64,000 nucleotides of DNA from Gammaproteobacteria bacterium (GTDB lineage: Bacteria; Pseudomonadota; Gammaproteobacteria; SZUA-140): assembly GCA_016218365.1 (NCBI GenBank), contig JACREF010000013.1, forward strand, positions 15,244 to 79,243. Direction: 5' to 3'. Made by a program: the position numbers and the translations under genes. Position 1 is the stretch's first letter; every line of letters begins with the position of its first letter. This document shows positions 1 through 64,000 of this stretch, piece after piece. Below the pieces are notes generated by a model that had not been told where the DNA came from, made no database searches, and saw nothing but the letters and a program-made list of their open reading frames with translations.

Positions 1-629
1 GCCCACGGGCGCTCTGCCTTGGACAATGACGTTGCCAGATTATGGGCCAGCGTGATATTGCGGGCGTTCATTGCCAGCTGGAAACGTTGCCACAGGCGAT
101 CCTGGGACATCAGCCCGGATTCTTTCCAGGCGGCCAATACAGCGTCACAGGCCTGGGGCAGGGTCTCGCCGGTCAGCCACAGTGTCTCAATAGTGGCCAG
201 CGCCTGATCCTTATGCCCGGTCTCAAGCAATGCACGACGGTGATAACATTGCAAGGTGATGCCCTTGCTCGGCCGGTATGCCTGCAGATACTCCGCCCAT
301 TGCCCACGCGCCGCCAGAGAGCGTAACCAGGTGTCGCGCAGTTCGGCCTCCAGCGGGGTGTTGCTGACCTCATCGGCGATCTTTGCCATCGCCTCGAAAC
401 TGGTCTGGCCGAAATTCTTGCGTAGCGCGGCATATTGCAGATAGGGGTATAACGGGTAGTCTTTCAGTTCGCTGCTAAGCTGCTGGAAGAGTTTATTATT
501 GCCTTTTTTAAGGGCCTGTTCTGCTTGTATGAATTTATTGCGCTGGGGTGCCAGTTCATCCTGGGCGGCGTCGGCCGGCATCCCGGGCCCGGGCAGCATC
601 AGTGCAAGCAGGAGGATCAGGAGTTTCAT
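1..629 (-). CDS. slt: Soluble lytic murein transglycosylase Slt70-like, N-terminal part (runs off window start)
   Basis: Manual translation from ATG at 629: MKLLILLLALMLPGPGMPADAAQDELAPQRNKFIQAEQALKKGNNKLFQQLSSELKDYPLYPYLQY. Signal peptide plus the DYPLYPYL motif typical of Slt70. Absent from the ORF track because it has no stop in the window. Confidence 0.8.
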   Translation of the reverse strand, partial: MKLLILLLALMLPGPGMPADAAQDELAPQRNKFIQAEQALKKGNNKLFQQLSSELKDYPLYPYLQYAALRKNFGQTSFEAMAKIADEVSNTPLEAELRDTWLRSLAARGQWAEYLQAYRPSKGITLQCYHRRALLETGHKDQALATIETLWLTGETLPQACDAVLAAWKESGLMSQDRLWQRFQLAMNARNITLAHNLATSLSKAERPW

Positions 630-783
630 TACGCGGCCGATGGACTATGGTGTCAGATTGGTATTTCGAATCTGAGACTTATATCGACTGAATTCGCCAA
701 AGATTTCGATCAATGGGCCTGAATCTTTCAGTATTTGCAGGTCCGGTGGGTGTGGCGGCACGCTTGGCGTGCCGCCAGCGATC

Positions 784-1161
784 TTACTGCGCAGCGTCTT
801 TCAGTGCCTTAAGGGCGTAGAGTTTGACAACGTTGCGGGCAGGCTTTGCCTTGAACATCATTTCTTCGCCGGTGAAAGGGTTGGTACCCTTGCGTGCCTT
901 GGTGGCAGGCTTGCGGATGACCTTGATCTTGAACAGACCAGGCATCGTAAAGGTCTGCGGGCCGCTCTTCTTGATATGACCTTCGATGATGGCCTTCAGA
1001 TCGTCCAGGACGCCAGCGACCTGCTTCTTTGACAGTTCGTTGGATTCTGCGATATGGCTCAACAGGGCGGTGCGGTTATAGGTGTCGCGAATAACCTTGG
1101 CTACGGCGGTTTTCTTTGGAGCAGCTTTTTTCTTGGCGGTGGCTTTTTTCTTTACGGCCAT
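784..1161 (-). CDS. HU/IHF-family DNA-binding protein with Lys/Ala-rich N-terminal tail
   Basis: MAVKKKATAKKKAAPKK tail, then an HU fold with PGLFKIKV...ARKGTNPFTGE...KAKPA..VKL.ALKALKD. GGGG-containing RBS-like sequence before ATG 1161. Confidence 0.85.
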   Translation of the reverse strand: MAVKKKATAKKKAAPKKTAVAKVIRDTYNRTALLSHIAESNELSKKQVAGVLDDLKAIIEGHIKKSGPQTFTMPGLFKIKVIRKPATKARKGTNPFTGEEMMFKAKPARNVVKLYALKALKDAAQ

Positions 1162-1345
1162 GTTTTTCCCCTTTAGGTTTAGTTCGAATTCGAGGCTTTC
1201 GGCAGGCGCACTTGCAGGCGAAAGTCCGAGGCAGAATAGCAACCAATTTTGGACAGGGCAAGCCTGAAAGGCGCTTCAGGCTAAAAAAACCGGGTTTTTT
1301 GGTTCAATGTACAGTTGCGTCAGAGGTATATGCTATCTTTGCCTC

Positions 1346-1810
1346 ATGAATGAGGCAGGTAATAGTCCGCTGTATCTGAGGCAGGCGCTGCGTTTCTCCT
1401 GCACCGGTTGCGGCACGTGTTGCACCGGCAGTGACGAATACGGGGTATTCGTCACTGGCCAGGAGATCCATACTATCCGGCGGACGCTGGATATCGGAGA
1501 AGCCTGGCTGCGCCGTCGTTATATTCGTCGTGAAGAGGGGGGCTGGTTGCTGAGATCGGACAGTCACGGACGTTGCGTTTTTCTGCGGCCAGACAAGGGC
1601 TGCCGCATCTATGCGGCGCGACCGGTGCAGTGTCGTACCTATCCATTCTGGCCCGAGCTGATGCGCCATACCAAGGACTGGCGCCGGGAGGGGCAGCGCT
1701 GTGAAGGGATAGGCAGGGGGCCGGTGGTGGCGAAAACGGTGATCATTCGTGCGCTGCGGCAACAGCAGCAGGTTAACCTGTGTTATGAGCGGGAGCGGAC
1801 AGAAGTTTAA
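1346..1810 (+). CDS. YkgJ-family CxxCxxCC cysteine-cluster protein
   Basis: FSCTGCGTCC ... CVFL ... CRIYAARPVQCRTYPFW ... CEGIG motifs. Confidence 0.85.
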   Translation: MNEAGNSPLYLRQALRFSCTGCGTCCTGSDEYGVFVTGQEIHTIRRTLDIGEAWLRRRYIRREEGGWLLRSDSHGRCVFLRPDKGCRIYAARPVQCRTYPFWPELMRHTKDWRREGQRCEGIGRGPVVAKTVIIRALRQQQQVNLCYERERTEV

Positions 1811-1811
1811 G

Positions 1812-2027
1812 ATGTTGAGATTCACACTGAATATTCCGGCGGCGGAATATCTGCGTTTCTATCAGGGTGAGGCCAGGTCCGTGATCGTGCAAAGCTGGGA
1901 GGGCCACACACTGCAATTTCCTGCCGCCTTGCTGACCCGCTTTGTCACTCGCGACGGGATCAGTGGTGATTTCACCATTGCCTTTGATCAGAACAACAAG
2001 TTGCTCAGCCTGGACCGGCTGCAGTGA
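1812..2027 (+). CDS. DUF2835-family small protein
   Basis: 71 aa with YLRFYQGEARSVIVQ...LQFPA..L..FVT..GI.G.F, the DUF2835 pattern as I recall it. Confidence 0.7.
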   Translation: MLRFTLNIPAAEYLRFYQGEARSVIVQSWEGHTLQFPAALLTRFVTRDGISGDFTIAFDQNNKLLSLDRLQ

Positions 2028-2043
2028 CGCATGGAACCAGGCC

Positions 2044-2817
2044 TTGGACGAGCTACTGAGATTGATGAGACAGCTGCGTGACCCCTCGGGCGGTTGTCCG
2101 TGGGACCGCGAGCAGGACTGGGCCTCGCTGGTTCCACATACGCTGGAAGAGGCCTATGAGGTTGCCGAGGCCGTGGCAGAAAATAACCCAGGGGTGTTGT
2201 GTGAGGAACTGGGCGACTTGCTGTTCCAGGTGATCTTCTATGCACGGATCGCCGAGGAACAGGGCCTGTTCGATTTTGACGATGTGGCAGCCGCCCTGGC
2301 AACCAAGCTGATCAACCGCCACCCCCATGTCTTCGCCGGTCAGGCCATTGACAGGCATGAGCTGGACCATTCATGGGAGGCGCACAAGACGCAGGAGCGT
2401 CAGCAAAAAGGCCAGCATGGGTCGCTGGATGGTGTTGCGAAGGCCTTGCCGGCGCTGGTTCGTGCCGTGAAACTGCAGCGACGTGCAGCGCGGGCGGGGT
2501 TTGACTGGATCGATGTCGAACAGATCCTGGCCAAGGTCGAGGAAGAACTGGCCGAGGTCAGGGAGGTGTTGGCGCGACGGCAGTCTGATGAGGCGCTGCG
2601 TCATGAGCTCGGTGATCTGCTGCTGGCCGCCAGCAATGTCGCCCGTTTCCTCGGCATGGATGCCGAGGGCTGTTTGCGTGAGGCCAATGACCGCTTTGAG
2701 CACCGCTTTCGTATGATGGAGCAGTTTTGTATACAGCAGGGTGAGAGGTTGTCGGAGTTGACTGCAGAGCGTCAGCAGGGGCTCTGGCAGCGCGCCAAGG
2801 CCCTGGAAAACAAGTAG
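2044..2817 (+). CDS. mazG: Nucleoside triphosphate pyrophosphohydrolase MazG (start uncertain, TTG 2044 assumed)
   Basis: LRDPSGGCPWDREQ, EEAYEV, EELGDLLFQV, RHPHVF and a second KVEEELAE/ELGDLL repeat. Confidence 0.93.
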   Translation: MDELLRLMRQLRDPSGGCPWDREQDWASLVPHTLEEAYEVAEAVAENNPGVLCEELGDLLFQVIFYARIAEEQGLFDFDDVAAALATKLINRHPHVFAGQAIDRHELDHSWEAHKTQERQQKGQHGSLDGVAKALPALVRAVKLQRRAARAGFDWIDVEQILAKVEEELAEVREVLARRQSDEALRHELGDLLLAASNVARFLGMDAEGCLREANDRFEHRFRMMEQFCIQQGERLSELTAERQQGLWQRAKALENK

Positions 2818-2845
2818 TTGGCTGCGCATGAGGGTGGAGTGGTCG

Positions 2846-2854
2846 TGGTATAAT
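2846..2854 (+). promoter_or_regulatory. Candidate extended -10 promoter for the S8 protease
   Basis: TGGTATAAT matches TGnTATAAT, about 30 nt before the ORF start. Confidence 0.4.
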
Positions 2855-2882
2855 GGTCGCGTTTCCATCGGGATGACTTGCC

Positions 2883-4298
2883 GTGCCAGTTTTGTCAGTA
2901 CGCAGCCCCCCGGGTTTTCTGCAGGCGATGGCCATGGCCATCGCCTTTGTCGCTGCCTGCAGCGCCCCGCTGTATGCCGCGCCGGAATATGTGCCCGGCG
3001 AGGTCCTGGTCCGTTTTAAGCAGCCCACTTCATTGACCGCCGCGCGACGCGTGATACCCGAAGCGGCCGCCATGGCCGACCTGGGTCGCGACCTGAAAAA
3101 GGTCACGCTGCAGCCCGGGTTGAACGTAGAGCAGGCGATGCAGTCCTTGCAGGGACGGCCGGATATAGGCTGGGTACAGCCAAATTATATCAAACATGTC
3201 CAGATGGTCCCGAATGATCCTCGGTATGGAGATCAGTGGGCATTGTCCAAGATCAATGCCGAGAGGGCCTGGGATACGACGACCGGCAGTATCGCAGCGG
3301 GCAGCGGCGTGATTGTCGCGGTCATCGATACCGGTGTTGATTATGACCTGCCGGAGTTGAGTGGAAACCTGTGGACAAGCACTAATGGCTGGCATGGATG
3401 GAATTTTGTAGATGGCAGCAGTGATCTGAAGGAGTATTGTATCAGCTGTGCCCATGGCACACTGGTTGCCAGCGTCATCGGGGCAGCAGGCAATAACTCG
3501 CAGGGTATGGCAGGTGTGTCATGGAACCCGCAGCTGATGATCCTGAGGGCCATGGATGACAACGGCGTCGGGACGACCGAGCGCGTAGTGAATGCCATCT
3601 ATTATGCGATCCTTCATAAGGCGCGGATCATCAATACCAGCCTGGGTTCGAGTAGCCATGATCCGGCAGAGTATCTGGCGCTCTCCGATGCCAGGGACGC
3701 CGGGGTGTTGGTGGTGGCAGCAGCCTGCAACTTCGGCGCGGACAGTGACATCACGCCCTGTTTCCCGGCGAGTTATGACCTGGAGAACATCATCTCTGTT
3801 GCGGCGACAGATGGTGTTGATCAGTTGATACATGACAGTACCGGCAAGTTGCAATCCAATTTTGGGGTAACGACCGTGGACCTGGCGGCCCCTGGGCAAC
3901 ATATCCTTGCAGCCCTGCCCGCCGGCATGGGGGCGGCCTATACCTCACCATCATTTGTTGCCCAGTATGGTTTTGGGACCGGCACCTCGATGGCAGCTCC
4001 GCTGGTCTCCGGTGCCGCGGCCTTGCTGTGGGCGCACCAGCCGTCCTTGACGTGGGTGGAGGTGAAGGAGAAGCTGCTGATGAGTGCGCGCCCGGTGCCT
4101 GAGTTGAAGGGCAAGATGTTGACGGGCGGCGTGCTGGATGTGGCGGCGGCACTGGATTATCAGGCCAGGATGGTGCAGGGCGGTGGTCAGCAGCCTGAAT
4201 CCAGTCGTGGTGGCGGTGGTTATCTGCTGATCGTTGAGCTGCTGTGGCTGGCCGGGGCGGTCCTTGGTCTGCGGCGATCGCGGCCGCGCAAAATATAA
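2883..4298 (+). CDS. Secreted subtilisin-like (S8) serine protease with prodomain and GlyGly-CTERM-like anchor
   Basis: Signal peptide, YVPGEVLVRFK prodomain, triad motifs VIDTG / HGT / GTSMA, and C-terminal GGGG + hydrophobic helix + RRSRPRK. Confidence 0.9.
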   Translation: MPVLSVRSPPGFLQAMAMAIAFVAACSAPLYAAPEYVPGEVLVRFKQPTSLTAARRVIPEAAAMADLGRDLKKVTLQPGLNVEQAMQSLQGRPDIGWVQPNYIKHVQMVPNDPRYGDQWALSKINAERAWDTTTGSIAAGSGVIVAVIDTGVDYDLPELSGNLWTSTNGWHGWNFVDGSSDLKEYCISCAHGTLVASVIGAAGNNSQGMAGVSWNPQLMILRAMDDNGVGTTERVVNAIYYAILHKARIINTSLGSSSHDPAEYLALSDARDAGVLVVAAACNFGADSDITPCFPASYDLENIISVAATDGVDQLIHDSTGKLQSNFGVTTVDLAAPGQHILAALPAGMGAAYTSPSFVAQYGFGTGTSMAAPLVSGAAALLWAHQPSLTWVEVKEKLLMSARPVPELKGKMLTGGVLDVAAALDYQARMVQGGGQQPESSRGGGGYLLIVELLWLAGAVLGLRRSRPRKI

Positions 4299-4429
4299 GC
4301 ATCTCGCGCAGTATTTTCTTGTGGATTTAAAGTTTTAGCTGCCATTGAACGATTATCTCGTGGAGATGATCGGTAGCGGCGAGGCTCGGTACAGCCCCGC
4401 CCCCTTCAGTCAATGGCAGGGGCATCAGC

Positions 4430-5128
4430 ATGGACATCATTCGTCCGGCATTATTTTTCACTGTTGTGATGATGTTGAGTCCGCCGCTTGTTGCGGCGGG
4501 CACTGCTGTGTCTATGAATGATCCGGGTGCGCCTGCTGCGGCAGTGACTGGGTCCTCCGCCAGTCCGGTGGACGCCGATGTGCCGCACGATAAAGAGGGT
4601 GTCCGACAACCAGTGGATGGGGGCGCACGCGCCGGGGACGACAGGCTGCAGCAGCTTGAGGCCGAGCAGCAGCAGATATTGCGGTTGCTGAAACAATTGC
4701 AGGCGAAGGTGGATCAGGACGGCGGCGCCGGATTGCCGGTCAGTGCGATCCGTGTGTCTGTAGTCAATGCATCCGGGATAGACAGGCTCGGCAACCTGGT
4801 GGCCAACATCCTGCGCAAGCAAGGGTATAAGGTTGTCAGTGTGGTCGATAATCGTCAGCTGGCCAAAGAGGCCAGTCAGGTTTTCTATAAGGGTGGGGCC
4901 AGTCAGAGTTCGGAGATTGTCCACATCATGGAGCGGGGCGCTGAGGTCGCGAAATCTACCTTGATTTATTGTCGAGAGGGGTTTGATCAAGTATGCGCCA
5001 CTCTGGAGCACGCATTGCCCAAGGATCAGAAGGTGGAGCCCCGTCCTGCACTGGATGCGAGGGTTGATGCCCAGGTATTGGTCGGACGGGATATGAAGTT
5101 TTTACTGTTGCAAGGCCTGAAGCGCTGA
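4430..5128 (+). CDS. Exported protein with coiled coil and LytR C-terminal (LytR_C) domain
   Basis: Signal peptide; IRVSVVNASGIDRLG...L..QGY.V ... AQVLVGRD are LytR_C-like motifs. Confidence 0.7.
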   Translation: MDIIRPALFFTVVMMLSPPLVAAGTAVSMNDPGAPAAAVTGSSASPVDADVPHDKEGVRQPVDGGARAGDDRLQQLEAEQQQILRLLKQLQAKVDQDGGAGLPVSAIRVSVVNASGIDRLGNLVANILRKQGYKVVSVVDNRQLAKEASQVFYKGGASQSSEIVHIMERGAEVAKSTLIYCREGFDQVCATLEHALPKDQKVEPRPALDARVDAQVLVGRDMKFLLLQGLKR

Positions 5129-5155
5129 CTGCGGGCAATGCCTCGGTCATAATAA

Positions 5156-5202
5156 CGCCCCATATTGGGGCGTTATATTTTGTGATGCTTCAAATTAGGG
5201 CG
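5156..5202 (+). promoter_or_regulatory. Tandem NtrC-like enhancer boxes upstream of amt
   Basis: CGCCCCATATTGGGGCG (5156-5172) and TGCTTCAAATTAGGGCG (5186-5202) resemble TGCACCA-N3-TGGTGCA, 30 bp centre to centre. Box 1 could also act as a terminator hairpin. Confidence 0.55.
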
Positions 5203-5252
5203 CTTTATTGCTGCAGCTATCGCTAAGCTCCTGAAAAGATAGAAATGGCTAT

Positions 5253-5267
5253 TGGCTCAATTCTTGC
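5253..5267 (+). promoter_or_regulatory. Sigma-54 (-24/-12) promoter of amt
   Basis: TGGCTCAATTCTTGC versus consensus TGGCACG-N4-TTGC, with correct GG-N10-GC spacing, 40 nt before the ATG. Confidence 0.65.
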
Positions 5268-5306
5268 CATAATTCTGGGCGCCGAATCAATCATTGGAGC
5301 TTGCTG

Positions 5307-6506
5307 ATGGAAACGTTGCGTGTCGGGACTGATGTGTTATTTGTATTGCTGGGTGCCGTCATGGTCCTGGCGATGCATATGGGTTTTGCCTTTCTCGAGG
5401 TGGGGACGGTGCGCCGCAAGAACCAGGTGAATGCACTGGTCAAGATCATCAGCGATTTTTCAGTCTCAACGATTGCCTACTTCTTCATCGGTTATGGCAT
5501 TGCCTATGGCAGTGGCTTTTTGCAGGGCGCAGAGGCGCTGAGTCAGAAGAATGGTTACGAGCTGGTCAAATTTTTCTTTCTGTTGACCTTCGCTGCAGCG
5601 ATTCCGGCCATCGTATCCGGCGGGATTGCCGAGCGTGCCCGATTTTACCCCCAGCTGGCGGCAAGCTTTCTGCTGGTCGGTCTGGTATATCCGTTTTATG
5701 AAGGGATCGTCTGGCATGGCAATTTCGGTCTACAGGATTGGCTGAAGACCAGCTTCGGTGCAGGCTTTCATGATTTTGCCGGTTCGGTGGTGGTGCATGC
5801 GATGGGTGGATGGCTGGCGCTGGGTGCGGTCGTTATGCTGGGCGCACGTCATGGTCGTTACAACAAGGAAGGTAAGGTGATTGCCGCGCATCCACCGTCC
5901 AGCATCCCGTTTCTCGCCCTCGGGGCGTGGGTCCTGGTCGTTGGCTGGTTTGGGTTCAATGTCATGTCGGCGCAGACGGTTGAGGCCGTCAGCGGGTTGG
6001 TTGCTGTCAATTCGCTGATGGCGATGGTCGGGGGTGTGTTGGCCGCGCTGGTGGTCGGACGCAATGACCCCGGGTTTATCCATAACGGAGCGCTGGCCGG
6101 GCTGGTGGCGGTATGTGCGGGTTCTGATGTCATGCATCCGCTCGGGGCGTTGATGACAGGTATTATTGCCGGGGCCCTGTTCGTCTGGATGTTCATGCTG
6201 ACCCAGAATAGATGGAAGATTGATGATGTGCTGGGTGTCTGGCCCTTGCATGGTCTGTGCGGTGCCTGGGGGGGGATTGCAGCAGGGATCTTTGGACTGC
6301 AGGCGCTGGGCGGGCTCGGCGGCGTCAGTCTGGTATCGCAATTGCTTGGAACCCTGCTGGGTGTGGTGACGGGCTTGCTGGGTGGATTTGCCGTCTATGG
6401 CGTGCTGAAGGCGGCGGTGGGCATCCGCTTGAGCCAGGAACAGGAATATATGGGCGCAGACCTGAGCATCCACAAGATCAGCGCTGATTCGAATTACGGC
6501 GATTGA
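5307..6506 (+). CDS. amt: Ammonium transporter (Amt family)
   Basis: GFAFLEVG.VR.KN, SGGIAER, DFAGSVVVH, WFGFN, NGALAGLVA, DD...WPLHG and E..G.D.S.H tail; twin His present. Confidence 0.95.
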   Translation: METLRVGTDVLFVLLGAVMVLAMHMGFAFLEVGTVRRKNQVNALVKIISDFSVSTIAYFFIGYGIAYGSGFLQGAEALSQKNGYELVKFFFLLTFAAAIPAIVSGGIAERARFYPQLAASFLLVGLVYPFYEGIVWHGNFGLQDWLKTSFGAGFHDFAGSVVVHAMGGWLALGAVVMLGARHGRYNKEGKVIAAHPPSSIPFLALGAWVLVVGWFGFNVMSAQTVEAVSGLVAVNSLMAMVGGVLAALVVGRNDPGFIHNGALAGLVAVCAGSDVMHPLGALMTGIIAGALFVWMFMLTQNRWKIDDVLGVWPLHGLCGAWGGIAAGIFGLQALGGLGGVSLVSQLLGTLLGVVTGLLGGFAVYGVLKAAVGIRLSQEQEYMGADLSIHKISADSNYGD

Positions 6507-6628
6507 TGGGGGTGGACTAAAAGGTTCCGGCGGATGCGGGATCTGTGATCAGGGCCGCGGAACGCTGGCGCCAGGCGCGATAGGGTGTCAATACGGCCTT
6601 GAGGCCGACATCTTATCGGGAGACGCCA

Positions 6629-7018
6629 ATGAAGAAAAACTTAATAATCAGTTTGTTGACGGGGTTAGGGCTGGTATTGGCTGCAGCGGCGGCCACGGCG
6701 GCCACCCCGCGTGATGGCTATGATGTCATGCGTGACGGCAACTACCAGGATGCCATGCAGTTTTTGATGAAAGAGGTTGCCCGTGGTGATGCGGCAGCAC
6801 TCTTTAATCTGGCCTTGGTGTACCATGGCGGGCTCGGTGGTCTCCCGGCGGATGAGGCGGTGGCAGTGACCTTGTACCGGCAATCGGCCGAGCAGGGTTA
6901 TCCATGGGCCCAGGAGTTCCTGTCAGTTGGATACCAGGAAGGGTGGTTTGGATTGAAGCAGGATCGCAAGCAGGCCGAGTACTGGCGGCAGCAGTTGACC
7001 GCAGATAATTTCTATTAA
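6629..7018 (+). CDS. Exported Sel1-repeat protein
   Basis: Signal peptide; GDAAALFNLALVY..G, SAEQGYPWAQEFL...Y.EG Sel1 repeats. Confidence 0.8.
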   Translation: MKKNLIISLLTGLGLVLAAAAATAATPRDGYDVMRDGNYQDAMQFLMKEVARGDAAALFNLALVYHGGLGGLPADEAVAVTLYRQSAEQGYPWAQEFLSVGYQEGWFGLKQDRKQAEYWRQQLTADNFY

Positions 7019-7042
7019 ACCTGACCTGCTACGATCCTTGCC

Positions 7043-7075
7043 AGGGCCCGGCTGATCACCGGGCCCTAATTTTTT
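7043..7075 (+). terminator. Rho-independent terminator
   Basis: AGGGCCCGG/CCGGGCCCT stem followed by AATTTTTT. Confidence 0.7.
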
Positions 7076-7130
7076 ATTCAGTTTCAAGGCGTGAGCGCGT
7101 AAAATGACAAGCTATTTTTGCTGAGGCGGT

Positions 7131-8477
7131 ATGTCGGGGAAGCTGTTTATCAAGACGTTTGGCTGCCAGATGAACGAATACGATTCTGGAAGGATGGCCG
7201 ATGCCTTGAGAGACGCACATGGCCTGGAGCTGGTCGGGACCCCGGAAGAGGCAGACGTCTTGTTGTTGAACACCTGTTCGGTGCGCGAAAAGGCCCAGGA
7301 AAAGGTGTTTTCTCAGCTGGGGCGCTGGCGGCATTTGAAGAGAAAGCGACCGGGGTTGATCATTGGTGTTGGCGGTTGTGTTGCCAGTCAGGAGGGTGCG
7401 GCAATCCAGACGCGTGCCCCGTATGTTGACCTGGTGTTTGGGCCGCAGACCTTGCACCGTCTGCCCGAGATGCTCAGCAGCGCCCGCCGTCAGCAGCCGG
7501 TGGTGGACATCACCTTCCCTGAAATCGAAAAGTTCGACGCTCTGCCGCCACCGCGAGTCGACGGGGCAAGTGCCTCGGTATCGATCATCGAGGGTTGCAG
7601 CAAGTATTGTACATTCTGTGTCGTGCCTTATACCCGCGGCGAGGAGGTCAGTCGCCCGTTTGATGATGTGATCGCCGAGGTCATGCATCTGGCCCGGCAG
7701 GGGGTGCGGGAGTTGACCCTGCTGGGGCAGAACGTAAACGCCTACCGAGGCATTATGGATGATGGCGGCGAGGCGGATCTGGCCCTGCTGCTGCGCTGGA
7801 TTGCCGAGGTGGAGGGCATTGAGCGTATACGTTATAGCACTTCACATCCTGTCGAGTTCTCTGACAATCTGATCCGTGCGCATCAGGAGGTCCGCAAGCT
7901 GGCAGATCATGTTCATCTGCCGGTACAGAGTGGTTCGGATCGTATCCTGGCCCTGATGAAACGGGGCCATACCACGCTGGAGTACAAGTCCAGGATACGG
8001 AAGCTGCGGGAGGCCAACCCGCGCATCTGCATCTCATCGGATTTTATTGTAGGTTTTCCCGGTGAGACGGCAGCAGACTTTGAGGCGACCATGTCGCTGA
8101 TTGATGCGGTACGGTTCGACCATTCCTACAGTTTCATTTACAGCCCGAGGCCGGGCACGCCGGCCGAGAGTCTGCCCGATGATGTGCCAATGGAAGAGAA
8201 ACAGCGCCGGCTGGCGCGCCTGCAGCACAGGATCAATGAGCTGTCCATGGAGATCAGCTCCAGTATGGTCGGCAGCGAGCAGGTGGTGTTAGTGAGTGGG
8301 CAGGCGAAAAAGGGTGGCGTGCAACTGGCAGGGCGCACCTCCAATAACCGCATCGTGAATTTTTCCGGAGATGCAGGGTTGATCGGGCGGTTTGTCAGTT
8401 TGGTGATTACCGAGGCATTGCCCAACTCGCTGCGGGGCGAGCTGGTCAGCTCCTTGGTTGATGTCTGCATTGAATAG
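7131..8477 (+). CDS. miaB: tRNA methylthiotransferase MiaB
   Basis: [20 protein letters not shown], radical [12 protein letters not shown]-terminal TRAM domain. Confidence 0.97.
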
Positions 8478-8515
8478 GGCGATCATGACAAGCCACAGTA
8501 TAGTGAACAGCGAGG

Positions 8516-9496
8516 TTGACTGGTTTGGATGATAATCTGACAGCACTGGACCTTGCGCTGGAGCCAACAGACAACCAGCGCCTGGCCAGGCTGTGTGGCC
8601 AGTTTGATGAACATCTGCGCCAGCTCGAAGGGGCGCTGGGTGTTGAGATCAATCGCCGCGGGGAGCGGTTCCGGATTATTGGTGATGCCGCGGCGATCAA
8701 AAAGGCCGAACAGGTCATTATTGAACTTTATCGGACCGTGGAGCATGAAAATATTGGTCCCGGTCATATCCCGCTGGCGCTCAAGGAGCTGGAGGTGGCT
8801 GCTCCGGCGGGTGACAGCACCTCGGTCGAGGCGCTGTCCATCAATACCCGCAGCGGCAGGATCCGGGCGCGCGGACCCACGCAGAAGCGTTATCTACAAA
8901 GCATCCTGACTCACGACATCAGTTTTGGGGTAGGCCCTGCCGGTACCGGCAAGACCTATCTTGCTGTGGCCTGTGCGGTTGAGGCGCTGAACAAGAATGA
9001 GGTGCAGCGTATCCTGCTGACCCGGCCGGCGGTGGAGGCGGGAGAGCGTCTGGGATTTCTGCCCGGCGACCTGGCGCAGAAGATTGATCCCTATCTGCGC
9101 CCCTTGTATGACGCCTTGTATGAGATGCTGGGATTTGAGCGGGTTGCCAAGATGATGGAGCGCAATATCATCGAGGTTGCCCCGCTGGCCTATATGCGGG
9201 GCCGGACCCTGAACGACTCCTTCATCATCCTGGACGAGGCGCAGAATGCCACAGCCGAACAGATGAAGATGTTTCTGACCCGCATGGGTTACGGGTCGAG
9301 GATGGTGGTGACCGGGGATATTACCCAGATTGATCTGCCACGCGGCGTGACATCCGGTCTGCGCCAGATTATCGAGGTGCTCAAGAATGTCGAAGGCATC
9401 AGCTTTACCTTCTTCCAGTCGCGGGATGTGGTGCGCCACCCGCTGGTGCAGTTGATCGTCGCGGCCTATGATGATTTCGATCAGGCCCGGGAATAG
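8516..9496 (+). CDS. phoH: PhoH-family ATPase (YbeZ)
   Basis: GPAGTGKT, RPAVEAGERLGFLPG, MRGRTL, DEAQN; miaB-phoH-ybeY synteny. Confidence 0.95.
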   Translation: MTGLDDNLTALDLALEPTDNQRLARLCGQFDEHLRQLEGALGVEINRRGERFRIIGDAAAIKKAEQVIIELYRTVEHENIGPGHIPLALKELEVAAPAGDSTSVEALSINTRSGRIRARGPTQKRYLQSILTHDISFGVGPAGTGKTYLAVACAVEALNKNEVQRILLTRPAVEAGERLGFLPGDLAQKIDPYLRPLYDALYEMLGFERVAKMMERNIIEVAPLAYMRGRTLNDSFIILDEAQNATAEQMKMFLTRMGYGSRMVVTGDITQIDLPRGVTSGLRQIIEVLKNVEGISFTFFQSRDVVRHPLVQLIVAAYDDFDQARE

Positions 9497-9510
9497 GCGC
9501 CGTCCATCTT

Positions 9511-10023
9511 ATGGAAATTGACCTTGATCTGCAGCGGGCAGCCAGCGGGGTGGTGTTGCCTGACAGGCAGAAGTTTCTGCAGTGGATTCGTCAGGCGCTC
9601 GCCGGGGCGGAAAGTGCCATTGCAGCGGGTGCTGATCGCGCAAGCGCAGCAGTGTTGCCGCGGCAAGGGGTTCAGCTCACAGTACGGATAGTTGAGACTG
9701 ATGAAAGCCGAATGCTGAACGAGACCTATCGTCACAAGAGTGGTCCGACCAATGTGCTGTCTTTTCCGTTTGAAGCGGGCGAGCTGCTTGATCCGCCCTG
9801 TATCGGGGATATTGTCATCTGTGCCGCGCTGGTGGAGCAGGAGGCGCAGCAACAGCACAAGTCAGTTGAATCACACTGGGCCCATCTGGTGGTGCACGGA
9901 GTATTGCATCTGCTGGGTTTTGATCATGAGGAGGATCGACAGGCGCAGGCCATGGAGCGGCTTGAGATTGTGGTAATGACCGGGCTGGGATACGCCAGTC
10001 CCTATGCGGATCAGGTAGCTTAG
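9511..10023 (+). CDS. ybeY: rRNA maturation endonuclease YbeY
   Basis: PTNVLSFP and HLVVHGVLHLLGFDH. Confidence 0.95.
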   Translation: MEIDLDLQRAASGVVLPDRQKFLQWIRQALAGAESAIAAGADRASAAVLPRQGVQLTVRIVETDESRMLNETYRHKSGPTNVLSFPFEAGELLDPPCIGDIVICAALVEQEAQQQHKSVESHWAHLVVHGVLHLLGFDHEEDRQAQAMERLEIVVMTGLGYASPYADQVA

Positions 10024-10054
10024 TGTGCAAGGCAGAGTGGCAGTGGAAGCAAAG

Positions 10055-10930
10055 ATGACATCCAGATTTTCGTATAGACACTGGCTGGACAGGGCCCGGC
10101 GTCTGCTTAGGGCGGCGCCGCAGGACCGGACGGAGCTGCTGGAGGTGTTGCGTCAGTCGCAGCGGCAGCATCTGCTGGACGGCGATGCCTTGACGATGAT
10201 GGAAGGCGTGCTGCAGGTATCGGAGATGCGGGTCCGGGATATCATGATCCCGCGGGCGCAGATGGTCGTAATCGAGCGTGATGCCGATCTCGATGAGATC
10301 CTGCCTGTGGTTGTAGAGTCCGCCCACTCGCGCTTCCCTGTGATAGGGGATAACCGGGATGAAGTGATCGGGATTCTGCTGGCCAAGGATCTGCTGCGTT
10401 TTTTCACCAATGACAAGCGTGATGAATTCTCGGTGCGGGATCTGCTGCGTCCCGCGGTCTTTATCCCGGAGAGCAAGCGCTTGAATGTGCTGTTGCGCGA
10501 GTTTCGTTCCAGTCGTAACCATATCGCTATTGTCATCAATGAATATGGCGGGGTGGATGGGCTGGTGACCATCGAGGATGTGCTGGAGCAGATCGTTGGC
10601 GAGATTGTTGATGAGCACGATGTTGATGAGGGTGGCTTCATTCTCAAGCACAGCGAGGTCAAGTACACCATCAAGGGACTGACCTCGATTGAGGTGTTCA
10701 ATGAATATTTTGCCACTCAGTTCAGTGATGATGAATACGATACGATTGGCGGCATGGTGATCCGTGAGTTCGGTCATCTGCCGCGTCGCGGTGAACTGCT
10801 GGTGATGGAGAGCAACCCGGCGATGCCGCGCGACATGCGTTTCCGGATCAAGGTGCTGCACGCCGACAGCCGCCGTGTCCATCTGCTGCAGTTCATCATT
10901 GAAACCGTTGTACCGGTCGCAGCTGACTGA
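10055..10930 (+). CDS. corC: CBS/CorC-HlyC transporter-associated protein CorC (YbeX); start uncertain
   Basis: VRDIMIPR, AHSRFPV, FIPESK, EYGGVDGLVTIEDVLEQIVGEI. Confidence 0.93.
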   Translation: MTSRFSYRHWLDRARRLLRAAPQDRTELLEVLRQSQRQHLLDGDALTMMEGVLQVSEMRVRDIMIPRAQMVVIERDADLDEILPVVVESAHSRFPVIGDNRDEVIGILLAKDLLRFFTNDKRDEFSVRDLLRPAVFIPESKRLNVLLREFRSSRNHIAIVINEYGGVDGLVTIEDVLEQIVGEIVDEHDVDEGGFILKHSEVKYTIKGLTSIEVFNEYFATQFSDDEYDTIGGMVIREFGHLPRRGELLVMESNPAMPRDMRFRIKVLHADSRRVHLLQFIIETVVPVAAD

Positions 10931-10941
10931 GTAACCGAGCG

Positions 10942-12495
10942 GTGCCGATACCCAGGTCCCTGGACAGCACGCCCTGGCAGTTGATTGTTGCCCTGCTGGC
11001 CGGCCTGATGATGCCGCTGGCCCATGCCCCGTTTGCCATTTCTCCACTGGCCATTCTTTCCCTGGCGGCGTTGTTTATATTGTGGACGCGCGTCACGGTG
11101 CGCCGTGCCCTGTTGCTGGGTTATGTGTACGGGGCCGGGATGTTTGGTGCCGGTGTCAGCTGGGTGTTTGTCAGCATCTACGGCCATGGCGGCGTCCCGC
11201 TGTTGCTGTCAGTGGTGCTCACGGTGATGTTTGTGCTGTTTCTGGCGCTGTTTCCAGCGGTGGTGGGCGCGGCATGCGCCGCCTTGGTGAGGGGGGCGCC
11301 GCCGCAGGTATTTGCCTACATCCTGATACTGGCCCCGGCCGCGCTGTGGGTGCTCGGGGAGTGGGTCAGGGGTTGGCTGCTGACAGGATTTCCCTGGCTG
11401 GTGACCGGCTATAGCCAGATCGATACCCCGCTGTCCGGGCTGGCCCCGCTGCTGGGCGTCTACGGGGTCTCGCTGGCAGTAGGCCTGTCCGCTGCGACGC
11501 TGTCGTTGCTGTCATGGCCCCATCTGCGGCGCCAGCGTCCGGCGTTGATTATGATGGCCATCGTTGCTGCAACCTGGGCGCTGGGGATGGTTGCAGGCAG
11601 TTATCAATGGGGGGAGGCGTCGGGCGATCCGGTCAGGGTCAGCCTGGTTCAGGGCAATATCTCGCAGGATGTCAAATGGCTGCCGGCGATACGCGAGCTG
11701 ACCTTGGAGCGTTATGTAACGATGACCCGTCAGCAGCCGGACAGTCAGCTGATCGTCTGGCCGGAGACGGCGATACCGGCCTATTACCATGAGGCCAGGC
11801 CGTTTCTGGACTGGATGCACGCCAATCTGGTTCCGGAGGGCGGCGCCATCCTGACCGGACTGATATATAAAGAGCCCGGGAGCGGGGCGTATTACAACAC
11901 CGTGCTGGGCCTTGGCAGCACCGAGCAGTTTTATCACAAACATCACCTGGTGCCGTTCACCGAATACCTGCCGCTGAAGGGTGTATTGGGTAGCCTGATC
12001 GATGTGATGGACGTACCGATGTCGGACTTTTCTGCCGGCGCCGTCACCCAGCGGCCGCTGGCGGTGGCGGGACAGCATATCGGTGTGTCGATCTGTTTCG
12101 AGGATGCCTTTGGCGAGGAGGGCATCCGGCAGCTTCCTGAGGCGACGCTGCTGGTCAATGTCAGCAATGATGCGTGGTTTGATCGCTCGGCGGCCCCACA
12201 GCAGCATCTGCAGATGGCGCGGATGCGTGCGCTGGAGACTGCGCGGCCGCTGTTACGTGCCACCAACACCGGGATGACGGCGATCATCGACGCCCGCGGT
12301 CGCTTGCAGCAGGTCGCGCCACAGTTTGCCGAGGCCGTACTGAGCGGTGAGATCCAGCCGCGCCAGGGCGCCACCCCGTATGTGATCATGGGCAACTATC
12401 CGGCAGTGACCGGGGCGGGTCTGATGCTGGCCCTGGTCGTGGTGTTGAGGCGCCGGGGCAGGACTCAGTCGCCTGCTGACTCGCCATCGTGTTGA
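10942..12495 (+). CDS. lnt: Apolipoprotein N-acyltransferase
   Basis: GFPW, VQGNI, WPETA, KHHLVPF.E, ICFED, SNDAWF, RATNTG. Confidence 0.96.
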   Translation: MPIPRSLDSTPWQLIVALLAGLMMPLAHAPFAISPLAILSLAALFILWTRVTVRRALLLGYVYGAGMFGAGVSWVFVSIYGHGGVPLLLSVVLTVMFVLFLALFPAVVGAACAALVRGAPPQVFAYILILAPAALWVLGEWVRGWLLTGFPWLVTGYSQIDTPLSGLAPLLGVYGVSLAVGLSAATLSLLSWPHLRRQRPALIMMAIVAATWALGMVAGSYQWGEASGDPVRVSLVQGNISQDVKWLPAIRELTLERYVTMTRQQPDSQLIVWPETAIPAYYHEARPFLDWMHANLVPEGGAILTGLIYKEPGSGAYYNTVLGLGSTEQFYHKHHLVPFTEYLPLKGVLGSLIDVMDVPMSDFSAGAVTQRPLAVAGQHIGVSICFEDAFGEEGIRQLPEATLLVNVSNDAWFDRSAAPQQHLQMARMRALETARPLLRATNTGMTAIIDARGRLQQVAPQFAEAVLSGEIQPRQGATPYVIMGNYPAVTGAGLMLALVVVLRRRGRTQSPADSPSC

Positions 12496-12550
12496 TAATG
12501 AATCTGCCGGTCTCCCGCAGCGTTGTCCGTGGCGGTGGCGCTACGGTATC

Positions 12551-12697
12551 CTAGCAGCTTGTTGAAAAACGCATCGGTGGATGCCAGGCAAGGCGAAAAA
12601 TGGCGAAAAAGCGCAGTTTACCTGTAGTAAATGAGCATTTTGAGCCGTTTTTCAACGCAGCATGGCGCCTCCTAGGTGTTTTTCAACAAGCTGCTAG
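12551..12697. mobile_element. MITE-like palindromic element, family A copy 1
   Basis: Perfect 20-bp terminal IR CTAGCAGCTTGTTGAAAAAC / GTTTTTCAACAAGCTGCTAG. Internal core shared with 19099-19247. No coding capacity. Confidence 0.75.
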
Positions 12698-12707
12698 CCC
12701 CACTTAA

Positions 12708-15768
<3,061 letters not shown>

Positions 15769-15772
<4 letters not shown>

Positions 15773-16791
15773 GACTCAAGGCCGAACAGCTCAGCACACT
15801 GACGCCGGGGGTGCTGGCACCGGTCTATCTGCTCAGCGGCGATGAACCGCTGCTGATGCAGGAATCGGCCGATGCGCTGCGCCAGCTGGCGCGCCAGGCC
15901 GGTTACAGCGAACGTATCGTCATGCATGCCGAGGGCAGTTTCGACTGGCAGGAGCTGCGCCAGTGTGGCAACAGCCTGTCGCTGTTTGCGCAACGTCGCC
16001 TGATCGAGCTGCGGCTGCCGACCGGCAAACCCGGTGACGCAGGCAGTCGCGCCTTGTGTGATTATCTGGAACAGCCGTCTGCTGATAATCTGTTGTTGAT
16101 CGTCAGCGCCAAGATCGACAAAGCGGCGCAATCAGCCAAATGGTTCAAGGCCATCGACAAACAGGGGGTCGTGATTCAGGTATGGCCACCGGACGCCCAG
16201 CGTTTTCCGGCCTGGCTGCGCCAGCGGATACGCACGCGCGGGATGGGCATCAGCGATGAGGCCCTGGCGCTGCTGGTGGAACGCATCGAGGGCAACCTGC
16301 TGGCCTGCGATCAGGAGATCGAGAAGCTGCGGTTGCTGCATGGTACAGCAACCATAGACGCGGCGATGGTATTGCAGGCCGTGGTCGACAGCAGCCGTTT
16401 TGATGTCTACGGCCTGGTCGACAGCGCATTGACCGGTGATGCGGTGCGCACCGCGCATATCCTGGACGGGCTGCGCGGCGAGGGGATCGAGCCACCGGTG
16501 GTGTTGTGGGCGCTGTCACGGGAGCTGCGGTTGCTGGCCAGGCTGTCCGAGGGGATGCGGCAGGAATCGTTTGACAGCCTGTGTGCTGCGTTACGGGTCT
16601 GGGAGAGCCGCAAGGGCTTGTTGCGCCAGGGTCTGCAACGTCACCGGCCCGGGGCATGGCGCGGGATGTTGCTGCGGGCGGCGCGGATCGACCGGATGAT
16701 CAAGGGGCTCGATGCGGTGGGCAATGTCTGGGACGAATTGCTACAATTGAGCCTGATGATGGCGGGGCTGCGTACGGTTCGCACGGTATGA
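15769..16791 (+). CDS. holA: DNA polymerase III delta subunit
   Basis: [32 protein letters not shown]. Confidence 0.95.
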
Positions 16792-18050
16792 CAACACAAA
16801 TCAACGAATACATGCAGGGGTTAGGGCGCAGCGCCCGGGCCGCGGCGCGGCTGATCGCCCGGGCACCGACGCGTGACAAGGACGCGGCGCTGGCGGCGAT
16901 CGCCACGCGGATCGAACAATCCGTGGCGCGGATCATCGCGGCCAATGCCCGTGACCTGGAGGCCGGTACGCAACAGGGTCTCGACAGTGCCGCGCTGGAT
17001 CGGTTGATGCTGAACCCGGCGCGGATCGCCGCGATGGTCGATGGTGTGCGCCAGATCATCGCGTTGCCCGACCCGGTCGGTGAAATAAAGGATATGACCT
17101 ACCGTCCGTCCGGGATCCAGGTTGGGCGGATGCGGGTGCCGCTCGGGGTCATCGGCATCATCTACGAATCACGGCCCAATGTGACCGTTGATGCCGCGGC
17201 GCTGTGCCTTAAGGCGGGTAACGCCGTGATCCTGCGCGGCGGATCCGAGGCCTTGCATTCCAACCAGGCGCTGGCGGCCTGTATCCGCGACGGCATGAAC
17301 GAGAGCGGGTTGCCCGCCGATGCGGTACAGGTGGTCGAGACCGCCGACCGTGCCGCGGTCGGCGCATTGCTGAAGATGCGCGATTACGTCGATGTCATCG
17401 TGCCGCGCGGCGGCAAGGGGTTGATCGAGCGGGTCATGGCCGAGGCGCTGGTGCCGGTCATCAAGCATCTGCATGGTATCTGCCATGTGTATATCGACGA
17501 CCGCGCCGACCCTGACAAGGCGTTGCGCATCGCCTTTAATGCCAAGACCCAGCGTTATGGTACCTGCAATACCATGGAGACGCTGCTGGTGGCCGAGGGC
17601 ATCGCCGGCCGGGTGCTGCCGCCGCTGGCCGAGCTGTACCGGCGCGAGGGCGTCGAGTTGCGTGGCTGCGCGCAGACGCGGGCGCTGCTGCCCGGCATCG
17701 CTGCCGCGACCGGGCAGGACTGGGACACCGAATACCTGGCGCCGATCCTGGCGATTCGCGTCGTCAGCGGTCTTGATGAGGCGATCGAGCATATCTATCG
17801 TCACGGCTCGCAGCACACTGATGCCATTGTTACCGAGGATTACAGCCGGGCGCGGCGTTTTCTGACCGAGGTCGATTCCAGCTCGGTGATGGTCAATGCC
17901 TCGACCCGGTTTGCCGATGGCTTTGAATATGGCCTCGGTGCCGAGATCGGCATCAGCACCGACAAGATCCATGCCCGCGGTCCGGTGGGGCTCGAGGGGC
18001 TGACCTCGCTGAAATTTATTGTGCTGGGTGATGGCCACATCCGGCAGTGA
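16788..18050 (+). CDS. proA: Gamma-glutamyl phosphate reductase
   Basis: [50 protein letters not shown] overlap with the holA stop. Confidence 0.96.
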
Positions 18051-18095
18051 CAGGCCGGTGAACAGCCTGGCAGTGACGCGGGCCGGAGCTGCCAG

Positions 18096-18749
18096 ATGGC
18101 GCGTCTGATCGGTGTGCTGGGTGGCACCTTCGATCCGGTGCATTACGGTCATCTGCGGCCGGCGCTCGAGGTGATGCAGCGCTGCGGGCTTGATGAATTG
18201 CGGCTGCTGCCCTGCGGTGTGCCGGCACATCGCGCGCCGCCGCTGGCCAGCGCGGCGCAGCGTCTGGCGATGCTGCAGCGGGCCATTGCCGGCCAGCCGG
18301 GGTTTATCATCGATACCCGGGAGCTGGAGCGGCCAGGCCCGTCCTATATGGTGCCGACGCTGCTCAGCCTGCATCAGAGTTATCCGGATGACACGCTGTG
18401 TCTGGTGCTCGGTGAGGATGCCTACCACGGCCTGCCGTCCTGGCATCAGTGGCAACGGCTGTTTGAGCTATCGCACCTGCTGGTCATGCAGCGACCGGGT
18501 AGCCCGCTGCAGCACAGTACCGAGCTGGCGGGGCGGGAGCGGCGCCACCGCATCGCCGATGCCGGGGCATTGCGGCAGATGCCGGCGGGCGGCGTGCTGC
18601 ACTGTGCGGTGACACAGCTGGGGATCTCGGCCTCCACCATCCGCCACATGTTCGAACAGGGTGAGCGTCCGCGTTACCTGATGCCGGATCCCGTCATCGA
18701 GTACATCACGAGTCAAGGGTTATATGGCAGTCACGGCAGGGTTGTATAA
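18096..18749 (+). CDS. nadD: Nicotinate-nucleotide adenylyltransferase
   Basis: GGTFDPVHYGH and ISASTIR. Confidence 0.95.
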   Translation: MARLIGVLGGTFDPVHYGHLRPALEVMQRCGLDELRLLPCGVPAHRAPPLASAAQRLAMLQRAIAGQPGFIIDTRELERPGPSYMVPTLLSLHQSYPDDTLCLVLGEDAYHGLPSWHQWQRLFELSHLLVMQRPGSPLQHSTELAGRERRHRIADAGALRQMPAGGVLHCAVTQLGISASTIRHMFEQGERPRYLMPDPVIEYITSQGLYGSHGRVV

Positions 18750-18751
18750 AG

Positions 18752-19102
18752 ATGATAGCTGAACAAATGAGAGATCTGGCCGTCGCGGCACTCGAGGATG
18801 TGAAGGGGCGCGACCTGGCGGTGCTGGATGTGCGTGGCATGACCTCGATCACCGATTACATGATCATCGCCAGCGCCACGTCGTCGCGGCATCTGAAGGC
18901 GCTGGCGGACAGTGTCCTGGACAAGGCGCAGCAGCATCAGCTGCGGCCATTGGGCTGCGAGGGTGAAAATGGCGGCGAATGGGCGCTGATCGATCTTGGC
19001 GATGTGATCGTCCATGTGATGACGCCGGAGATCCGTGATTTCTACCAGCTGGAAAAGTTGTGGGGCGAGGATGCGCCGGCGCTGGGTGCCGGACAGGGTT
19101 AA
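18752..19102 (+). CDS. rsfS: Ribosome silencing factor RsfS
   Basis: D.KG.D, W.LIDLGDVIVH, R.FY.LEKLW. Confidence 0.95.
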   Translation: MIAEQMRDLAVAALEDVKGRDLAVLDVRGMTSITDYMIIASATSSRHLKALADSVLDKAQQHQLRPLGCEGENGGEWALIDLGDVIVHVMTPEIRDFYQLEKLWGEDAPALGAGQG

Positions 19103-19247
19103 CCGCTTGCCGAAAAACGTGATCAGGGGATGCAGCGCAAGGCGGCAACGGGCGAAAAAGCGCAGTTTACACGCAGTAAATGGGCATTTTGAGCACGTTG
19201 CCAACGCTGTGCGGCGCCCCTCAGTGCGTTTTTCGGCAAACGGTTAG
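19099..19247. mobile_element. MITE-like palindromic element, family A copy 2
   Basis: 20-bp terminal IR with 1 mismatch, TAACCGCTTGCCGAAAAACG / CGTTTTTCGGCAAACGGTTA. Core GGCGAAAAAGCGCAGTTTAC-N5-GTAAATGRGCATTTTGAGC shared with copy 1. Overlaps the rsfS stop. Confidence 0.72.
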
Positions 19248-19259
19248 GGCTGAATCGCG

Positions 19260-19730
19260 ATGCGTATCCACCTGCTGGCAGTGGGCGAGAAGATGCCGGT
19301 CTGGGTCAGCCAGGGATATCAGGAGTACGTGCGGCGGCTGCCCGCGGACAATACCCTATTGTTGCATGAGGTGAGCGCGGCGCGGCGCGGCAAGAACCCC
19401 GAGGTCGAACGCTGGAAACATCAAGAGGGCGAGCGCCTGCTGGCCGCGGTGCCGAAGGGGGCGCATGTCGTCGCGCTGGATGAACACGGCGAGGGCTGGA
19501 CGACGCGCCAGCTGGCGGGCCGGCTCGAGGAATGGCGCCGACAGGGCAGTGATATCGCGTTGCTGGTCGGTGGCGCCGACGGCCTGTCGGCCGACTGTCT
19601 GCAGCAGGCGCGGCAGCGCTGGTCGTTGTCACCGCTGACCCTGCCGCATGCCCTGGTCAGGATCGTGCTCGCCGAGCAGCTGTACCGCGCCTGGACCGTG
19701 CTGCAGGGTCATCCCTATCACCGGGACTAG
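19260..19730 (+). CDS. rlmH: 23S rRNA pseudouridine-1915 N3-methyltransferase
   Basis: [27 protein letters not shown]. Confidence 0.96.
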
Positions 19731-19734
19731 AACC

Positions 19735-20334
19735 ATGGACCAGGGAGCTCGCGGCGCTGCGTTGTATCTGGCCTCGGCCTCGCCACGGCGGCGCCAGTTG
19801 CTGCTGCAGATCGGTGTGCCACATTTGGTGCTGCCGGTCGCTGTCGATGAGTCAGCGCACAGCGGTGAACCGGCTGAGCAGTGTGCCGTCCGGCTGGCGC
19901 GGGCCAAGGCGCAGGCCGGGTTGGCGTTGCGCACAGATACTGCGTTGCCCGTGCTGGGGGCCGATACCATCGTGGTGGTCGACGGTGAAATACTGGGCAA
20001 GCCATCGGGGCCGGACCAGGGCCTGGCCATGCTGGCCCGGTTGTCGGGGCGCAGTCACCAGGTACTGACGGCGGTGGCGCTGGCCGGCAATGACGGGGAG
20101 CGCCACCGCCTCAGCAGCAGCCAGGTGACCTTCCGCACCCTCAGTCCTGCCGAATGCCAGTCCTACTGGGACAGCGGCGAGCCGGCAGACAAGGCGGGCG
20201 GTTATGCCGTGCAGGGTCTGGCGGCCGTGTTCATCTCCCGGCTGGAAGGCAGCTATTCCGGTGTCATGGGACTGCCGTTGTACGAGACCGCCGAGTTGTT
20301 GCGGCAGGCCGGGATCCGCACCGTCCTGTTCTGA
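19735..20334 (+). CDS. maf: Maf-family nucleotide pyrophosphatase (YhdE)
   Basis: [30 protein letters not shown]. Confidence 0.95.
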
Positions 20335-20483
20335 TCGGCCGGGACAGACCCGGTCTTCATGTCATCGTGACCTGTCCCAATCTTGTCGATATCCGTCGCA
20401 TCGTGCGCTGCTATTGTCCTGTGCACCTGACGTTGTTCGGGTATGATAAGCAGACTGAAAATCACGGTTGTTCAGACCCGGCA

Positions 20484-21947
20484 ATGAGCGATGAGATCCT
20501 GATCAATGTCACCCCGCGCGAGACGCGCATTGCACTGGTCGAGAACGGCCTGCTGCAGGAGGTGTACGTCGAGCGCAGCAATCGCCGCAGCATGGTTGGC
20601 AATATCTATCTCGGCAGGGTGCAGCGGGTGTTGCCGGGCATCCAGGCCGCGTTCATCGATATCGATCATCAGCGCACCGCCTTTCTGCATGTCGCGGACA
20701 TCCATGTGCCGGACGGCGAGGGCGGTGAACGCAGCCAGGCCGGTGCACAGATCGCCGATCTGGTCCGCGAGGGTGATACGCTGCTGGTGCAGGTGATCAA
20801 GGACCCGCTGGGCAGCAAGGGCGCGCGGCTGACGACGCAGATCAGTCTGCCTTCCCGGTTTGTCGTGCTGATGCCGAACTCACGCAGCACCGGCATCTCG
20901 CAACGCATCGCCAGCGAGCAGGAGCGGCTGCGGCTGCGGGCGGCGCTGGAACAGATCACGAATGGGATCCTGGCCGGATACATCATCCGCACCGCTGCCG
21001 AAGGCTGCAGTGCCGCTGAACTGGCGGAGGATGTGATCTTTCTCAACAAGCTGTGGGCCGCGTTGCAGCAGGTGCTGGTCGGGGCGATCGCGCCAGTGGT
21101 GATTCATGATGTATTGCCGCTGGAGTGCCGCATGCTGCGTGACATCCCGGGGACCGGCATCGACAAGGTGCGTGTCGATTCGCGTGAAACCTGGAAAAGG
21201 TTGCAGGAATTCTCCCGGCAGTTCATCCCCGATCTGCTGCCGCGGATCGAGCATTACCCCGGGGCGCGGCCGATCTTTGATCTGTATTCAGTGGACGACG
21301 AGATCCAGAAGGCCTTGCAGCGTCGGGTCCAGCTCAAATCCGGAGGCCATCTGATCATCGACCAGACCGAGGCGATGACCACGATCGATGTCAATACCGG
21401 CGCCTTTGTCGGCAGCCGCAACCTCGAAGAGACGATCTTCAAGACCAACCTGGAGGCCTCCCAGGCCATTGCCCGCCAGTTGCGGTTGCGCAACCTGGGC
21501 GGCATCATCATTGTTGATTTCATTGACATGACCGACGAGGAACACAAACGTCAGGTGTTGCGCGCGCTGGAGAAGAGCCTGGAGAAGGATCGCGCCAAGC
21601 GCCATATCAGCGGCGTATCGCCGCTGGGTCTGGTGGAGATGACGCGGGAACGCACCCGCGAGAGTCTGGAGCATGTGTTATGCGAGAGCTGCCCGGTGTG
21701 CCGCGGGCGGGGTACCCTGAAGACCCGCGAGACCACCTGTTACGAGATCTTCCGCGAGATCCTGCGTGAAGAGCGGCAGTTTGATGCCCAGCAGTTTCTG
21801 GTACTGGCCTCGCAGGAGGTCATCAGCATGTTGCTTGATGAGGAATCCACCAGCCTGGCCGAGCTCGAGGCGTTCATCGGCAAGCCGGTCAGATTACAGG
21901 TCGAAGGCATGTATTCCCGGGAACAGTTTGACGTGGTCATGATGTGA
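20484..21947 (+). CDS. rng: Ribonuclease G
   Basis: ILINVTPRETR, GNIY.GRV, DVNTG, RLRNLGGII.VDFIDM. Confidence 0.96.
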   Translation: MSDEILINVTPRETRIALVENGLLQEVYVERSNRRSMVGNIYLGRVQRVLPGIQAAFIDIDHQRTAFLHVADIHVPDGEGGERSQAGAQIADLVREGDTLLVQVIKDPLGSKGARLTTQISLPSRFVVLMPNSRSTGISQRIASEQERLRLRAALEQITNGILAGYIIRTAAEGCSAAELAEDVIFLNKLWAALQQVLVGAIAPVVIHDVLPLECRMLRDIPGTGIDKVRVDSRETWKRLQEFSRQFIPDLLPRIEHYPGARPIFDLYSVDDEIQKALQRRVQLKSGGHLIIDQTEAMTTIDVNTGAFVGSRNLEETIFKTNLEASQAIARQLRLRNLGGIIIVDFIDMTDEEHKRQVLRALEKSLEKDRAKRHISGVSPLGLVEMTRERTRESLEHVLCESCPVCRGRGTLKTRETTCYEIFREILREERQFDAQQFLVLASQEVISMLLDEESTSLAELEAFIGKPVRLQVEGMYSREQFDVVMM

Positions 21948-24900
21948 CGAGCGGAGTAATACGCCAGCTCATTAACAGGATGTCGCTGATTCTGGCGCTG
22001 CTGATCATCGTCTGGGCGGTGGTGTACAGCATCGGGCGGTTGCTGTTTCCGCAGATCGTGCGCTATGACGACGAGATCATTAATCAGATCAGCATGGCGC
22101 TGCGACAGCCGGTCAGGGTGTCCAGCATCGAGGCGGAATGGAGCAGTGACAGTGGTCCGCATTTTACCTTCAGGGATATTCAATTTCTCGATCCGGTGAC
22201 CGGCAGCGTGGTCATCGAATTCAGCGAGGCCGGCGTGGCGATCGACACGCTGAGTTCGTTATTGACCATGACGCCGCGCCTCGGCGAGATGACGCTTTCC
22301 GGCATAGATCTGGCGCTGTTGCGCCGGGCCGATGGCTCGATTGTGCTGGAGGGCTTCCGTTCAGCATCGCATCAGCCGGATGAACTGCAGCGCATCATGG
22401 ACTGGCTGTTGTCACAGTCGCGGCTCGGCCTGCAGAACAGCCGCCTGACCTGGCGTGACGAGATGGCGCCGTCCTCACCGCGGGTCTTCGATGAGGTCAA
22501 TCTGGACCTGCGTAATTTCGGTCGTCGCCACCAGTTCAACGGTTCGGCGAATCTCCCGGCCAGTTTTGGCCAGCGGTTGTCGTTTGCACTGGATATCCGC
22601 GGCGATGTCATGGCGCCGCGGGGCTGGAGCGGCGAGACCTTTATCCACGGTGAAGGCCTGCAGCTCGGACCGCTGCTGGCCTGGCTGCCACCACAGGGGC
22701 TGCAGGTCATCAAGGGGGTGGTGGACGCTGATCTGTGGATGCAGTGGCGCGATGCTTCCGTGCAACGCATCGACGGCGATGTCTCGGCCTTTGGTGTGGT
22801 GTTGCAGTCAACCCTGCCGGGCGGCAGTGAGAAATCACTGAACGTCGATGCGTTGTCAGGCAGGTTGGCCTGGCAGTTGCGTGATCAGGGTTGGGAGGCG
22901 GCCCTCGACCACCTGGCGCTGGGTCGGGAGGGCCGGGTATGGCCGTACAGCCGCATCGATGTGGCGTCACATGCCAGCGCAGCGGGCCGGGACGTGGCAT
23001 TCACTGCCGACTACCTTGAGATCGAGGATCTGCGGGCCTTCGCTGCTCTGCTGCTGCCCGAGGACAGTCCGGTCCTGGCCAATCTGGACCAGGCCCGGCC
23101 CCGTGGCCAGCTGCGCGCGGTGCGCGGCACGGTGCTCAGCCAGGGTGAGACGCTGAACCTGTATCTGCACGGGGCATTCCAGGACCTGAGCCTTGAGGCC
23201 GGGAAAAAACTGCCGGCGCTGCAGGGCGCCGATGGCCGTTTTGCATTGCGAAACGACAGCGGCGTGCTGGAGCTCGACAGCGATGAGCTGACGGTCGAGT
23301 TGCCGCGGCTGTTTCGCACGCCGCTGGCGATCAGCCACGCCGGTGGCACCGTGTCCTGGGCCATCCATGACGGCGGGATCCAGCTGGCGCTGCAACAGGT
23401 GACCGCCGAGAACGATGACCTGCGTCTGGTCATCGACGGTGATGTGGATGTGTTGCCCGGCACGCATGGCGGGGCCTATGTCGATGTGCTGGGACGTTTT
23501 GATGTGCCCGAGCATGGTCTGCGTCGGCTTGGCCAGTATCTGCCGGCGGGCATCATGAAGCCGTCGCTGGTCAGGTGGCTGGAGCAGTCGGTGCAGGATG
23601 GCCGGGTGCCGTACGGGGCCCTGATACTGCGCGGCCATAGCGCCGATTTTCCGTTTGAGCGCGGCACCGGAAAATTTGAGGTGCGTTTTGGTGTGGCCAA
23701 CGGTGTGCTCAGCTACGATCGCAGCTGGCCACAGCTCACCGCGCTGGCCGGCGAGCTGGCCTTTACCGATCATACAATGGAGATCGTTATCGACGGCGGT
23801 CATTCGTTTGATTCCTCGATACGCCATGCCACCGTTACGATTGATGAACTGCGCGCCCACCCGCAGCAGCTGCGCATCAATGGTCATGTTGAGGGTGCAA
23901 GCGCAGATGTATTGCGTTATCTGGCCGACACCCCGCTGCAGACCCGGTTTGGGCATATGGTTGCGGACATGAAGGCCGAGGGGCGCAGCACGCTGGACCT
24001 TGACCTGCTGCTGGCGCCGGGGGGCGGAGCGCCGCCGCGGGTGACGGGCAGTCTTGGCATGCTGGGAAGTCAGCTGTTTATCGCCGACCGCGCGGTGGAC
24101 CTGCGTGATATCCGTGGCACGGTGACCTTTGGCGAAGACGGATTGAACGGCAAGGGACTGACGGCCAATGTACTGGGTGGCATGCCGGCCCGTTTTGATG
24201 TCTCTACCATCGCGCTGGCGGAGCGGCAGGTGACGGTCATCGAGGCCAGCGGCCGCGCCAGTGGCGACGATGTGCGGCGTCTGACCGGTCAGTCATTGTT
24301 CAAGTATCTGTCTGGCTCCACCGACTGGCAGGCGTCGGTGCATGTCCTGGGAGGTGAGCCGTCGCAGATCGACATCACGGTCAGATCGGATCTGCAGAAT
24401 ATGTCCTCGTCGCTGCCGTATCCGCTGACCAAGTCCGCCCGTCAGCAGCTGCCGCTGACGGTCAGCATGATATTCCCGCGCACGCTGGACAAGCCGGTGT
24501 ATTTCCGTTTGGGATCACTGCTCAATGGCGTGCTCGACATGGATGCACGTATGCATCTGGAACGGGGCGAGATCCGCAGCGGCGAGACCCCGGCGCAACT
24601 GCCGGGTGAGCCCGGGCTGAGGATCTCCGGTGATCTGGATGCCTTTTCCTATACGGGCTGGGGGCCGTACATCGATGAGATGCGCGGCGGTGGCCCCGGT
24701 GCCGGTGACGGCGCGGGCATCAGTCAGGTTGACATGCAGTTTGGTCTGTTCGAGATGTTCAACCACCCGTTTCGCAACGCCAGGTTGCGGGCCGTGCGTG
24801 CGGTCGGTGGCTGGCAGTTTGATATCGACAGTCTGGAGCTGGCAGGCCGGATACGCCTGCCGCTGGGGTCGACAGCGCCGATCACGCTGGATCTGGAGCG

Positions 24901-25804
24901 GCTGATCCTGTCATCCGCGGCGGGTGGCCCGGCCATCGGCGCCGCCAACAAGGGTCTCGACCCGCGGGATCTGCCGCCGCTGAAGATTCACAGCAAACAG
25001 TTCATCTTTGATGCCAGGAATTTCGGCGAACTGGATCTGGTGGCCAGCAAGCGTCCGTCCGGCGTTCATCTGGACAAGTTGCGGATGGCATCGCCAGCGA
25101 TGACAGTGGATGCCCGTGGTGACTGGCTGTATGTCAACGATGAGCACTTTTCGTCGTTCAGCATCGATTTTTCCAGCGAAAATTTCGGCAAGGCCCTGTC
25201 ATCTCTAGGTTATGCCGGCACCATCAAGGGCGGCGCCAGTGACATCAGCATTGTTGCGCGCTGGCCCGGTACGCCGACAGCCTTCGCACTGGACGGTCTG
25301 GATGGTACCATGCACATGAAGATCGTTGATGGTCATCTGCTGGATATTGAACCGGGTGCCGGGCGCTTGCTCGGTCTGCTCAGCCTGCAGGCGATGCCGC
25401 GCCGGCTGTTCCTGGATTTCCGGGATCTGTTCGAGAAGGGGCTGGCGTTTGACCGGATGAAGGGCAGCTTTACCTTTGCCAATGGTCAGGCAGTGACGTC
25501 TGATATGTATATGGATGCCCCGGCGGCACACATCGATGTCCGCGGCCGGGTCGGTCTGGTGGAGCAGGATTATGATCAGCGGGTGGTGGTGACGCCGCAG
25601 CTTACCACCGGCCTGCCGGTGGCCGGGGCGCTCGCCGGTGGCGTCGGGGTCGGCGCGGCGATCCTGGTCATTCAGGAGCTGCTGCAACCGCAGCTCAAGA
25701 AGGCCGGTCGCCTCGAATATCACATCACCGGGCCGTGGAACAATCCGGTGATCGAGCAGGTGGCTGGCGGTGGCCGGCCGGACAAGGGTAACAACAAGAG
25801 GTAG
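21944..25804 (+). CDS. yhdP: YhdP AsmA-like phospholipid bridge protein
   Basis: 1286 aa; N-terminal TM; YLP...WL motif; PGAGRLLGLLSL.A.PRRL.LDFRD.F..GL.FD and Y.ITGPW..P; follows rng. Confidence 0.92.
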   Translation: MTSGVIRQLINRMSLILALLIIVWAVVYSIGRLLFPQIVRYDDEIINQISMALRQPVRVSSIEAEWSSDSGPHFTFRDIQFLDPVTGSVVIEFSEAGVAIDTLSSLLTMTPRLGEMTLSGIDLALLRRADGSIVLEGFRSASHQPDELQRIMDWLLSQSRLGLQNSRLTWRDEMAPSSPRVFDEVNLDLRNFGRRHQFNGSANLPASFGQRLSFALDIRGDVMAPRGWSGETFIHGEGLQLGPLLAWLPPQGLQVIKGVVDADLWMQWRDASVQRIDGDVSAFGVVLQSTLPGGSEKSLNVDALSGRLAWQLRDQGWEAALDHLALGREGRVWPYSRIDVASHASAAGRDVAFTADYLEIEDLRAFAALLLPEDSPVLANLDQARPRGQLRAVRGTVLSQGETLNLYLHGAFQDLSLEAGKKLPALQGADGRFALRNDSGVLELDSDELTVELPRLFRTPLAISHAGGTVSWAIHDGGIQLALQQVTAENDDLRLVIDGDVDVLPGTHGGAYVDVLGRFDVPEHGLRRLGQYLPAGIMKPSLVRWLEQSVQDGRVPYGALILRGHSADFPFERGTGKFEVRFGVANGVLSYDRSWPQLTALAGELAFTDHTMEIVIDGGHSFDSSIRHATVTIDELRAHPQQLRINGHVEGASADVLRYLADTPLQTRFGHMVADMKAEGRSTLDLDLLLAPGGGAPPRVTGSLGMLGSQLFIADRAVDLRDIRGTVTFGEDGLNGKGLTANVLGGMPARFDVSTIALAERQVTVIEASGRASGDDVRRLTGQSLFKYLSGSTDWQASVHVLGGEPSQIDITVRSDLQNMSSSLPYPLTKSARQQLPLTVSMIFPRTLDKPVYFRLGSLLNGVLDMDARMHLERGEIRSGETPAQLPGEPGLRISGDLDAFSYTGWGPYIDEMRGGGPGAGDGAGISQVDMQFGLFEMFNHPFRNARLRAVRAVGGWQFDIDSLELAGRIRLPLGSTAPITLDLERLILSSAAGGPAIGAANKGLDPRDLPPLKIHSKQFIFDARNFGELDLVASKRPSGVHLDKLRMASPAMTVDARGDWLYVNDEHFSSFSIDFSSENFGKALSSLGYAGTIKGGASDISIVARWPGTPTAFALDGLDGTMHMKIVDGHLLDIEPGAGRLLGLLSLQAMPRRLFLDFRDLFEKGLAFDRMKGSFTFANGQAVTSDMYMDAPAAHIDVRGRVGLVEQDYDQRVVVTPQLTTGLPVAGALAGGVGVGAAILVIQELLQPQLKKAGRLEYHITGPWNNPVIEQVAGGGRPDKGNNKR

Positions 25805-25805
25805 C

Positions 25806-26627
25806 ATGATGAACTGCGTTGCAGTGATCCAGATGGCATCAGGCCCCAATGTCACACCGAACCTGAATGAAGCGGGACGGTTGCTGGACATGGCGGCCGG
25901 ACAGGGCGCCAAGCTGGCGGTATTGCCGGAGAATTTTGCCATCATGGGCATGGGACAGAACGATCTGGTCAAGGCCGGCGAGCATCTGGGGCGGGGGCCG
26001 ATCCAGGACTTTCTGGCGCGGCGCGCCCAGGAGCTCGGGCTGTGGATCGTCGGCGGCACGGTCCCGGTGCTGGCCTCTCCGGGCAAGGTGCATGCCGTGG
26101 CGATGCTGTTCAATCCCAGCGGCAAGGTCGTCGCGCACTATAACAAGATCCATCTGTTCGATGTGCAGATCGAGGAGACCGGCGAGGAGTATACCGAGTC
26201 GCAGACCGTGGAGCCTGGCAACAGCGTGGTGGTCGTCGATACACCGTTTGGCCGGCTGGGGCTGGCGGTGTGTTATGACCTGCGCTTTCCAGAGCTGTTC
26301 CGCTCGATGCTCGATGCCGGGGTGCAGCTGATTGCGGTGCCGTCGGCCTTCACCGCCATCACCGGCAAGGCCCACTGGGAGATCCTGGTGCGTGCCCGGG
26401 CGATCGAAAACCTCAGTTATGTGCTGGCCGCTGGCCAGGGTGGTTATCATTACAATGGCCGTGAGACCTTTGGCGACAGCATGATCGTCGACCCGTGGGG
26501 CAATGTGCTGAACCGCCATGCCAAGGGCAATGGCGTGGTGTGCGCAAACGTCGACATCCAGTACGTCGAGCGGGTCAGGGCCCAGTTCCCGGTGGTCGAG
26601 CATCGCCGCTTGCGCTGTGCCGAGTGA
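25806..26627 (+). CDS. Carbon-nitrogen hydrolase (Nit1-like deaminated glutathione amidase)
   Basis: LPENF, KIHLFDV, VCYDLRFPE, HWE.L.RARAIEN. Confidence 0.92.
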   Translation: MMNCVAVIQMASGPNVTPNLNEAGRLLDMAAGQGAKLAVLPENFAIMGMGQNDLVKAGEHLGRGPIQDFLARRAQELGLWIVGGTVPVLASPGKVHAVAMLFNPSGKVVAHYNKIHLFDVQIEETGEEYTESQTVEPGNSVVVVDTPFGRLGLAVCYDLRFPELFRSMLDAGVQLIAVPSAFTAITGKAHWEILVRARAIENLSYVLAAGQGGYHYNGRETFGDSMIVDPWGNVLNRHAKGNGVVCANVDIQYVERVRAQFPVVEHRRLRCAE

Positions 26628-26642
26628 CGGGGTGTCAACGCG

Positions 26643-27470
26643 ATGTCTGAGATGACAGGTTCATCCGAGACGCTGGTGCAGGTGCGCGGGCTGAAGTTCA
26701 GCTACGGGCGGCGCGTGATCTTTGACGGTGTCGACATGGATTTCCTGCGCGGCAAGGTGACGACGATCATGGGGCCGAGCGGCACCGGCAAGACCACGAT
26801 GCTGCGGATGATCGGCGGACAGCTGCGTCCGGATAGCGGTCAGGTCCATGTCGATGGGCAAAGTGTGCCGGAGCTGTCGCGTCGCCAGTTGTTTGAACTG
26901 CGCAAGAAGATGGGCATGATGTTCCAGACCGGCGCCCTGTTTACCAGCATGTCGGTGTTCGACAACGTCGCCTTCCCGGTGCGTGAGCATACCAATCTGC
27001 CGGAGCAGCTGATCCGGGATCTGGTGCTGATGAAGCTGGAGGCGGTGGGCCTGCGCGGTGCCCACAAGCTGATGCCGGCAGAGCTGTCGGGCGGCATGGC
27101 ACGGCGCGTGGCGCTGGCGCGGGCGATTGCGCTCGATCCGCTGATGATCATGTACGATGAGCCGTTTACCGGGCAGGACCCGATCACCGTCGGTGTCATC
27201 ATGCAGCTGATCCGCAAGATCAACGACACGCTGGGCTTGACCTCGATCATCGTGTCGCATGACGTGGCCGAGGTGTCAGCCATCTCTGACTACATTTATC
27301 TGATCTCCAATGGCAAGGTGATTGGCCATGGCGCGCCGTCGCAGCTGGCGGCCTCAGGCTCCGGCTGGGTCACGCAGTTCATGCACGGTCAGCCCGACGG
27401 CCCGGTGCCGTTCCATTATCCGGCCCCCGATTATGCCACCGACCTGCTCGACGGTGCCGGGCATGAATGA
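26643..27470 (+). CDS. mlaF: Mla ABC transporter ATPase
   Basis: GPSGTGKT, LSGGMARRVALARAIALDP, YDEPFTGQDP, GPVPFHYPA. Confidence 0.95.
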   Translation: MSEMTGSSETLVQVRGLKFSYGRRVIFDGVDMDFLRGKVTTIMGPSGTGKTTMLRMIGGQLRPDSGQVHVDGQSVPELSRRQLFELRKKMGMMFQTGALFTSMSVFDNVAFPVREHTNLPEQLIRDLVLMKLEAVGLRGAHKLMPAELSGGMARRVALARAIALDPLMIMYDEPFTGQDPITVGVIMQLIRKINDTLGLTSIIVSHDVAEVSAISDYIYLISNGKVIGHGAPSQLAASGSGWVTQFMHGQPDGPVPFHYPAPDYATDLLDGAGHE

Positions 27471-27488
27471 CAGGGTGACGGGCTGCAG

Positions 27489-28271
27489 ATGCTGAACTGG
27501 TTGCAGAGACTGGGGCGTGGAGCGCTGGACAATTTCGCCGGTCTGGGGCGGGCCAGCCTGTTCCTCGGGCATACACTGAGCGGTCTGCCGTCCGTGCTGG
27601 CCCATCCACGGCGCGTCATCGCCCAGCTGCATTCCATTGGCGTGCTGTCGCTGGTGATCATCCTGGTGGCCGGGCTGGCGGTGGGCATGGTGCTGGGCCT
27701 GCAGATGTACAACACGCTGGTCGATTTCGGCGCCGAGGCCTCGCTGGGACCGGCGATCGCACTGACGCTGGTGCGTGAACTGGGCCCGGTGGTGGCGGCA
27801 CTGTTGTTCGCCGGGCGCGCCGGTTCGGCGTTGACGGCCGAGATCGGCCTGATGAAGGCCTCCGAGCAGCTGTCGGGGATGGAGATGATGGCGGTCGACC
27901 CGATGCTGCGCATCGTGGCACCACGGTTCATCGCCGGGGTGCTGGCCTTGCCCTTGCTGTCCGCGATCTTCAGCGCCGTCGGGGTGTTGGGCGGTTATTT
28001 TGTCGGGGTGGGTCTGCTGGGGGTCGATGACGGGGCGTTCTGGTCACAGATGCAGTCGCGGGTCGATTTCTATGATGATGTCCTCAACGGGGTCATCAAG
28101 AGCGTGGTGTTCGGCATAATTGTTTCCTGGGTGGCGCTGTTCCAGGGTTATGATACTGTACCCACGACCGAGGGCGTCAGCCGTTCGACGACCCGGACCG
28201 TGGTGTACGCCTCGCTGGCGGTGCTGGGGCTGGATTTCATATTAACGGCATTGATGTTCAGGGATGTTTAA
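27489..28271 (+). CDS. mlaE: Mla ABC transporter permease
   Basis: RELGPVVAALLFAGRAGSALTAEIGLMK; TTRTVV. Confidence 0.96.
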   Translation: MLNWLQRLGRGALDNFAGLGRASLFLGHTLSGLPSVLAHPRRVIAQLHSIGVLSLVIILVAGLAVGMVLGLQMYNTLVDFGAEASLGPAIALTLVRELGPVVAALLFAGRAGSALTAEIGLMKASEQLSGMEMMAVDPMLRIVAPRFIAGVLALPLLSAIFSAVGVLGGYFVGVGLLGVDDGAFWSQMQSRVDFYDDVLNGVIKSVVFGIIVSWVALFQGYDTVPTTEGVSRSTTRTVVYASLAVLGLDFILTALMFRDV

Positions 28272-28746
28272 TATGTTCAAGGTGCGGACCATTGAAATCA
28301 TGGTGGGTGTTTTTGTGGCGATCGGTATCGCTGCATTGTTCATGCTGGCGATGAAGGTCAGCAATCTGAGCAGTTTTGCCCAGCAGGAAGGTTTTCACGT
28401 GACGGCGAGGTTCCAGAATATCGGCGGCCTGAAGGTGCTGTCGCCGGTCAGCATGAGTGGCGTGCGCGTCGGCCGGGTGACGGCTATCCACTACGACCAG
28501 GGCAGTTACGAGGCCGAGGTCGACTTGGTCATCACCGGCAGTTATGACAAGATCCCGGTCGACAGCTCGGCCAGTATCTTCACCTCGGGGCTGCTCGGTG
28601 AGCAATACATCAGTATCGAACCGGGCGGAGAGGAGCGTTATCTGAAGCAGGGCGACCGGATCAAGTTGACACAATCCGCGCTGGTGCTGGAGCAGATGAT
28701 CGGGCAGTTCCTGTTCAGCAAGGCCGCAGGGGACACGACGCAGTGA
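28264..28746 (+). CDS. mlaD: MCE-domain protein MlaD (short, single MCE)
   Basis: F.NIGGLK..SPV..SGV.VGRV, TSGLLGEQYI, TQSALVLE..IGQFL. Confidence 0.95.
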   Translation: MFNMFKVRTIEIMVGVFVAIGIAALFMLAMKVSNLSSFAQQEGFHVTARFQNIGGLKVLSPVSMSGVRVGRVTAIHYDQGSYEAEVDLVITGSYDKIPVDSSASIFTSGLLGEQYISIEPGGEERYLKQGDRIKLTQSALVLEQMIGQFLFSKAAGDTTQ

Positions 28747-30098
28747 CCGGATGGCGTCAGCTGACAGTAACCGTGTTGTTGCTGGGCCCGTCGTCGCTGC
28801 TGACGGCGCAGGATTACACCATGGACCTGCCGCAGTTGATCGCACGTTCACTGAGCCAGGACCCGCGGATCGAGGAGCGCCGCCACAATGTGCAGGCCGC
28901 CCATGCATTGCTTGACGAGGTGGCGGGCCATGGCGGTGTGCACTATGATCTGACGACCTTTTTGGCGCTGACCACCGAGGTCAAGGGTGGGTTTTTTGAG
29001 CCCGGCACCTCGCCGCAGCTTCCGCGCTCCGATAAATATGACTGGAACGGCGTGACGCCCTGGGCCTCGCTGCAGTTCTCGGTCATCAAACCGCTGTATA
29101 CCTTCGGCAAGATTGAACACTATTCCGAGGCGGCGCGCGCCAACATCCAGGTCAAGGAACAGGACGTGCGGCTGCAGAACGGCGAGATCGTCTATGACGT
29201 CAGCCGCGCCTATTACGGCTATCTGGCGGCCCAGGACATCGTCATGTTGTTCGATGATGTGCAGGCGCGGCTCGACAAATCGATCGATGTTGTCACACGC
29301 TGGCTGGACAGCGGCAAGGGCAAGGTGCTGCAATCCGATCTGTATGCCTTGCAGACCGGGCGGGCCATCACCCAGCGTTACCGTGGTGATGCCGAGGCGA
29401 TCCGCAATACTGCGCTGGCCGGTCTGAAGACGCTGGCGGCGCTCGATACCGCCGATACGCTGACGCTGGCCGATACGCATATCGAACCCTTGCCGCTGCC
29501 GGAGACTGCGGCCGAGGTCTGGCAGCAGCAGGCGCTGCAGCGCCGGCCGGAGATGCATCAGCTTGAGGCGGGTCTGCGGGCACGACGCGAGCTGGTGGCT
29601 GCGAGCAAGGCCGATAGCCACCCCAATCTGTTTGCCGGTGTGGTGGGCATGGCCGCGCTGGCGCCGGGCCGCGACCGCCTCGATAACCCGTACATCACCG
29701 ATCCGTTCAATGACTATGGCGCCACGCCACTGCTGGGACTGCAATGGCACTGGGAACAGGGGGTGCAGCCGGCCAAGGTCGCCCAGGCCCGTGCCGAGCT
29801 GGATGCGCTGACCGAGAAATCGCGCTTTGCCCGGCGCGGCATCCCGTTCCAGGTCACTGAACAGTATAATAGCCTGCAGGCCTCCTATCAGGGGGTGCAG
29901 AACATGGCCGAGGCCAGCCGGGCCGGCCGGCGCTGGATGATCAGCACCTATACCAATTTCGAGGCCGGGATCGAGCAGGCCGAGGATGTGCTGACCGCAT
30001 TTCAGGGCTACGTGCTGGCGCACAGTGATTACCTACGCCTCGTCAACGATTACAATATGAATGTGATACGGATGAGGCAGGTAACGGGAGAGTATTGA
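28743..30098 (+). CDS. TolC/OEP-family outer membrane protein within the mla operon
   Basis: 451 aa with signal peptide. Two OEP-like halves: LQFSVIKPLYTFGK, V.RAYYGYL, ALQRRPE, HPNLF, LGLQW.W, and terminal helices with FEAG...DVL.A. GTGA overlap with mlaD and TGATG overlap with mlaC. Confidence 0.85.
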   Translation: MTGWRQLTVTVLLLGPSSLLTAQDYTMDLPQLIARSLSQDPRIEERRHNVQAAHALLDEVAGHGGVHYDLTTFLALTTEVKGGFFEPGTSPQLPRSDKYDWNGVTPWASLQFSVIKPLYTFGKIEHYSEAARANIQVKEQDVRLQNGEIVYDVSRAYYGYLAAQDIVMLFDDVQARLDKSIDVVTRWLDSGKGKVLQSDLYALQTGRAITQRYRGDAEAIRNTALAGLKTLAALDTADTLTLADTHIEPLPLPETAAEVWQQQALQRRPEMHQLEAGLRARRELVAASKADSHPNLFAGVVGMAALAPGRDRLDNPYITDPFNDYGATPLLGLQWHWEQGVQPAKVAQARAELDALTEKSRFARRGIPFQVTEQYNSLQASYQGVQNMAEASRAGRRWMISTYTNFEAGIEQAEDVLTAFQGYVLAHSDYLRLVNDYNMNVIRMRQVTGEY

Positions 30099-30706
30099 TG
30101 CTGGGGCGAATAGTGCTGGCGACATGTCTGGTGGCGGTGACGGGCAGTGGCCGCTGTGCCGGCAGCGATGCGCTGCAGCTGGTGCAGGACACCACGGCGC
30201 GGATGGTCCAGGCGCTGGACAAGAACCGCAAGGCCATTGTGGCCGATGAGAACCGTCTGTATCCGCTGGTTGAAGAGATCATCCTGCCGCATTTTGATTT
30301 TGAGCGCATGTCGCGCAGCGTACTGGGCAGATACTGGCGTGATCTGGCGCCCGAGGATCAGCAGCGATTCGTTGCCGAGTTCCGCACCTTGCTGGTCCGC
30401 ACCTATGCCACCGCGATGCTGGAGTATTCCGGACAGAAGATTGTCTATCTGCCCGTGCGCGCCAAAGCGGAAGACGTCGAGGTGACGATCCAGACCCGAG
30501 TGCAACAGGCCAGCGGTTTCCCGATCCCGATCGACTATTTCCTGTATCAGGACAGTGGGCGCTGGCGGGTCTATAACATGTCAATCGATGATGTCGATCT
30601 GGTGCTGAATTACCGCACCTCGTTTGCCAGGACCATCCGTGAAGACGGCAACGTCAGCGGTCTGATCGCCAAACTGCATGAAAGCAACCAGCAGGCCATG
30701 CAATGA
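30098..30706 (+). CDS. mlaC: Periplasmic phospholipid shuttle MlaC (Ttg2D)
   Basis: ILPHFDFERMSRSVLGRYWR, F..LLVRTY, WRVYN...DV.LV.NYR.SF. Confidence 0.93.
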   Translation: MLGRIVLATCLVAVTGSGRCAGSDALQLVQDTTARMVQALDKNRKAIVADENRLYPLVEEIILPHFDFERMSRSVLGRYWRDLAPEDQQRFVAEFRTLLVRTYATAMLEYSGQKIVYLPVRAKAEDVEVTIQTRVQQASGFPIPIDYFLYQDSGRWRVYNMSIDDVDLVLNYRTSFARTIREDGNVSGLIAKLHESNQQAMQ

Positions 30707-30996
30707 GTGAGGTGGTGCTGGAACAACAGCCGGACGGTTACCGGGTCCGCGGTGAACTGAGTTTTGATACCGTGGCGCAGCTGCTGGGGCGCAGTCCGGT
30801 GCACGGCGCGCAGCTGCGGGTCGATCTGGGCGGGGTCAGTCGCACCGACAGTGCCGGTCTAGCCTTGCTGGTCAGCTGGATGCGCGAGGCGCGCCATGCC
30901 GGCTGTGATATCCGGTTTAGCAACGTGCCGCCACAGCTGCTGGCGATCGCCCGGGTCAGCGGCTTCGACCGGCTGTTGCCGGTGGCGGCGCCATGA
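30703..30996 (+). CDS. mlaB: STAS-domain protein MlaB
   Basis: GEL.FDT, DL.GV.R.DSAGLALL, P.QL..IA..SG. Confidence 0.92.
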   Translation: MSEVVLEQQPDGYRVRGELSFDTVAQLLGRSPVHGAQLRVDLGGVSRTDSAGLALLVSWMREARHAGCDIRFSNVPPQLLAIARVSGFDRLLPVAAP

Positions 30997-31071
30997 TCCC
31001 ATCACCTGCGGGAATCTGGTACCATGCAGCTGCCCGGTGCGCCGGGTCTTACCAGGCGGGCGGTGGACGGA

Positions 31072-31314
31072 ATGCATGCATCAGACATCAAGACCCTGAT
31101 TGAGGCCGGCCTGCCCGGCAGTCAGGCGGTGGTACGCGGTGATGACGGGGTCCATTTCGAGGCCGACATCGTTTGTGACTGTTTTTCCGGCCAGGGGATG
31201 CTGGCCCAGCACCGCATGGTCTATGCCACGCTGGGTCCGCGGATGGGCGGTGAGATCCACGCCCTGTCGTTGCGGACATTTACCCCGGCAGAATGGCAGC
31301 AGCGTGGCCGCTGA
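31072..31314 (+). CDS. ibaG: BolA/IbaG-family protein
   Basis: DGVHF, HRMVY, EIHALSL.T.TP; located before murA. Confidence 0.88.
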   Translation: MHASDIKTLIEAGLPGSQAVVRGDDGVHFEADIVCDCFSGQGMLAQHRMVYATLGPRMGGEIHALSLRTFTPAEWQQRGR

Positions 31315-31360
31315 CCGCGCTTCCCCGGTAACCGGATTCCAGTGACGAGATTGGATTTGA

Positions 31361-32620
<1,260 letters not shown>

Positions 32621-32641
32621 CAGGCTGCTAAATATACGGAC

Positions 32642-33286
32642 ATGAACGTGAGCGATGTATTGACGATTGCCGTGTCGAAGGGGCGCATCTTCAAGGAGGC
32701 GCTGCCGCTGCTGGCCGCCGCCGGCATCGTGCCGGCCGAAGACCCCGAGACCAGTCGCAAGCTGATCCTGCCCACCAATCGTCCTGACGTGCAGTTCGTC
32801 ATCATCCGTGCCACCGATGTGCCGACCTATGTCGAATACGGTGCCGCCGACCTGGGCATCTCCGGCAAGGATGTCTTGATGGAGCACGGCAGCGACAACC
32901 TCTATGAACCGCTGGACCTGAAGATCGGGCGCTGCAAGCTGATGACCGCCGGCCGGCCGGGCCAGCAGACGGTAGCGTCCGGACGGCTGCGGATCGCAAC
33001 CAAATATGTCAATTGCACCCGGCGCTTCTTTGCCTCGCAGGGGCGCCAGGTCGAGGTCATCAAGCTCTACGGCTCGATGGAGCTGGCACCCTTGGTCGGA
33101 CTGGCCGACCAGATTGTCGATGTCGTGGATACCGGCAACACGCTGCGTGCCAACGGGCTGGCGCCGCTGGAGCATATCGCCGACATCAGCTCGCGGCTGA
33201 TCGTCAACCGCGCCTCGATGAAGATGAAGCACCATGTGATCAAGGATTTCATCCGGCAGCTGGCCGACGCGGTGACCCAGCGATGA
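32642..33286 (+). CDS. hisG: ATP phosphoribosyltransferase, short form
   Basis: KGRI, DVPTYVE.G.ADLG, GSMELAP, DTGNTL; 214 aa with no regulatory domain. Confidence 0.96.
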
Positions 33287-34599
33287 ACCGCCTGCCCCCG
33301 CTGCAGCGCCTGACCACGGCCGCGCCGGACTTCTGGTCCGCACTCGAAAAACGTCTGAGCTGGGAGGCGGTGGCCAACGATGCGGTGATGACGCGGGTGC
33401 GCGAGATCATCGACGGCGTGCGCGGCCGCGGTGATCAGGCCGTGGTCGAATACACCAACCGTTTTGACCGGCTGAAGATCCAGCAGATGGCCGAACTGGA
33501 GATCTCCGCCGACCGGATGCTGCAGGCCAAGCAGCGCATCGCCCCCGAGCAGCGCGCAGCACTGGAGATGGCGGTTGACCGGCTGCACAGCTATCACCGC
33601 CACCAGAAGGTGGAATCGTGGAGCTACACCGAAGAGGACGGCACGGTGCTGGGGCAGCAGGTCACGCCGCTCGATCGCGTCGGCCTGTATGTGCCCGGCG
33701 GCAAGGCCAGCTACCCGTCATCGGTGCTGATGAACGCGGTGCCGGCCAAGGTCGCCGGGGTGCCGGAGATCATCATGGTGGTGCCGACCCCGGATGGCGT
33801 GATCAATGAAATGGTGCTGGCCGCGGCCGCCATCGCCGGTGTCGACCGCGCCTTTGCCATCGGCGGCGCCCAGGCGGTGGCGGCACTGGCCTATGGCACG
33901 CAGACCGTGCCGCGGGTCGACAAGGTCGTCGGCCCCGGCAATATCTATGTCGCCACCGCCAAGGGCATGGTGTTCGGCCAGGTCGGCATCGACATGATCG
34001 CAGGCCCCTCCGAGATCCTGATCATCTGCGACGGTTTGACCAATCCGGACTGGATCGCGATGGACCTGTTCTCGCAGGCCGAGCACGACGAGGATGCGCA
34101 GGCGGTGCTGATCGCCGCCGATGACGCATATCTTGATCAGGTGCAGGCCAGCATCGACCGCCTGCTGCCGACCATGGAACGCGCCGCGATCATCAGCACA
34201 TCGCTGAGCACGCGCGGCCTGTTCATCCGGGTGACGGACCTTGATCAGGCCGTTGAGGTCGCCAATTACATCGCCCCGGAACATCTCGAACTGTCGGTGG
34301 CCGAGCCGCAGCCGCTGGCGCGCCGCATCCGCCATGCCGGCGCGATCTTCCTCGGTCGTTACACCGCCGAGGCGCTCGGTGATTACTGCGCCGGGCCCAA
34401 TCATGTGCTGCCGACCTCGCGCACCGCGCGTTTCTCGTCGCCGCTCGGCGTCTATGATTTTCAGAAACGCAGCAGCATCATCATGTGTTCCGAAGAGGCC
34501 GCCGGCACCGTGCTCGGCAAGGCCGCGTCGGTGCTGGCACGTGGCGAGGGCCTGACCGCCCATGCGCGTTCGGCCGAATTCCGGTTGCGTCACCGATGA
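33283..34599 (+). CDS. hisD: Histidinol dehydrogenase
   Basis: [40 protein letters not shown]. Confidence 0.97.
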
Positions 34600-35741
34600 G
34601 TACGTCACCGCCCGCCGATCCGCAGACCCTGGCAGCCCGGTGGATCCGTCCCGAGATCCGTCAGCTTGCGGCCTATCATGTGCCGGATGCCCGCGGGCTG
34701 ATCAAGCTCGATGCGATGGAGAACCCCTATCCGCTGCCGCTACAACTGCTTGCGCCGTGGCAGGCCCGGCTGGCGAGCGCTGAACTGAATCGCTATCCGG
34801 ACCCCGCGGCCGCGACGCTGGTCAATACATTAACCCAGGTCTTTGCGGTGCCGGACGGGCAGCGGCTGCTGCTCGGCAACGGTTCGGATGAGCTGATCCA
34901 GCTGATCATGATGAGTGTGCTGGGCCCGGGGCGCAGCGTACTGGCGCCGGAGCCGAGTTTCAGCATGTACCGCATGATCGCCGGCTTCGTCGGCCTGGCG
35001 TATCACGGCGTCGCGCTCAATCCGAAGGGGTTCGAGCTGGATGTCGATGCGATGCTGGCCGCCATCGACCGTCATCAGCCGGCGGTGGTGTTCCTCTCTT
35101 ATCCGAATAACCCGACCGGCAACCTGTTTGACCGTGATGCGGTATTGCAGATCGTGCGCCGTGCGCCGGGGCTGGTCGTGGTTGACGAGGCCTATCATGC
35201 CTTTGCCGGCGGCGCGTCGCTGCTGTCCGATCTGCCGCAGCACAGCAATCTGCTGGTGCTGCGCACGCTGTCGAAGATGGGGCTGGCCGGTCTGCGGCTT
35301 GGCATCCTCGCCGGGGCGCCGCCGTGGCTGGACCAGATCAACAAGATCCGGCTGCCGTACAATATCAATGTGCTGACCCAGCTCAGCGCCGAGTTTGCAT
35401 TGCAGCACTACGCGGTGTTCAGGCAGCAGACCGACCGGATCTGCAGTGACCGCGAGGCGCTGCTGACCGCGCTGCGCGCCTTGCCTGGTCTGCAGGTCTA
35501 CCCGAGCCAGGCCAACTTCATCCTGTTCCGCACGCCGCGTGGCCGCGCCCCGGTGCTGTTTGCCGCGCTGAAGGCGCGCGGTGTGCTGATCAAGTCACTC
35601 GATGGCTCGCATCCCCAGCTGCATGACTGCCTGCGGGTGACGATTGGCACGCCGGACGAAAACCTGACCTTTATCGCCGCGCTGGGCCAGGCGCTCGATG
35701 AGCCACTGGATCAGCCGCTGGATGGGGCCGCGGTGTTGTAA
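34596..35741 (+). CDS. hisC: Histidinol-phosphate aminotransferase
   Basis: LDAMENP, GNGSDE, PNNPTG, VDEAY, RTLSK. Confidence 0.96.
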
Positions 35742-35797
35742 GCCGGGCCGCGCCTCAAGCACAATAGACCTACAGGATCACCAAGGAGACGACCGGC

Positions 35798-36391
35798 ATG
35801 ACCGAGCGCAGCGCCAGGGTCAAACGCAACACCCTCGAGACACAGATCGAGGTCAGCGTCGCCATCGACGGCAGCGGCGAGGCCGCCCTGGCCAGCGGTG
35901 TGCCGTTCCTTGATCACATGCTCGATCAGGTGGCCAGGCACGGGCTGATCGATCTCGAGGTCAAGGCCAGTGGCGACCTGCACATCGATGCCCATCACAC
36001 CGTCGAGGACATCGGCATCACGCTCGGCCAGGCGCTGCGCCAGGCGGTCGGCGACAAGCAGGGCATCCGCCGCTATGGTCATGCCTACGTGCCGCTCGAT
36101 GAGGCCTTGTCGCGCGTCGTCGTCGATTTCTCCGGCCGCCCCGGTCTCGAATACCATGTCGATTTTCCGCGCGCGCGCATCGGCGAGTTCGATGTCGATC
36201 TGCTGCGCGAGTTCTTCTCCGGGCTGGTCAATCATGCCCAGCTGACGCTGCACATCGATTGCCTGCGCGGCCGCAACGCCCATCATATCGCCGAAACGAT
36301 CTTCAAGGCGCTGGGCCGGGCCTTGCGCATGGCGCTGGAACACGACCCGCGCATGGCCGGGCAGCTGCCGTCGACCAAGGGCTCATTGTGA
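35798..36391 (+). CDS. hisB: Imidazoleglycerol-phosphate dehydratase
   Basis: [21 protein letters not shown]. Confidence 0.97.
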
Positions 36392-36427
36392 TCGCGCCGC
36401 TGCTGACGATGAGGTGATGACGGCATC

Positions 36428-37084
36428 ATGAACGTTCAGGTGGCGGTGATCGATTACGGCATGGGTAACATCCGTTCGGTATCCAAGGCGCTGCAGCAGG
36501 CCGGTGGCGATCGCGTCGAGGTCGTCGTCACCGCCGATCCGGCGCAGCTGCGCCGCGCCTCGCACGTCGTGTTGCCCGGGGTCGGCGCCTTGCGCGACTG
36601 CATGAACGAGCTGGAGCGGCTGCAGCTGGTGGAGGTCATCGGCGAGTGTTTTGCTGCCAAGCCGTTTCTCGGCATCTGCCTCGGCATGCAGGCGCTGCTG
36701 GCGCGTAGCGAGGAGAATGACGGCACACCGGGGTTGGGGCTGTTGGGCGGCGAGGTGCTGCATTTCCGCGGCCGGGTTGCGGACCCGGCACTGAAGATCC
36801 CGCATATGGGGTGGAATAGCGTGCAGCAGACCCGGCCCCATCCGTTGTGGCAGGGCATCGCCGATGGCAGCCGCTTCTATTTCGTGCACAGTTATTTTGT
36901 CCGGCCGCAACAGGATGCGCTGATTGCCGGCTGCACCGATTACGGCGGCCGCTTTGCATCGGTGATCGCCCGGGACAATGTGTTTGCCATGCAGTTTCAT
37001 CCCGAGAAGAGCCAGCACAGCGGCCTGCAGCTGCTGGGCAACTTCCTGCGCTGGGATGGGAGGTGCCAGGAAGGCCATGATTGA
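36428..37084 (+). CDS. hisH: IGP synthase glutaminase subunit
   Basis: DYGMGN, PGVG, GICLG, PHMGWN, YFVHSY, QFHPEKS. Confidence 0.97.
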   Translation: MNVQVAVIDYGMGNIRSVSKALQQAGGDRVEVVVTADPAQLRRASHVVLPGVGALRDCMNELERLQLVEVIGECFAAKPFLGICLGMQALLARSEENDGTPGLGLLGGEVLHFRGRVADPALKIPHMGWNSVQQTRPHPLWQGIADGSRFYFVHSYFVRPQQDALIAGCTDYGGRFASVIARDNVFAMQFHPEKSQHSGLQLLGNFLRWDGRCQEGHD

Positions 37085-37095
37085 TCCGTGTTGTT

Positions 37096-37369
37096 GTCAT
37101 GCCCGCCCCCGATCGGAGTCGAGGGCAGGCTCCAGCGGGCATCCAGAAAGATCTGCAAGCACTGGATTCGCGCGGGCGCGGGAGTGACGGCTGTTGAAAT
37201 TTTTGAGTTAGTCAGAGAGGAATGCTACTTACTTAAGGAGGTAGCCGGCGGGTAGCCTGGGTTGAGCGACAGCGAAACCCGGGTTTCACTCCGTTCAACC
37301 CAGGCTACCTCCTGGATTCCCGCGGGCGCGGGAGTGACGGCTGTTGAAATTTTTGAGTTAGTCAGAGAG
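37096..37369. repeat. Composite repeat cluster between hisH and hisA
   Basis: GTCATGCCCGC..GCGGGCATCCAG unit (37096-37146); 58-bp direct repeat at 37162-37219 and 37312-37369 with 1 mismatch; GTAG-type REP inverted pair GGTAGCCTGGGTTGA / TCAACCCAGGCTACC (37251-37309). Confidence 0.85.
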
Positions 37370-37426
37370 TGCTGATGTGGGTTCATTGAGTAGAGGAGCG
37401 TGTGCAATGTTTCCGAGGACTGGCCG

Positions 37427-38167
37427 ATGCTGCTGATACCCGCGATTGATATCAAGGACGGCAAGTGCGTCCGCTTGCGCCAGGGACGGATGGATGACGA
37501 CACGGTGTTTTCCGATGATCCGCTGGCGATGGCGGCACGCTGGGTCGAGGCCGGCGCGCGCCGGCTGCATCTGGTCGACCTGAATGGCGCGCTCGAGGGC
37601 CGGCCGGTCAACGCCGAGGTGGTGGCGCGCATCACCGCCGAGTTTCCCGATCTGCCGGTGCAGGTCGGCGGTGGCATCCGTGATGACGAGACCATCGAAC
37701 GTTATCTCGCCGCCGGTGTCAGCTATGTGATCATCGGTACCTCGGCGGTCAATCAACCGCATTTTGTCGCCGATGTCTGCACCGAGTTCCCGGGCCACAT
37801 CATCGTCGGCCTCGATGCCCGCGATGGCAAGGTGGCGATCGATGGCTGGTCGAAGCTGTCACATCATGATGTCATCGATCTGGCGCGGCATTTCGAACAG
37901 GACGGCGTCGAGGCGATCATCTATACCGATATCAGCCGCGACGGCATGATGAAGGGTGTCAACATCGAGGCCACCGTGGCGCTGGCACGCGCGGTCAGCA
38001 TCCCGGTCATCGCCTCCGGTGGCATCACCAACCAGGGCGACATCGAGGCCTTGTATAAAGTGAAAGAAGAAGGCATCGTCGGCGCGGTCATCGGCCGCGC
38101 GATCTATGAGGGCGCCATCGATTTTGCCGCGGCCCAGCGTTGGGTCGATCAGCAGGGTGGCGCATGA
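37427..38167 (+). CDS. hisA: ProFAR isomerase
   Basis: [30 protein letters not shown]. Confidence 0.97.
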
Positions 38168-38952
38168 CACTGGCCAAGCGCATCATCCCGTGTCTCGACG
38201 TCGATCAGGGTCGCGTCGTCAAGGGGGTGCGCTTCGTCGATATCCGCGATGCCGGCGATCCGGTCGAGGTGGCGAAGATCTATGACGTGCAGGGTGCCGA
38301 TGAACTGGTGTTTCTCGACATCACCGCCAGCCATGAAGACCGGGCGACGATGGTCCATGTCGTCGAACAGGTCGCCAGCCAGGTGTTCATCCCGTTGACC
38401 GTCGGTGGCGGCATCCGCGAGGTCGCCGATATCCGCCGCATGCTGAATGCCGGCGCCGACAAGGTTGCGATCAACACCGCCGCCGTCGCCAATCCCGAAT
38501 TCGTCCGTCAGGCCGCGCAGCGTTTCGGCAGCCAGTGCATCGTCGTCGCCGTCGATGCCAAGCGGGTCAGCGCCCCGGGCGAGCCGCCGCGCTGGGAGAT
38601 CTTCACCCATGGCGGGCGGCGCGCCACCGGGCTTGATGTCATCGAGTGGGTGCGGCGCATGGCCGATTACGGTGCCGGTGAGATCCTGCTGACCAGCATG
38701 GACCGGGACGGCACCCAGGATGGTTACGATGTCGCGCTGCTGCGCGCGGTCAGCGCTGCGGTGCCGGTGCCGGTCATCGCCTCCGGTGGCGTCGGCACGC
38801 TGGAGCACCTGGCCGCCGGCATCCTCGATGGCCATGCCGATGCGGTGCTGGCGGCCAGCATCTTCCATTTCGGCACCTATAGCGTCGGCGAGGCCAAGCG
38901 CTACCTGGCGCAGCGCGGCATCGATGTGCGGCTGGCCGAGGCCACACCGTGA
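38164..38952 (+). CDS. hisF: IGP synthase cyclase subunit
   Basis: [33 protein letters not shown]. Confidence 0.97.
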
Positions 38953-39344
38953 GCAGCGGCTGGCTCGACCAGATCCGCTGGACCAGCGACGGGCTGGTGC
39001 CGGTCATCGCCCAGGAACAGGGCAGCGGCACCATCCTGATGCTGGCCTGGATGAACCGCGCGGCGCTGGCCGAGACCGCGGACAGCGGCTACGCCGTCTA
39101 CTGGTCGCGGTCGCGCCAGGCGCTGTGGCGCAAGGGTGAGCGCTCCGGCCATCGCCAGCGCGTGGCGCAGATCCGGCTCGATTGTGACAACGACGTTGTG
39201 CTGCTCGAGGTCGAGCAGCAGGGCGGTGTGGCCTGCCATACCGGGCGCCACAGCTGTTTCTATCAGCGCCTGGAACGCGGCCAGTGGCAGGCCGTGGAGC
39301 CGGTGGTCAAAGACCCGGCGACGATCTATAAGGAGGGCAGATGA
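38949..39344 (+). CDS. hisI: Phosphoribosyl-AMP cyclohydrolase
   Basis: SRSR..LW.KGE.SG, DCD.D, ACHTG..SCF. Confidence 0.96.
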
Positions 39345-39661
39345 GCGACACCTTGAGCCGGCTGGCGGACGTCATCGAGTCGCGCAAGGGCGCCGCCCCC
39401 GACAGTTCCTATGTCGCCAGCCTGTATGCCAGGGGGCGCGACACCATCCTGAAAAAGGTCGGCGAGGAGGCGGTCGAGACGGTACTGGCCGCCAAGGACG
39501 GGGTGGCGGACAAACTGATCTACGAGACCGCCGACCTGTGGTTCCATACCCTGGTGATGCTGGCCGAGCAGGGGTTGCGCCCCGAGGCGGTGCTGGCGGA
39601 GCTGGAACGCCGGATTGGCGTGTCCGGCCACGACGAAAAGGCGTCGCGCCAAAAGGGCTGA
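39341..39661 (+). CDS. hisE: Phosphoribosyl-ATP pyrophosphatase
   Basis: [20 protein letters not shown]. Confidence 0.96.
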
Positions 39662-39735
39662 TCTCTGCTACCATAGGTCATTCAGTCGGCACGGGACCCG
39701 GGACCGGCCATTCAAACGGAAAGCTGGAGGACGCC

Positions 39736-39993
39736 ATGGGAATTAGTGTTCCGCAATTATTGATCATCATGCTGATCGTGCTGCTGCTGTTTGGCACCAA
39801 GAAGCTGCGCGGCATCGGCGCCGATCTTGGCAGTGCGGTCAAGAATTTCAAGGATGAGATGGGCAAGGGTGGCAAGGATGACGAGCAGCAGGCCCAGCAG
39901 ACCACGCAGCGCCGCGAGGAACTGAGCCATGACAGCACGGGCCGCGTCATCGAAGGCGAGGTCACCAAGCAGAAGGACAAGGAACGGGTGTGA
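39736..39993 (+). CDS. tatA: Tat translocase TatA
   Basis: [17 protein letters not shown]; GGAGG RBS. Confidence 0.95.
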
Positions 39994-40031
39994 GCGGCGC
40001 TGCCGCGTTGACAACGCCGGGATAGCGCGCC

Positions 40032-40424
40032 ATGTTTGACATCGGGTTCGGCGAGATCGTGGTGGTCTGCATCGTCGCGTTGCTGGTGGTCGGACCTGAC
40101 GAGTTTCCACAGCTGGTGGCGACCGTCGGCCGCTGGCTCGGCAAGGTGCGCCGTTTCCTGTCCGATACCAAGGCCGATTTCGACCGCGAGGTTCAGCGCA
40201 TCGACGAGCTGAAGCGCAAGGTCGACCAGGAGCTCGAGATCGCCGAGGCCCATCGCAATCTCGATCCCAATCAACCGACGGTGCCGGTGGCACGGCGCAG
40301 CCTGCCGCAGGCCCCGGCCGCCCCGATACCACCCACCGACAGTGATACGACAGCGGCCGCAGTCGACGCGTCGGATGCCGACGCTGCTGAACGGTCGGGC
40401 GCGCGGGTGAAACAGTCATCGTGA
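40032..40424 (+). CDS. tatB: Tat translocase TatB
   Basis: MFDIGFGE...ALLVVGP..FP. Confidence 0.94.
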   Translation: MFDIGFGEIVVVCIVALLVVGPDEFPQLVATVGRWLGKVRRFLSDTKADFDREVQRIDELKRKVDQELEIAEAHRNLDPNQPTVPVARRSLPQAPAAPIPPTDSDTTAAAVDASDADAAERSGARVKQSS

Positions 40425-41197
40425 GCCGCGGCCCGCAGTCATATCCGCCGGATCGCGGCCAGCCGTTTGTTGCCCATCTGATCGAACTGCGGCGCCGGCT
40501 GATGGTGATCCTCGGTGGCATGACGCTGATCTTTCTGGCACTGGTGCCGTTCACCAACGAGTTGTATGCCGAACTGGCCAAGCCGCTGATCCGCTATCTG
40601 CCGCAGGGCAGCACGATGATTGCGACCGAGGTCGCCTCGACGTTTTTTGCCCCGTTCAAGTTCACGATGTTCTGCGCGCTGTTCCTGTCGATCCCGCTGC
40701 TGCTGCACCAGATCTGGGGTTTCGTCGCACCGGGGCTGTACCGCCGCGAGCGCCGCATCGTGCTGCCGCTGCTGGTGTCGAGCACGCTGCTGTTCTACCT
40801 CGGCATGGTGTTCGCGTATTTCGTCGTGTTCCCGCTGATGTTCAAGTTCTTCATCAGCACCGCGCCCGCAGGCGTGACGGTGATGACCGACATCACCCAG
40901 TATCTGGACTTCGTGCTGAAGCTGTTCTTCTCGTTTGGCCTCGCCTTCGAGGTGCCGGTGATCACCGTCATCGTCGTCTGGGCCGGTTTCGTCAGCGCCG
41001 ATCAGCTGGCGGCCAAACGCTCCTATGTCATCGTCGGCGCCTTCATCATCGGCATGATCCTGACGCCGCCGGACGTGTTCTCGCAGACGCTGCTGGCGGT
41101 GCCGATGTGGCTGCTGTTCGAGGTTGGCCTGCTGTGCTCGCGTTTTGTGGCGCGGCGTCAGCCTGACGAGACAGCAGAAGAAGCATCTGCCGACTGA
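40421..41197 (+). CDS. tatC: Tat translocase TatC
   Basis: HLIELRRRL, FVAPGLY..E, FGLAFEVP, LTPPD. Confidence 0.97.
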   Translation: MSRGPQSYPPDRGQPFVAHLIELRRRLMVILGGMTLIFLALVPFTNELYAELAKPLIRYLPQGSTMIATEVASTFFAPFKFTMFCALFLSIPLLLHQIWGFVAPGLYRRERRIVLPLLVSSTLLFYLGMVFAYFVVFPLMFKFFISTAPAGVTVMTDITQYLDFVLKLFFSFGLAFEVPVITVIVVWAGFVSADQLAAKRSYVIVGAFIIGMILTPPDVFSQTLLAVPMWLLFEVGLLCSRFVARRQPDETAEEASAD

Positions 41198-41228
41198 TGA
41201 GGGGTCGCAGGTACAAGGCGGTTTCATT

Positions 41229-41361
41229 CTCCATCCCCCTATCGTAAACGGGAGAGGATAGGGGAGAGGGCAGTCCAGTAGATTGGGCAGAGCGGTTTTC
41301 GCGAAGCCCAACATGTCAGACCGCCCGGCAATGTTGGGCTTCGTGCCTCAGCCCAAGCTGC
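41229..41361. repeat. REP-like cluster after tatC
   Basis: CCCCTATC/GATAGGGG hairpin (GGGAGAGG family), followed by a GTAG-type pair GTAGATTGGGCAGAG..GAAGCCCAACAT / ATGTTGGGCTTC..CTCAGCCCAAGCTGC. Confidence 0.7.
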
Positions 41362-41435
41362 CAACCTTGCTGGACTCGCTCAGGGCAATAGAGAAGTCGT
41401 GTCCCGGGTTGTTTGGCTCGTTGACTTGGACTTGA

Positions 41436-41464
41436 TTGACTATCGGCGCCGAGCTGGTTAGATT
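41436..41464 (+). promoter_or_regulatory. Candidate sigma-70 promoter for the lipoprotein gene
   Basis: TTGACT-N17-TAGATT. Confidence 0.4.
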
Positions 41465-41574
41465 ATGACCTCTATATATGCGCCTTTTTATAGTGTCAGG
41501 GCTGCTATGGCAATGACTCTTAACTTATGAATTTGGTAAATTCCTTGTAACCGGATTCTTCCCATGAATGCTAA

Positions 41575-41703
41575 GGAGGCTCTGATTAATTCAAAAATTA
41601 CCACGGCCGTCATTCCCGCGAAAGCGGGAATCCAGGTATTACAGGTAGTTATGGATGCCCGCTTCCGCGGGCATGACGACAATGCGAATTAATCAGAGCA
41701 TCC
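41575..41703. mobile_element. 129-bp MITE (family B) with CTAA target duplication
   Basis: 18-bp TIR with 1 mismatch, GGAGGCTCTGATTAATTC / GAATTAATCAGAGCATCC, flanked by CTAA at 41571-41574 and 41704-41707. Internal GTCATTCCCGCGAAAGCGGGAATCCA / TGGATGCCCGCTTCCGCGGGCATGAC pair. Confidence 0.85.
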
Positions 41704-43658
41704 CTAAAGCAAATTCATTATTTTTTACTTTTCTCTGGCTCGCCCTGATGCTAAGTGGTTGTGGCGGTGGAGTGACCGGTGTTTTGAGTGGTGCGAATAG
41801 CGTGGTCAGCGGGGTGGTCAACAGTGTCCCGCCGGGCAAATGTCCAAGCGGCGGCATTACCGTCAATTCAGGGATAGATTCGAATAGCAACAAGATCCTG
41901 GATGCTTCGGAAATCTCAACCACACAATATGTTTGCCATGGCACGAATGGGTCAGCAGGGTTGACATCATTGGTGTCTGCGACGGATGAGCCAAGTGGCG
42001 CCAATTGCGCAGACGGCGGCAAGAAGATCAATGTTGGTTTGGACGAAAACAGCAACAATGTCCTGGATGCGAGTGAAATAGTCTCAACGGCCTACATATG
42101 TAACGGATCGAAAGCGGCCAATGGCACTAATGGCACTGACGGCACGAATGGAATAAACGGTGCAAACGGCAGGGATGGCCACAATAGCTTGGTCAGCATA
42201 GTGCCGGAACCGGTTGATTCCTTCTATTGTAAGTATGGCGGCAATAAGGTCAGTAGTGGCCTGGATTCGAATGCTAATGGCGCGCTTGATGATCCTGAAG
42301 AAGTGATGGCCAGTTATTACGTTTGTAATGGTGCGCCGGGTGCTGCGGGGGCTGCCGGAGAGACGGGCGCCACAGGTCCGGCCGGAGCTACAGGCGCGAC
42401 TGGTCCGGCGGGTCCTGCGGGGCCAGGTATAACGTGGGTCGATGTCACAGGCGCATCAGTTCAGGCGGAATCAAACAAGGGCTATATAGCCAACAGTGGT
42501 TCTCAAGTGACGATAACGCTGCCTCGGTCGCCGCTTTTTGGTGATCTTGTCCAGATATCCGGTGCTGGCGCAGGTGGATGGAAGGTGGCGCAAAATGACG
42601 GCCAGTCAATCATAACCAAGAACGTTAGTATTGATTACGAACAATTATGGAAGTCACGAGAGTCTCTGAGGGCATGGAATGTTATAGCGATGTCTTCTGA
42701 TGGGGTTAAGGTAGTTGCTGCAGTCAGGGGAGGGCATATCTACACATCGGATGATTCCGGCGTGACATGGACTGAGAGGCAGCCCATTCCATCCGGAGGC
42801 TACTGGACGGCTGTTACCTCATCGTCTGATGGATCGATGCTGACTGCTGCTACAAATGGACCTGAAGGCATATTCATCTCCTCGGATGCTGGAGCGACTT
42901 GGACGCATATTCTGGGGTCCCCTTCATCGATAGGGGCGCTTGCGGCATCCGCAGATGGAACAAAATTAGTTGCGACGGTGGGTGAGCAAAATAACCCAAT
43001 ATATACATCCGTGGATGCTGGCCTTAATTGGATAGCTCATAATGTTTCTGGGTTATCATTTTACTCGGTCGCGTCCTCATCCGATGGATCCCGTCTTTTG
43101 GCGACATGTAAGACGCAAGATATTCAACCTATTAGCATGCTGTGTACGTCTGCAGATTCCGGAGCTTCTTGGGTGACGCGAGAATCAGATAGAAACTGGT
43201 CATCAGTGGCATCATCTTCTGACGGCTCAAAACTCGTAGCAACTACTTCCGGAGGGAGCATATATACCTCCTCAGATTATGGCGTGAGCTGGGCACCGCA
43301 TGGACGCAGTGGCCTTTGGATGTCAGTGGCATCATCGTCAGACGGTACAAAACTCGTCGCAGCTGAGCAGGGTTTTGGCGGTTATATGTATACCTCGAAT
43401 GATTCAGGGAACAACTGGACAGTACGCTCATCGAATCGGTTATGGCGCTCAGTAGCAACTTCCTCAGACGGCACACATTTGGCCGCCATAGAAGAGAATG
43501 GACATATTTATACTTCGCTTCCATTCAGTGATGGCGCTACAACAATAGGGCCTGCAGGGGCAATCATCGGTGCCCAATATGACACCGCCGATCTCCAATA
43601 CATTGGCAACAATCAGTTCATGGTGCGTGGCTATATGGGTAATTTGTTGATTCAGTAA
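41682..43658 (+). CDS. Surface lipoprotein with three Cys-pair/DxNxN repeats, collagen-like segments and BNR/beta-propeller repeats; 5' end altered by the MITE
   Basis: Lipobox LSG-C; three C..GG...G.D.N.N..LD..E...Y.C.G repeats; GXY runs; about seven W..VASSSDG.KLVA...IYTS.D.G..W repeats. Confidence 0.8.
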   Translation: MRINQSIPKANSLFFTFLWLALMLSGCGGGVTGVLSGANSVVSGVVNSVPPGKCPSGGITVNSGIDSNSNKILDASEISTTQYVCHGTNGSAGLTSLVSATDEPSGANCADGGKKINVGLDENSNNVLDASEIVSTAYICNGSKAANGTNGTDGTNGINGANGRDGHNSLVSIVPEPVDSFYCKYGGNKVSSGLDSNANGALDDPEEVMASYYVCNGAPGAAGAAGETGATGPAGATGATGPAGPAGPGITWVDVTGASVQAESNKGYIANSGSQVTITLPRSPLFGDLVQISGAGAGGWKVAQNDGQSIITKNVSIDYEQLWKSRESLRAWNVIAMSSDGVKVVAAVRGGHIYTSDDSGVTWTERQPIPSGGYWTAVTSSSDGSMLTAATNGPEGIFISSDAGATWTHILGSPSSIGALAASADGTKLVATVGEQNNPIYTSVDAGLNWIAHNVSGLSFYSVASSSDGSRLLATCKTQDIQPISMLCTSADSGASWVTRESDRNWSSVASSSDGSKLVATTSGGSIYTSSDYGVSWAPHGRSGLWMSVASSSDGTKLVAAEQGFGGYMYTSNDSGNNWTVRSSNRLWRSVATSSDGTHLAAIEENGHIYTSLPFSDGATTIGPAGAIIGAQYDTADLQYIGNNQFMVRGYMGNLLIQ

Positions 43659-44038
43659 AAGAAGATTCAGGTTGGGGTGGAATTCCTTTTAAGGAACGCT
43701 GACATAATCCCCGGCTGCAATGACCAGCTGATTGTTGCAAGACGCGCGGAGTGGCGCATCGCATCGGAAGATAGAATATCTCTGAAAAATCCCGACGCTC
43801 CGGGTCAATAAACAAGGCAGTCCGGCATGGCCAGGAGGCCGCTGCCGCGCCATGTGCAAGCAGGATGTCACGCGCAGCCTTCGTTACATCAAGGAGAAAT
43901 GGCGCAACCGCTGGAAGAACTGGCGCGGCGGCGCCTGTCGCCGCACTCCATATCGATCAAGATGATCAGCCCCAGAATATCTTTCAGTCCGACGGCCTGG
44001 TCGCTTGTTAATCCCTCCATCCTCTCTATCTCTATACC

Positions 44039-44398
44039 CTAAACGAGCACAATCTGCGACCGCATGCTATAGAGTACGAATAACACCTCTTCCTGTTCCC
44101 GCTGGCCGATATTGTTCTTCTGCAGGGCGGCCAGGGCATCATTGAGCACGGCCATGAATTCGTGGGCGGAGATATTCATCCCCTTATGCGCAGCCAACAT
44201 ATCCTTGCCCTTGTAGACATCGGGACCGCCGGTGCCAGTAATAAAAAAGGTGGCAGCGGCATTTTTTATCTTGGCGAGATCGCTGTTGGCAAACCGCGTG
44301 GCGATGGCCTTGTTTGCCATATGATTGTCCACGACGTCGTTCGCCAGTCGGGTGATGCCTTCAGCGCCGCCCAGGCGTTCAAAAAGTGATTGGCCCAT
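44039..44398 (-). CDS. Group I-like truncated (2/2) hemoglobin
   Basis: SLFERLGG, GGP..Y.G.DM...H.GM.I...EF with proximal His; AGGAG RBS. Confidence 0.9.
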   Translation of the reverse strand: MGQSLFERLGGAEGITRLANDVVDNHMANKAIATRFANSDLAKIKNAAATFFITGTGGPDVYKGKDMLAAHKGMNISAHEFMAVLNDALAALQKNNIGQREQEEVLFVLYSMRSQIVLV

Positions 44399-44489
44399 GA
44401 TTTATCTCCTATGTTGATAAAAAACTCACTGCAATAATGAAATGGTGGTTGATGCCTTAATAAGCTAGCATTGTGCATAGAGGCCGGGA

Positions 44490-44506
44490 AGTACAGAATC
44501 TGTAGT
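44490..44506. promoter_or_regulatory. Candidate operator between the globin and HxlR genes
   Basis: AGTACAGAATCTGTAGT contains the perfect IR TACAGA-A-TCTGTA in the divergent intergenic region. Confidence 0.5.
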
Positions 44507-44550
44507 GGCCGCAGCAATGATCAGCAGCTGGACTCAACAGGAGGGATTCA

Positions 44551-45258
44551 ATGATTTCGTATGGTCAATTCTGCCCGTTGGCGCAGGCTACCCAACTGCT
44601 GTGCGAGCGCTGGACCTTGATCGTCGTGCGCGAATTGATCGCGGGCAGCACGCGATTCAATCAGTTGAAAAAGGGTGTGCCGCTGATGTCGCCATCATTA
44701 TTGTCAACCCGTCTCAAGCAACTGGCGGAGGCCGGGGTGATCGAGATCACCGGCAGCAAGGGGAACTATACCTATACGCTGACGCCTGCCGGGCGCGAGT
44801 TGCGTCCGCTCATCGAGCTGCTGGGGGCGTGGGGCCATCGCTGGGCGCCGTCAAACTTAAACAAGGGCGATCTGGATGCCGGTTTATTGATGTGGGACAT
44901 GCGGCGCACCGTGGACCCTGCGGTGTTCCCCAGGCAACGCATCGTCGTGCAATTCGAATATCCGGATGCGCCCAAAGGGGAGCGTGACTGGTGGCTGGTC
45001 ACTGAAAACGGTGAGATCGATCTGTGTTTGAATGATCCCGGATACGATGTTGATATCGTCATCACGTGCTCGCTGAAGACGATGTCGGCAGTCTGGGTCC
45101 GCCAGCAGAGCTTTCGTGATGCAGTGAAAAAGGGTGATATCAAGGTGTCGGGCGACTCCAGGCTGACCAGCAAGCTGCAGGACTGGTTGCGTGCCAGCCC
45201 GCTGGCCCGGCTCGGCTCGATCGGTAAAATACCAGAATTGGCGTGGAGCGCTGGTTGA
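44551..45258 (+). CDS. HxlR/DUF24 winged-helix regulator with C-terminal SCP2-like domain
   Basis: YGQFCPLA...ERWTL..REL..G..RFN.L..G.P..S..LL..RLK.L, Y.LTPAG.EL; C-terminal WWL...DLC..DPG.D.D...I.V.GD. Confidence 0.9.
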   Translation: MISYGQFCPLAQATQLLCERWTLIVVRELIAGSTRFNQLKKGVPLMSPSLLSTRLKQLAEAGVIEITGSKGNYTYTLTPAGRELRPLIELLGAWGHRWAPSNLNKGDLDAGLLMWDMRRTVDPAVFPRQRIVVQFEYPDAPKGERDWWLVTENGEIDLCLNDPGYDVDIVITCSLKTMSAVWVRQQSFRDAVKKGDIKVSGDSRLTSKLQDWLRASPLARLGSIGKIPELAWSAG

Positions 45259-45306
45259 GCTGGCAGCGAGCATCTCAGCAATAACCGTCCCATTTCCCCG
45301 GCTGTA

Positions 45307-45513
45307 TTAATGACTTCGGGCCTGAATCGGCGGGCAGGACACCGAGCCATATGAACAGAATACGCAGCAGTCTCCGGGCTTGGGGTGCAGCAGCGCATGA
45401 CACTGCGTACATTCGTAAAACCACAAGCAGGCATCCGCAGGCATGGTTTCCTGCTGGGCGTGACCGCACAGCGGACAGGTGATGACAGATTCGAGCACAG
45501 GTTCGGTGGCCAA
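45307..45513 (-). CDS. GDCCVxC-domain cysteine-rich protein
   Basis: S.ITCP.CG....ETMP.DAC..FYEC..C...L.PKPGDCCVFCSYGSV.CPPIQ. Confidence 0.9.
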   Translation of the reverse strand: MATEPVLESVITCPLCGHAQQETMPADACLWFYECTQCHALLHPKPGDCCVFCSYGSVSCPPIQARSH

Positions 45514-45547
45514 ATGGTTGCTCCAGTACGAGGAGGAATGAGTCCAA

Positions 45548-45580
45548 CCCCCTCTCCCGCGTGCGGGAGAGAAGTGGGGA
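45548..45580. repeat. GGGAGAG-family REP-like palindrome
   Basis: CTCTCCCGC-GT-GCGGGAGAG; same family as 41229-41270. Confidence 0.6.
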
Positions 45581-45761
45581 GATGCACGCGCGTAAAATCA
45601 CCGGCTATTTGCGCGCCGCTTTTTTTGTGCCGCCGGGCCAGCAAACCGGGCAAGGGTCAGCGCCACGGTATGTATGCCCACGATTACACGTCTTCCAGCC
45701 ACCTCGATTCGCTTTCGGCATGACCAGTCGCTGCTGTAGGGCGCCGGAGATGGGCGGTTCC

Positions 45762-45842
45762 CTAATGGTTGCCGCGCAGCAGGCCCATCACACTCAGGTC
45801 TTCATCGATCTCCGGCCAATGAATGCCTTCACCGTCACCTAG
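45762..45842 (-). pseudogene. C-terminal remnant of a DUF2442-family gene
   Basis: Manual translation [26 protein letters not shown]; upstream codons do not resemble the family. Confidence 0.65.
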
Positions 45843-45947
45843 ACCGGATGAGTTGCTATCAACAAAGATTCGCGCGCGAAAATTCTTGTCACCGGCGCCA
45901 GGACAAAAGTTTATCGTACAAATTGCGACGCCTTAACCGATAAGAAA

Positions 45948-48900
45948 CTAAGCCGTGTTATACCGCAAAATTAAATCCACCGCCTGTTCTGCAGGCATCG
46001 GCCGGGCAATATGGTATCCCTGTATCTCATCGCACCCCTCGGCGCACAGAAAATCAAGATGGTCCTGCGTCTCAACGCCCTCCGCAATCACCCTTATCCT
46101 AAGGGCGCGAGCCAGCGCGATGATCGCCCTGACAAGCACGGCATCATTGCTATCCGTCAACACATCGCGTACGAACGACTGGTCGATCTTGAGCTTGTCA
46201 ATGGGAAAACGTTTGAGATAGCTCAACGATGAGTACCCTGTGCCGAAGTCGTCGAGAGAGATCATGATGCCTGCCCGCTTGAACTCCTGTAAAACAGCGC
46301 TGACTGATTTCATGCCCTCCACCAGGATGCTCTCGGTAATCTCCAGTTCGAGACTATGCGGATCCAGCCCGGTCTCGTTCACGATTTCCAGAGCACGCCG
46401 CGAAAATAGCGGCTCCCTGAACTGGCGAGCTGAAAGATTCACTGCCATACCCACATCGAGCACCCCCTGTTCCTGCCACGCCTTTGCTTGCAGACAGGCG
46501 GTACGCAGAACCCATTCTCCCAACGGAACGATCAGGCCGGCGTCCTCGGCGACAGGGATGAACTGCGCCGGCGATATCATGCCCTTGTCCGGATGCTGCC
46601 ATCGCACCAGCGCTTCGACACCGATGATGCGGTTACTCCCGATATCAAGTTGCGGCTGGTAGTGAAGAATAAACTCCTCTTGATCCAACGCGCGCCGCAG
46701 CCCTGTCTGCAACGCAAGACGCGCCGTGGCGCGCGCGGTCATGGTTGCGGCGTAAAACCGGTAGCAGTTCCGGCCCGCAGCCTTTGCCGCATACATTGCA
46801 GAATCAGCATTTCTCAGCAGGTTTTCAACGTCGCCGTCATCGAACGGATATAAAGTTATGCCCATGCTGAACGTCACAAATATCTGATGTCCGAGGATAT
46901 CAAATGGCTCTTTGAAGCCATCGGCCGCGTGTTGCGCCACTTGAACAACATCATCAGCGTGCCCCACGTCCGCGAGAACCACGGCGAATTCATCCCCGCC
47001 GAAACGGGCAACGGTATCGCTCGGCCGGAAACAATCCTGCAGCCGTTTGGCTACCGCCTGCAACAACGCATTGCCCGCTTCATGGCCCAGCGTGTCATTC
47101 ACGTCCTTGAAATGGTCGAGATCCATGAGCATGATGCCCGCCAGGCGTTGCTTACGATCCGCCTCGGTAAAGGCTTGAGATAGGCGGTCTTTGAACAGCA
47201 TCCGGTTCGGCAGCCCGGTCAGATCGTCATAGTACGCCAGATAACTGACGCGCTCCGCCGCGCGCATCTGCTCCGTGACATCCTGGGCCAATGACGCGAC
47301 ACCGATTACCCGGCTGCCGACATCTATCAGCGGGGTGTTATACCACTCGCAATAGATTGTCTTGCCATCCTTGGTGATGTTTTCATTGGTACTGCGGAAG
47401 CCGCTCCGCCCAGTCAACAGGTTTTTCCACATTTGCGCGACGTGGGATTTTGCGCTTTCCGGAAGAATCAATTCCATCGCATGACGCCCAACGGCTTCCG
47501 CTTTGGTGTAACCGAAAATTTTTTCCGCAGCCGGGTTCCAGTTCACAACCATAAACTCCATGTCCCATTCGATCACGGCAAGCGGCGTCTGCTGAAAGTA
47601 CAGGGAAAGCCGTTGCGCCGATTCCTGAATTATTTTTTCGGCACATTTGCGCGCAGTGATGTCACGATCCACGCCGCGATAACCAAGCAAATCCCCATCT
47701 TGATTCAAGATAGGCATGCCGCTGGTTTCCAGTACCACGATGCGCCCGTCCCTGTGCAGGCTCCGGTTTTCCAACGCCTGAAATGGCCTGCGCTCTGCCG
47801 CAATGCTTGCAAAGTCATGCGAAATACGCCCAGCCTCTTCCGGCGGCATGAAGTCGAAGGGGGTTTTGCCGAGCACTTCATCCGGCTCATACCCCAGTAA
47901 ATCCTTCACCTTGGGGCTCGCATAGACATAACGCGCATTCGCATCGACCTCCCAAATCCAATCACTCGAACTCTCGACCAGGCCGCGAAAACGGGCCTCG
48001 CTCCGCTTGATCACTGCCTGAGATGATGCGAGCCGTTTCTCTACCCGACCGATCACCAGATAAAAAAACCAAAGAAGCGCCCCGCCCAATCCGAACGAAA
48101 CGCCACCCGCCAGCATAATGTCATGCCTGCTATCCGCGTTGCGGGCAGTCACATCACGCAAAAGCAGCATATTGCCGACCTCGCGCCCTCCTGCATCGCT
48201 GAGCGTGATGTGACCTGTATGGAGTTTGTTTTTTTGATCCGATAGTTCGGCATGTGTATGGGCTGGGAGGTCTTCCTGAGCGAGAGCTTCATGGATCGTA
48301 GATGAGGTGCTTGGCCTCGTCTGAAAAATGACGACACTATCGGGCAAGGAATCCCATTCCCCCTGGCGACTCAGCATTGCCATCCCCTGCGCCCAATCTT
48401 GCTGCGACAAATAGCGTTTTTTGACGGTTACAAAGAGCTCGAGTCCAAGCACCTCGCGTATCGAATCCAGGATGTTGCTAATCTCTTCACCCAATTCAAG
48501 ATATCCGATCAAACGATCTCCATCCCGCCAGGGAACAACCGTTCGCAGAGTGAAGGTTCCTGCCGGCCCGAGCTCCAAACCCGCGGCCAGCTTCCCGGTT
48601 GTTTGCGCCTGTTTTGCCGTGAACCGGTCAATCACATCGCCATGGCTGTCCGGTTGGTGCACCCGCAGGAAAACACCACGATCAGGACGTATGAAATAAA
48701 AGTGGGTAACGCCGTATTCCCTGCGCAAACTTTCCAATACAGGCTTTGCACGACGCAATAACGCTTGCCGATCACCGGCAAGCATGGCGCGTTTAAGCGC
48801 TTCGTCCTGGGAAATAACCGTCAGTGTGGCAGAGAGTTTATCGGTGTTAGCGCGTACCGCAGACCTGAAGACACGCTGTGCGGACAGGAAGGCGTTGTCT

Positions 48901-49052
48901 ACATATTCTGCCGAATATTCTGCTTCCAGATGTGTGAAGGTGTACAAGTGAACGGCGGCAAATACCGCCAGTGATGCCGCCAAAGGGAGTAATAGAATGG
49001 CCTTGAGACTGAGGCGTTGGATATGCACACTCATATTTGATTTCGAACTCAT
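45948..49052 (-). CDS. Membrane Cache-PAS-PAS-GGDEF-EAL c-di-GMP signalling protein
   Basis: Two TMs around an HFYF..PD....LRVH.P Cache-like domain; two PAS/PAC; RPSD..RFGGDEF; VEALVRW; DDFGTGYSSL. Confidence 0.92.
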   Translation of the reverse strand: MSSKSNMSVHIQRLSLKAILLLPLAASLAVFAAVHLYTFTHLEAEYSAEYVDNAFLSAQRVFRSAVRANTDKLSATLTVISQDEALKRAMLAGDRQALLRRAKPVLESLRREYGVTHFYFIRPDRGVFLRVHQPDSHGDVIDRFTAKQAQTTGKLAAGLELGPAGTFTLRTVVPWRDGDRLIGYLELGEEISNILDSIREVLGLELFVTVKKRYLSQQDWAQGMAMLSRQGEWDSLPDSVVIFQTRPSTSSTIHEALAQEDLPAHTHAELSDQKNKLHTGHITLSDAGGREVGNMLLLRDVTARNADSRHDIMLAGGVSFGLGGALLWFFYLVIGRVEKRLASSQAVIKRSEARFRGLVESSSDWIWEVDANARYVYASPKVKDLLGYEPDEVLGKTPFDFMPPEEAGRISHDFASIAAERRPFQALENRSLHRDGRIVVLETSGMPILNQDGDLLGYRGVDRDITARKCAEKIIQESAQRLSLYFQQTPLAVIEWDMEFMVVNWNPAAEKIFGYTKAEAVGRHAMELILPESAKSHVAQMWKNLLTGRSGFRSTNENITKDGKTIYCEWYNTPLIDVGSRVIGVASLAQDVTEQMRAAERVSYLAYYDDLTGLPNRMLFKDRLSQAFTEADRKQRLAGIMLMDLDHFKDVNDTLGHEAGNALLQAVAKRLQDCFRPSDTVARFGGDEFAVVLADVGHADDVVQVAQHAADGFKEPFDILGHQIFVTFSMGITLYPFDDGDVENLLRNADSAMYAAKAAGRNCYRFYAATMTARATARLALQTGLRRALDQEEFILHYQPQLDIGSNRIIGVEALVRWQHPDKGMISPAQFIPVAEDAGLIVPLGEWVLRTACLQAKAWQEQGVLDVGMAVNLSARQFREPLFSRRALEIVNETGLDPHSLELEITESILVEGMKSVSAVLQEFKRAGIMISLDDFGTGYSSLSYLKRFPIDKLKIDQSFVRDVLTDSNDAVLVRAIIALARALRIRVIAEGVETQDHLDFLCAEGCDEIQGYHIARPMPAEQAVDLILRYNTA

Positions 49053-49236
49053 CTTATGCGCTCAACGTTATAACAGGTCCGCGCGAGTCATGCGGCATCT
49101 GCTGCCGTTATCACGGTGTTGCAGCAATTGAGGATGTGTCATAGACGCTTCCCTGCATATTGATGGCTGGACTATGCCACAGCCGTTAAAATATTGGCAA
49201 GCCGATTTGGTTAGGCGGGGCAGGGGTTAATGCCTC

Positions 49237-49273
49237 GCAATGTTGGGCTTCATTACATTCAGCCCAACCTACC
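49237..49273. repeat. Single GTAG-type REP half
   Basis: GCAATGTTGGGCTTC..TTCAGCCCAACCTACC; first 15 nt identical to 41328-41342. Confidence 0.65.
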
Positions 49274-49280
49274 GTCTATG

Positions 49281-50459
49281 CTACGGCCGGCTACTATCCT
49301 GTTGCTGCGGTTCCGGCTTTGGCCGTTGCGTGACGGTGGCGGTCAGTGTCTTGCTCTTGCCGCTGCGCAGCACCTTCAGCTCGATCTTTTTGCCCGGTGC
49401 TTGCGACGCGATCTTCTGCAGTGTGTCGCGTAGCGTGGTCACTGCAGCGCCGGCGACCTCGGTGATGATGTCGCCGGTCTCGAGGCCGGCCTTGTCGGCC
49501 GGGCCGTCGCGCAGGATGCGGGCGACGACGACGCCCTTGCCGGGCGGCACGCCGAAGGATTCAGCCAGCGGCGGTGTCAGTTCCTGGATCTCGATGCCGA
49601 GCCAGCTGCGCGTGACCTGGCCGCTCTTGATCAGCTGCGTCATCACGTCCTTGGCCAGATTGACCGGGATCGCGAAGCCGATCCCTTCCGAGCCGCCGGA
49701 GCGCGAGAAGATCGCGGTGTTGATGCCGATCAGTTCGCCGCCGGCATTGACCAGCGCGCCGCCGGAGTTGCCGGGGTTGATCGCAGCATCGGTCTGAATG
49801 AAGTTCTCGAAGGTTGACAAGCCGAGTTCGCTGCGGCCGGTGGCGCTGATGATGCCCTGGGTCACGGTCTGGCCGACGCCGAACGGATCGCCGATCGCCA
49901 GCACGACGTCACCGACCTGCAGCAGGTCGGAATGACCGAGCACCATCGGTGTCAGCGTGCCGAGATCGGTCTTTAATATCGCGATGTCGGTCTCGGGGTC
50001 GGTGCCGACCAGCCTGGCACTGGCGTGGCGGCCGTCCTGCAGCCCGACATCGATCTCGTCGGCGCCGTCGATGACGTGGTTGTTGGTGATGATATAGCCG
50101 CTGGCGCTGACGATGACACCGGAACCGAGGCTGGTCTGCTGCGATTGCTGCGGCGGCAGCGCGTCACCGAAGAAGCGGCGGAACGCCGGGTCGTCGAGCA
50201 ACGGGTGGTTGGCCCGGGTCACCGTCTTGCTGGTGTGGATGTTGACCACCGACGGCGCGGCGCGCTTGACGGCCGGGGCATACGAGGCCGGGGCGGCGCC
50301 CTGGGCCTGGGCCATGGGCGCGTGCGGCGCCTCGACGAATTCGACCTTGGCCTGCTGCGGCCCGGAGCGGCCCCACAGCAGCAGTACAGCGATGGCGCCG
50401 CCGGCCAGCCCGACCAGCAGGCCCTGGCCGATGTACGGGAGAAGTTTGCGTATCTGCAT
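49281..50459 (-). CDS. degS: HtrA-family serine protease with one PDZ domain (DegS/AlgW-like)
   Basis: N-terminal TM, GSGVI, TNNHV, TDAAINPGNSGG, single PDZ domain. Confidence 0.88.
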   Translation of the reverse strand: MQIRKLLPYIGQGLLVGLAGGAIAVLLLWGRSGPQQAKVEFVEAPHAPMAQAQGAAPASYAPAVKRAAPSVVNIHTSKTVTRANHPLLDDPAFRRFFGDALPPQQSQQTSLGSGVIVSASGYIITNNHVIDGADEIDVGLQDGRHASARLVGTDPETDIAILKTDLGTLTPMVLGHSDLLQVGDVVLAIGDPFGVGQTVTQGIISATGRSELGLSTFENFIQTDAAINPGNSGGALVNAGGELIGINTAIFSRSGGSEGIGFAIPVNLAKDVMTQLIKSGQVTRSWLGIEIQELTPPLAESFGVPPGKGVVVARILRDGPADKAGLETGDIITEVAGAAVTTLRDTLQKIASQAPGKKIELKVLRSGKSKTLTATVTQRPKPEPQQQDSSRP

Positions 50460-50520
50460 CGATCCGTTACCCTAGACGAGCCGCGGCGTCGCGGCATCAA
50501 GACCCAGAAGGATAGAGAAC

Positions 50521-51282
50521 ATGGTGGCCCTTGTCACGCTGGTCAATGAGCTCGATACGCTGCTCAAGCCGGGCGCCTATAGCGACTATGCGCCGAACGG
50601 CCTGCAGGTCGAGGGGCGGGCCGAGGTGCGGCGGCTGGTGACCGGCGTCACCGCCAGCCTCGAACTGCTGGAGGCGGCGGTCGCGGCGCAGGCCGATGCG
50701 GTGCTGGTGCATCACGGCTATTTCTGGAAGGGCGAGTCGCCGTGCATCACCGGCATCAAGCGCCGGCGCTTGCAGACGCTGTTGCAGCACGACATCAGTC
50801 TGCTGGCCTACCACCTGCCGCTCGATGATCACCACGAGCTGGGCAATAACCGTCAGCTGGCCCGCCAGCTCGGACTGATCATCGACGGTCAGGTGGCGGT
50901 CACCGGGGCCGGGGTCGCGCTGTGGCATGGCCGCTTGCCGCAGCCCCTGGCACCACAACAGTGCGCGGACTGGATCGCGCAACGTCTCGGCCGGACACCA
51001 CAGCTGCTGGCGGCGCCGTCCCGGCCGCAGGTCTCGACCCTCGCCTGGTGCAGTGGCGCGGCCCAGCAGCTGATCGACGATGCGGCCCGGCTTGGGGTCG
51101 ATGCCTATATCAGTGGCGAGGTCTCGGAACAGACCTGGCACAGCGCCCGCGAGGGCGGGATTAATTATTTTGCTGCCGGTCACCATGCCACCGAACGCTA
51201 TGGCGTCATGGCGCTGGGGACGCATCTTGCCGGACAGTTCGCCATCGAGCACCGCTTCATCGATATCGAAAATCCGCTGTGA
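50521..51282 (+). CDS. Nif3-like dinuclear metal protein (YbgI)
   Basis: DYAPNGLQVEG, VHHG, YHLPLD.H, AGHHATE. Confidence 0.95.
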   Translation: MVALVTLVNELDTLLKPGAYSDYAPNGLQVEGRAEVRRLVTGVTASLELLEAAVAAQADAVLVHHGYFWKGESPCITGIKRRRLQTLLQHDISLLAYHLPLDDHHELGNNRQLARQLGLIIDGQVAVTGAGVALWHGRLPQPLAPQQCADWIAQRLGRTPQLLAAPSRPQVSTLAWCSGAAQQLIDDAARLGVDAYISGEVSEQTWHSAREGGINYFAAGHHATERYGVMALGTHLAGQFAIEHRFIDIENPL

Positions 51283-51300
51283 ATGATCGTCAGGACAGGC

Positions 51301-51394
51301 TTGCAATCAACAGCGAAATGTTTTTTAATCGGAAACACCTGACTCTCATGCTCGGTTGCTTGCGTTGACAGGGCGGGGAATGTTTGTCTACGAT
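51301..51394 (+). promoter_or_regulatory. Two candidate sigma-70 promoters of the act operon
   Basis: TTGCAA-N17-TTTAAT (51301-51329) and TTGACA-N18-TACGAT (51365-51394). Confidence 0.45.
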
Positions 51395-51617
51395 CGGGGC
51401 AAGTTACAAGAAGTCGGCGGGAAACGAGTCGACCACAGGTGTGATGACACCTGATTCCGGCGCGCCAGGGGGGGCCGGACCGGCAGCATAGGGATACGCC
51501 GGATATGTCGTTTATGAACTAATCTGTATGCAAGGCCTGCGGGCTTCGCTATTTTTTCAGGATCGCACAGCATCCTTTGATGTTTTGTGCACGATAAAAA
51601 GAGATAAGAGAGGGAAG

Positions 51618-52244
51618 ATGTCAGCCATGCAGCTTTTCTTTGGGAGACGACTGCTGTCGTGTCAGTCGCTGCGCTCGCCGGGTCGTAGCCTGCTGCTGCC
51701 CCTGGGCTTCGTTGTGGCATTGTTCGCCGCGGCGCCGCTGCTGGCCGAGGTGCCCAATGCCGTCGCGCCGACCGAGACCTACAGCGGCGACCAGGTCGAG
51801 CAGCCGATCGAGTTCCCGCATGACATCCATGCCAAGGTCAACAAGATCAACTGCATGTACTGTCATACCTATGCCCGCCGCAGCAAGGTCGCCGGCATCC
51901 CGCCGACCAGCAAGTGCATGGGCTGCCACACCGTGATCGCGACCGACAAGCCGCGCATCAAGAAGCTGACCGAATACTGGGAAAAGGGCGAGTCGCCGAA
52001 GTGGAAGAAGGTCCATGACCTGCCCGATTACGTGCATTTCACCCACGAAAAGCACCTGCAGCGCTTCATCTTCGACAACAAGGACATGAAGGTCGAGAAT
52101 GCGTCCGAGGTCTGCGCCTTCTGTCACGGCGAGATCAAGGATATGACGGTGGCGCAGAAATCACGGCCGCTGACGATGGGCTTCTGCCGACGCTGTCATG
52201 AGCAGAACAAAGGTCCTTTTGACTGCTGGAAGTGTCACAAGTAA
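51618..52244 (+). CDS. actA: ACIII pentaheme cytochrome c ActA
   Basis: QPI.FPH..H; five CxxCH (CMYCH, CMGCH, CAFCH, CRRCH, CWKCH); W.KVH.LPD.V.F.H..H. Confidence 0.9.
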   Translation: MSAMQLFFGRRLLSCQSLRSPGRSLLLPLGFVVALFAAAPLLAEVPNAVAPTETYSGDQVEQPIEFPHDIHAKVNKINCMYCHTYARRSKVAGIPPTSKCMGCHTVIATDKPRIKKLTEYWEKGESPKWKKVHDLPDYVHFTHEKHLQRFIFDNKDMKVENASEVCAFCHGEIKDMTVAQKSRPLTMGFCRRCHEQNKGPFDCWKCHK

Positions 52245-52280
52245 CGATTCGTCAAACGGCTAGGCAACAGAAAACACGGG

Positions 52281-54485
52281 ATGACCAAGATGGCTCTGGA
52301 CAAGATCAAGCGCAGAGATTTCCTGAAAATCATGGGTTGGGGCGGTGCCGGCGCGACGCTGGCCGGCTGCGACATGCCGACGACGGTGACGCTCGAGGAA
52401 GGCAAGGAAGAGGTGGTCTCCTATCTGGTGCCCGAGGAATATGTGATCCCCGGCATCGGGGTCTGGTATGCCTCGACCTGTCAGCAGTGTGCCGCCGGGT
52501 GCGGTGTGCACGGCCGCGTCCGTGAAGGGCGGGTGCTGAAGCTCGAAGGCAACCCCGAGTCGGCGGTCAACAGCGGCGCGTTGTGCCAGATGGGCCAGTC
52601 GGCGTTGCAGACCCATTACAATCCTGATCGTATTCAGCAGCCGCTGCTGCGCAGCGGCGGCGCGCTGAAGAAGGTATCGTGGGACGAGGCGCTGGCGCAG
52701 TTGCAGCAGAAGGCCGGCGGCCGCAGTGCCTGGGTCACCGGCACCATCAGTGGTCACCAGGCGGTGTTGCTCGATGCCTACGTCAAGGCGACCCAGGCCC
52801 GGCATTATCCGGTCGAGGTGGTGGGCAGCCCGGTATGGAACCGGGTGTGCCAGGACATGCTCGGCGATGCCAATCCGCGGCTGCGTATCGATGAGGCCGA
52901 TCTGATCGTGTCGTTCGGTGCCGACTTCCTCGGTACCTGGAATTCACCGGTACACTTCTCGCGCCAGTACGCCAGGTTCCGTCAGGGACCCAAACGCGGC
53001 ATGTTGATCCAGATCGAGCCGGCGATGACGCTGACCGGCGCCAATGCCGACCTGTGGCTGGCGATCCGTCCCGGCACCGAAGGCGTGTTTGCGCTCGGCG
53101 TGGCCAATGTGCTGGTCGATCGTTACCAGACCAGCATCGCCGGCCTGCCGGCCGATGCGCAGAAGGCCATCCGTCTGTACACCCCGGATCATGTCAAGGA
53201 CATCACCGGTGTCTCCGTTGATCAGTTGATGAAGGTCGCCGAACTGCTGAAGAAGCGCGGCAACAGTCTGGTGCTGGCAGGCAGCACGGCTGAGGGCCAC
53301 AGCTATGGCTACCAGAGCGTGGCCAGCATCATGCTGCTGAACATCCTGCTTGGCAATGTCGGCAAGACGCTCCAGGCCAATGTCCACGCCCCGGCGCAGC
53401 TGGCACCGCGCGTCGGCAACACCGCCAATCTGGTGGCCTTTGCCGAGGCGGCCGCGGCCGGCAACATCGACGTCGCATTCTTCTATGGCAGCAACCCGCT
53501 GTATCTGGCGCCGCAAAGCCTGGGCCTGAAGGGCAAGCTCGACAAGGTTGGCTTCAAGGTCGCGTTGTCATCCTTCATGGACGAGACCACTGCGCAGGCC
53601 GATCTGGTGCTGCCGCTGGCCTCGGCGCTTGAGGACTGGGGCAGCCATGTCGGTGCTTACCAGAACGGTGAGCTGCAGGTCAGCATCCAGCAGCCATTGA
53701 TGGAAAAGCTCTATCCCGAGACCCGTGGTTTCGGTGATGTGATGCTCGGCCTGCTGAAGCAGCGCCAGGTCCGGGAGTTCGCACTGTATGAAGACTATTA
53801 CGCCTATCTGCGCAACGCCGTTGCGGCAATGCCGGCGGCGCTCAACAAGGCCGGTGGCAATGCGTGGAACAATGCGTTGCAGCACGGGGTCGTGGCGCTG
53901 AACGCCGGCAGCGGCGCGCTGCGCCCGCGTGCGGTGTCATTGCCGCAGCCGGAGATGGCCGCTGGCGATGACGGTTACCCGTATCACCTGGTGCCGTCGG
54001 CGCGCCTCGGTCTGTGGGACGGCCGCCATGCCAACATCCCGTGGCTGCAGGAGGCACCGGACCAGATCACCAAGGTGGTGTGGGATTCGTGGGTCGAGTT
54101 GCATCCGACCACGGCCGCCAAGCTCGGGGTCGCGCGCGGTGATACCGTGAAGATCGCCTCGAAGGCTGGCGCCATCGAGGCCAAGGTCTATGTCTATAAG
54201 GGCATCCATCCTGATGCCATCGGTGTACCGCTGGGCCAGGGCCATGATGAATACGGCCGTTATGCCAAGGGCCGTGGCGTCAATCCATTGAGCATTTTGA
54301 ATGATACCAAAGACCAGACCACCGGTGAGCTGGCGCTGCATGCCACCCGTGTCCAGCTCAGCCGCACGGCCGGCAAGCCGGGCGACAAGCTGGTGCTGAT
54401 GGGTGGCAGCGAGTCCCAGCTGGGCCGCAAGATGGTGGCCACGGTCAAGGCCGAGGTCTTTGCACGTAGTGAGGGAGACGCCTGA
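52281..54485 (+). CDS. actB1: ACIII molybdopterin-oxidoreductase-fold subunit ActB1 (Tat lipoprotein)
   Basis: KRRDFLK Tat motif followed by LAG-C; C-X2-C-X3-C-X27-C; FGADFL..W; AN.PWLQE.PD.ITK..W. Confidence 0.85.
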   Translation: MTKMALDKIKRRDFLKIMGWGGAGATLAGCDMPTTVTLEEGKEEVVSYLVPEEYVIPGIGVWYASTCQQCAAGCGVHGRVREGRVLKLEGNPESAVNSGALCQMGQSALQTHYNPDRIQQPLLRSGGALKKVSWDEALAQLQQKAGGRSAWVTGTISGHQAVLLDAYVKATQARHYPVEVVGSPVWNRVCQDMLGDANPRLRIDEADLIVSFGADFLGTWNSPVHFSRQYARFRQGPKRGMLIQIEPAMTLTGANADLWLAIRPGTEGVFALGVANVLVDRYQTSIAGLPADAQKAIRLYTPDHVKDITGVSVDQLMKVAELLKKRGNSLVLAGSTAEGHSYGYQSVASIMLLNILLGNVGKTLQANVHAPAQLAPRVGNTANLVAFAEAAAAGNIDVAFFYGSNPLYLAPQSLGLKGKLDKVGFKVALSSFMDETTAQADLVLPLASALEDWGSHVGAYQNGELQVSIQQPLMEKLYPETRGFGDVMLGLLKQRQVREFALYEDYYAYLRNAVAAMPAALNKAGGNAWNNALQHGVVALNAGSGALRPRAVSLPQPEMAAGDDGYPYHLVPSARLGLWDGRHANIPWLQEAPDQITKVVWDSWVELHPTTAAKLGVARGDTVKIASKAGAIEAKVYVYKGIHPDAIGVPLGQGHDEYGRYAKGRGVNPLSILNDTKDQTTGELALHATRVQLSRTAGKPGDKLVLMGGSESQLGRKMVATVKAEVFARSEGDA

Positions 54486-55351
54486 TGTCACTGCAAAACA
54501 TTCTTCAAGACTGGTCCAAGTACCGCAAGGGCAACGAGGAAGGCGGCTTCCACGACTATGAGCACCTGTGGGGACTGGCGATCGATCTGAACAAGTGCAT
54601 CGGCTGCAATGCCTGTTCGGTGGCCTGTTATGCCGAGAACAACCTGGCGGTGGTCGGCAAGGACAAGTTCGCCAAGCACCAGGAGATGCACTGGCTGCGC
54701 GTCGAGCGCTACTGGGATGAGCCGGATCTCGGCGAGCAGGCCGTCAGCGATTACCAGAGCCATGGCGCCAGCTTCCTGCCGATGATGTGCCAGCAATGTA
54801 TGGCAGCGACCTGTGAACCGGTGTGCCCGGTCGCAGCGACCTACCATACGCCGGACGGTCTGAATGCCCAGGTGTATAACCGCTGCATCGGTTCGCGCTA
54901 CTGCTCGAACAACTGCCCGTACCGCCTGCGTTACTTCAACTTCTATTCCTATTATGAAGACAGCTGGCCGGCGCCGCTGAATATGCAGCTCAATCCGGAC
55001 CTGACGGTGCGTGACAAGGGTGTGATGGAGAAGTGCACCTTCTGTGTGCAGCGCATCCGCGCCGCCAAGGATGTTGCCAAGCATGAGCATCGCGAGTTGC
55101 AGGACGGCGAGTTCACCACCGCCTGCGCCCAGACCTGCCCGACCCAGGCGATCGTGTTCGGTGACCTGTTGAGCCTGCATACCGCCGGCAAGGCCGAGAG
55201 CACACTCAGCACGCTGTGGCGCGACCAGCAGGTCGAGCTCGGCAGGACCGAGCAGCACAAGCAGAATCCGGACAAGCGCGGTTACCGCGTGCTGGAAGGG
55301 TTGAATACCGATCCCAAGGTCATGTACCTGGAACGGGTGCGTGAAGTCTGA
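54485..55351 (+). CDS. actB2: ACIII iron-sulfur subunit ActB2
   Basis: CIGCNACSVAC, CQQC..ATCEPVCP, CIGSRYCSNNCP (3Fe-4S type), CTFC...CAQTCP. Confidence 0.9.
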   Translation: MSLQNILQDWSKYRKGNEEGGFHDYEHLWGLAIDLNKCIGCNACSVACYAENNLAVVGKDKFAKHQEMHWLRVERYWDEPDLGEQAVSDYQSHGASFLPMMCQQCMAATCEPVCPVAATYHTPDGLNAQVYNRCIGSRYCSNNCPYRLRYFNFYSYYEDSWPAPLNMQLNPDLTVRDKGVMEKCTFCVQRIRAAKDVAKHEHRELQDGEFTTACAQTCPTQAIVFGDLLSLHTAGKAESTLSTLWRDQQVELGRTEQHKQNPDKRGYRVLEGLNTDPKVMYLERVREV

Positions 55352-55386
55352 CAACCAGAACAACAGACAGGAAGCGGGTGTAAACC

Positions 55387-56781
55387 ATGCAGCATAAAGA
55401 TATCAACGAAGATATAAGGTGGGCGCAGATCAACAAGGATGTGCTCCGTTCGATGGAGAATCCGCGCAAGGCCTACTGGATCTCGGTCGGGATCTGTCTG
55501 GCCCTGCTGAGCCTGGCGGTGATCGCCGAGATCTATCAGTACAATGTCGGTCTCGGGCCGACCAACCTGAACTGGCCGCATATGTGGGGGCTGTATATCG
55601 CAACCTTCATCTTCTGGATCGGCATGAGCCATTCCGGAACCTTGCTGTCGGCGATCCTGCACATCATCCATGCCGACTGGCGCAAGCCGATCTACCGCTT
55701 CGCCGAGGCGATGACGACCTTTACGCTGATGACCGCCGGGCTGTTCCCGATCATCCATCTGGGCCGGGTGTGGAACATGTACTGGGTGCTGCCGTATTAC
55801 AGCGACCGCGGCATCTGGCCGAACTTCCGCTCCCCGCTGGTGTGGGATGCGTTCGCCATCAGCACCTACCTGACCTCGTCGGCGTTGTTCCTGTTCATCG
55901 GCATGATCCCGGACCTGGCGATCTGCCGCGACAACACCCGGGGCTGGAAGAAGAAGCTGTACACCGTATTGTCGCTGGGGTGGCGCGGCGATGACCGGCA
56001 GTGGCGCAACTTCCGCAAGACCTATCTGATCATGGCGTGTTTCCTGATCCCGCTCGCGGTGTCGGTGCACTCGATCGTATCGTCCGACTTTGCGATGTCG
56101 ATCATGCCGGGCTGGCATGTGACGACCTTCCCGCCGTATTTCGTCGCCGGGGCGTTGTATTCCGGTTGCGCCGGCATCATCACGCTGTTCATCCTGCTGC
56201 GCTACTTCTTCCGCTTCGAGCAGTACATGACACTGCCAATCCTGGAAAAGACCTGCAAACTGACCTTTGCCATCGCGATGGTCTGGACCTACCTGAACCT
56301 GATCGAGTACAGCTCGGTGTGGTATGGCCATGATACGGTCGCCAAGGAGCTGCTGATCGACAAGTTCACCGGGCCATATTCACCGTATTTCTGGGCGATG
56401 AATATCCTCGGTTCGGTGCTGCCGTTCACGCTGGCCTTTGAGAAGCTGCGCCGTCACATCCCGACCATGTTCGCGGTGTCGATCCTGCTCAACGTCGGCA
56501 TGTGGCTGGAGCGCTGGATGATCGTGTCACCGACGCTGGCGATGTCCTATGAGCCGTTCACCCACACCGTGATGTGGGCGAGCTGGGTGCAGTGGTTCAT
56601 CGTCATCGGCAGCTTCGGCTGGTTCGGGCTGCTGTTCCTGGTGTTCGTCAAGATCTTCCCGTCGGTCTCGATGTACGAGGTCAAGGAGATGATCTTCCAC
56701 AGAAGGCATCTCGCGAACAAGGACATCGCTGCGGTGATGCACCGACGCTCCAGTGACCCGCAGCCGTCAGAGGGACATTAA
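55387..56781 (+). CDS. actC: ACIII NrfD-family quinol-binding subunit ActC
   Basis: WG.YI..FIFWIG.SH.GTL.SA, R.AE.MT, IHLGR.W, NFRSPLVWD, SVHS.VS.DF, WH.T.FPPYFVAGA. Confidence 0.93.
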   Translation: MQHKDINEDIRWAQINKDVLRSMENPRKAYWISVGICLALLSLAVIAEIYQYNVGLGPTNLNWPHMWGLYIATFIFWIGMSHSGTLLSAILHIIHADWRKPIYRFAEAMTTFTLMTAGLFPIIHLGRVWNMYWVLPYYSDRGIWPNFRSPLVWDAFAISTYLTSSALFLFIGMIPDLAICRDNTRGWKKKLYTVLSLGWRGDDRQWRNFRKTYLIMACFLIPLAVSVHSIVSSDFAMSIMPGWHVTTFPPYFVAGALYSGCAGIITLFILLRYFFRFEQYMTLPILEKTCKLTFAIAMVWTYLNLIEYSSVWYGHDTVAKELLIDKFTGPYSPYFWAMNILGSVLPFTLAFEKLRRHIPTMFAVSILLNVGMWLERWMIVSPTLAMSYEPFTHTVMWASWVQWFIVIGSFGWFGLLFLVFVKIFPSVSMYEVKEMIFHRRHLANKDIAAVMHRRSSDPQPSEGH

Positions 56782-56783
56782 TC

Positions 56784-57311
56784 ATGAAGAAGTATCACCT
56801 GCTCGGCTTGTTCAGCAATTTTGACGAGGCCTTCGCCGCGATCTCGGACATCCGTCATCACAAGATCCCGGGTGTGCAGCTCGAGGATGTCACGGTGATC
56901 TCGCCGATCGAACATCCGGAGATCGACGAGGTGCTCGGTGCGCGCCCGTCGCATGTGCCGAAGTTCACGCTGGTCGGTTCACTGTTTGGCATGAGCGCCG
57001 GCTTTCTGTTCCTGGCCACCGCCCAGGCCAACTTCGCCGTGCAGCCGCAGGGTGGCAAGCCGGTGATCCCGTTGCCATCCAATATCGTGTTGAGCTACGA
57101 GATGCTGATCCTGTTCGGGGTGCTGTTCACGCTGACCGGCTTCCTGCTGGGCGCGCGGCTGCTGCGCAAGCGCAAGCCGCTGTACAGCGAAAAGGTCAGC
57201 CTGGATCAGGTCGGCATCGAGATGGAGCTGGAAGAAAAATACATCGAGCCGGTGAAGGCGTTGTTCCGCCAGCACCAGGTGATCGAGATACGGGAAGAGG
57301 TGGTCAAATGA
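56784..57311 (+). CDS. actD: ACIII subunit ActD (DUF3341)
   Basis: LG.F, SP, GGKP, YE..ILFG; two TMs; operon position. Confidence 0.85.
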   Translation: MKKYHLLGLFSNFDEAFAAISDIRHHKIPGVQLEDVTVISPIEHPEIDEVLGARPSHVPKFTLVGSLFGMSAGFLFLATAQANFAVQPQGGKPVIPLPSNIVLSYEMLILFGVLFTLTGFLLGARLLRKRKPLYSEKVSLDQVGIEMELEEKYIEPVKALFRQHQVIEIREEVVK

Positions 57312-57838
57312 GGAAGCTGGTCATAGCGGCATTGCTGGCAGCGCCGTCACTGGTTATGGCGTGGCCGTGGTCGCAGGACATGATGAACCAACCGAGCATC
57401 AAGCCCCAGGAAGGCCAGCCCTACCCGATGCTGAAGCGTTCGATCCCGGTACAGGGCATCCCGACCACGGTGGCGAACCGTGACGAGGCCAAGGGCCTGG
57501 TCAATCCGACGCCGGCGACGGCGGAATCGATCGACAATGGCCGGACGCTGTTCAAGATCTATTGTTCGGCCTGTCACGGCCTGACCGGCAAGGCCGATTC
57601 ACCGGTGTCGCCGAAGATCGGCGCCATCAGTCTGGTCGACAGCTATGTGCAGGAGACGCTGACGCCGGGCTGGATCTGGGGCACGATCACCTTCGGCAGT
57701 TATGTGATGCCGGCCTACGGCGTACCGAAGGCGAACGCCCAGAGCCGCGGCTCCAATGACCTGTCGGTCCAGGAGCGCTGGGACGTCGTCAACTATGTAC
57801 GCAACGGTCTGGTCAATGATGCCAACCAGGCGATGTAG
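57308..57838 (+). CDS. actE: ACIII monoheme cytochrome c ActE
   Basis: DM..QP..KPQ, YCSACHG, MPAY, ERW.VV.YVR. Confidence 0.88.
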   Translation: MRKLVIAALLAAPSLVMAWPWSQDMMNQPSIKPQEGQPYPMLKRSIPVQGIPTTVANRDEAKGLVNPTPATAESIDNGRTLFKIYCSACHGLTGKADSPVSPKIGAISLVDSYVQETLTPGWIWGTITFGSYVMPAYGVPKANAQSRGSNDLSVQERWDVVNYVRNGLVNDANQAM

Positions 57839-57894
57839 GCCCGGGGCATGAACACGCATACGCAATTACAAAACGGATAAGGGGCGCAGGGCAG

Positions 57895-58947
57895 ATGGAA
57901 AACTTCGGCAGCTGGTCGGTTCTGACGACGAACTTTCTCTTTACGCTGTATCTGGCGCTGGGCGGGGTCACCTTTGCCTCGGTGCTGCACCTGTCCAACG
58001 GCAAATGGCGCTTCGTGGTGCGCAAGCTGGCGGTGTCGTTTGCGGCACTGTTCCCGATCGCCGGCGTGCTGTTGCTGGTGCTGCTGGCCAACAAGACCAG
58101 CACCTTCCCATGGACGGGCACCCTGCCTGAACATGCCGCACATCTGCTGACCGGCTGGCAGAACTACACCTTCCTGGTGGTGCGCGAGATCGGCGGCTTC
58201 ATCGCCGTTGCCACCCTGTACGGGCTGTTCATCAAATACCAGCACCTGAGCGAGGGCGGTGACGCCAAACATGTGCGCACCTTCCGCAATATCGCGCTGC
58301 TGATCCCGTTTGCCTATTTCATCTACGGCTCGATGGTGGCGTGGGACTTTGAGATGACCCAGGTCCCGGGCTGGCACAGCGCCAGTTACGGCGCCTACCA
58401 TTTCCAGAGCAACTTCCATATGTTCCTGGCCTTCTTCACCGTGTTCCTGTTCTTCATGAACCGCTGCGGGGCGCTGGCCAAGGACATCGAGGACTATATC
58501 TTCAACTACATGGCCCAGTTCATGCTGGCGATGACCATCCTGTGGACCTATCTGTACTTCACCCAGTATCTGATCATGTGGTACGGACGCTTTCCGGACG
58601 AGATGGCGCGTTACAACGGCATGATGCACAACGGCCTCGGGGTGTTGTGGTGGACCTTCCTGACCATGAAGTTCATCATCCCGTTCTGCACCCTGGCGAT
58701 CACGCCGAACCGCCATAACCCGGTGATCATCACCATGGTAGCGGCCTCGATTGTGCTCGGTACCTGGATCGAGCGTTATACCTGGATCTCGGGATCGATA
58801 CTCGACGAGCGGGTCTATGAAAACGGCGTGGCGCATCTGCCGATGACCAGCCTGTTTGATATCGTGGTGACGATTGCGGTGATTGGTGCCGGCTGGTGGG
58901 CGGTGCGTTATACGCTGAACCGCTATGGCCTGAGCAAGCAATGCTGA
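57895..58947 (+). CDS. actF: ACIII membrane subunit ActF
   Basis: Multi-TM NrfD paralogue: W...VR, WDF.M...P.W.S, LWTYL.F.QYL..WY...P.E. Confidence 0.85.
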   Translation: MENFGSWSVLTTNFLFTLYLALGGVTFASVLHLSNGKWRFVVRKLAVSFAALFPIAGVLLLVLLANKTSTFPWTGTLPEHAAHLLTGWQNYTFLVVREIGGFIAVATLYGLFIKYQHLSEGGDAKHVRTFRNIALLIPFAYFIYGSMVAWDFEMTQVPGWHSASYGAYHFQSNFHMFLAFFTVFLFFMNRCGALAKDIEDYIFNYMAQFMLAMTILWTYLYFTQYLIMWYGRFPDEMARYNGMMHNGLGVLWWTFLTMKFIIPFCTLAITPNRHNPVIITMVAASIVLGTWIERYTWISGSILDERVYENGVAHLPMTSLFDIVVTIAVIGAGWWAVRYTLNRYGLSKQC

Positions 58948-58982
58948 ACACTGCCCGCTGATAACCGGAGTGGAATGTTTAT

Positions 58983-59011
58983 CGGGGGCCGCATGGCCCC
59001 CGTTTCGTTTT
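58983..59011 (+). terminator. Rho-independent terminator of the act operon
   Basis: CGGGGGCC-GCAT-GGCCCCCG followed by TTTCGTTTT. Confidence 0.75.
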
Positions 59012-59025
59012 GAACTACCTGTCTG

Positions 59026-59952
59026 TTATTGGGTGTTGGCGCTGAGGGTGTTGAACACACCCTTGTCGATGCGGGTGCCGCTGGCGTGACGGTCGAGCCA
59101 GCCGGCCACGCGTTTGCTCAAGTGACTCTCAAAACCATGGAATGACGCATCGGCAGCGGGGATTGCGAACTGCCGGTAGGCGATGAAACCGGCCTGGCGG
59201 GTGCGGTTCGACTCTGCGATGGCCGAACGGGCATAGGCCTCGAGTTTCTGCTCCCGGGTGATACGGCTGCCCGAGCGCCGCGCCGCCAGTGCACGCAGAC
59301 TGGCCTTGCTGACGACACTTGTGGGCCCAAGTGTGCCAAAGACATCGAGGATCGGCAGGCGGATCTGTTCCAGGCTGTGTACCGCGTCAAAATGCGGGTC
59401 AGCCAGCGGGTAGCTCGCCATGTTGATGCCGACATAGGCCACGACCTGTGGGTTGTCATTATTGGCCAGATAGGCCGCCGCCAGTGTTGCCCCAAGGTCA
59501 TAGCCGACCAGGGCGATGTTATGGATATCATGGTCGCGCAGGTATTTGATCGCCAGCAGTATCCGTTGAACACTGCGGTCATACAGCGCCGGGTAGTCCT
59601 TGATCGAGGCATAACGTGAATCGGGTATCGGTAACTGGATCGCCAGCGTATCCCAGCCGTAATCCGGCAGGGCTTCCCGCAGCGGATGGATGACCATCGG
59701 CCAGTCGGGGTGGGTGCCGATGCTGTGCAGCAATATCACCCCGCCCTTGGGGGCGCCGGTGGTGTCCTGTTTGTACAGCGCCAGAAAGCGTTGCTCGGCC
59801 TCGCCGAGCCAGACGATGGCCGGTGCCGCGGGCGATTGCTGGATCGCGCCTATCCATTGTTGCTCCTGACCGGTGGCGGCCCAGCTGCTGGCGGCCGTCA
59901 GCGTCGTCAGCAGCCACATCAGCAAACACCTTATATATACCGGGGAACTCAT
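59026..59952 (-). CDS. Exported alpha/beta-hydrolase-fold protein (DUF3530-like)
   Basis: Signal peptide; FLALY, GGVILLH..G.HPDW..I.PLR..L...GW.TL.IQ.P, GYDLG, P.LD. Confidence 0.75.
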   Translation of the reverse strand: MSSPVYIRCLLMWLLTTLTAASSWAATGQEQQWIGAIQQSPAAPAIVWLGEAEQRFLALYKQDTTGAPKGGVILLHSIGTHPDWPMVIHPLREALPDYGWDTLAIQLPIPDSRYASIKDYPALYDRSVQRILLAIKYLRDHDIHNIALVGYDLGATLAAAYLANNDNPQVVAYVGINMASYPLADPHFDAVHSLEQIRLPILDVFGTLGPTSVVSKASLRALAARRSGSRITREQKLEAYARSAIAESNRTRQAGFIAYRQFAIPAADASFHGFESHLSKRVAGWLDRHASGTRIDKGVFNTLSANTQ

Positions 59953-60223
59953 ATCGCCGTTATCGGCGCAAAGGCGGCACTCCTGAGATCCCCCGCAGCG
60001 TGGCCGGTGAAAAAATGCCCGTAATCATGTAAAGTTAGCCGATTGTTTGTCCGGCACCGCCATGGGGTGCCGGCAGCAACGGCGCGGCAACCAGGCCCGC
60101 CACCCCGTGCGCATGCTGCGTGGGCGACGGGGTTAACATTGGTCAAAAGCTAACACGGGTTGTTGCAGGGCGCACAGGGGTGTGTTGCCTGTGCGCAACC
60201 AATCAATCCTGATGAGGCATGAG

Positions 60224-60895
60224 ATGAGAGATTACCTGATAGCGCCGTCGATCCTGTCGGCCAATTTTGCAAAGCTGGGTGAGGAGGTCGATAACGTGCT
60301 GGCCGCCGGCGCCGACATTGTGCATTTCGACGTCATGGACAATCATTATGTCCCGAACCTGACCATCGGCCCATTGGTCTGCGAGGCCTTGCGCAAGCAT
60401 GGTGTCAAGGCGGATATCGATGTCCATCTGATGGTCAAGCCGGTGGACCGTATCATTCCCGATTTCATCAAGGCCGGTGCCAGCTATATCACCTTTCATC
60501 CCGAGGCCAGCGAACACATCGATCGCACGCTGCAGATGATCCGCGAGGGCGGCTGCAAGGGTGGCCTGGTGTTTAATCCGGCGACACCGCTGGATGTGCT
60601 GAAATATGTCATCGACAAGGTCGACATGATCCTGATCATGTCGGTGAATCCGGGCTTTGGTGGCCAGAGCTTCATCCCGTCGGCGCTCGACAAGTTGCGT
60701 GATGCGCGCAAGCTGATCGCTGCCAGCGGCCGCAACATCCGGCTGGAGATCGACGGCGGGGTCAAGACCGACAACATCCGCGCCATTGCCGAGGCCGGCG
60801 CCGATACCTTTGTCGCCGGCTCGGCGATCTTCAATACCAAGGATTACCAGGCCACGATCACCGCGATGCGCGCCGAGCTCGCCAAGGCGAAGTAA
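60224..60895 (+). CDS. rpe: Ribulose-phosphate 3-epimerase
   Basis: [32 protein letters not shown]. Confidence 0.97.
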
Positions 60896-60900
60896 TTGAC

Positions 60901-61608
60901 ATGGTACCGAAGACCGCAACGCCGGAAGGGCGGTTGAAATACCGGCCGCAGCTGGTGTTGATCGACCTCGACGGCACGTTGGTGGACTCGGTCCCGGATC
61001 TGGCCATGTGTGTCGACCAGATGATGGACCGGCTGGCGATGCCACGGCGTGGCGAGGCGGCGGTGCGCAACTGGATCGGCAATGGTGTCGAGCGACTGGT
61101 GCGCCGCGCCCTGATCAATGCCCGCGACGGCGAGCCGGATGAGGCGCTGTTTCGTCGCGCCTACCCGATCTATATGGAGTTGTATCAGGCCAACGTCTGT
61201 GTCGCGAGCCGGCCATTTCCCGGCGTGGTGGCCGGGCTCGATTATCTTCAGGCGCAAGGTTGCAAGCTCGGTTGTGTGACCAACAAGCCGGCGCTGTTCA
61301 CCGAACCGTTGCTGGAACAGCTGGGGTTGCGCCATTATTTTGAGATCGTGGTCAGCGGCGACACCTTGCCGCAGAAAAAACCGCACCCGGCGCCGCTGCT
61401 GCACGCCGCGCAGCATTTTGGCATCGCACCGGCGGCGGCATTGATGGTCGGTGACTCGATGCATGATGTCGAGGCGGCGCGGGCGGCGGGCTTTCAGGTG
61501 GTCGGTGTGACCTATGGCTACAATCACGGCCATGACATCCGCGAGGCGCATCCCGATGCCGTCATCGATGCGCTGAGCCAGTTGCGCGACCTGTTTGAGG
61601 CCGGATGA
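60901..61608 (+). CDS. gph: Phosphoglycolate phosphatase
   Basis: [28 protein letters not shown]. Confidence 0.95.
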
Positions 61609-61618
61609 GACCGGGCCG

Positions 61619-63109
61619 ATGAGCGACGCCAGCCGGCAATTCGACCAGCTCGCCGCCCAGGGCTATAACCGTATCCCGGTGCTGCGCGAGGTGCTGGCCG
61701 ATCTCGACACCCCGCTCAGCACCTACATGAAGCTGGCCGATGGCGCGTACAGCTATTGTTTCGAATCGGTGCAGGGTGGCGAAAAATGGGGCCGTTACTC
61801 GATCATCGGCCTGCCGTGCCGCGAGATCATCCGCATCCACGGTCAGCAGATCACGCGCAGTGTCGACGGAGAAACAGTCGAGACGCTGAGCAGCGAGGAC
61901 CCGCTGGCGTGGGTCGCGACGCTGCATCAAAGATATCGGGTACCGGCGTTGCCGCAACTGCCGCGTTTCTCCGGCGGGCTGGTGGGGTATTTCGGCTACG
62001 ACACCGTGCGCTATATCGAACCGCAGCTGGGACCGTGTCCCAGGCCGGACCCGCTGGCCGCCCCTGACATCCTGTTGATGGTGTCGGAGGAGCTGGTGGT
62101 GTTCGACAACCTGCGCGGCAAACTGCTGCTGATCGTGCATGCCGACCCGGCCCAGCCCAATGCCTTTGCACTGGCGCAGCGCCGTCTCGACAAGCTGGAG
62201 GCGCAACTCGATCGCCCATTGCACCGGCCGCACCAGACCCGTTCATTGCGGGTGCATGAAGAGGACTTTGTCTCCGGTTTCACCCGCCAGGGTTTTGAAC
62301 AGGCGGTGCAGCGCATCAAGGACTATATCGTCGACGGTGATGTCATGCAGGTGGTGTTGTCACAGCGCCTGACGGTGCCGTTCCGTTCCCGGCCGCTGGA
62401 TCTGTACCGGGCGCTGCGCAGCCTGAACCCGTCACCGTATATGTACTATCTGGACCTTGGCGATTTTCACATCGTCGGCTCGTCGCCGGAGATCCTGGTG
62501 CGACTCGAAGATGGCGAGGTCACGGTACGGCCGATCGCCGGCACCCGGCCGCGCGGCGCCACGGCGGAGCAGGACAGACAGTTTGAGCGTGAGCTGCTGG
62601 CCGATCCGAAGGAGATCGCCGAACACCTGATGCTGATCGATCTGGGACGCAATGACATCGGCCGCATTGCCCAGACCGGCAGCGTGCGCGTGACCGAAGA
62701 GATGGTCGTCGAACGCTATTCCCACGTCATGCATATCGTCTCCAATGTCGTCGGCACATTGCAACCCGGGCTGACAGCGCTGGATGTGCTGCGCGCCACC
62801 TTTCCAGCCGGCACCGTCAGCGGCGCGCCGAAGGTGCGGGCGCTGGAGATCATCGACGAGCTGGAGCCGGTCAAGCGCGGCGTCTATTCCGGCGCGGTCG
62901 GCTATCTGGCCTGGAACGGCAATATGGACACCGCGATTGCGATCCGTACCGCGGTGATCAAGGACGGAATGCTGTATATCCAGGCCGGGGCCGGCATCGT
63001 CCACGATTCGCTGCCGGGCAACGAATGGGACGAGACGATGAACAAGGGGCGGGCGGTGTTTCGCGCCGTAGCCATGGCTGAGGCCGGCCTGGATTCTGCC
63101 CATCGTTAA
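61619..63109 (+). CDS. trpE: Anthranilate synthase component I
   Basis: DLDTP, ESV.GG..WGRYS, NPSPYM, SSPE, PIAGT, EHLML.DLGRND, GT.SGAPK. Confidence 0.96.
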
Positions 63110-63263
63110 CGTTCCTGCCGCAACACCCGGGTAATACCTTACGGCAGTGCTAGGAAATTGTACCCACTTCCGATGCTTAAATCTTTTGTCAGTATGTCAA
63201 GAACACGCCAGGGCTAGCCGCTACAGGGCCGGGTAACAGGCCCTAACCAGGATCGAAGGATCG

Positions 63264-64000
63264 ATGTCTGACAGGATGGTCAAAGGTGTTGCGCTGAAAT
63301 GGATGATACCGCTGCTGCTGGCGGTAGTCGGCGTGCTGCAGGGCGCATTTATCCTGGTGAATAATTATCGTGAGGAGCGACAGCACCTCGTGGCCTATGG
63401 AGCCGGGGATCTTTCCCGGAGTCTGTTGTGGATGCGCGGCGTCATCGAGCATTTTCAGCAGGAGGGTGATCTGTATGAGGTAAGAAAGCTGGTCAGGGAT
63501 GTCGCGACTGACGATGCAATACTGCTACTGGTCGTTGTCGATGACAGTTCACAGATTCAGGTGTCCATCCACCAGGAAGATGAGGCGGAACCGCTGTCCG
63601 AGGCGGTCGCCGAGATCGGGCGGCTGACCGCCGGCGACGCGCAGCGGATCCTGTCAACGGTACAGCAGGTGCAACAGACCCTGCACCCACAGATCCTCTT
63701 TCAGCAGGACAGCGCGGTGTTGTTTGCCGTCTCTCCGTTACAGCTGACCCCGGACAGCAATGCCCATAGTCATGTCGGCGCGCTGGTGGCGGTACGCGAT
63801 CTGAGCCGCGCCCTCAACGGTTCCTGGATCGAGGCAGTAAGAAATAGCGCCTGGATCCTGATAATCACCCTGGTCGCCGCAGTAGCCATTGGCGTGGTCC
63901 TGCATCGGGTGCTGACGCGTCGCATCTATTGGCTGATGGATGTCGTCGAGCGTTTTGGCGCCGGGGACCACTCGGTCAGGACCGGGGTCAAGGGCGACGA
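63264..64000 (+). CDS. Membrane sensor protein with periplasmic domain and HAMP (partial; output domain beyond window)
   Basis: Manual translation MSDRMVKGVALKWMIPLLLAVVGVLQGAFIL...AWILIITLVAAVAIGVVLHRVLTRRIYWLMDVVERFGAGDHSVRTGVKGD, open to the window end. Confidence 0.75.
   Translation, partial: MSDRMVKGVALKWMIPLLLAVVGVLQGAFILVNNYREERQHLVAYGAGDLSRSLLWMRGVIEHFQQEGDLYEVRKLVRDVATDDAILLLVVVDDSSQIQVSIHQEDEAEPLSEAVAEIGRLTAGDAQRILSTVQQVQQTLHPQILFQQDSAVLFAVSPLQLTPDSNAHSHVGALVAVRDLSRALNGSWIEAVRNSAWILIITLVAAVAIGVVLHRVLTRRIYWLMDVVERFGAGDHSVRTGVKGD

Follow-up and report, generated by a model that had tools for sequence, protein, structure and literature searches.

The window analysed here, a 64,000-nt stretch of contig JACREF010000013.1 in assembly GCA_016218365.1 (Gammaproteobacteria bacterium, SZUA-140), contains an operon whose open reading frames and Pfam and NCBIfam matches give the order mlaF-mlaE-mlaD-OEP-mlaC-mlaB-bolA-murA, followed by his genes, where OEP denotes a 451-aa OEP/TolC-fold protein. 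An earlier reading made from the sequence alone (the sequence-only reading) had proposed the same order. All coordinates are positions in the window.

21944..25804, + strand: yhdP, AsmA-like intermembrane lipid-transport protein, upstream neighbour given as context only (Pfam YhdP, 5.8e-264)
25770..26627, + strand: carbon-nitrogen hydrolase, conserved upstream operon flank (Pfam CN_hydrolase, 1.2e-53)
26643..27470, + strand: mlaF, ABC ATPase (NCBIfam MlaF, 1.8e-120, 401 bits; Pfam ABC_tran)
27489..28271, + strand: mlaE, permease (Pfam MlaE, 1.4e-71; NCBIfam perm_MlaE_1, 399.9 bits against a cutoff of 315)
28264..28746, + strand: mlaD, short single-MCE protein of 160 aa (TIGR04430, 188.1 bits against a cutoff of 135)
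28743..30098, + strand: Mla-linked TolC-fold OEP gene, 451 aa (Pfam OEP PF02321, 1.6e-25)
30095..30706, + strand: mlaC, periplasmic lipid shuttle (Pfam MlaC, 1.3e-53)
30703..30996, + strand: mlaB, STAS-domain partner of MlaF (Pfam STAS_2, 5.4e-17)
31024..31314, + strand: bolA, conserved downstream flank (Pfam BolA)
31361..32620, + strand: murA, conserved downstream flank (identity of MurA 74-78% in relatives, whichever operon type they have)

The OEP gene overlaps both of its neighbors, as the sequence-only reading had claimed and as can be read directly in the DNA. Its GTG start at 28743 overlaps the mlaD stop codon TGA at 28744-28746 (GTGA), and its own TGA stop codon (30096-30098) shares bases with the start of mlaC, a TTG at 30095 or else an ATG at 30098 (TGATG). 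MlaD is the sole MCE protein of the genome, with one PF02470 match genome-wide. The yhdP/CN-hydrolase flank recurs at close orthologous loci, and the CN-hydrolase gene lies upstream of mlaF in OEP-type and MlaA-type relatives alike. The claimed absence of a nearby membrane-fusion adaptor holds as well, in that the eight adaptor matches of the genome all fall off the window's contig.

The OEP protein passed the profile check proposed for it, scoring 90.4 bits against the Pfam OEP profile (cutoff 22) over two tandem stretches, with no other Pfam match. It lies far under the NCBIfam cutoffs for both TolC (TIGR01844; 49.4 versus 225.15 bits) and NodT (TIGR01845; 29.1 versus 210.05 bits). The AF2 monomer model (pLDDT 87, pTM 0.78) adopts the topology of a TolC protomer, with strands at residues 67-78, 104-119, 295-306 and 324-334 and helices at residues 123-190, 197-231, 344-407 and 413-448; the protein presumably forms a trimer. 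The top Foldseek matches of the model are TolC, ST50, OprM, OprN, CusC and SilC, with TM scores of 0.70-0.75 and a probability of 1.00 at only 13-18% identity to these solved structures, and a TolC-MlaC complex is absent from the PDB fold matches. Three further features are predicted within the protein.

28743..28811, + strand: predicted signal peptide, residues 1-23, MTGWRQLTVTVLLLGPSSLLTAQ/D, lacking a lipobox cysteine (by eye from the translation)
28977..29051, + strand: predicted extracellular loop 1, residues 79-103, between model strands 67-78 and 104-119
29661..29711, + strand: predicted extracellular loop 2, residues 307-323, with the motif P-x-R-D...D-P-F-N, running into LGL-x-W

Because the predicted signal peptide has no cysteine, the OEP protein is probably not a lipoprotein, unlike MlaA and OprM-type OMFs. 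It does not belong to the MlaA/VacJ family (PF04333), as it has only OEP matches and no lipobox; it is an analogue of MlaA that stands outside the MlaA family. In the alignment columns of loop 1, R95-x-D97 is near-invariant, as is W107 just past the loop. Loop 2 is among the most conserved regions of the protein (0.79 in alignment A1) and is 17 aa long in 91 of 92 sequences, compared with 4-6 aa for its counterpart in housekeeping TolC. Its motif is still discernible in a fused protein (P0212) that is only 26% identical.

The mlaD-OEP-mlaC arrangement proved to be conserved far outside the source genome. Among 114 fetched orthologous loci (96 non-redundant at 99% identity), mlaC lies directly 3′ of the OEP gene in 112, the remaining two stopping at a contig edge, and mlaD lies directly 5′ in 96. 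The 18 loci without mlaD upstream keep the OEP-mlaC pair beside murA and have mlaFED elsewhere; in one of them (L130), the pair is divergent from kdsD-lptA-lptB-rpoN. The order mlaFED-OEP-mlaC is also found in all three genomes examined from other Pseudomonadota classes, at 29-35% OEP identity, and at 11 of 12 loci of a Polyangia-like soil clade, at ∼26% identity, with the twelfth locus starting at the OEP gene itself. Since its gene stays close to mlaC and mlaFED, and occurs together with them, in lineages far apart from one another, the OEP protein qualifies operationally as an Mla component.

Natural OEP::MlaC fusions occur in the Polyangia-like clade in at least 24 protein clusters (24 of the 120 clusters listed carry both PF02321 and PF05494). 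These clusters are 629-718 aa long and 58-100% identical, lie on contigs of up to 1.48 Mb and come from four sources, one of them named Polyangia. Pfam confirmed the fusion in P0212, P0273 and P0282, and also in open reading frames read from the DNA of two loci (L228 and L246). Elsewhere in the soil clade the two proteins look like the products of separate neighboring genes, since no single reading frame covers the whole match at nine of the 14 soil loci examined; at the other five, one frame does. Two candidates were set aside: the long open reading frame of L234 bears the MlaC domain only, and P0195, a PEPCK fragment joined to an OEP, looks like a gene-calling join. Across phyla, the OEP gene is genetically locked to mlaC.

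These data favor MlaC as the partner of the OEP protein over MlaD, the other contact suggested in the sequence-only reading, because the pair is kept without mlaFED at 18 of the 114 loci and because the OEP::MlaC fusion clusters, at least 24 in number, compare with a single cluster that joins an OEP to MlaD. Complex prediction of OEP residues 24-451, as a monomer, with MlaC residues 24-203 gave a score of 0.54, against 0.00 for the best of three controls; the three runs share at least 88% of contacts, with a partner pLDDT of at least 80. Among benchmark pairs, 58 of 80 solved complexes reach the mark used for this score, as do two of 110 mismatched pairs, with only seven of the 80 solved complexes, plus both mismatches, passing at 0.60 or below, and these counts hold only roughly here because our own alignments were used. 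The prediction thus lends weak support to the pairing. The MlaC proteins of MlaA-type relatives are 36-54% identical to that of the window, and those of OEP-type relatives 46-51%; judged by percent identity, MlaC does not diverge according to its outer-membrane partner.

The lack of mlaA/vacJ in the window, pointed out in the sequence-only reading, extends to the genome. Pfam PF04333 gave no MlaA candidate in the window or in the source genome (2.26 Mb, 97% complete), and tblastn searches with six MlaA proteins of relatives found no mlaA remnant in that genome (best E 0.005). The best tblastn match falls in a 756-aa FAD-oxidase/Fe-S open reading frame and was rejected as a divergent or decayed mlaA. 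In a class sample of 400 genomes scored by both OEP and MlaA searches, MlaA is present in four of the 41 OEP carriers and in 327 of the 359 non-carriers. Five further carriers from the source family include one with MlaA, and three carriers from other classes include none. The proposed test for anti-correlation therefore returned a strong signal, with MlaA in 5/49 pooled carriers versus 327/359 class non-carriers; those five show that the OEP protein and MlaA are not strictly exclusive. Thirty-two genomes have neither protein, and of the ten probed with the MlaC profile, five lack MlaC and five have it (G002, G009, G063, G101 and G110, several of them fragmented or 84-86% complete).

The class-wide contrast is inflated by common ancestry. 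In the source family, the MlaA-type genera have a collinear CN-hydrolase-mlaFEDCB operon that is missing only the OEP gene. Identity to the window's proteins in these genera is 68-77% for MlaE and mostly 74-77% for MurA, the same as in the OEP-type genera (MurA spans 66-78% over all same-family genomes). The idea that the OEP-type operon arrived in the family as a foreign whole-operon cassette was rejected, as MlaE, MlaF, MlaD, the CN-hydrolase flank and MurA are equally similar in both types. The expectation in the sequence-only reading that vacJ usually sits between mlaD and mlaC stands only in part: the main same-family operon beside bolA-murA is mlaFEDCB with an empty mlaD-mlaC gap, and the order mlaE-mlaD-mlaA-mlaC is seen only in the second, more divergent operon of one genome (G006). 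On the MlaFED tree the OEP state takes three changes, at least two of them forced by supported branches, and the hypothesis of just one OEP clade fails an AU test (p = 0.00086). A single ancient event behind the whole anti-correlation is partly rejected by this test and by the at least two transitions within one family. Independent transitions are nonetheless few (two pairs on supported branches, three on all branches); MlaA differs in the expected direction in a mean of 1.6 of them and never in the opposite direction, and with two or three pairs a sign test cannot reach significance (p 0.5-1). In otherwise orthologous operons, the OEP gene alternates with MlaA.

The phylogeny proposed for comparison with efflux TolCs sets the Mla-linked proteins apart as one clade, subtended by a branch of length 3.08 (SH-aLRT 100). 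A housekeeping TolC is also present in 35 of 36 carrier genomes, and the Mla-linked OEP is very probably not the efflux duct of these cells. We compared conservation in the Mla-linked OEP and in housekeeping TolC over one set of 23 genomes.

Extracellular loop 1: Mla-linked OEP 0.37, housekeeping TolC 0.06
Extracellular loop 2: Mla-linked OEP 0.66, housekeeping TolC 0.25
Periplasmic tip 1: Mla-linked OEP 0.43, housekeeping TolC 0.90
Periplasmic tip 2: Mla-linked OEP 0.68, housekeeping TolC 1.00

The pattern of constraint is reversed relative to an efflux duct, with the surface loops conserved and the periplasmic tips relaxed. The source genome encodes eight adaptors and five OEPs, and only two of the adaptors adjoin an OEP; given this surplus, an orphan adaptor elsewhere in the genome may use the Mla-linked channel. 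In two distant clade members the OEP is joined to inner-membrane domains that handle lipids, in P0240 to MMPL with a sterol-sensing domain and in P0254 to LPG_synthase_TM.

We consider it likely, with a probability of roughly 0.7, that the TolC-fold OEP is dedicated to a variant of the Mla pathway in which it replaces MlaA, together with the porin, as the outer-membrane station for MlaC. The neighborhood, the anti-correlation and the separate clade all support the earlier proposal that the protein replaces or supplements MlaA in this role. MlaC would dock on the periplasmic part of the OEP and swap phospholipid with it, the conserved and enlarged surface loops would provide a lipid-handling site at the outer leaflet, and MlaC would pass the lipid on to MlaFEDB, the sequence of steps known from classical retrograde transport. 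A membrane-fusion adaptor would play no part. The lumen of TolC is aqueous, which counts against a lipid station of this kind.

The same components could also work in the opposite direction, with MlaFEDB and MlaC delivering phospholipid, or a different lipid, to the outer membrane, where the TolC-like channel would insert or release it, a reading that we regard as unlikely. The linkage evidence, comprising the loci, the fusions and the soil clade, fits such an exit duct equally well, and the MMPL/sterol-sensing (P0240) and LPG_synthase_TM (P0254) fusions belong to the same clade. As far as is known, TolC-family ducts are outward conduits in every characterized system, and for some of them the exported substrate is a lipid, one example being the heterocyst glycolipids that leave through DevBCA-HgdD. 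Which way Mla moves lipid is itself treated as debated in parts of the literature ('Forward or backward...', PMC10212509; bioRxiv 10.1101/388546). Against export, the reciprocity with MlaA argues that the OEP does the job of MlaA, which in the portions of the E. coli literature covered is assigned as retrograde transport. Moreover, the adaptor that would seal a duct onto the inner-membrane complex is missing on the window's contig, the regions of the tips that dock adaptors are relaxed, and MlaC, MlaD and MlaE are ordinary proteins, orthologous to those of MlaA-type relatives.

It is less probable still that the TolC-like trimer is only a scaffold, acting as OmpC/F do for MlaA, with the true lipid extractor being an unrecognized small protein, without homology to MlaA, encoded elsewhere. 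E. coli MlaA does work embedded in a porin trimer, and E. coli TolC has recently gained a lipoprotein partner, YbjP, each according to portions of the sources (for YbjP, bioRxiv 10.1101/2025.03.19.644130; PDB 9v52 and 9tg4). However, an extra conserved operon gene occurs in 0/114 loci screened with the window's ten proteins, and both its direct fusion to MlaC and the conservation of its surface loops suggest that the OEP does the work itself. Finally, an ordinary efflux or secretion duct that happens to ride in the mla operon, its adaptor and pump being encoded at other sites and its link to MlaA loss being an accident of shared ancestry, would suit the OEP family and TolC fold, the excess of adaptors (8) over OEPs (5), the weak statistics of independent transitions and the tolC beside mlaEFD in Veillonella, for which the portion of the study covered claims no Mla role (PMC10665443), but we hold it to be very improbable in view of an mlaC adjacency kept down to 26% identity and across phyla, the recurrent OEP::MlaC fusions, the separate clade with its very long branch, the regular TolC in 35 of 36 carriers, the relaxed adaptor-docking tips and constrained surface loops, and the reciprocal gene swap inside one family.

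Tentatively, and at somewhat less than even odds, the reading of the OEP as a replacement for MlaA may extend to the whole TolC-fold clade. Its members would then be the non-efflux, outer-membrane lipid-handling end of Mla-type transporters: a trimeric barrel whose conserved surface loops take up or deliver outer-leaflet phospholipid and which hands the lipid to MlaC without an adaptor, with the shuttle in some lineages tethered for good to the channel within one polypeptide. This would be an old alternative to MlaA, and possibly older than it, because the OEP is found in several Pseudomonadota classes and in Myxococcota-like lineages.

Textbook accounts of lipid asymmetry in the outer membrane center on Mla. 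How the pathway works at the outer membrane is understood only for MlaA-OmpC/F, with MlaA taken as the partner of MlaC in models and reviews; yet roughly a tenth of the genomes sampled from a large proteobacterial class combine MlaC with a TolC-fold protein in the operon and have no MlaA. Full-text literature searches found no paper tying a TolC-like protein to MlaC or to MlaA replacement; one seeming match, in bioRxiv 10.1101/2025.03.19.644130, turned out to be the FastTree option '-mlacc', and in the portion of the Brucella Mpc paper covered (PMC12436622), TolC appears in the reference list only. Genomes with MlaC and no MlaA may already feature in Supplementary Dataset 1 and Supplementary Figs. 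11-12 of PMC10665443, which would bear on the novelty of the distribution and not on the TolC link. The OEP-MlaC arrangement points to an undescribed way of maintaining outer-membrane lipid order. If the OEP is the outer-membrane station, the TolC/OMF superfamily gains its first role beyond adaptor-coupled efflux and secretion, and there is a second, structurally unrelated way to move phospholipid out of or into an asymmetric membrane. The OEP and MlaA would offer a natural comparison for mechanism and direction, and the natural OEP::MlaC fusions would be ready-made stable complexes for cryo-EM and lipid-transfer assays. The annotation "TolC family protein" for Mla-linked OEP genes would need correcting, as would surveys that score MlaA-negative genomes as having an incomplete Mla system.

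Compared with MlaA (VacJ, PF04333) and OmpC/OmpF, the OEP protein is likewise encoded with mlaFEDCB and would likewise have MlaC as its partner, and in G006 it is mlaA itself that sits between mlaD and mlaC. The two proteins share no homology, the OEP being a TolC-type α/β barrel protomer and MlaA a ring, and the OEP has no lipobox. A porin partner is not implied for it. A TolC-like build would also place the OEP ∼100 Å into the periplasm, unlike MlaA. With the TolC/OMF family (PF02321), the OEP shares the two OEP repeats and the protomer of four strands and long helices. It differs from that family in having no adjacent adaptor or pump gene, in being linked or fused to MlaC and in its extracellular loops, which measure 25 and 17 aa as against 14 and 6.

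A comparable arrangement is the mlaEFD-tolC-tamB cluster of Veillonella parvula and other Negativicutes, where, in the portion of the study covered, a tolC homologue directly follows mlaEFD in genomes without MlaA (PMC10665443). MlaD there is long, with an outer-membrane β-barrel of its own, and neither MlaC nor MlaB is present (Grasekamp et al. 2023, PMC10665443); in the same portion it is MlaD that is given the bridging role, and TolC serves solely as a marker for fractionation. The contrast with Veillonella that the sequence-only reading drew agrees with what this part of the paper reports. The window does not encode a minimal system of that type, as it has a 160-aa MlaD bearing one MCE domain, together with both MlaC and MlaB.

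Chloroplast TGD1-3, with the β-barrel TGD4, is another MCE system with an outer-membrane partner other than MlaA. Further such partners are PqiC for PqiB and MpcA in Brucella, the latter as described in part of its report (PMC12436622). These systems set a precedent, since they show that MCE/ABC lipid transporters can have different partners at their outer-membrane end. Their partners are lipoproteins or LptD-like barrels that touch a periplasm-spanning MCE needle, whereas in the present system MlaD is short, the shuttle is soluble and the third element is a protein with the TolC fold.

We observed the OEP gene, which encodes a 451-aa TolC-fold protein, between mlaD and mlaC in a continuous series of forward-strand genes.

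Genes of the mla operon and its surroundings (window coordinates, strand, product)
21944-25804, +, yhdP, AsmA-like
25770-26627, +, carbon-nitrogen hydrolase
26643-27470, +, mlaF
27489-28271, +, mlaE
28264-28746, +, mlaD, 160 aa
28743-30098, +, OEP-family gene, 451 aa, both repeats of Pfam PF02321
30095-30706, +, mlaC
30703-30996, +, mlaB
31024-31314, +, bolA
31361-32620, +, murA, with the his genes next

The order mlaF-mlaE-mlaD-OEP-mlaC-mlaB-bolA-murA-his and the two gene overlaps claimed in the sequence-only reading are borne out by the open reading frames, the profile matches and the DNA, where the GTG start of OEP overlaps the mlaD stop (GTGA) and the mlaC start overlaps the OEP stop (TTGATG). 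A short way 5′ of the operon, yhdP encodes an AsmA-like intermembrane phospholipid transporter and occupies the same place in the closest orthologous loci, so that two lipid-trafficking systems adjoin. The MlaC of the window (30095-30706) scores 89 bits against the hopanoid-associated NCBIfam model HpnM, more than its 70 bits against E. coli-type MlaC, although each score is under its cutoff. Further along, G+C content falls to 0.52-0.57 at ~42000-50000, compared with 0.60-0.65 elsewhere, and the GC skew flips sign near 46-48 kb; this stretch is possibly an island, or its origin may differ from that of its surroundings.

The OEP protein matches PF02321 over both repeats with 90.4 bits, as the sequence-only assignment to this family had implied, and falls far under the cutoffs of both the NCBI TolC family (49 bits, cutoff 225) and NodT (29 bits, cutoff 210). 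Its N terminus reads as a predicted signal peptide without a lipobox cysteine. An AlphaFold2 model of the monomer, built on a 24-sequence alignment (pLDDT 87, pTM 0.78), has the layout of a TolC protomer, with four strands and four long helices, and Foldseek matches it to TolC, ST50, OprM, OprN, CusC and SilC with TM scores of 0.70-0.75 at only 13-18% identity. On this model, OEP is a genuine TolC-fold protein.

The absence of mlaA/vacJ noted for the window extends to the whole assembly (2.26 Mb, 33 contigs, 97% complete), in which a profile search for MlaA (PF04333) returned no candidates while control genomes gave signal. A tblastn search of this genome with six MlaA proteins of relatives gave a best E of 0.005, and that match was rejected as mlaA, as it sits inside an FAD-oxidase/Fe-S gene. 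MlaD is the only MCE protein of the genome. Five OEP genes are present, the Mla-linked one scoring lowest against the family model, together with eight membrane-fusion adaptor genes. Two of these adaptors directly adjoin other OEP genes and orphan adaptors are among the rest; none of the eight lies on the contig of the window, which both confirms and widens the earlier remark that the window has none.

The arrangement is conserved well beyond this genome. Six relatives from the same GTDB family have OEP orthologues (51-58% identical) in the order mlaFED-OEP-mlaCB(-bolA-murA). Scanning a single genome for each species yielded 284 stretches encoding an OEP relative; the titles of the 80 that were kept are mostly uncultured Gammaproteobacteria, Thiotrichaceae, Chromatiaceae and Candidatus Tenderia, and also include Sulfuricella, Sulfuriferula, Sulfurimicrobium and Nitrosomonadales. 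In a neighbourhood screen of 114 loci (96 non-redundant at 99% identity), mlaC lies directly 3′ of OEP in 112, the remaining two stopping at a contig edge, and mlaD lies directly 5′ in 96. The 18 loci without an upstream mlaD still pair OEP with mlaC, adjoining murA, and in one locus (L130) the pair is divergent from kdsD-lptA-lptB-rpoN; the four such loci placed in the OEP tree form a single subclade. As the pairing also holds where mlaD is not upstream, MlaC is the most constant neighbour of OEP. Of 400 genomes scored in an even sample of the class, 41 have an orthologue, single copy in each (E ≤ 1e-86, 40-58% identity), and these 41 span about two dozen GTDB families. An even phylum sample added homologues in three genomes of other classes (29-35% identity), all three in mlaF-E-D-OEP-mlaC. 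Among 1.84 billion cluster representatives searched, 142 matched at E ≤ 1e-30 and 728 at E ≤ 1e-10.

The anti-correlation with MlaA that the sequence-only reading had raised is also seen. By a hand tally from the full lists, with the 400 class genomes scored by both searches, MlaA accompanies OEP in 4 of the 41 class-sample carriers (G141, G164, G263 and G299; confirmed), in one (G024) of five further same-family carriers and in none of three carriers in other classes, or 5 of 49 carriers in all, versus 327 of 359 class-sample non-carriers, the other 32 lacking it. The five genomes with both proteins count against a reading of replacement. Among ten probed genomes with neither MlaA nor OEP, five also lack MlaC (G026, G060, G062, G092 and G103; 91-100% complete). 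One of these, G092, shares its GTDB family with the OEP carrier G289.

Class-wide counts are inflated by shared ancestry, and so we compared genomes within one family. The MlaA-type genera of the window's family have a carbon-nitrogen hydrolase gene followed by mlaF-E-D-C-B, with nothing between mlaD and mlaC, and their mlaA is at an unlinked locus. Their MlaE is 68-77% and their MurA mostly 74-77% identical to those of the window (MurA 66-78% over all same-family genomes), and the OEP-type genera give the same identities. Equal identities and collinear order indicate that the operons are orthologous and differ by the OEP gene alone, with the unlinked mlaA flipping with it. A tree of MlaF, MlaE and MlaD requires three changes of OEP state, of which supported branches force two or more, and the AU test rejects a single OEP clade (p = 0.00086), a group named after the tree was seen. 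The independent pairs number only two or three; on average MlaA changes in the expected direction in 1.6 of these, and in none does it go in reverse, which cannot reach significance. No partner-specific divergence of MlaC is visible by percent identity between OEP-type and MlaA-type relatives, a point against OEP standing in for MlaA. Several relatives of the same family have a further, divergent mla operon whose MlaE is 45-48% identical (G006:C40, G012:C59, G002:C72, G015:C193, G021:C116, G010:C111 and G022:C28); in G006 its order is mlaE-mlaD-mlaA-mlaC. In three of them the MlaE match is interrupted by an in-frame TGA or TAG, so those copies may be pseudogenes.

The Mla-linked OEP is probably not the efflux duct of the cell. 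A housekeeping TolC is present in 35 of 36 carriers (30-52% identity); that of the window's genome (L001:757-2109) has a divergent gene next to it. In a tree of 58 OEP sequences, the Mla-linked proteins form a separate clade, split off by a branch of length 3.08 with an SH-aLRT of 100, from a small outgroup consisting of only eleven efflux proteins (ten housekeeping TolCs and one paralogue from the window's genome). This phylogeny against efflux TolCs bears out the distinction that the sequence-only reading depended on. On the OEP side of the branch are the Gammaproteobacteria clade, the Mla-linked OEPs of other classes, fused and unfused Polyangia-like forms, 14 unannotated representatives and two OEPs joined to lipid-handling domains. 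The Mla-linked OEP and the housekeeping TolC also differ in where they are constrained, measured as mean pairwise column identity over the same 23 genomes (control model of the housekeeping TolC, pLDDT 88.5).

Regional constraint (Mla-linked OEP; housekeeping TolC)
Overall: 0.53; 0.46
Extracellular loop 1: 0.37 (25 aa); 0.06 (14 aa)
Extracellular loop 2: 0.66 (17 aa); 0.25 (6 aa)
Periplasmic tip 1: 0.43; 0.90
Periplasmic tip 2: 0.68; 1.00

In the OEP of the window, the predicted surface loops 1 and 2 are residues 79-103 and 307-323. Loop 2 of the Mla-linked OEP is fixed at 17 aa in 91 of 92 sequences. Whereas the efflux duct is constrained at its adaptor-docking sites and free at the cell surface, the Mla-linked OEP shows the reverse. 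This inverted pattern of conservation would fit work at the outer leaflet with no classical adaptor, although the orphan adaptors in the window's genome point against an adaptor-free reading.

In one lineage OEP and MlaC are joined in a single chain. In P0212, a cluster representative of 677 aa, an OEP part at the N terminus is followed by a low-complexity linker of ~55 residues and then by a MlaC domain at the C terminus. With P0212 as the query, at least 24 of the 120 listed clusters have both Pfam domains (629-718 aa, 58-100% identical); they derive from NCBI, JGI, ENA and Logan, on contigs of up to 1.48 Mb, and one is named Polyangia bacterium, with several labelled by JGI 'outer membrane protein TolC/ABC-type transporter MlaC component'. 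A Pfam check bore out the two domains in P0273 and P0282, as well as in single ORFs read from the DNA of two loci (L228 and L246). L234 was rejected as a fusion, its spanning ORF containing the MlaC domain only. Metagenome loci of this Polyangia-like clade read mlaE-mlaD-OEP-MlaC in 11 of 12, the twelfth starting at OEP; in 9 of 14 loci no single frame spans the whole match, so there the two parts look like separate adjoining genes. At ~26% identity, P0212 and the OEP of the window have in common the loop-2 motif P-G-R-D ... D-P-x-N ... L-G-L-x-W and the motif K/Q-P-L-Y-T-F-G-K. TolC-fold chains have their C terminus outside the helical barrel, close to the equatorial region, and in the OEP model helix 413-448 ends the chain; a fused MlaC would therefore hang by a flexible tether on the periplasmic outside of the barrel.

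Other joined forms were seen. P0320 (648 aa), with an N-terminal MlaD (MCE) and a C-terminal OEP part, is a one-member cluster that could be a read-through of overlapping genes, and as a single sequence is weak evidence for MlaD-OEP joining. P0240 (1230 aa) and P0254 (822 aa), distant members of the clade, are each predicted to be one protein that joins OEP to lipid-handling inner-membrane domains, namely MMPL with a sterol-sensing domain in P0240 and LPG_synthase_TM in P0254. Whether real fusions or products of gene calling, they suggest a link between the wider OEP clade and lipid transport.

Complex prediction with one mature OEP chain and mature MlaC on matched 92-row alignments gave a score of 0.54 (runs 0.53, 0.54 and 0.56), the best of three controls being 0.00, with at least 88% of contacts agreeing between runs and a partner pLDDT of at least 80. 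Of 80 solved complexes 58 reach the benchmark mark, as do 2 of 110 mismatched pairs; with scores ≤0.60, only 7 of those 80 and both mismatches reach it. These counts apply roughly, as our own alignments were used. The model weakly supports an OEP-MlaC contact.

Together, these data establish that a distinct TolC-fold clade is integral to mla operons, a component both ancient and widespread; its strongest tie is to MlaC, and it alternates with MlaA. We infer that OEP is the outer-membrane station of the Mla pathway, on which MlaC would dock and whose enlarged, conserved surface loops may help to handle lipid at the outer leaflet. In the literature searched as full text, a TolC-like protein tied to MlaC or to MlaA loss was not found. 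The closest paper, PMC10665443, in its main text surveys only MlaA-F in 1083 genomes, describes a tolC after mlaEFD in Negativicutes and ascribes bridging to a long MlaD. The system in the window differs from the one described there: instead of a long, bridging MlaD, it has an MlaD of 160 aa with both MlaC and MlaB present.
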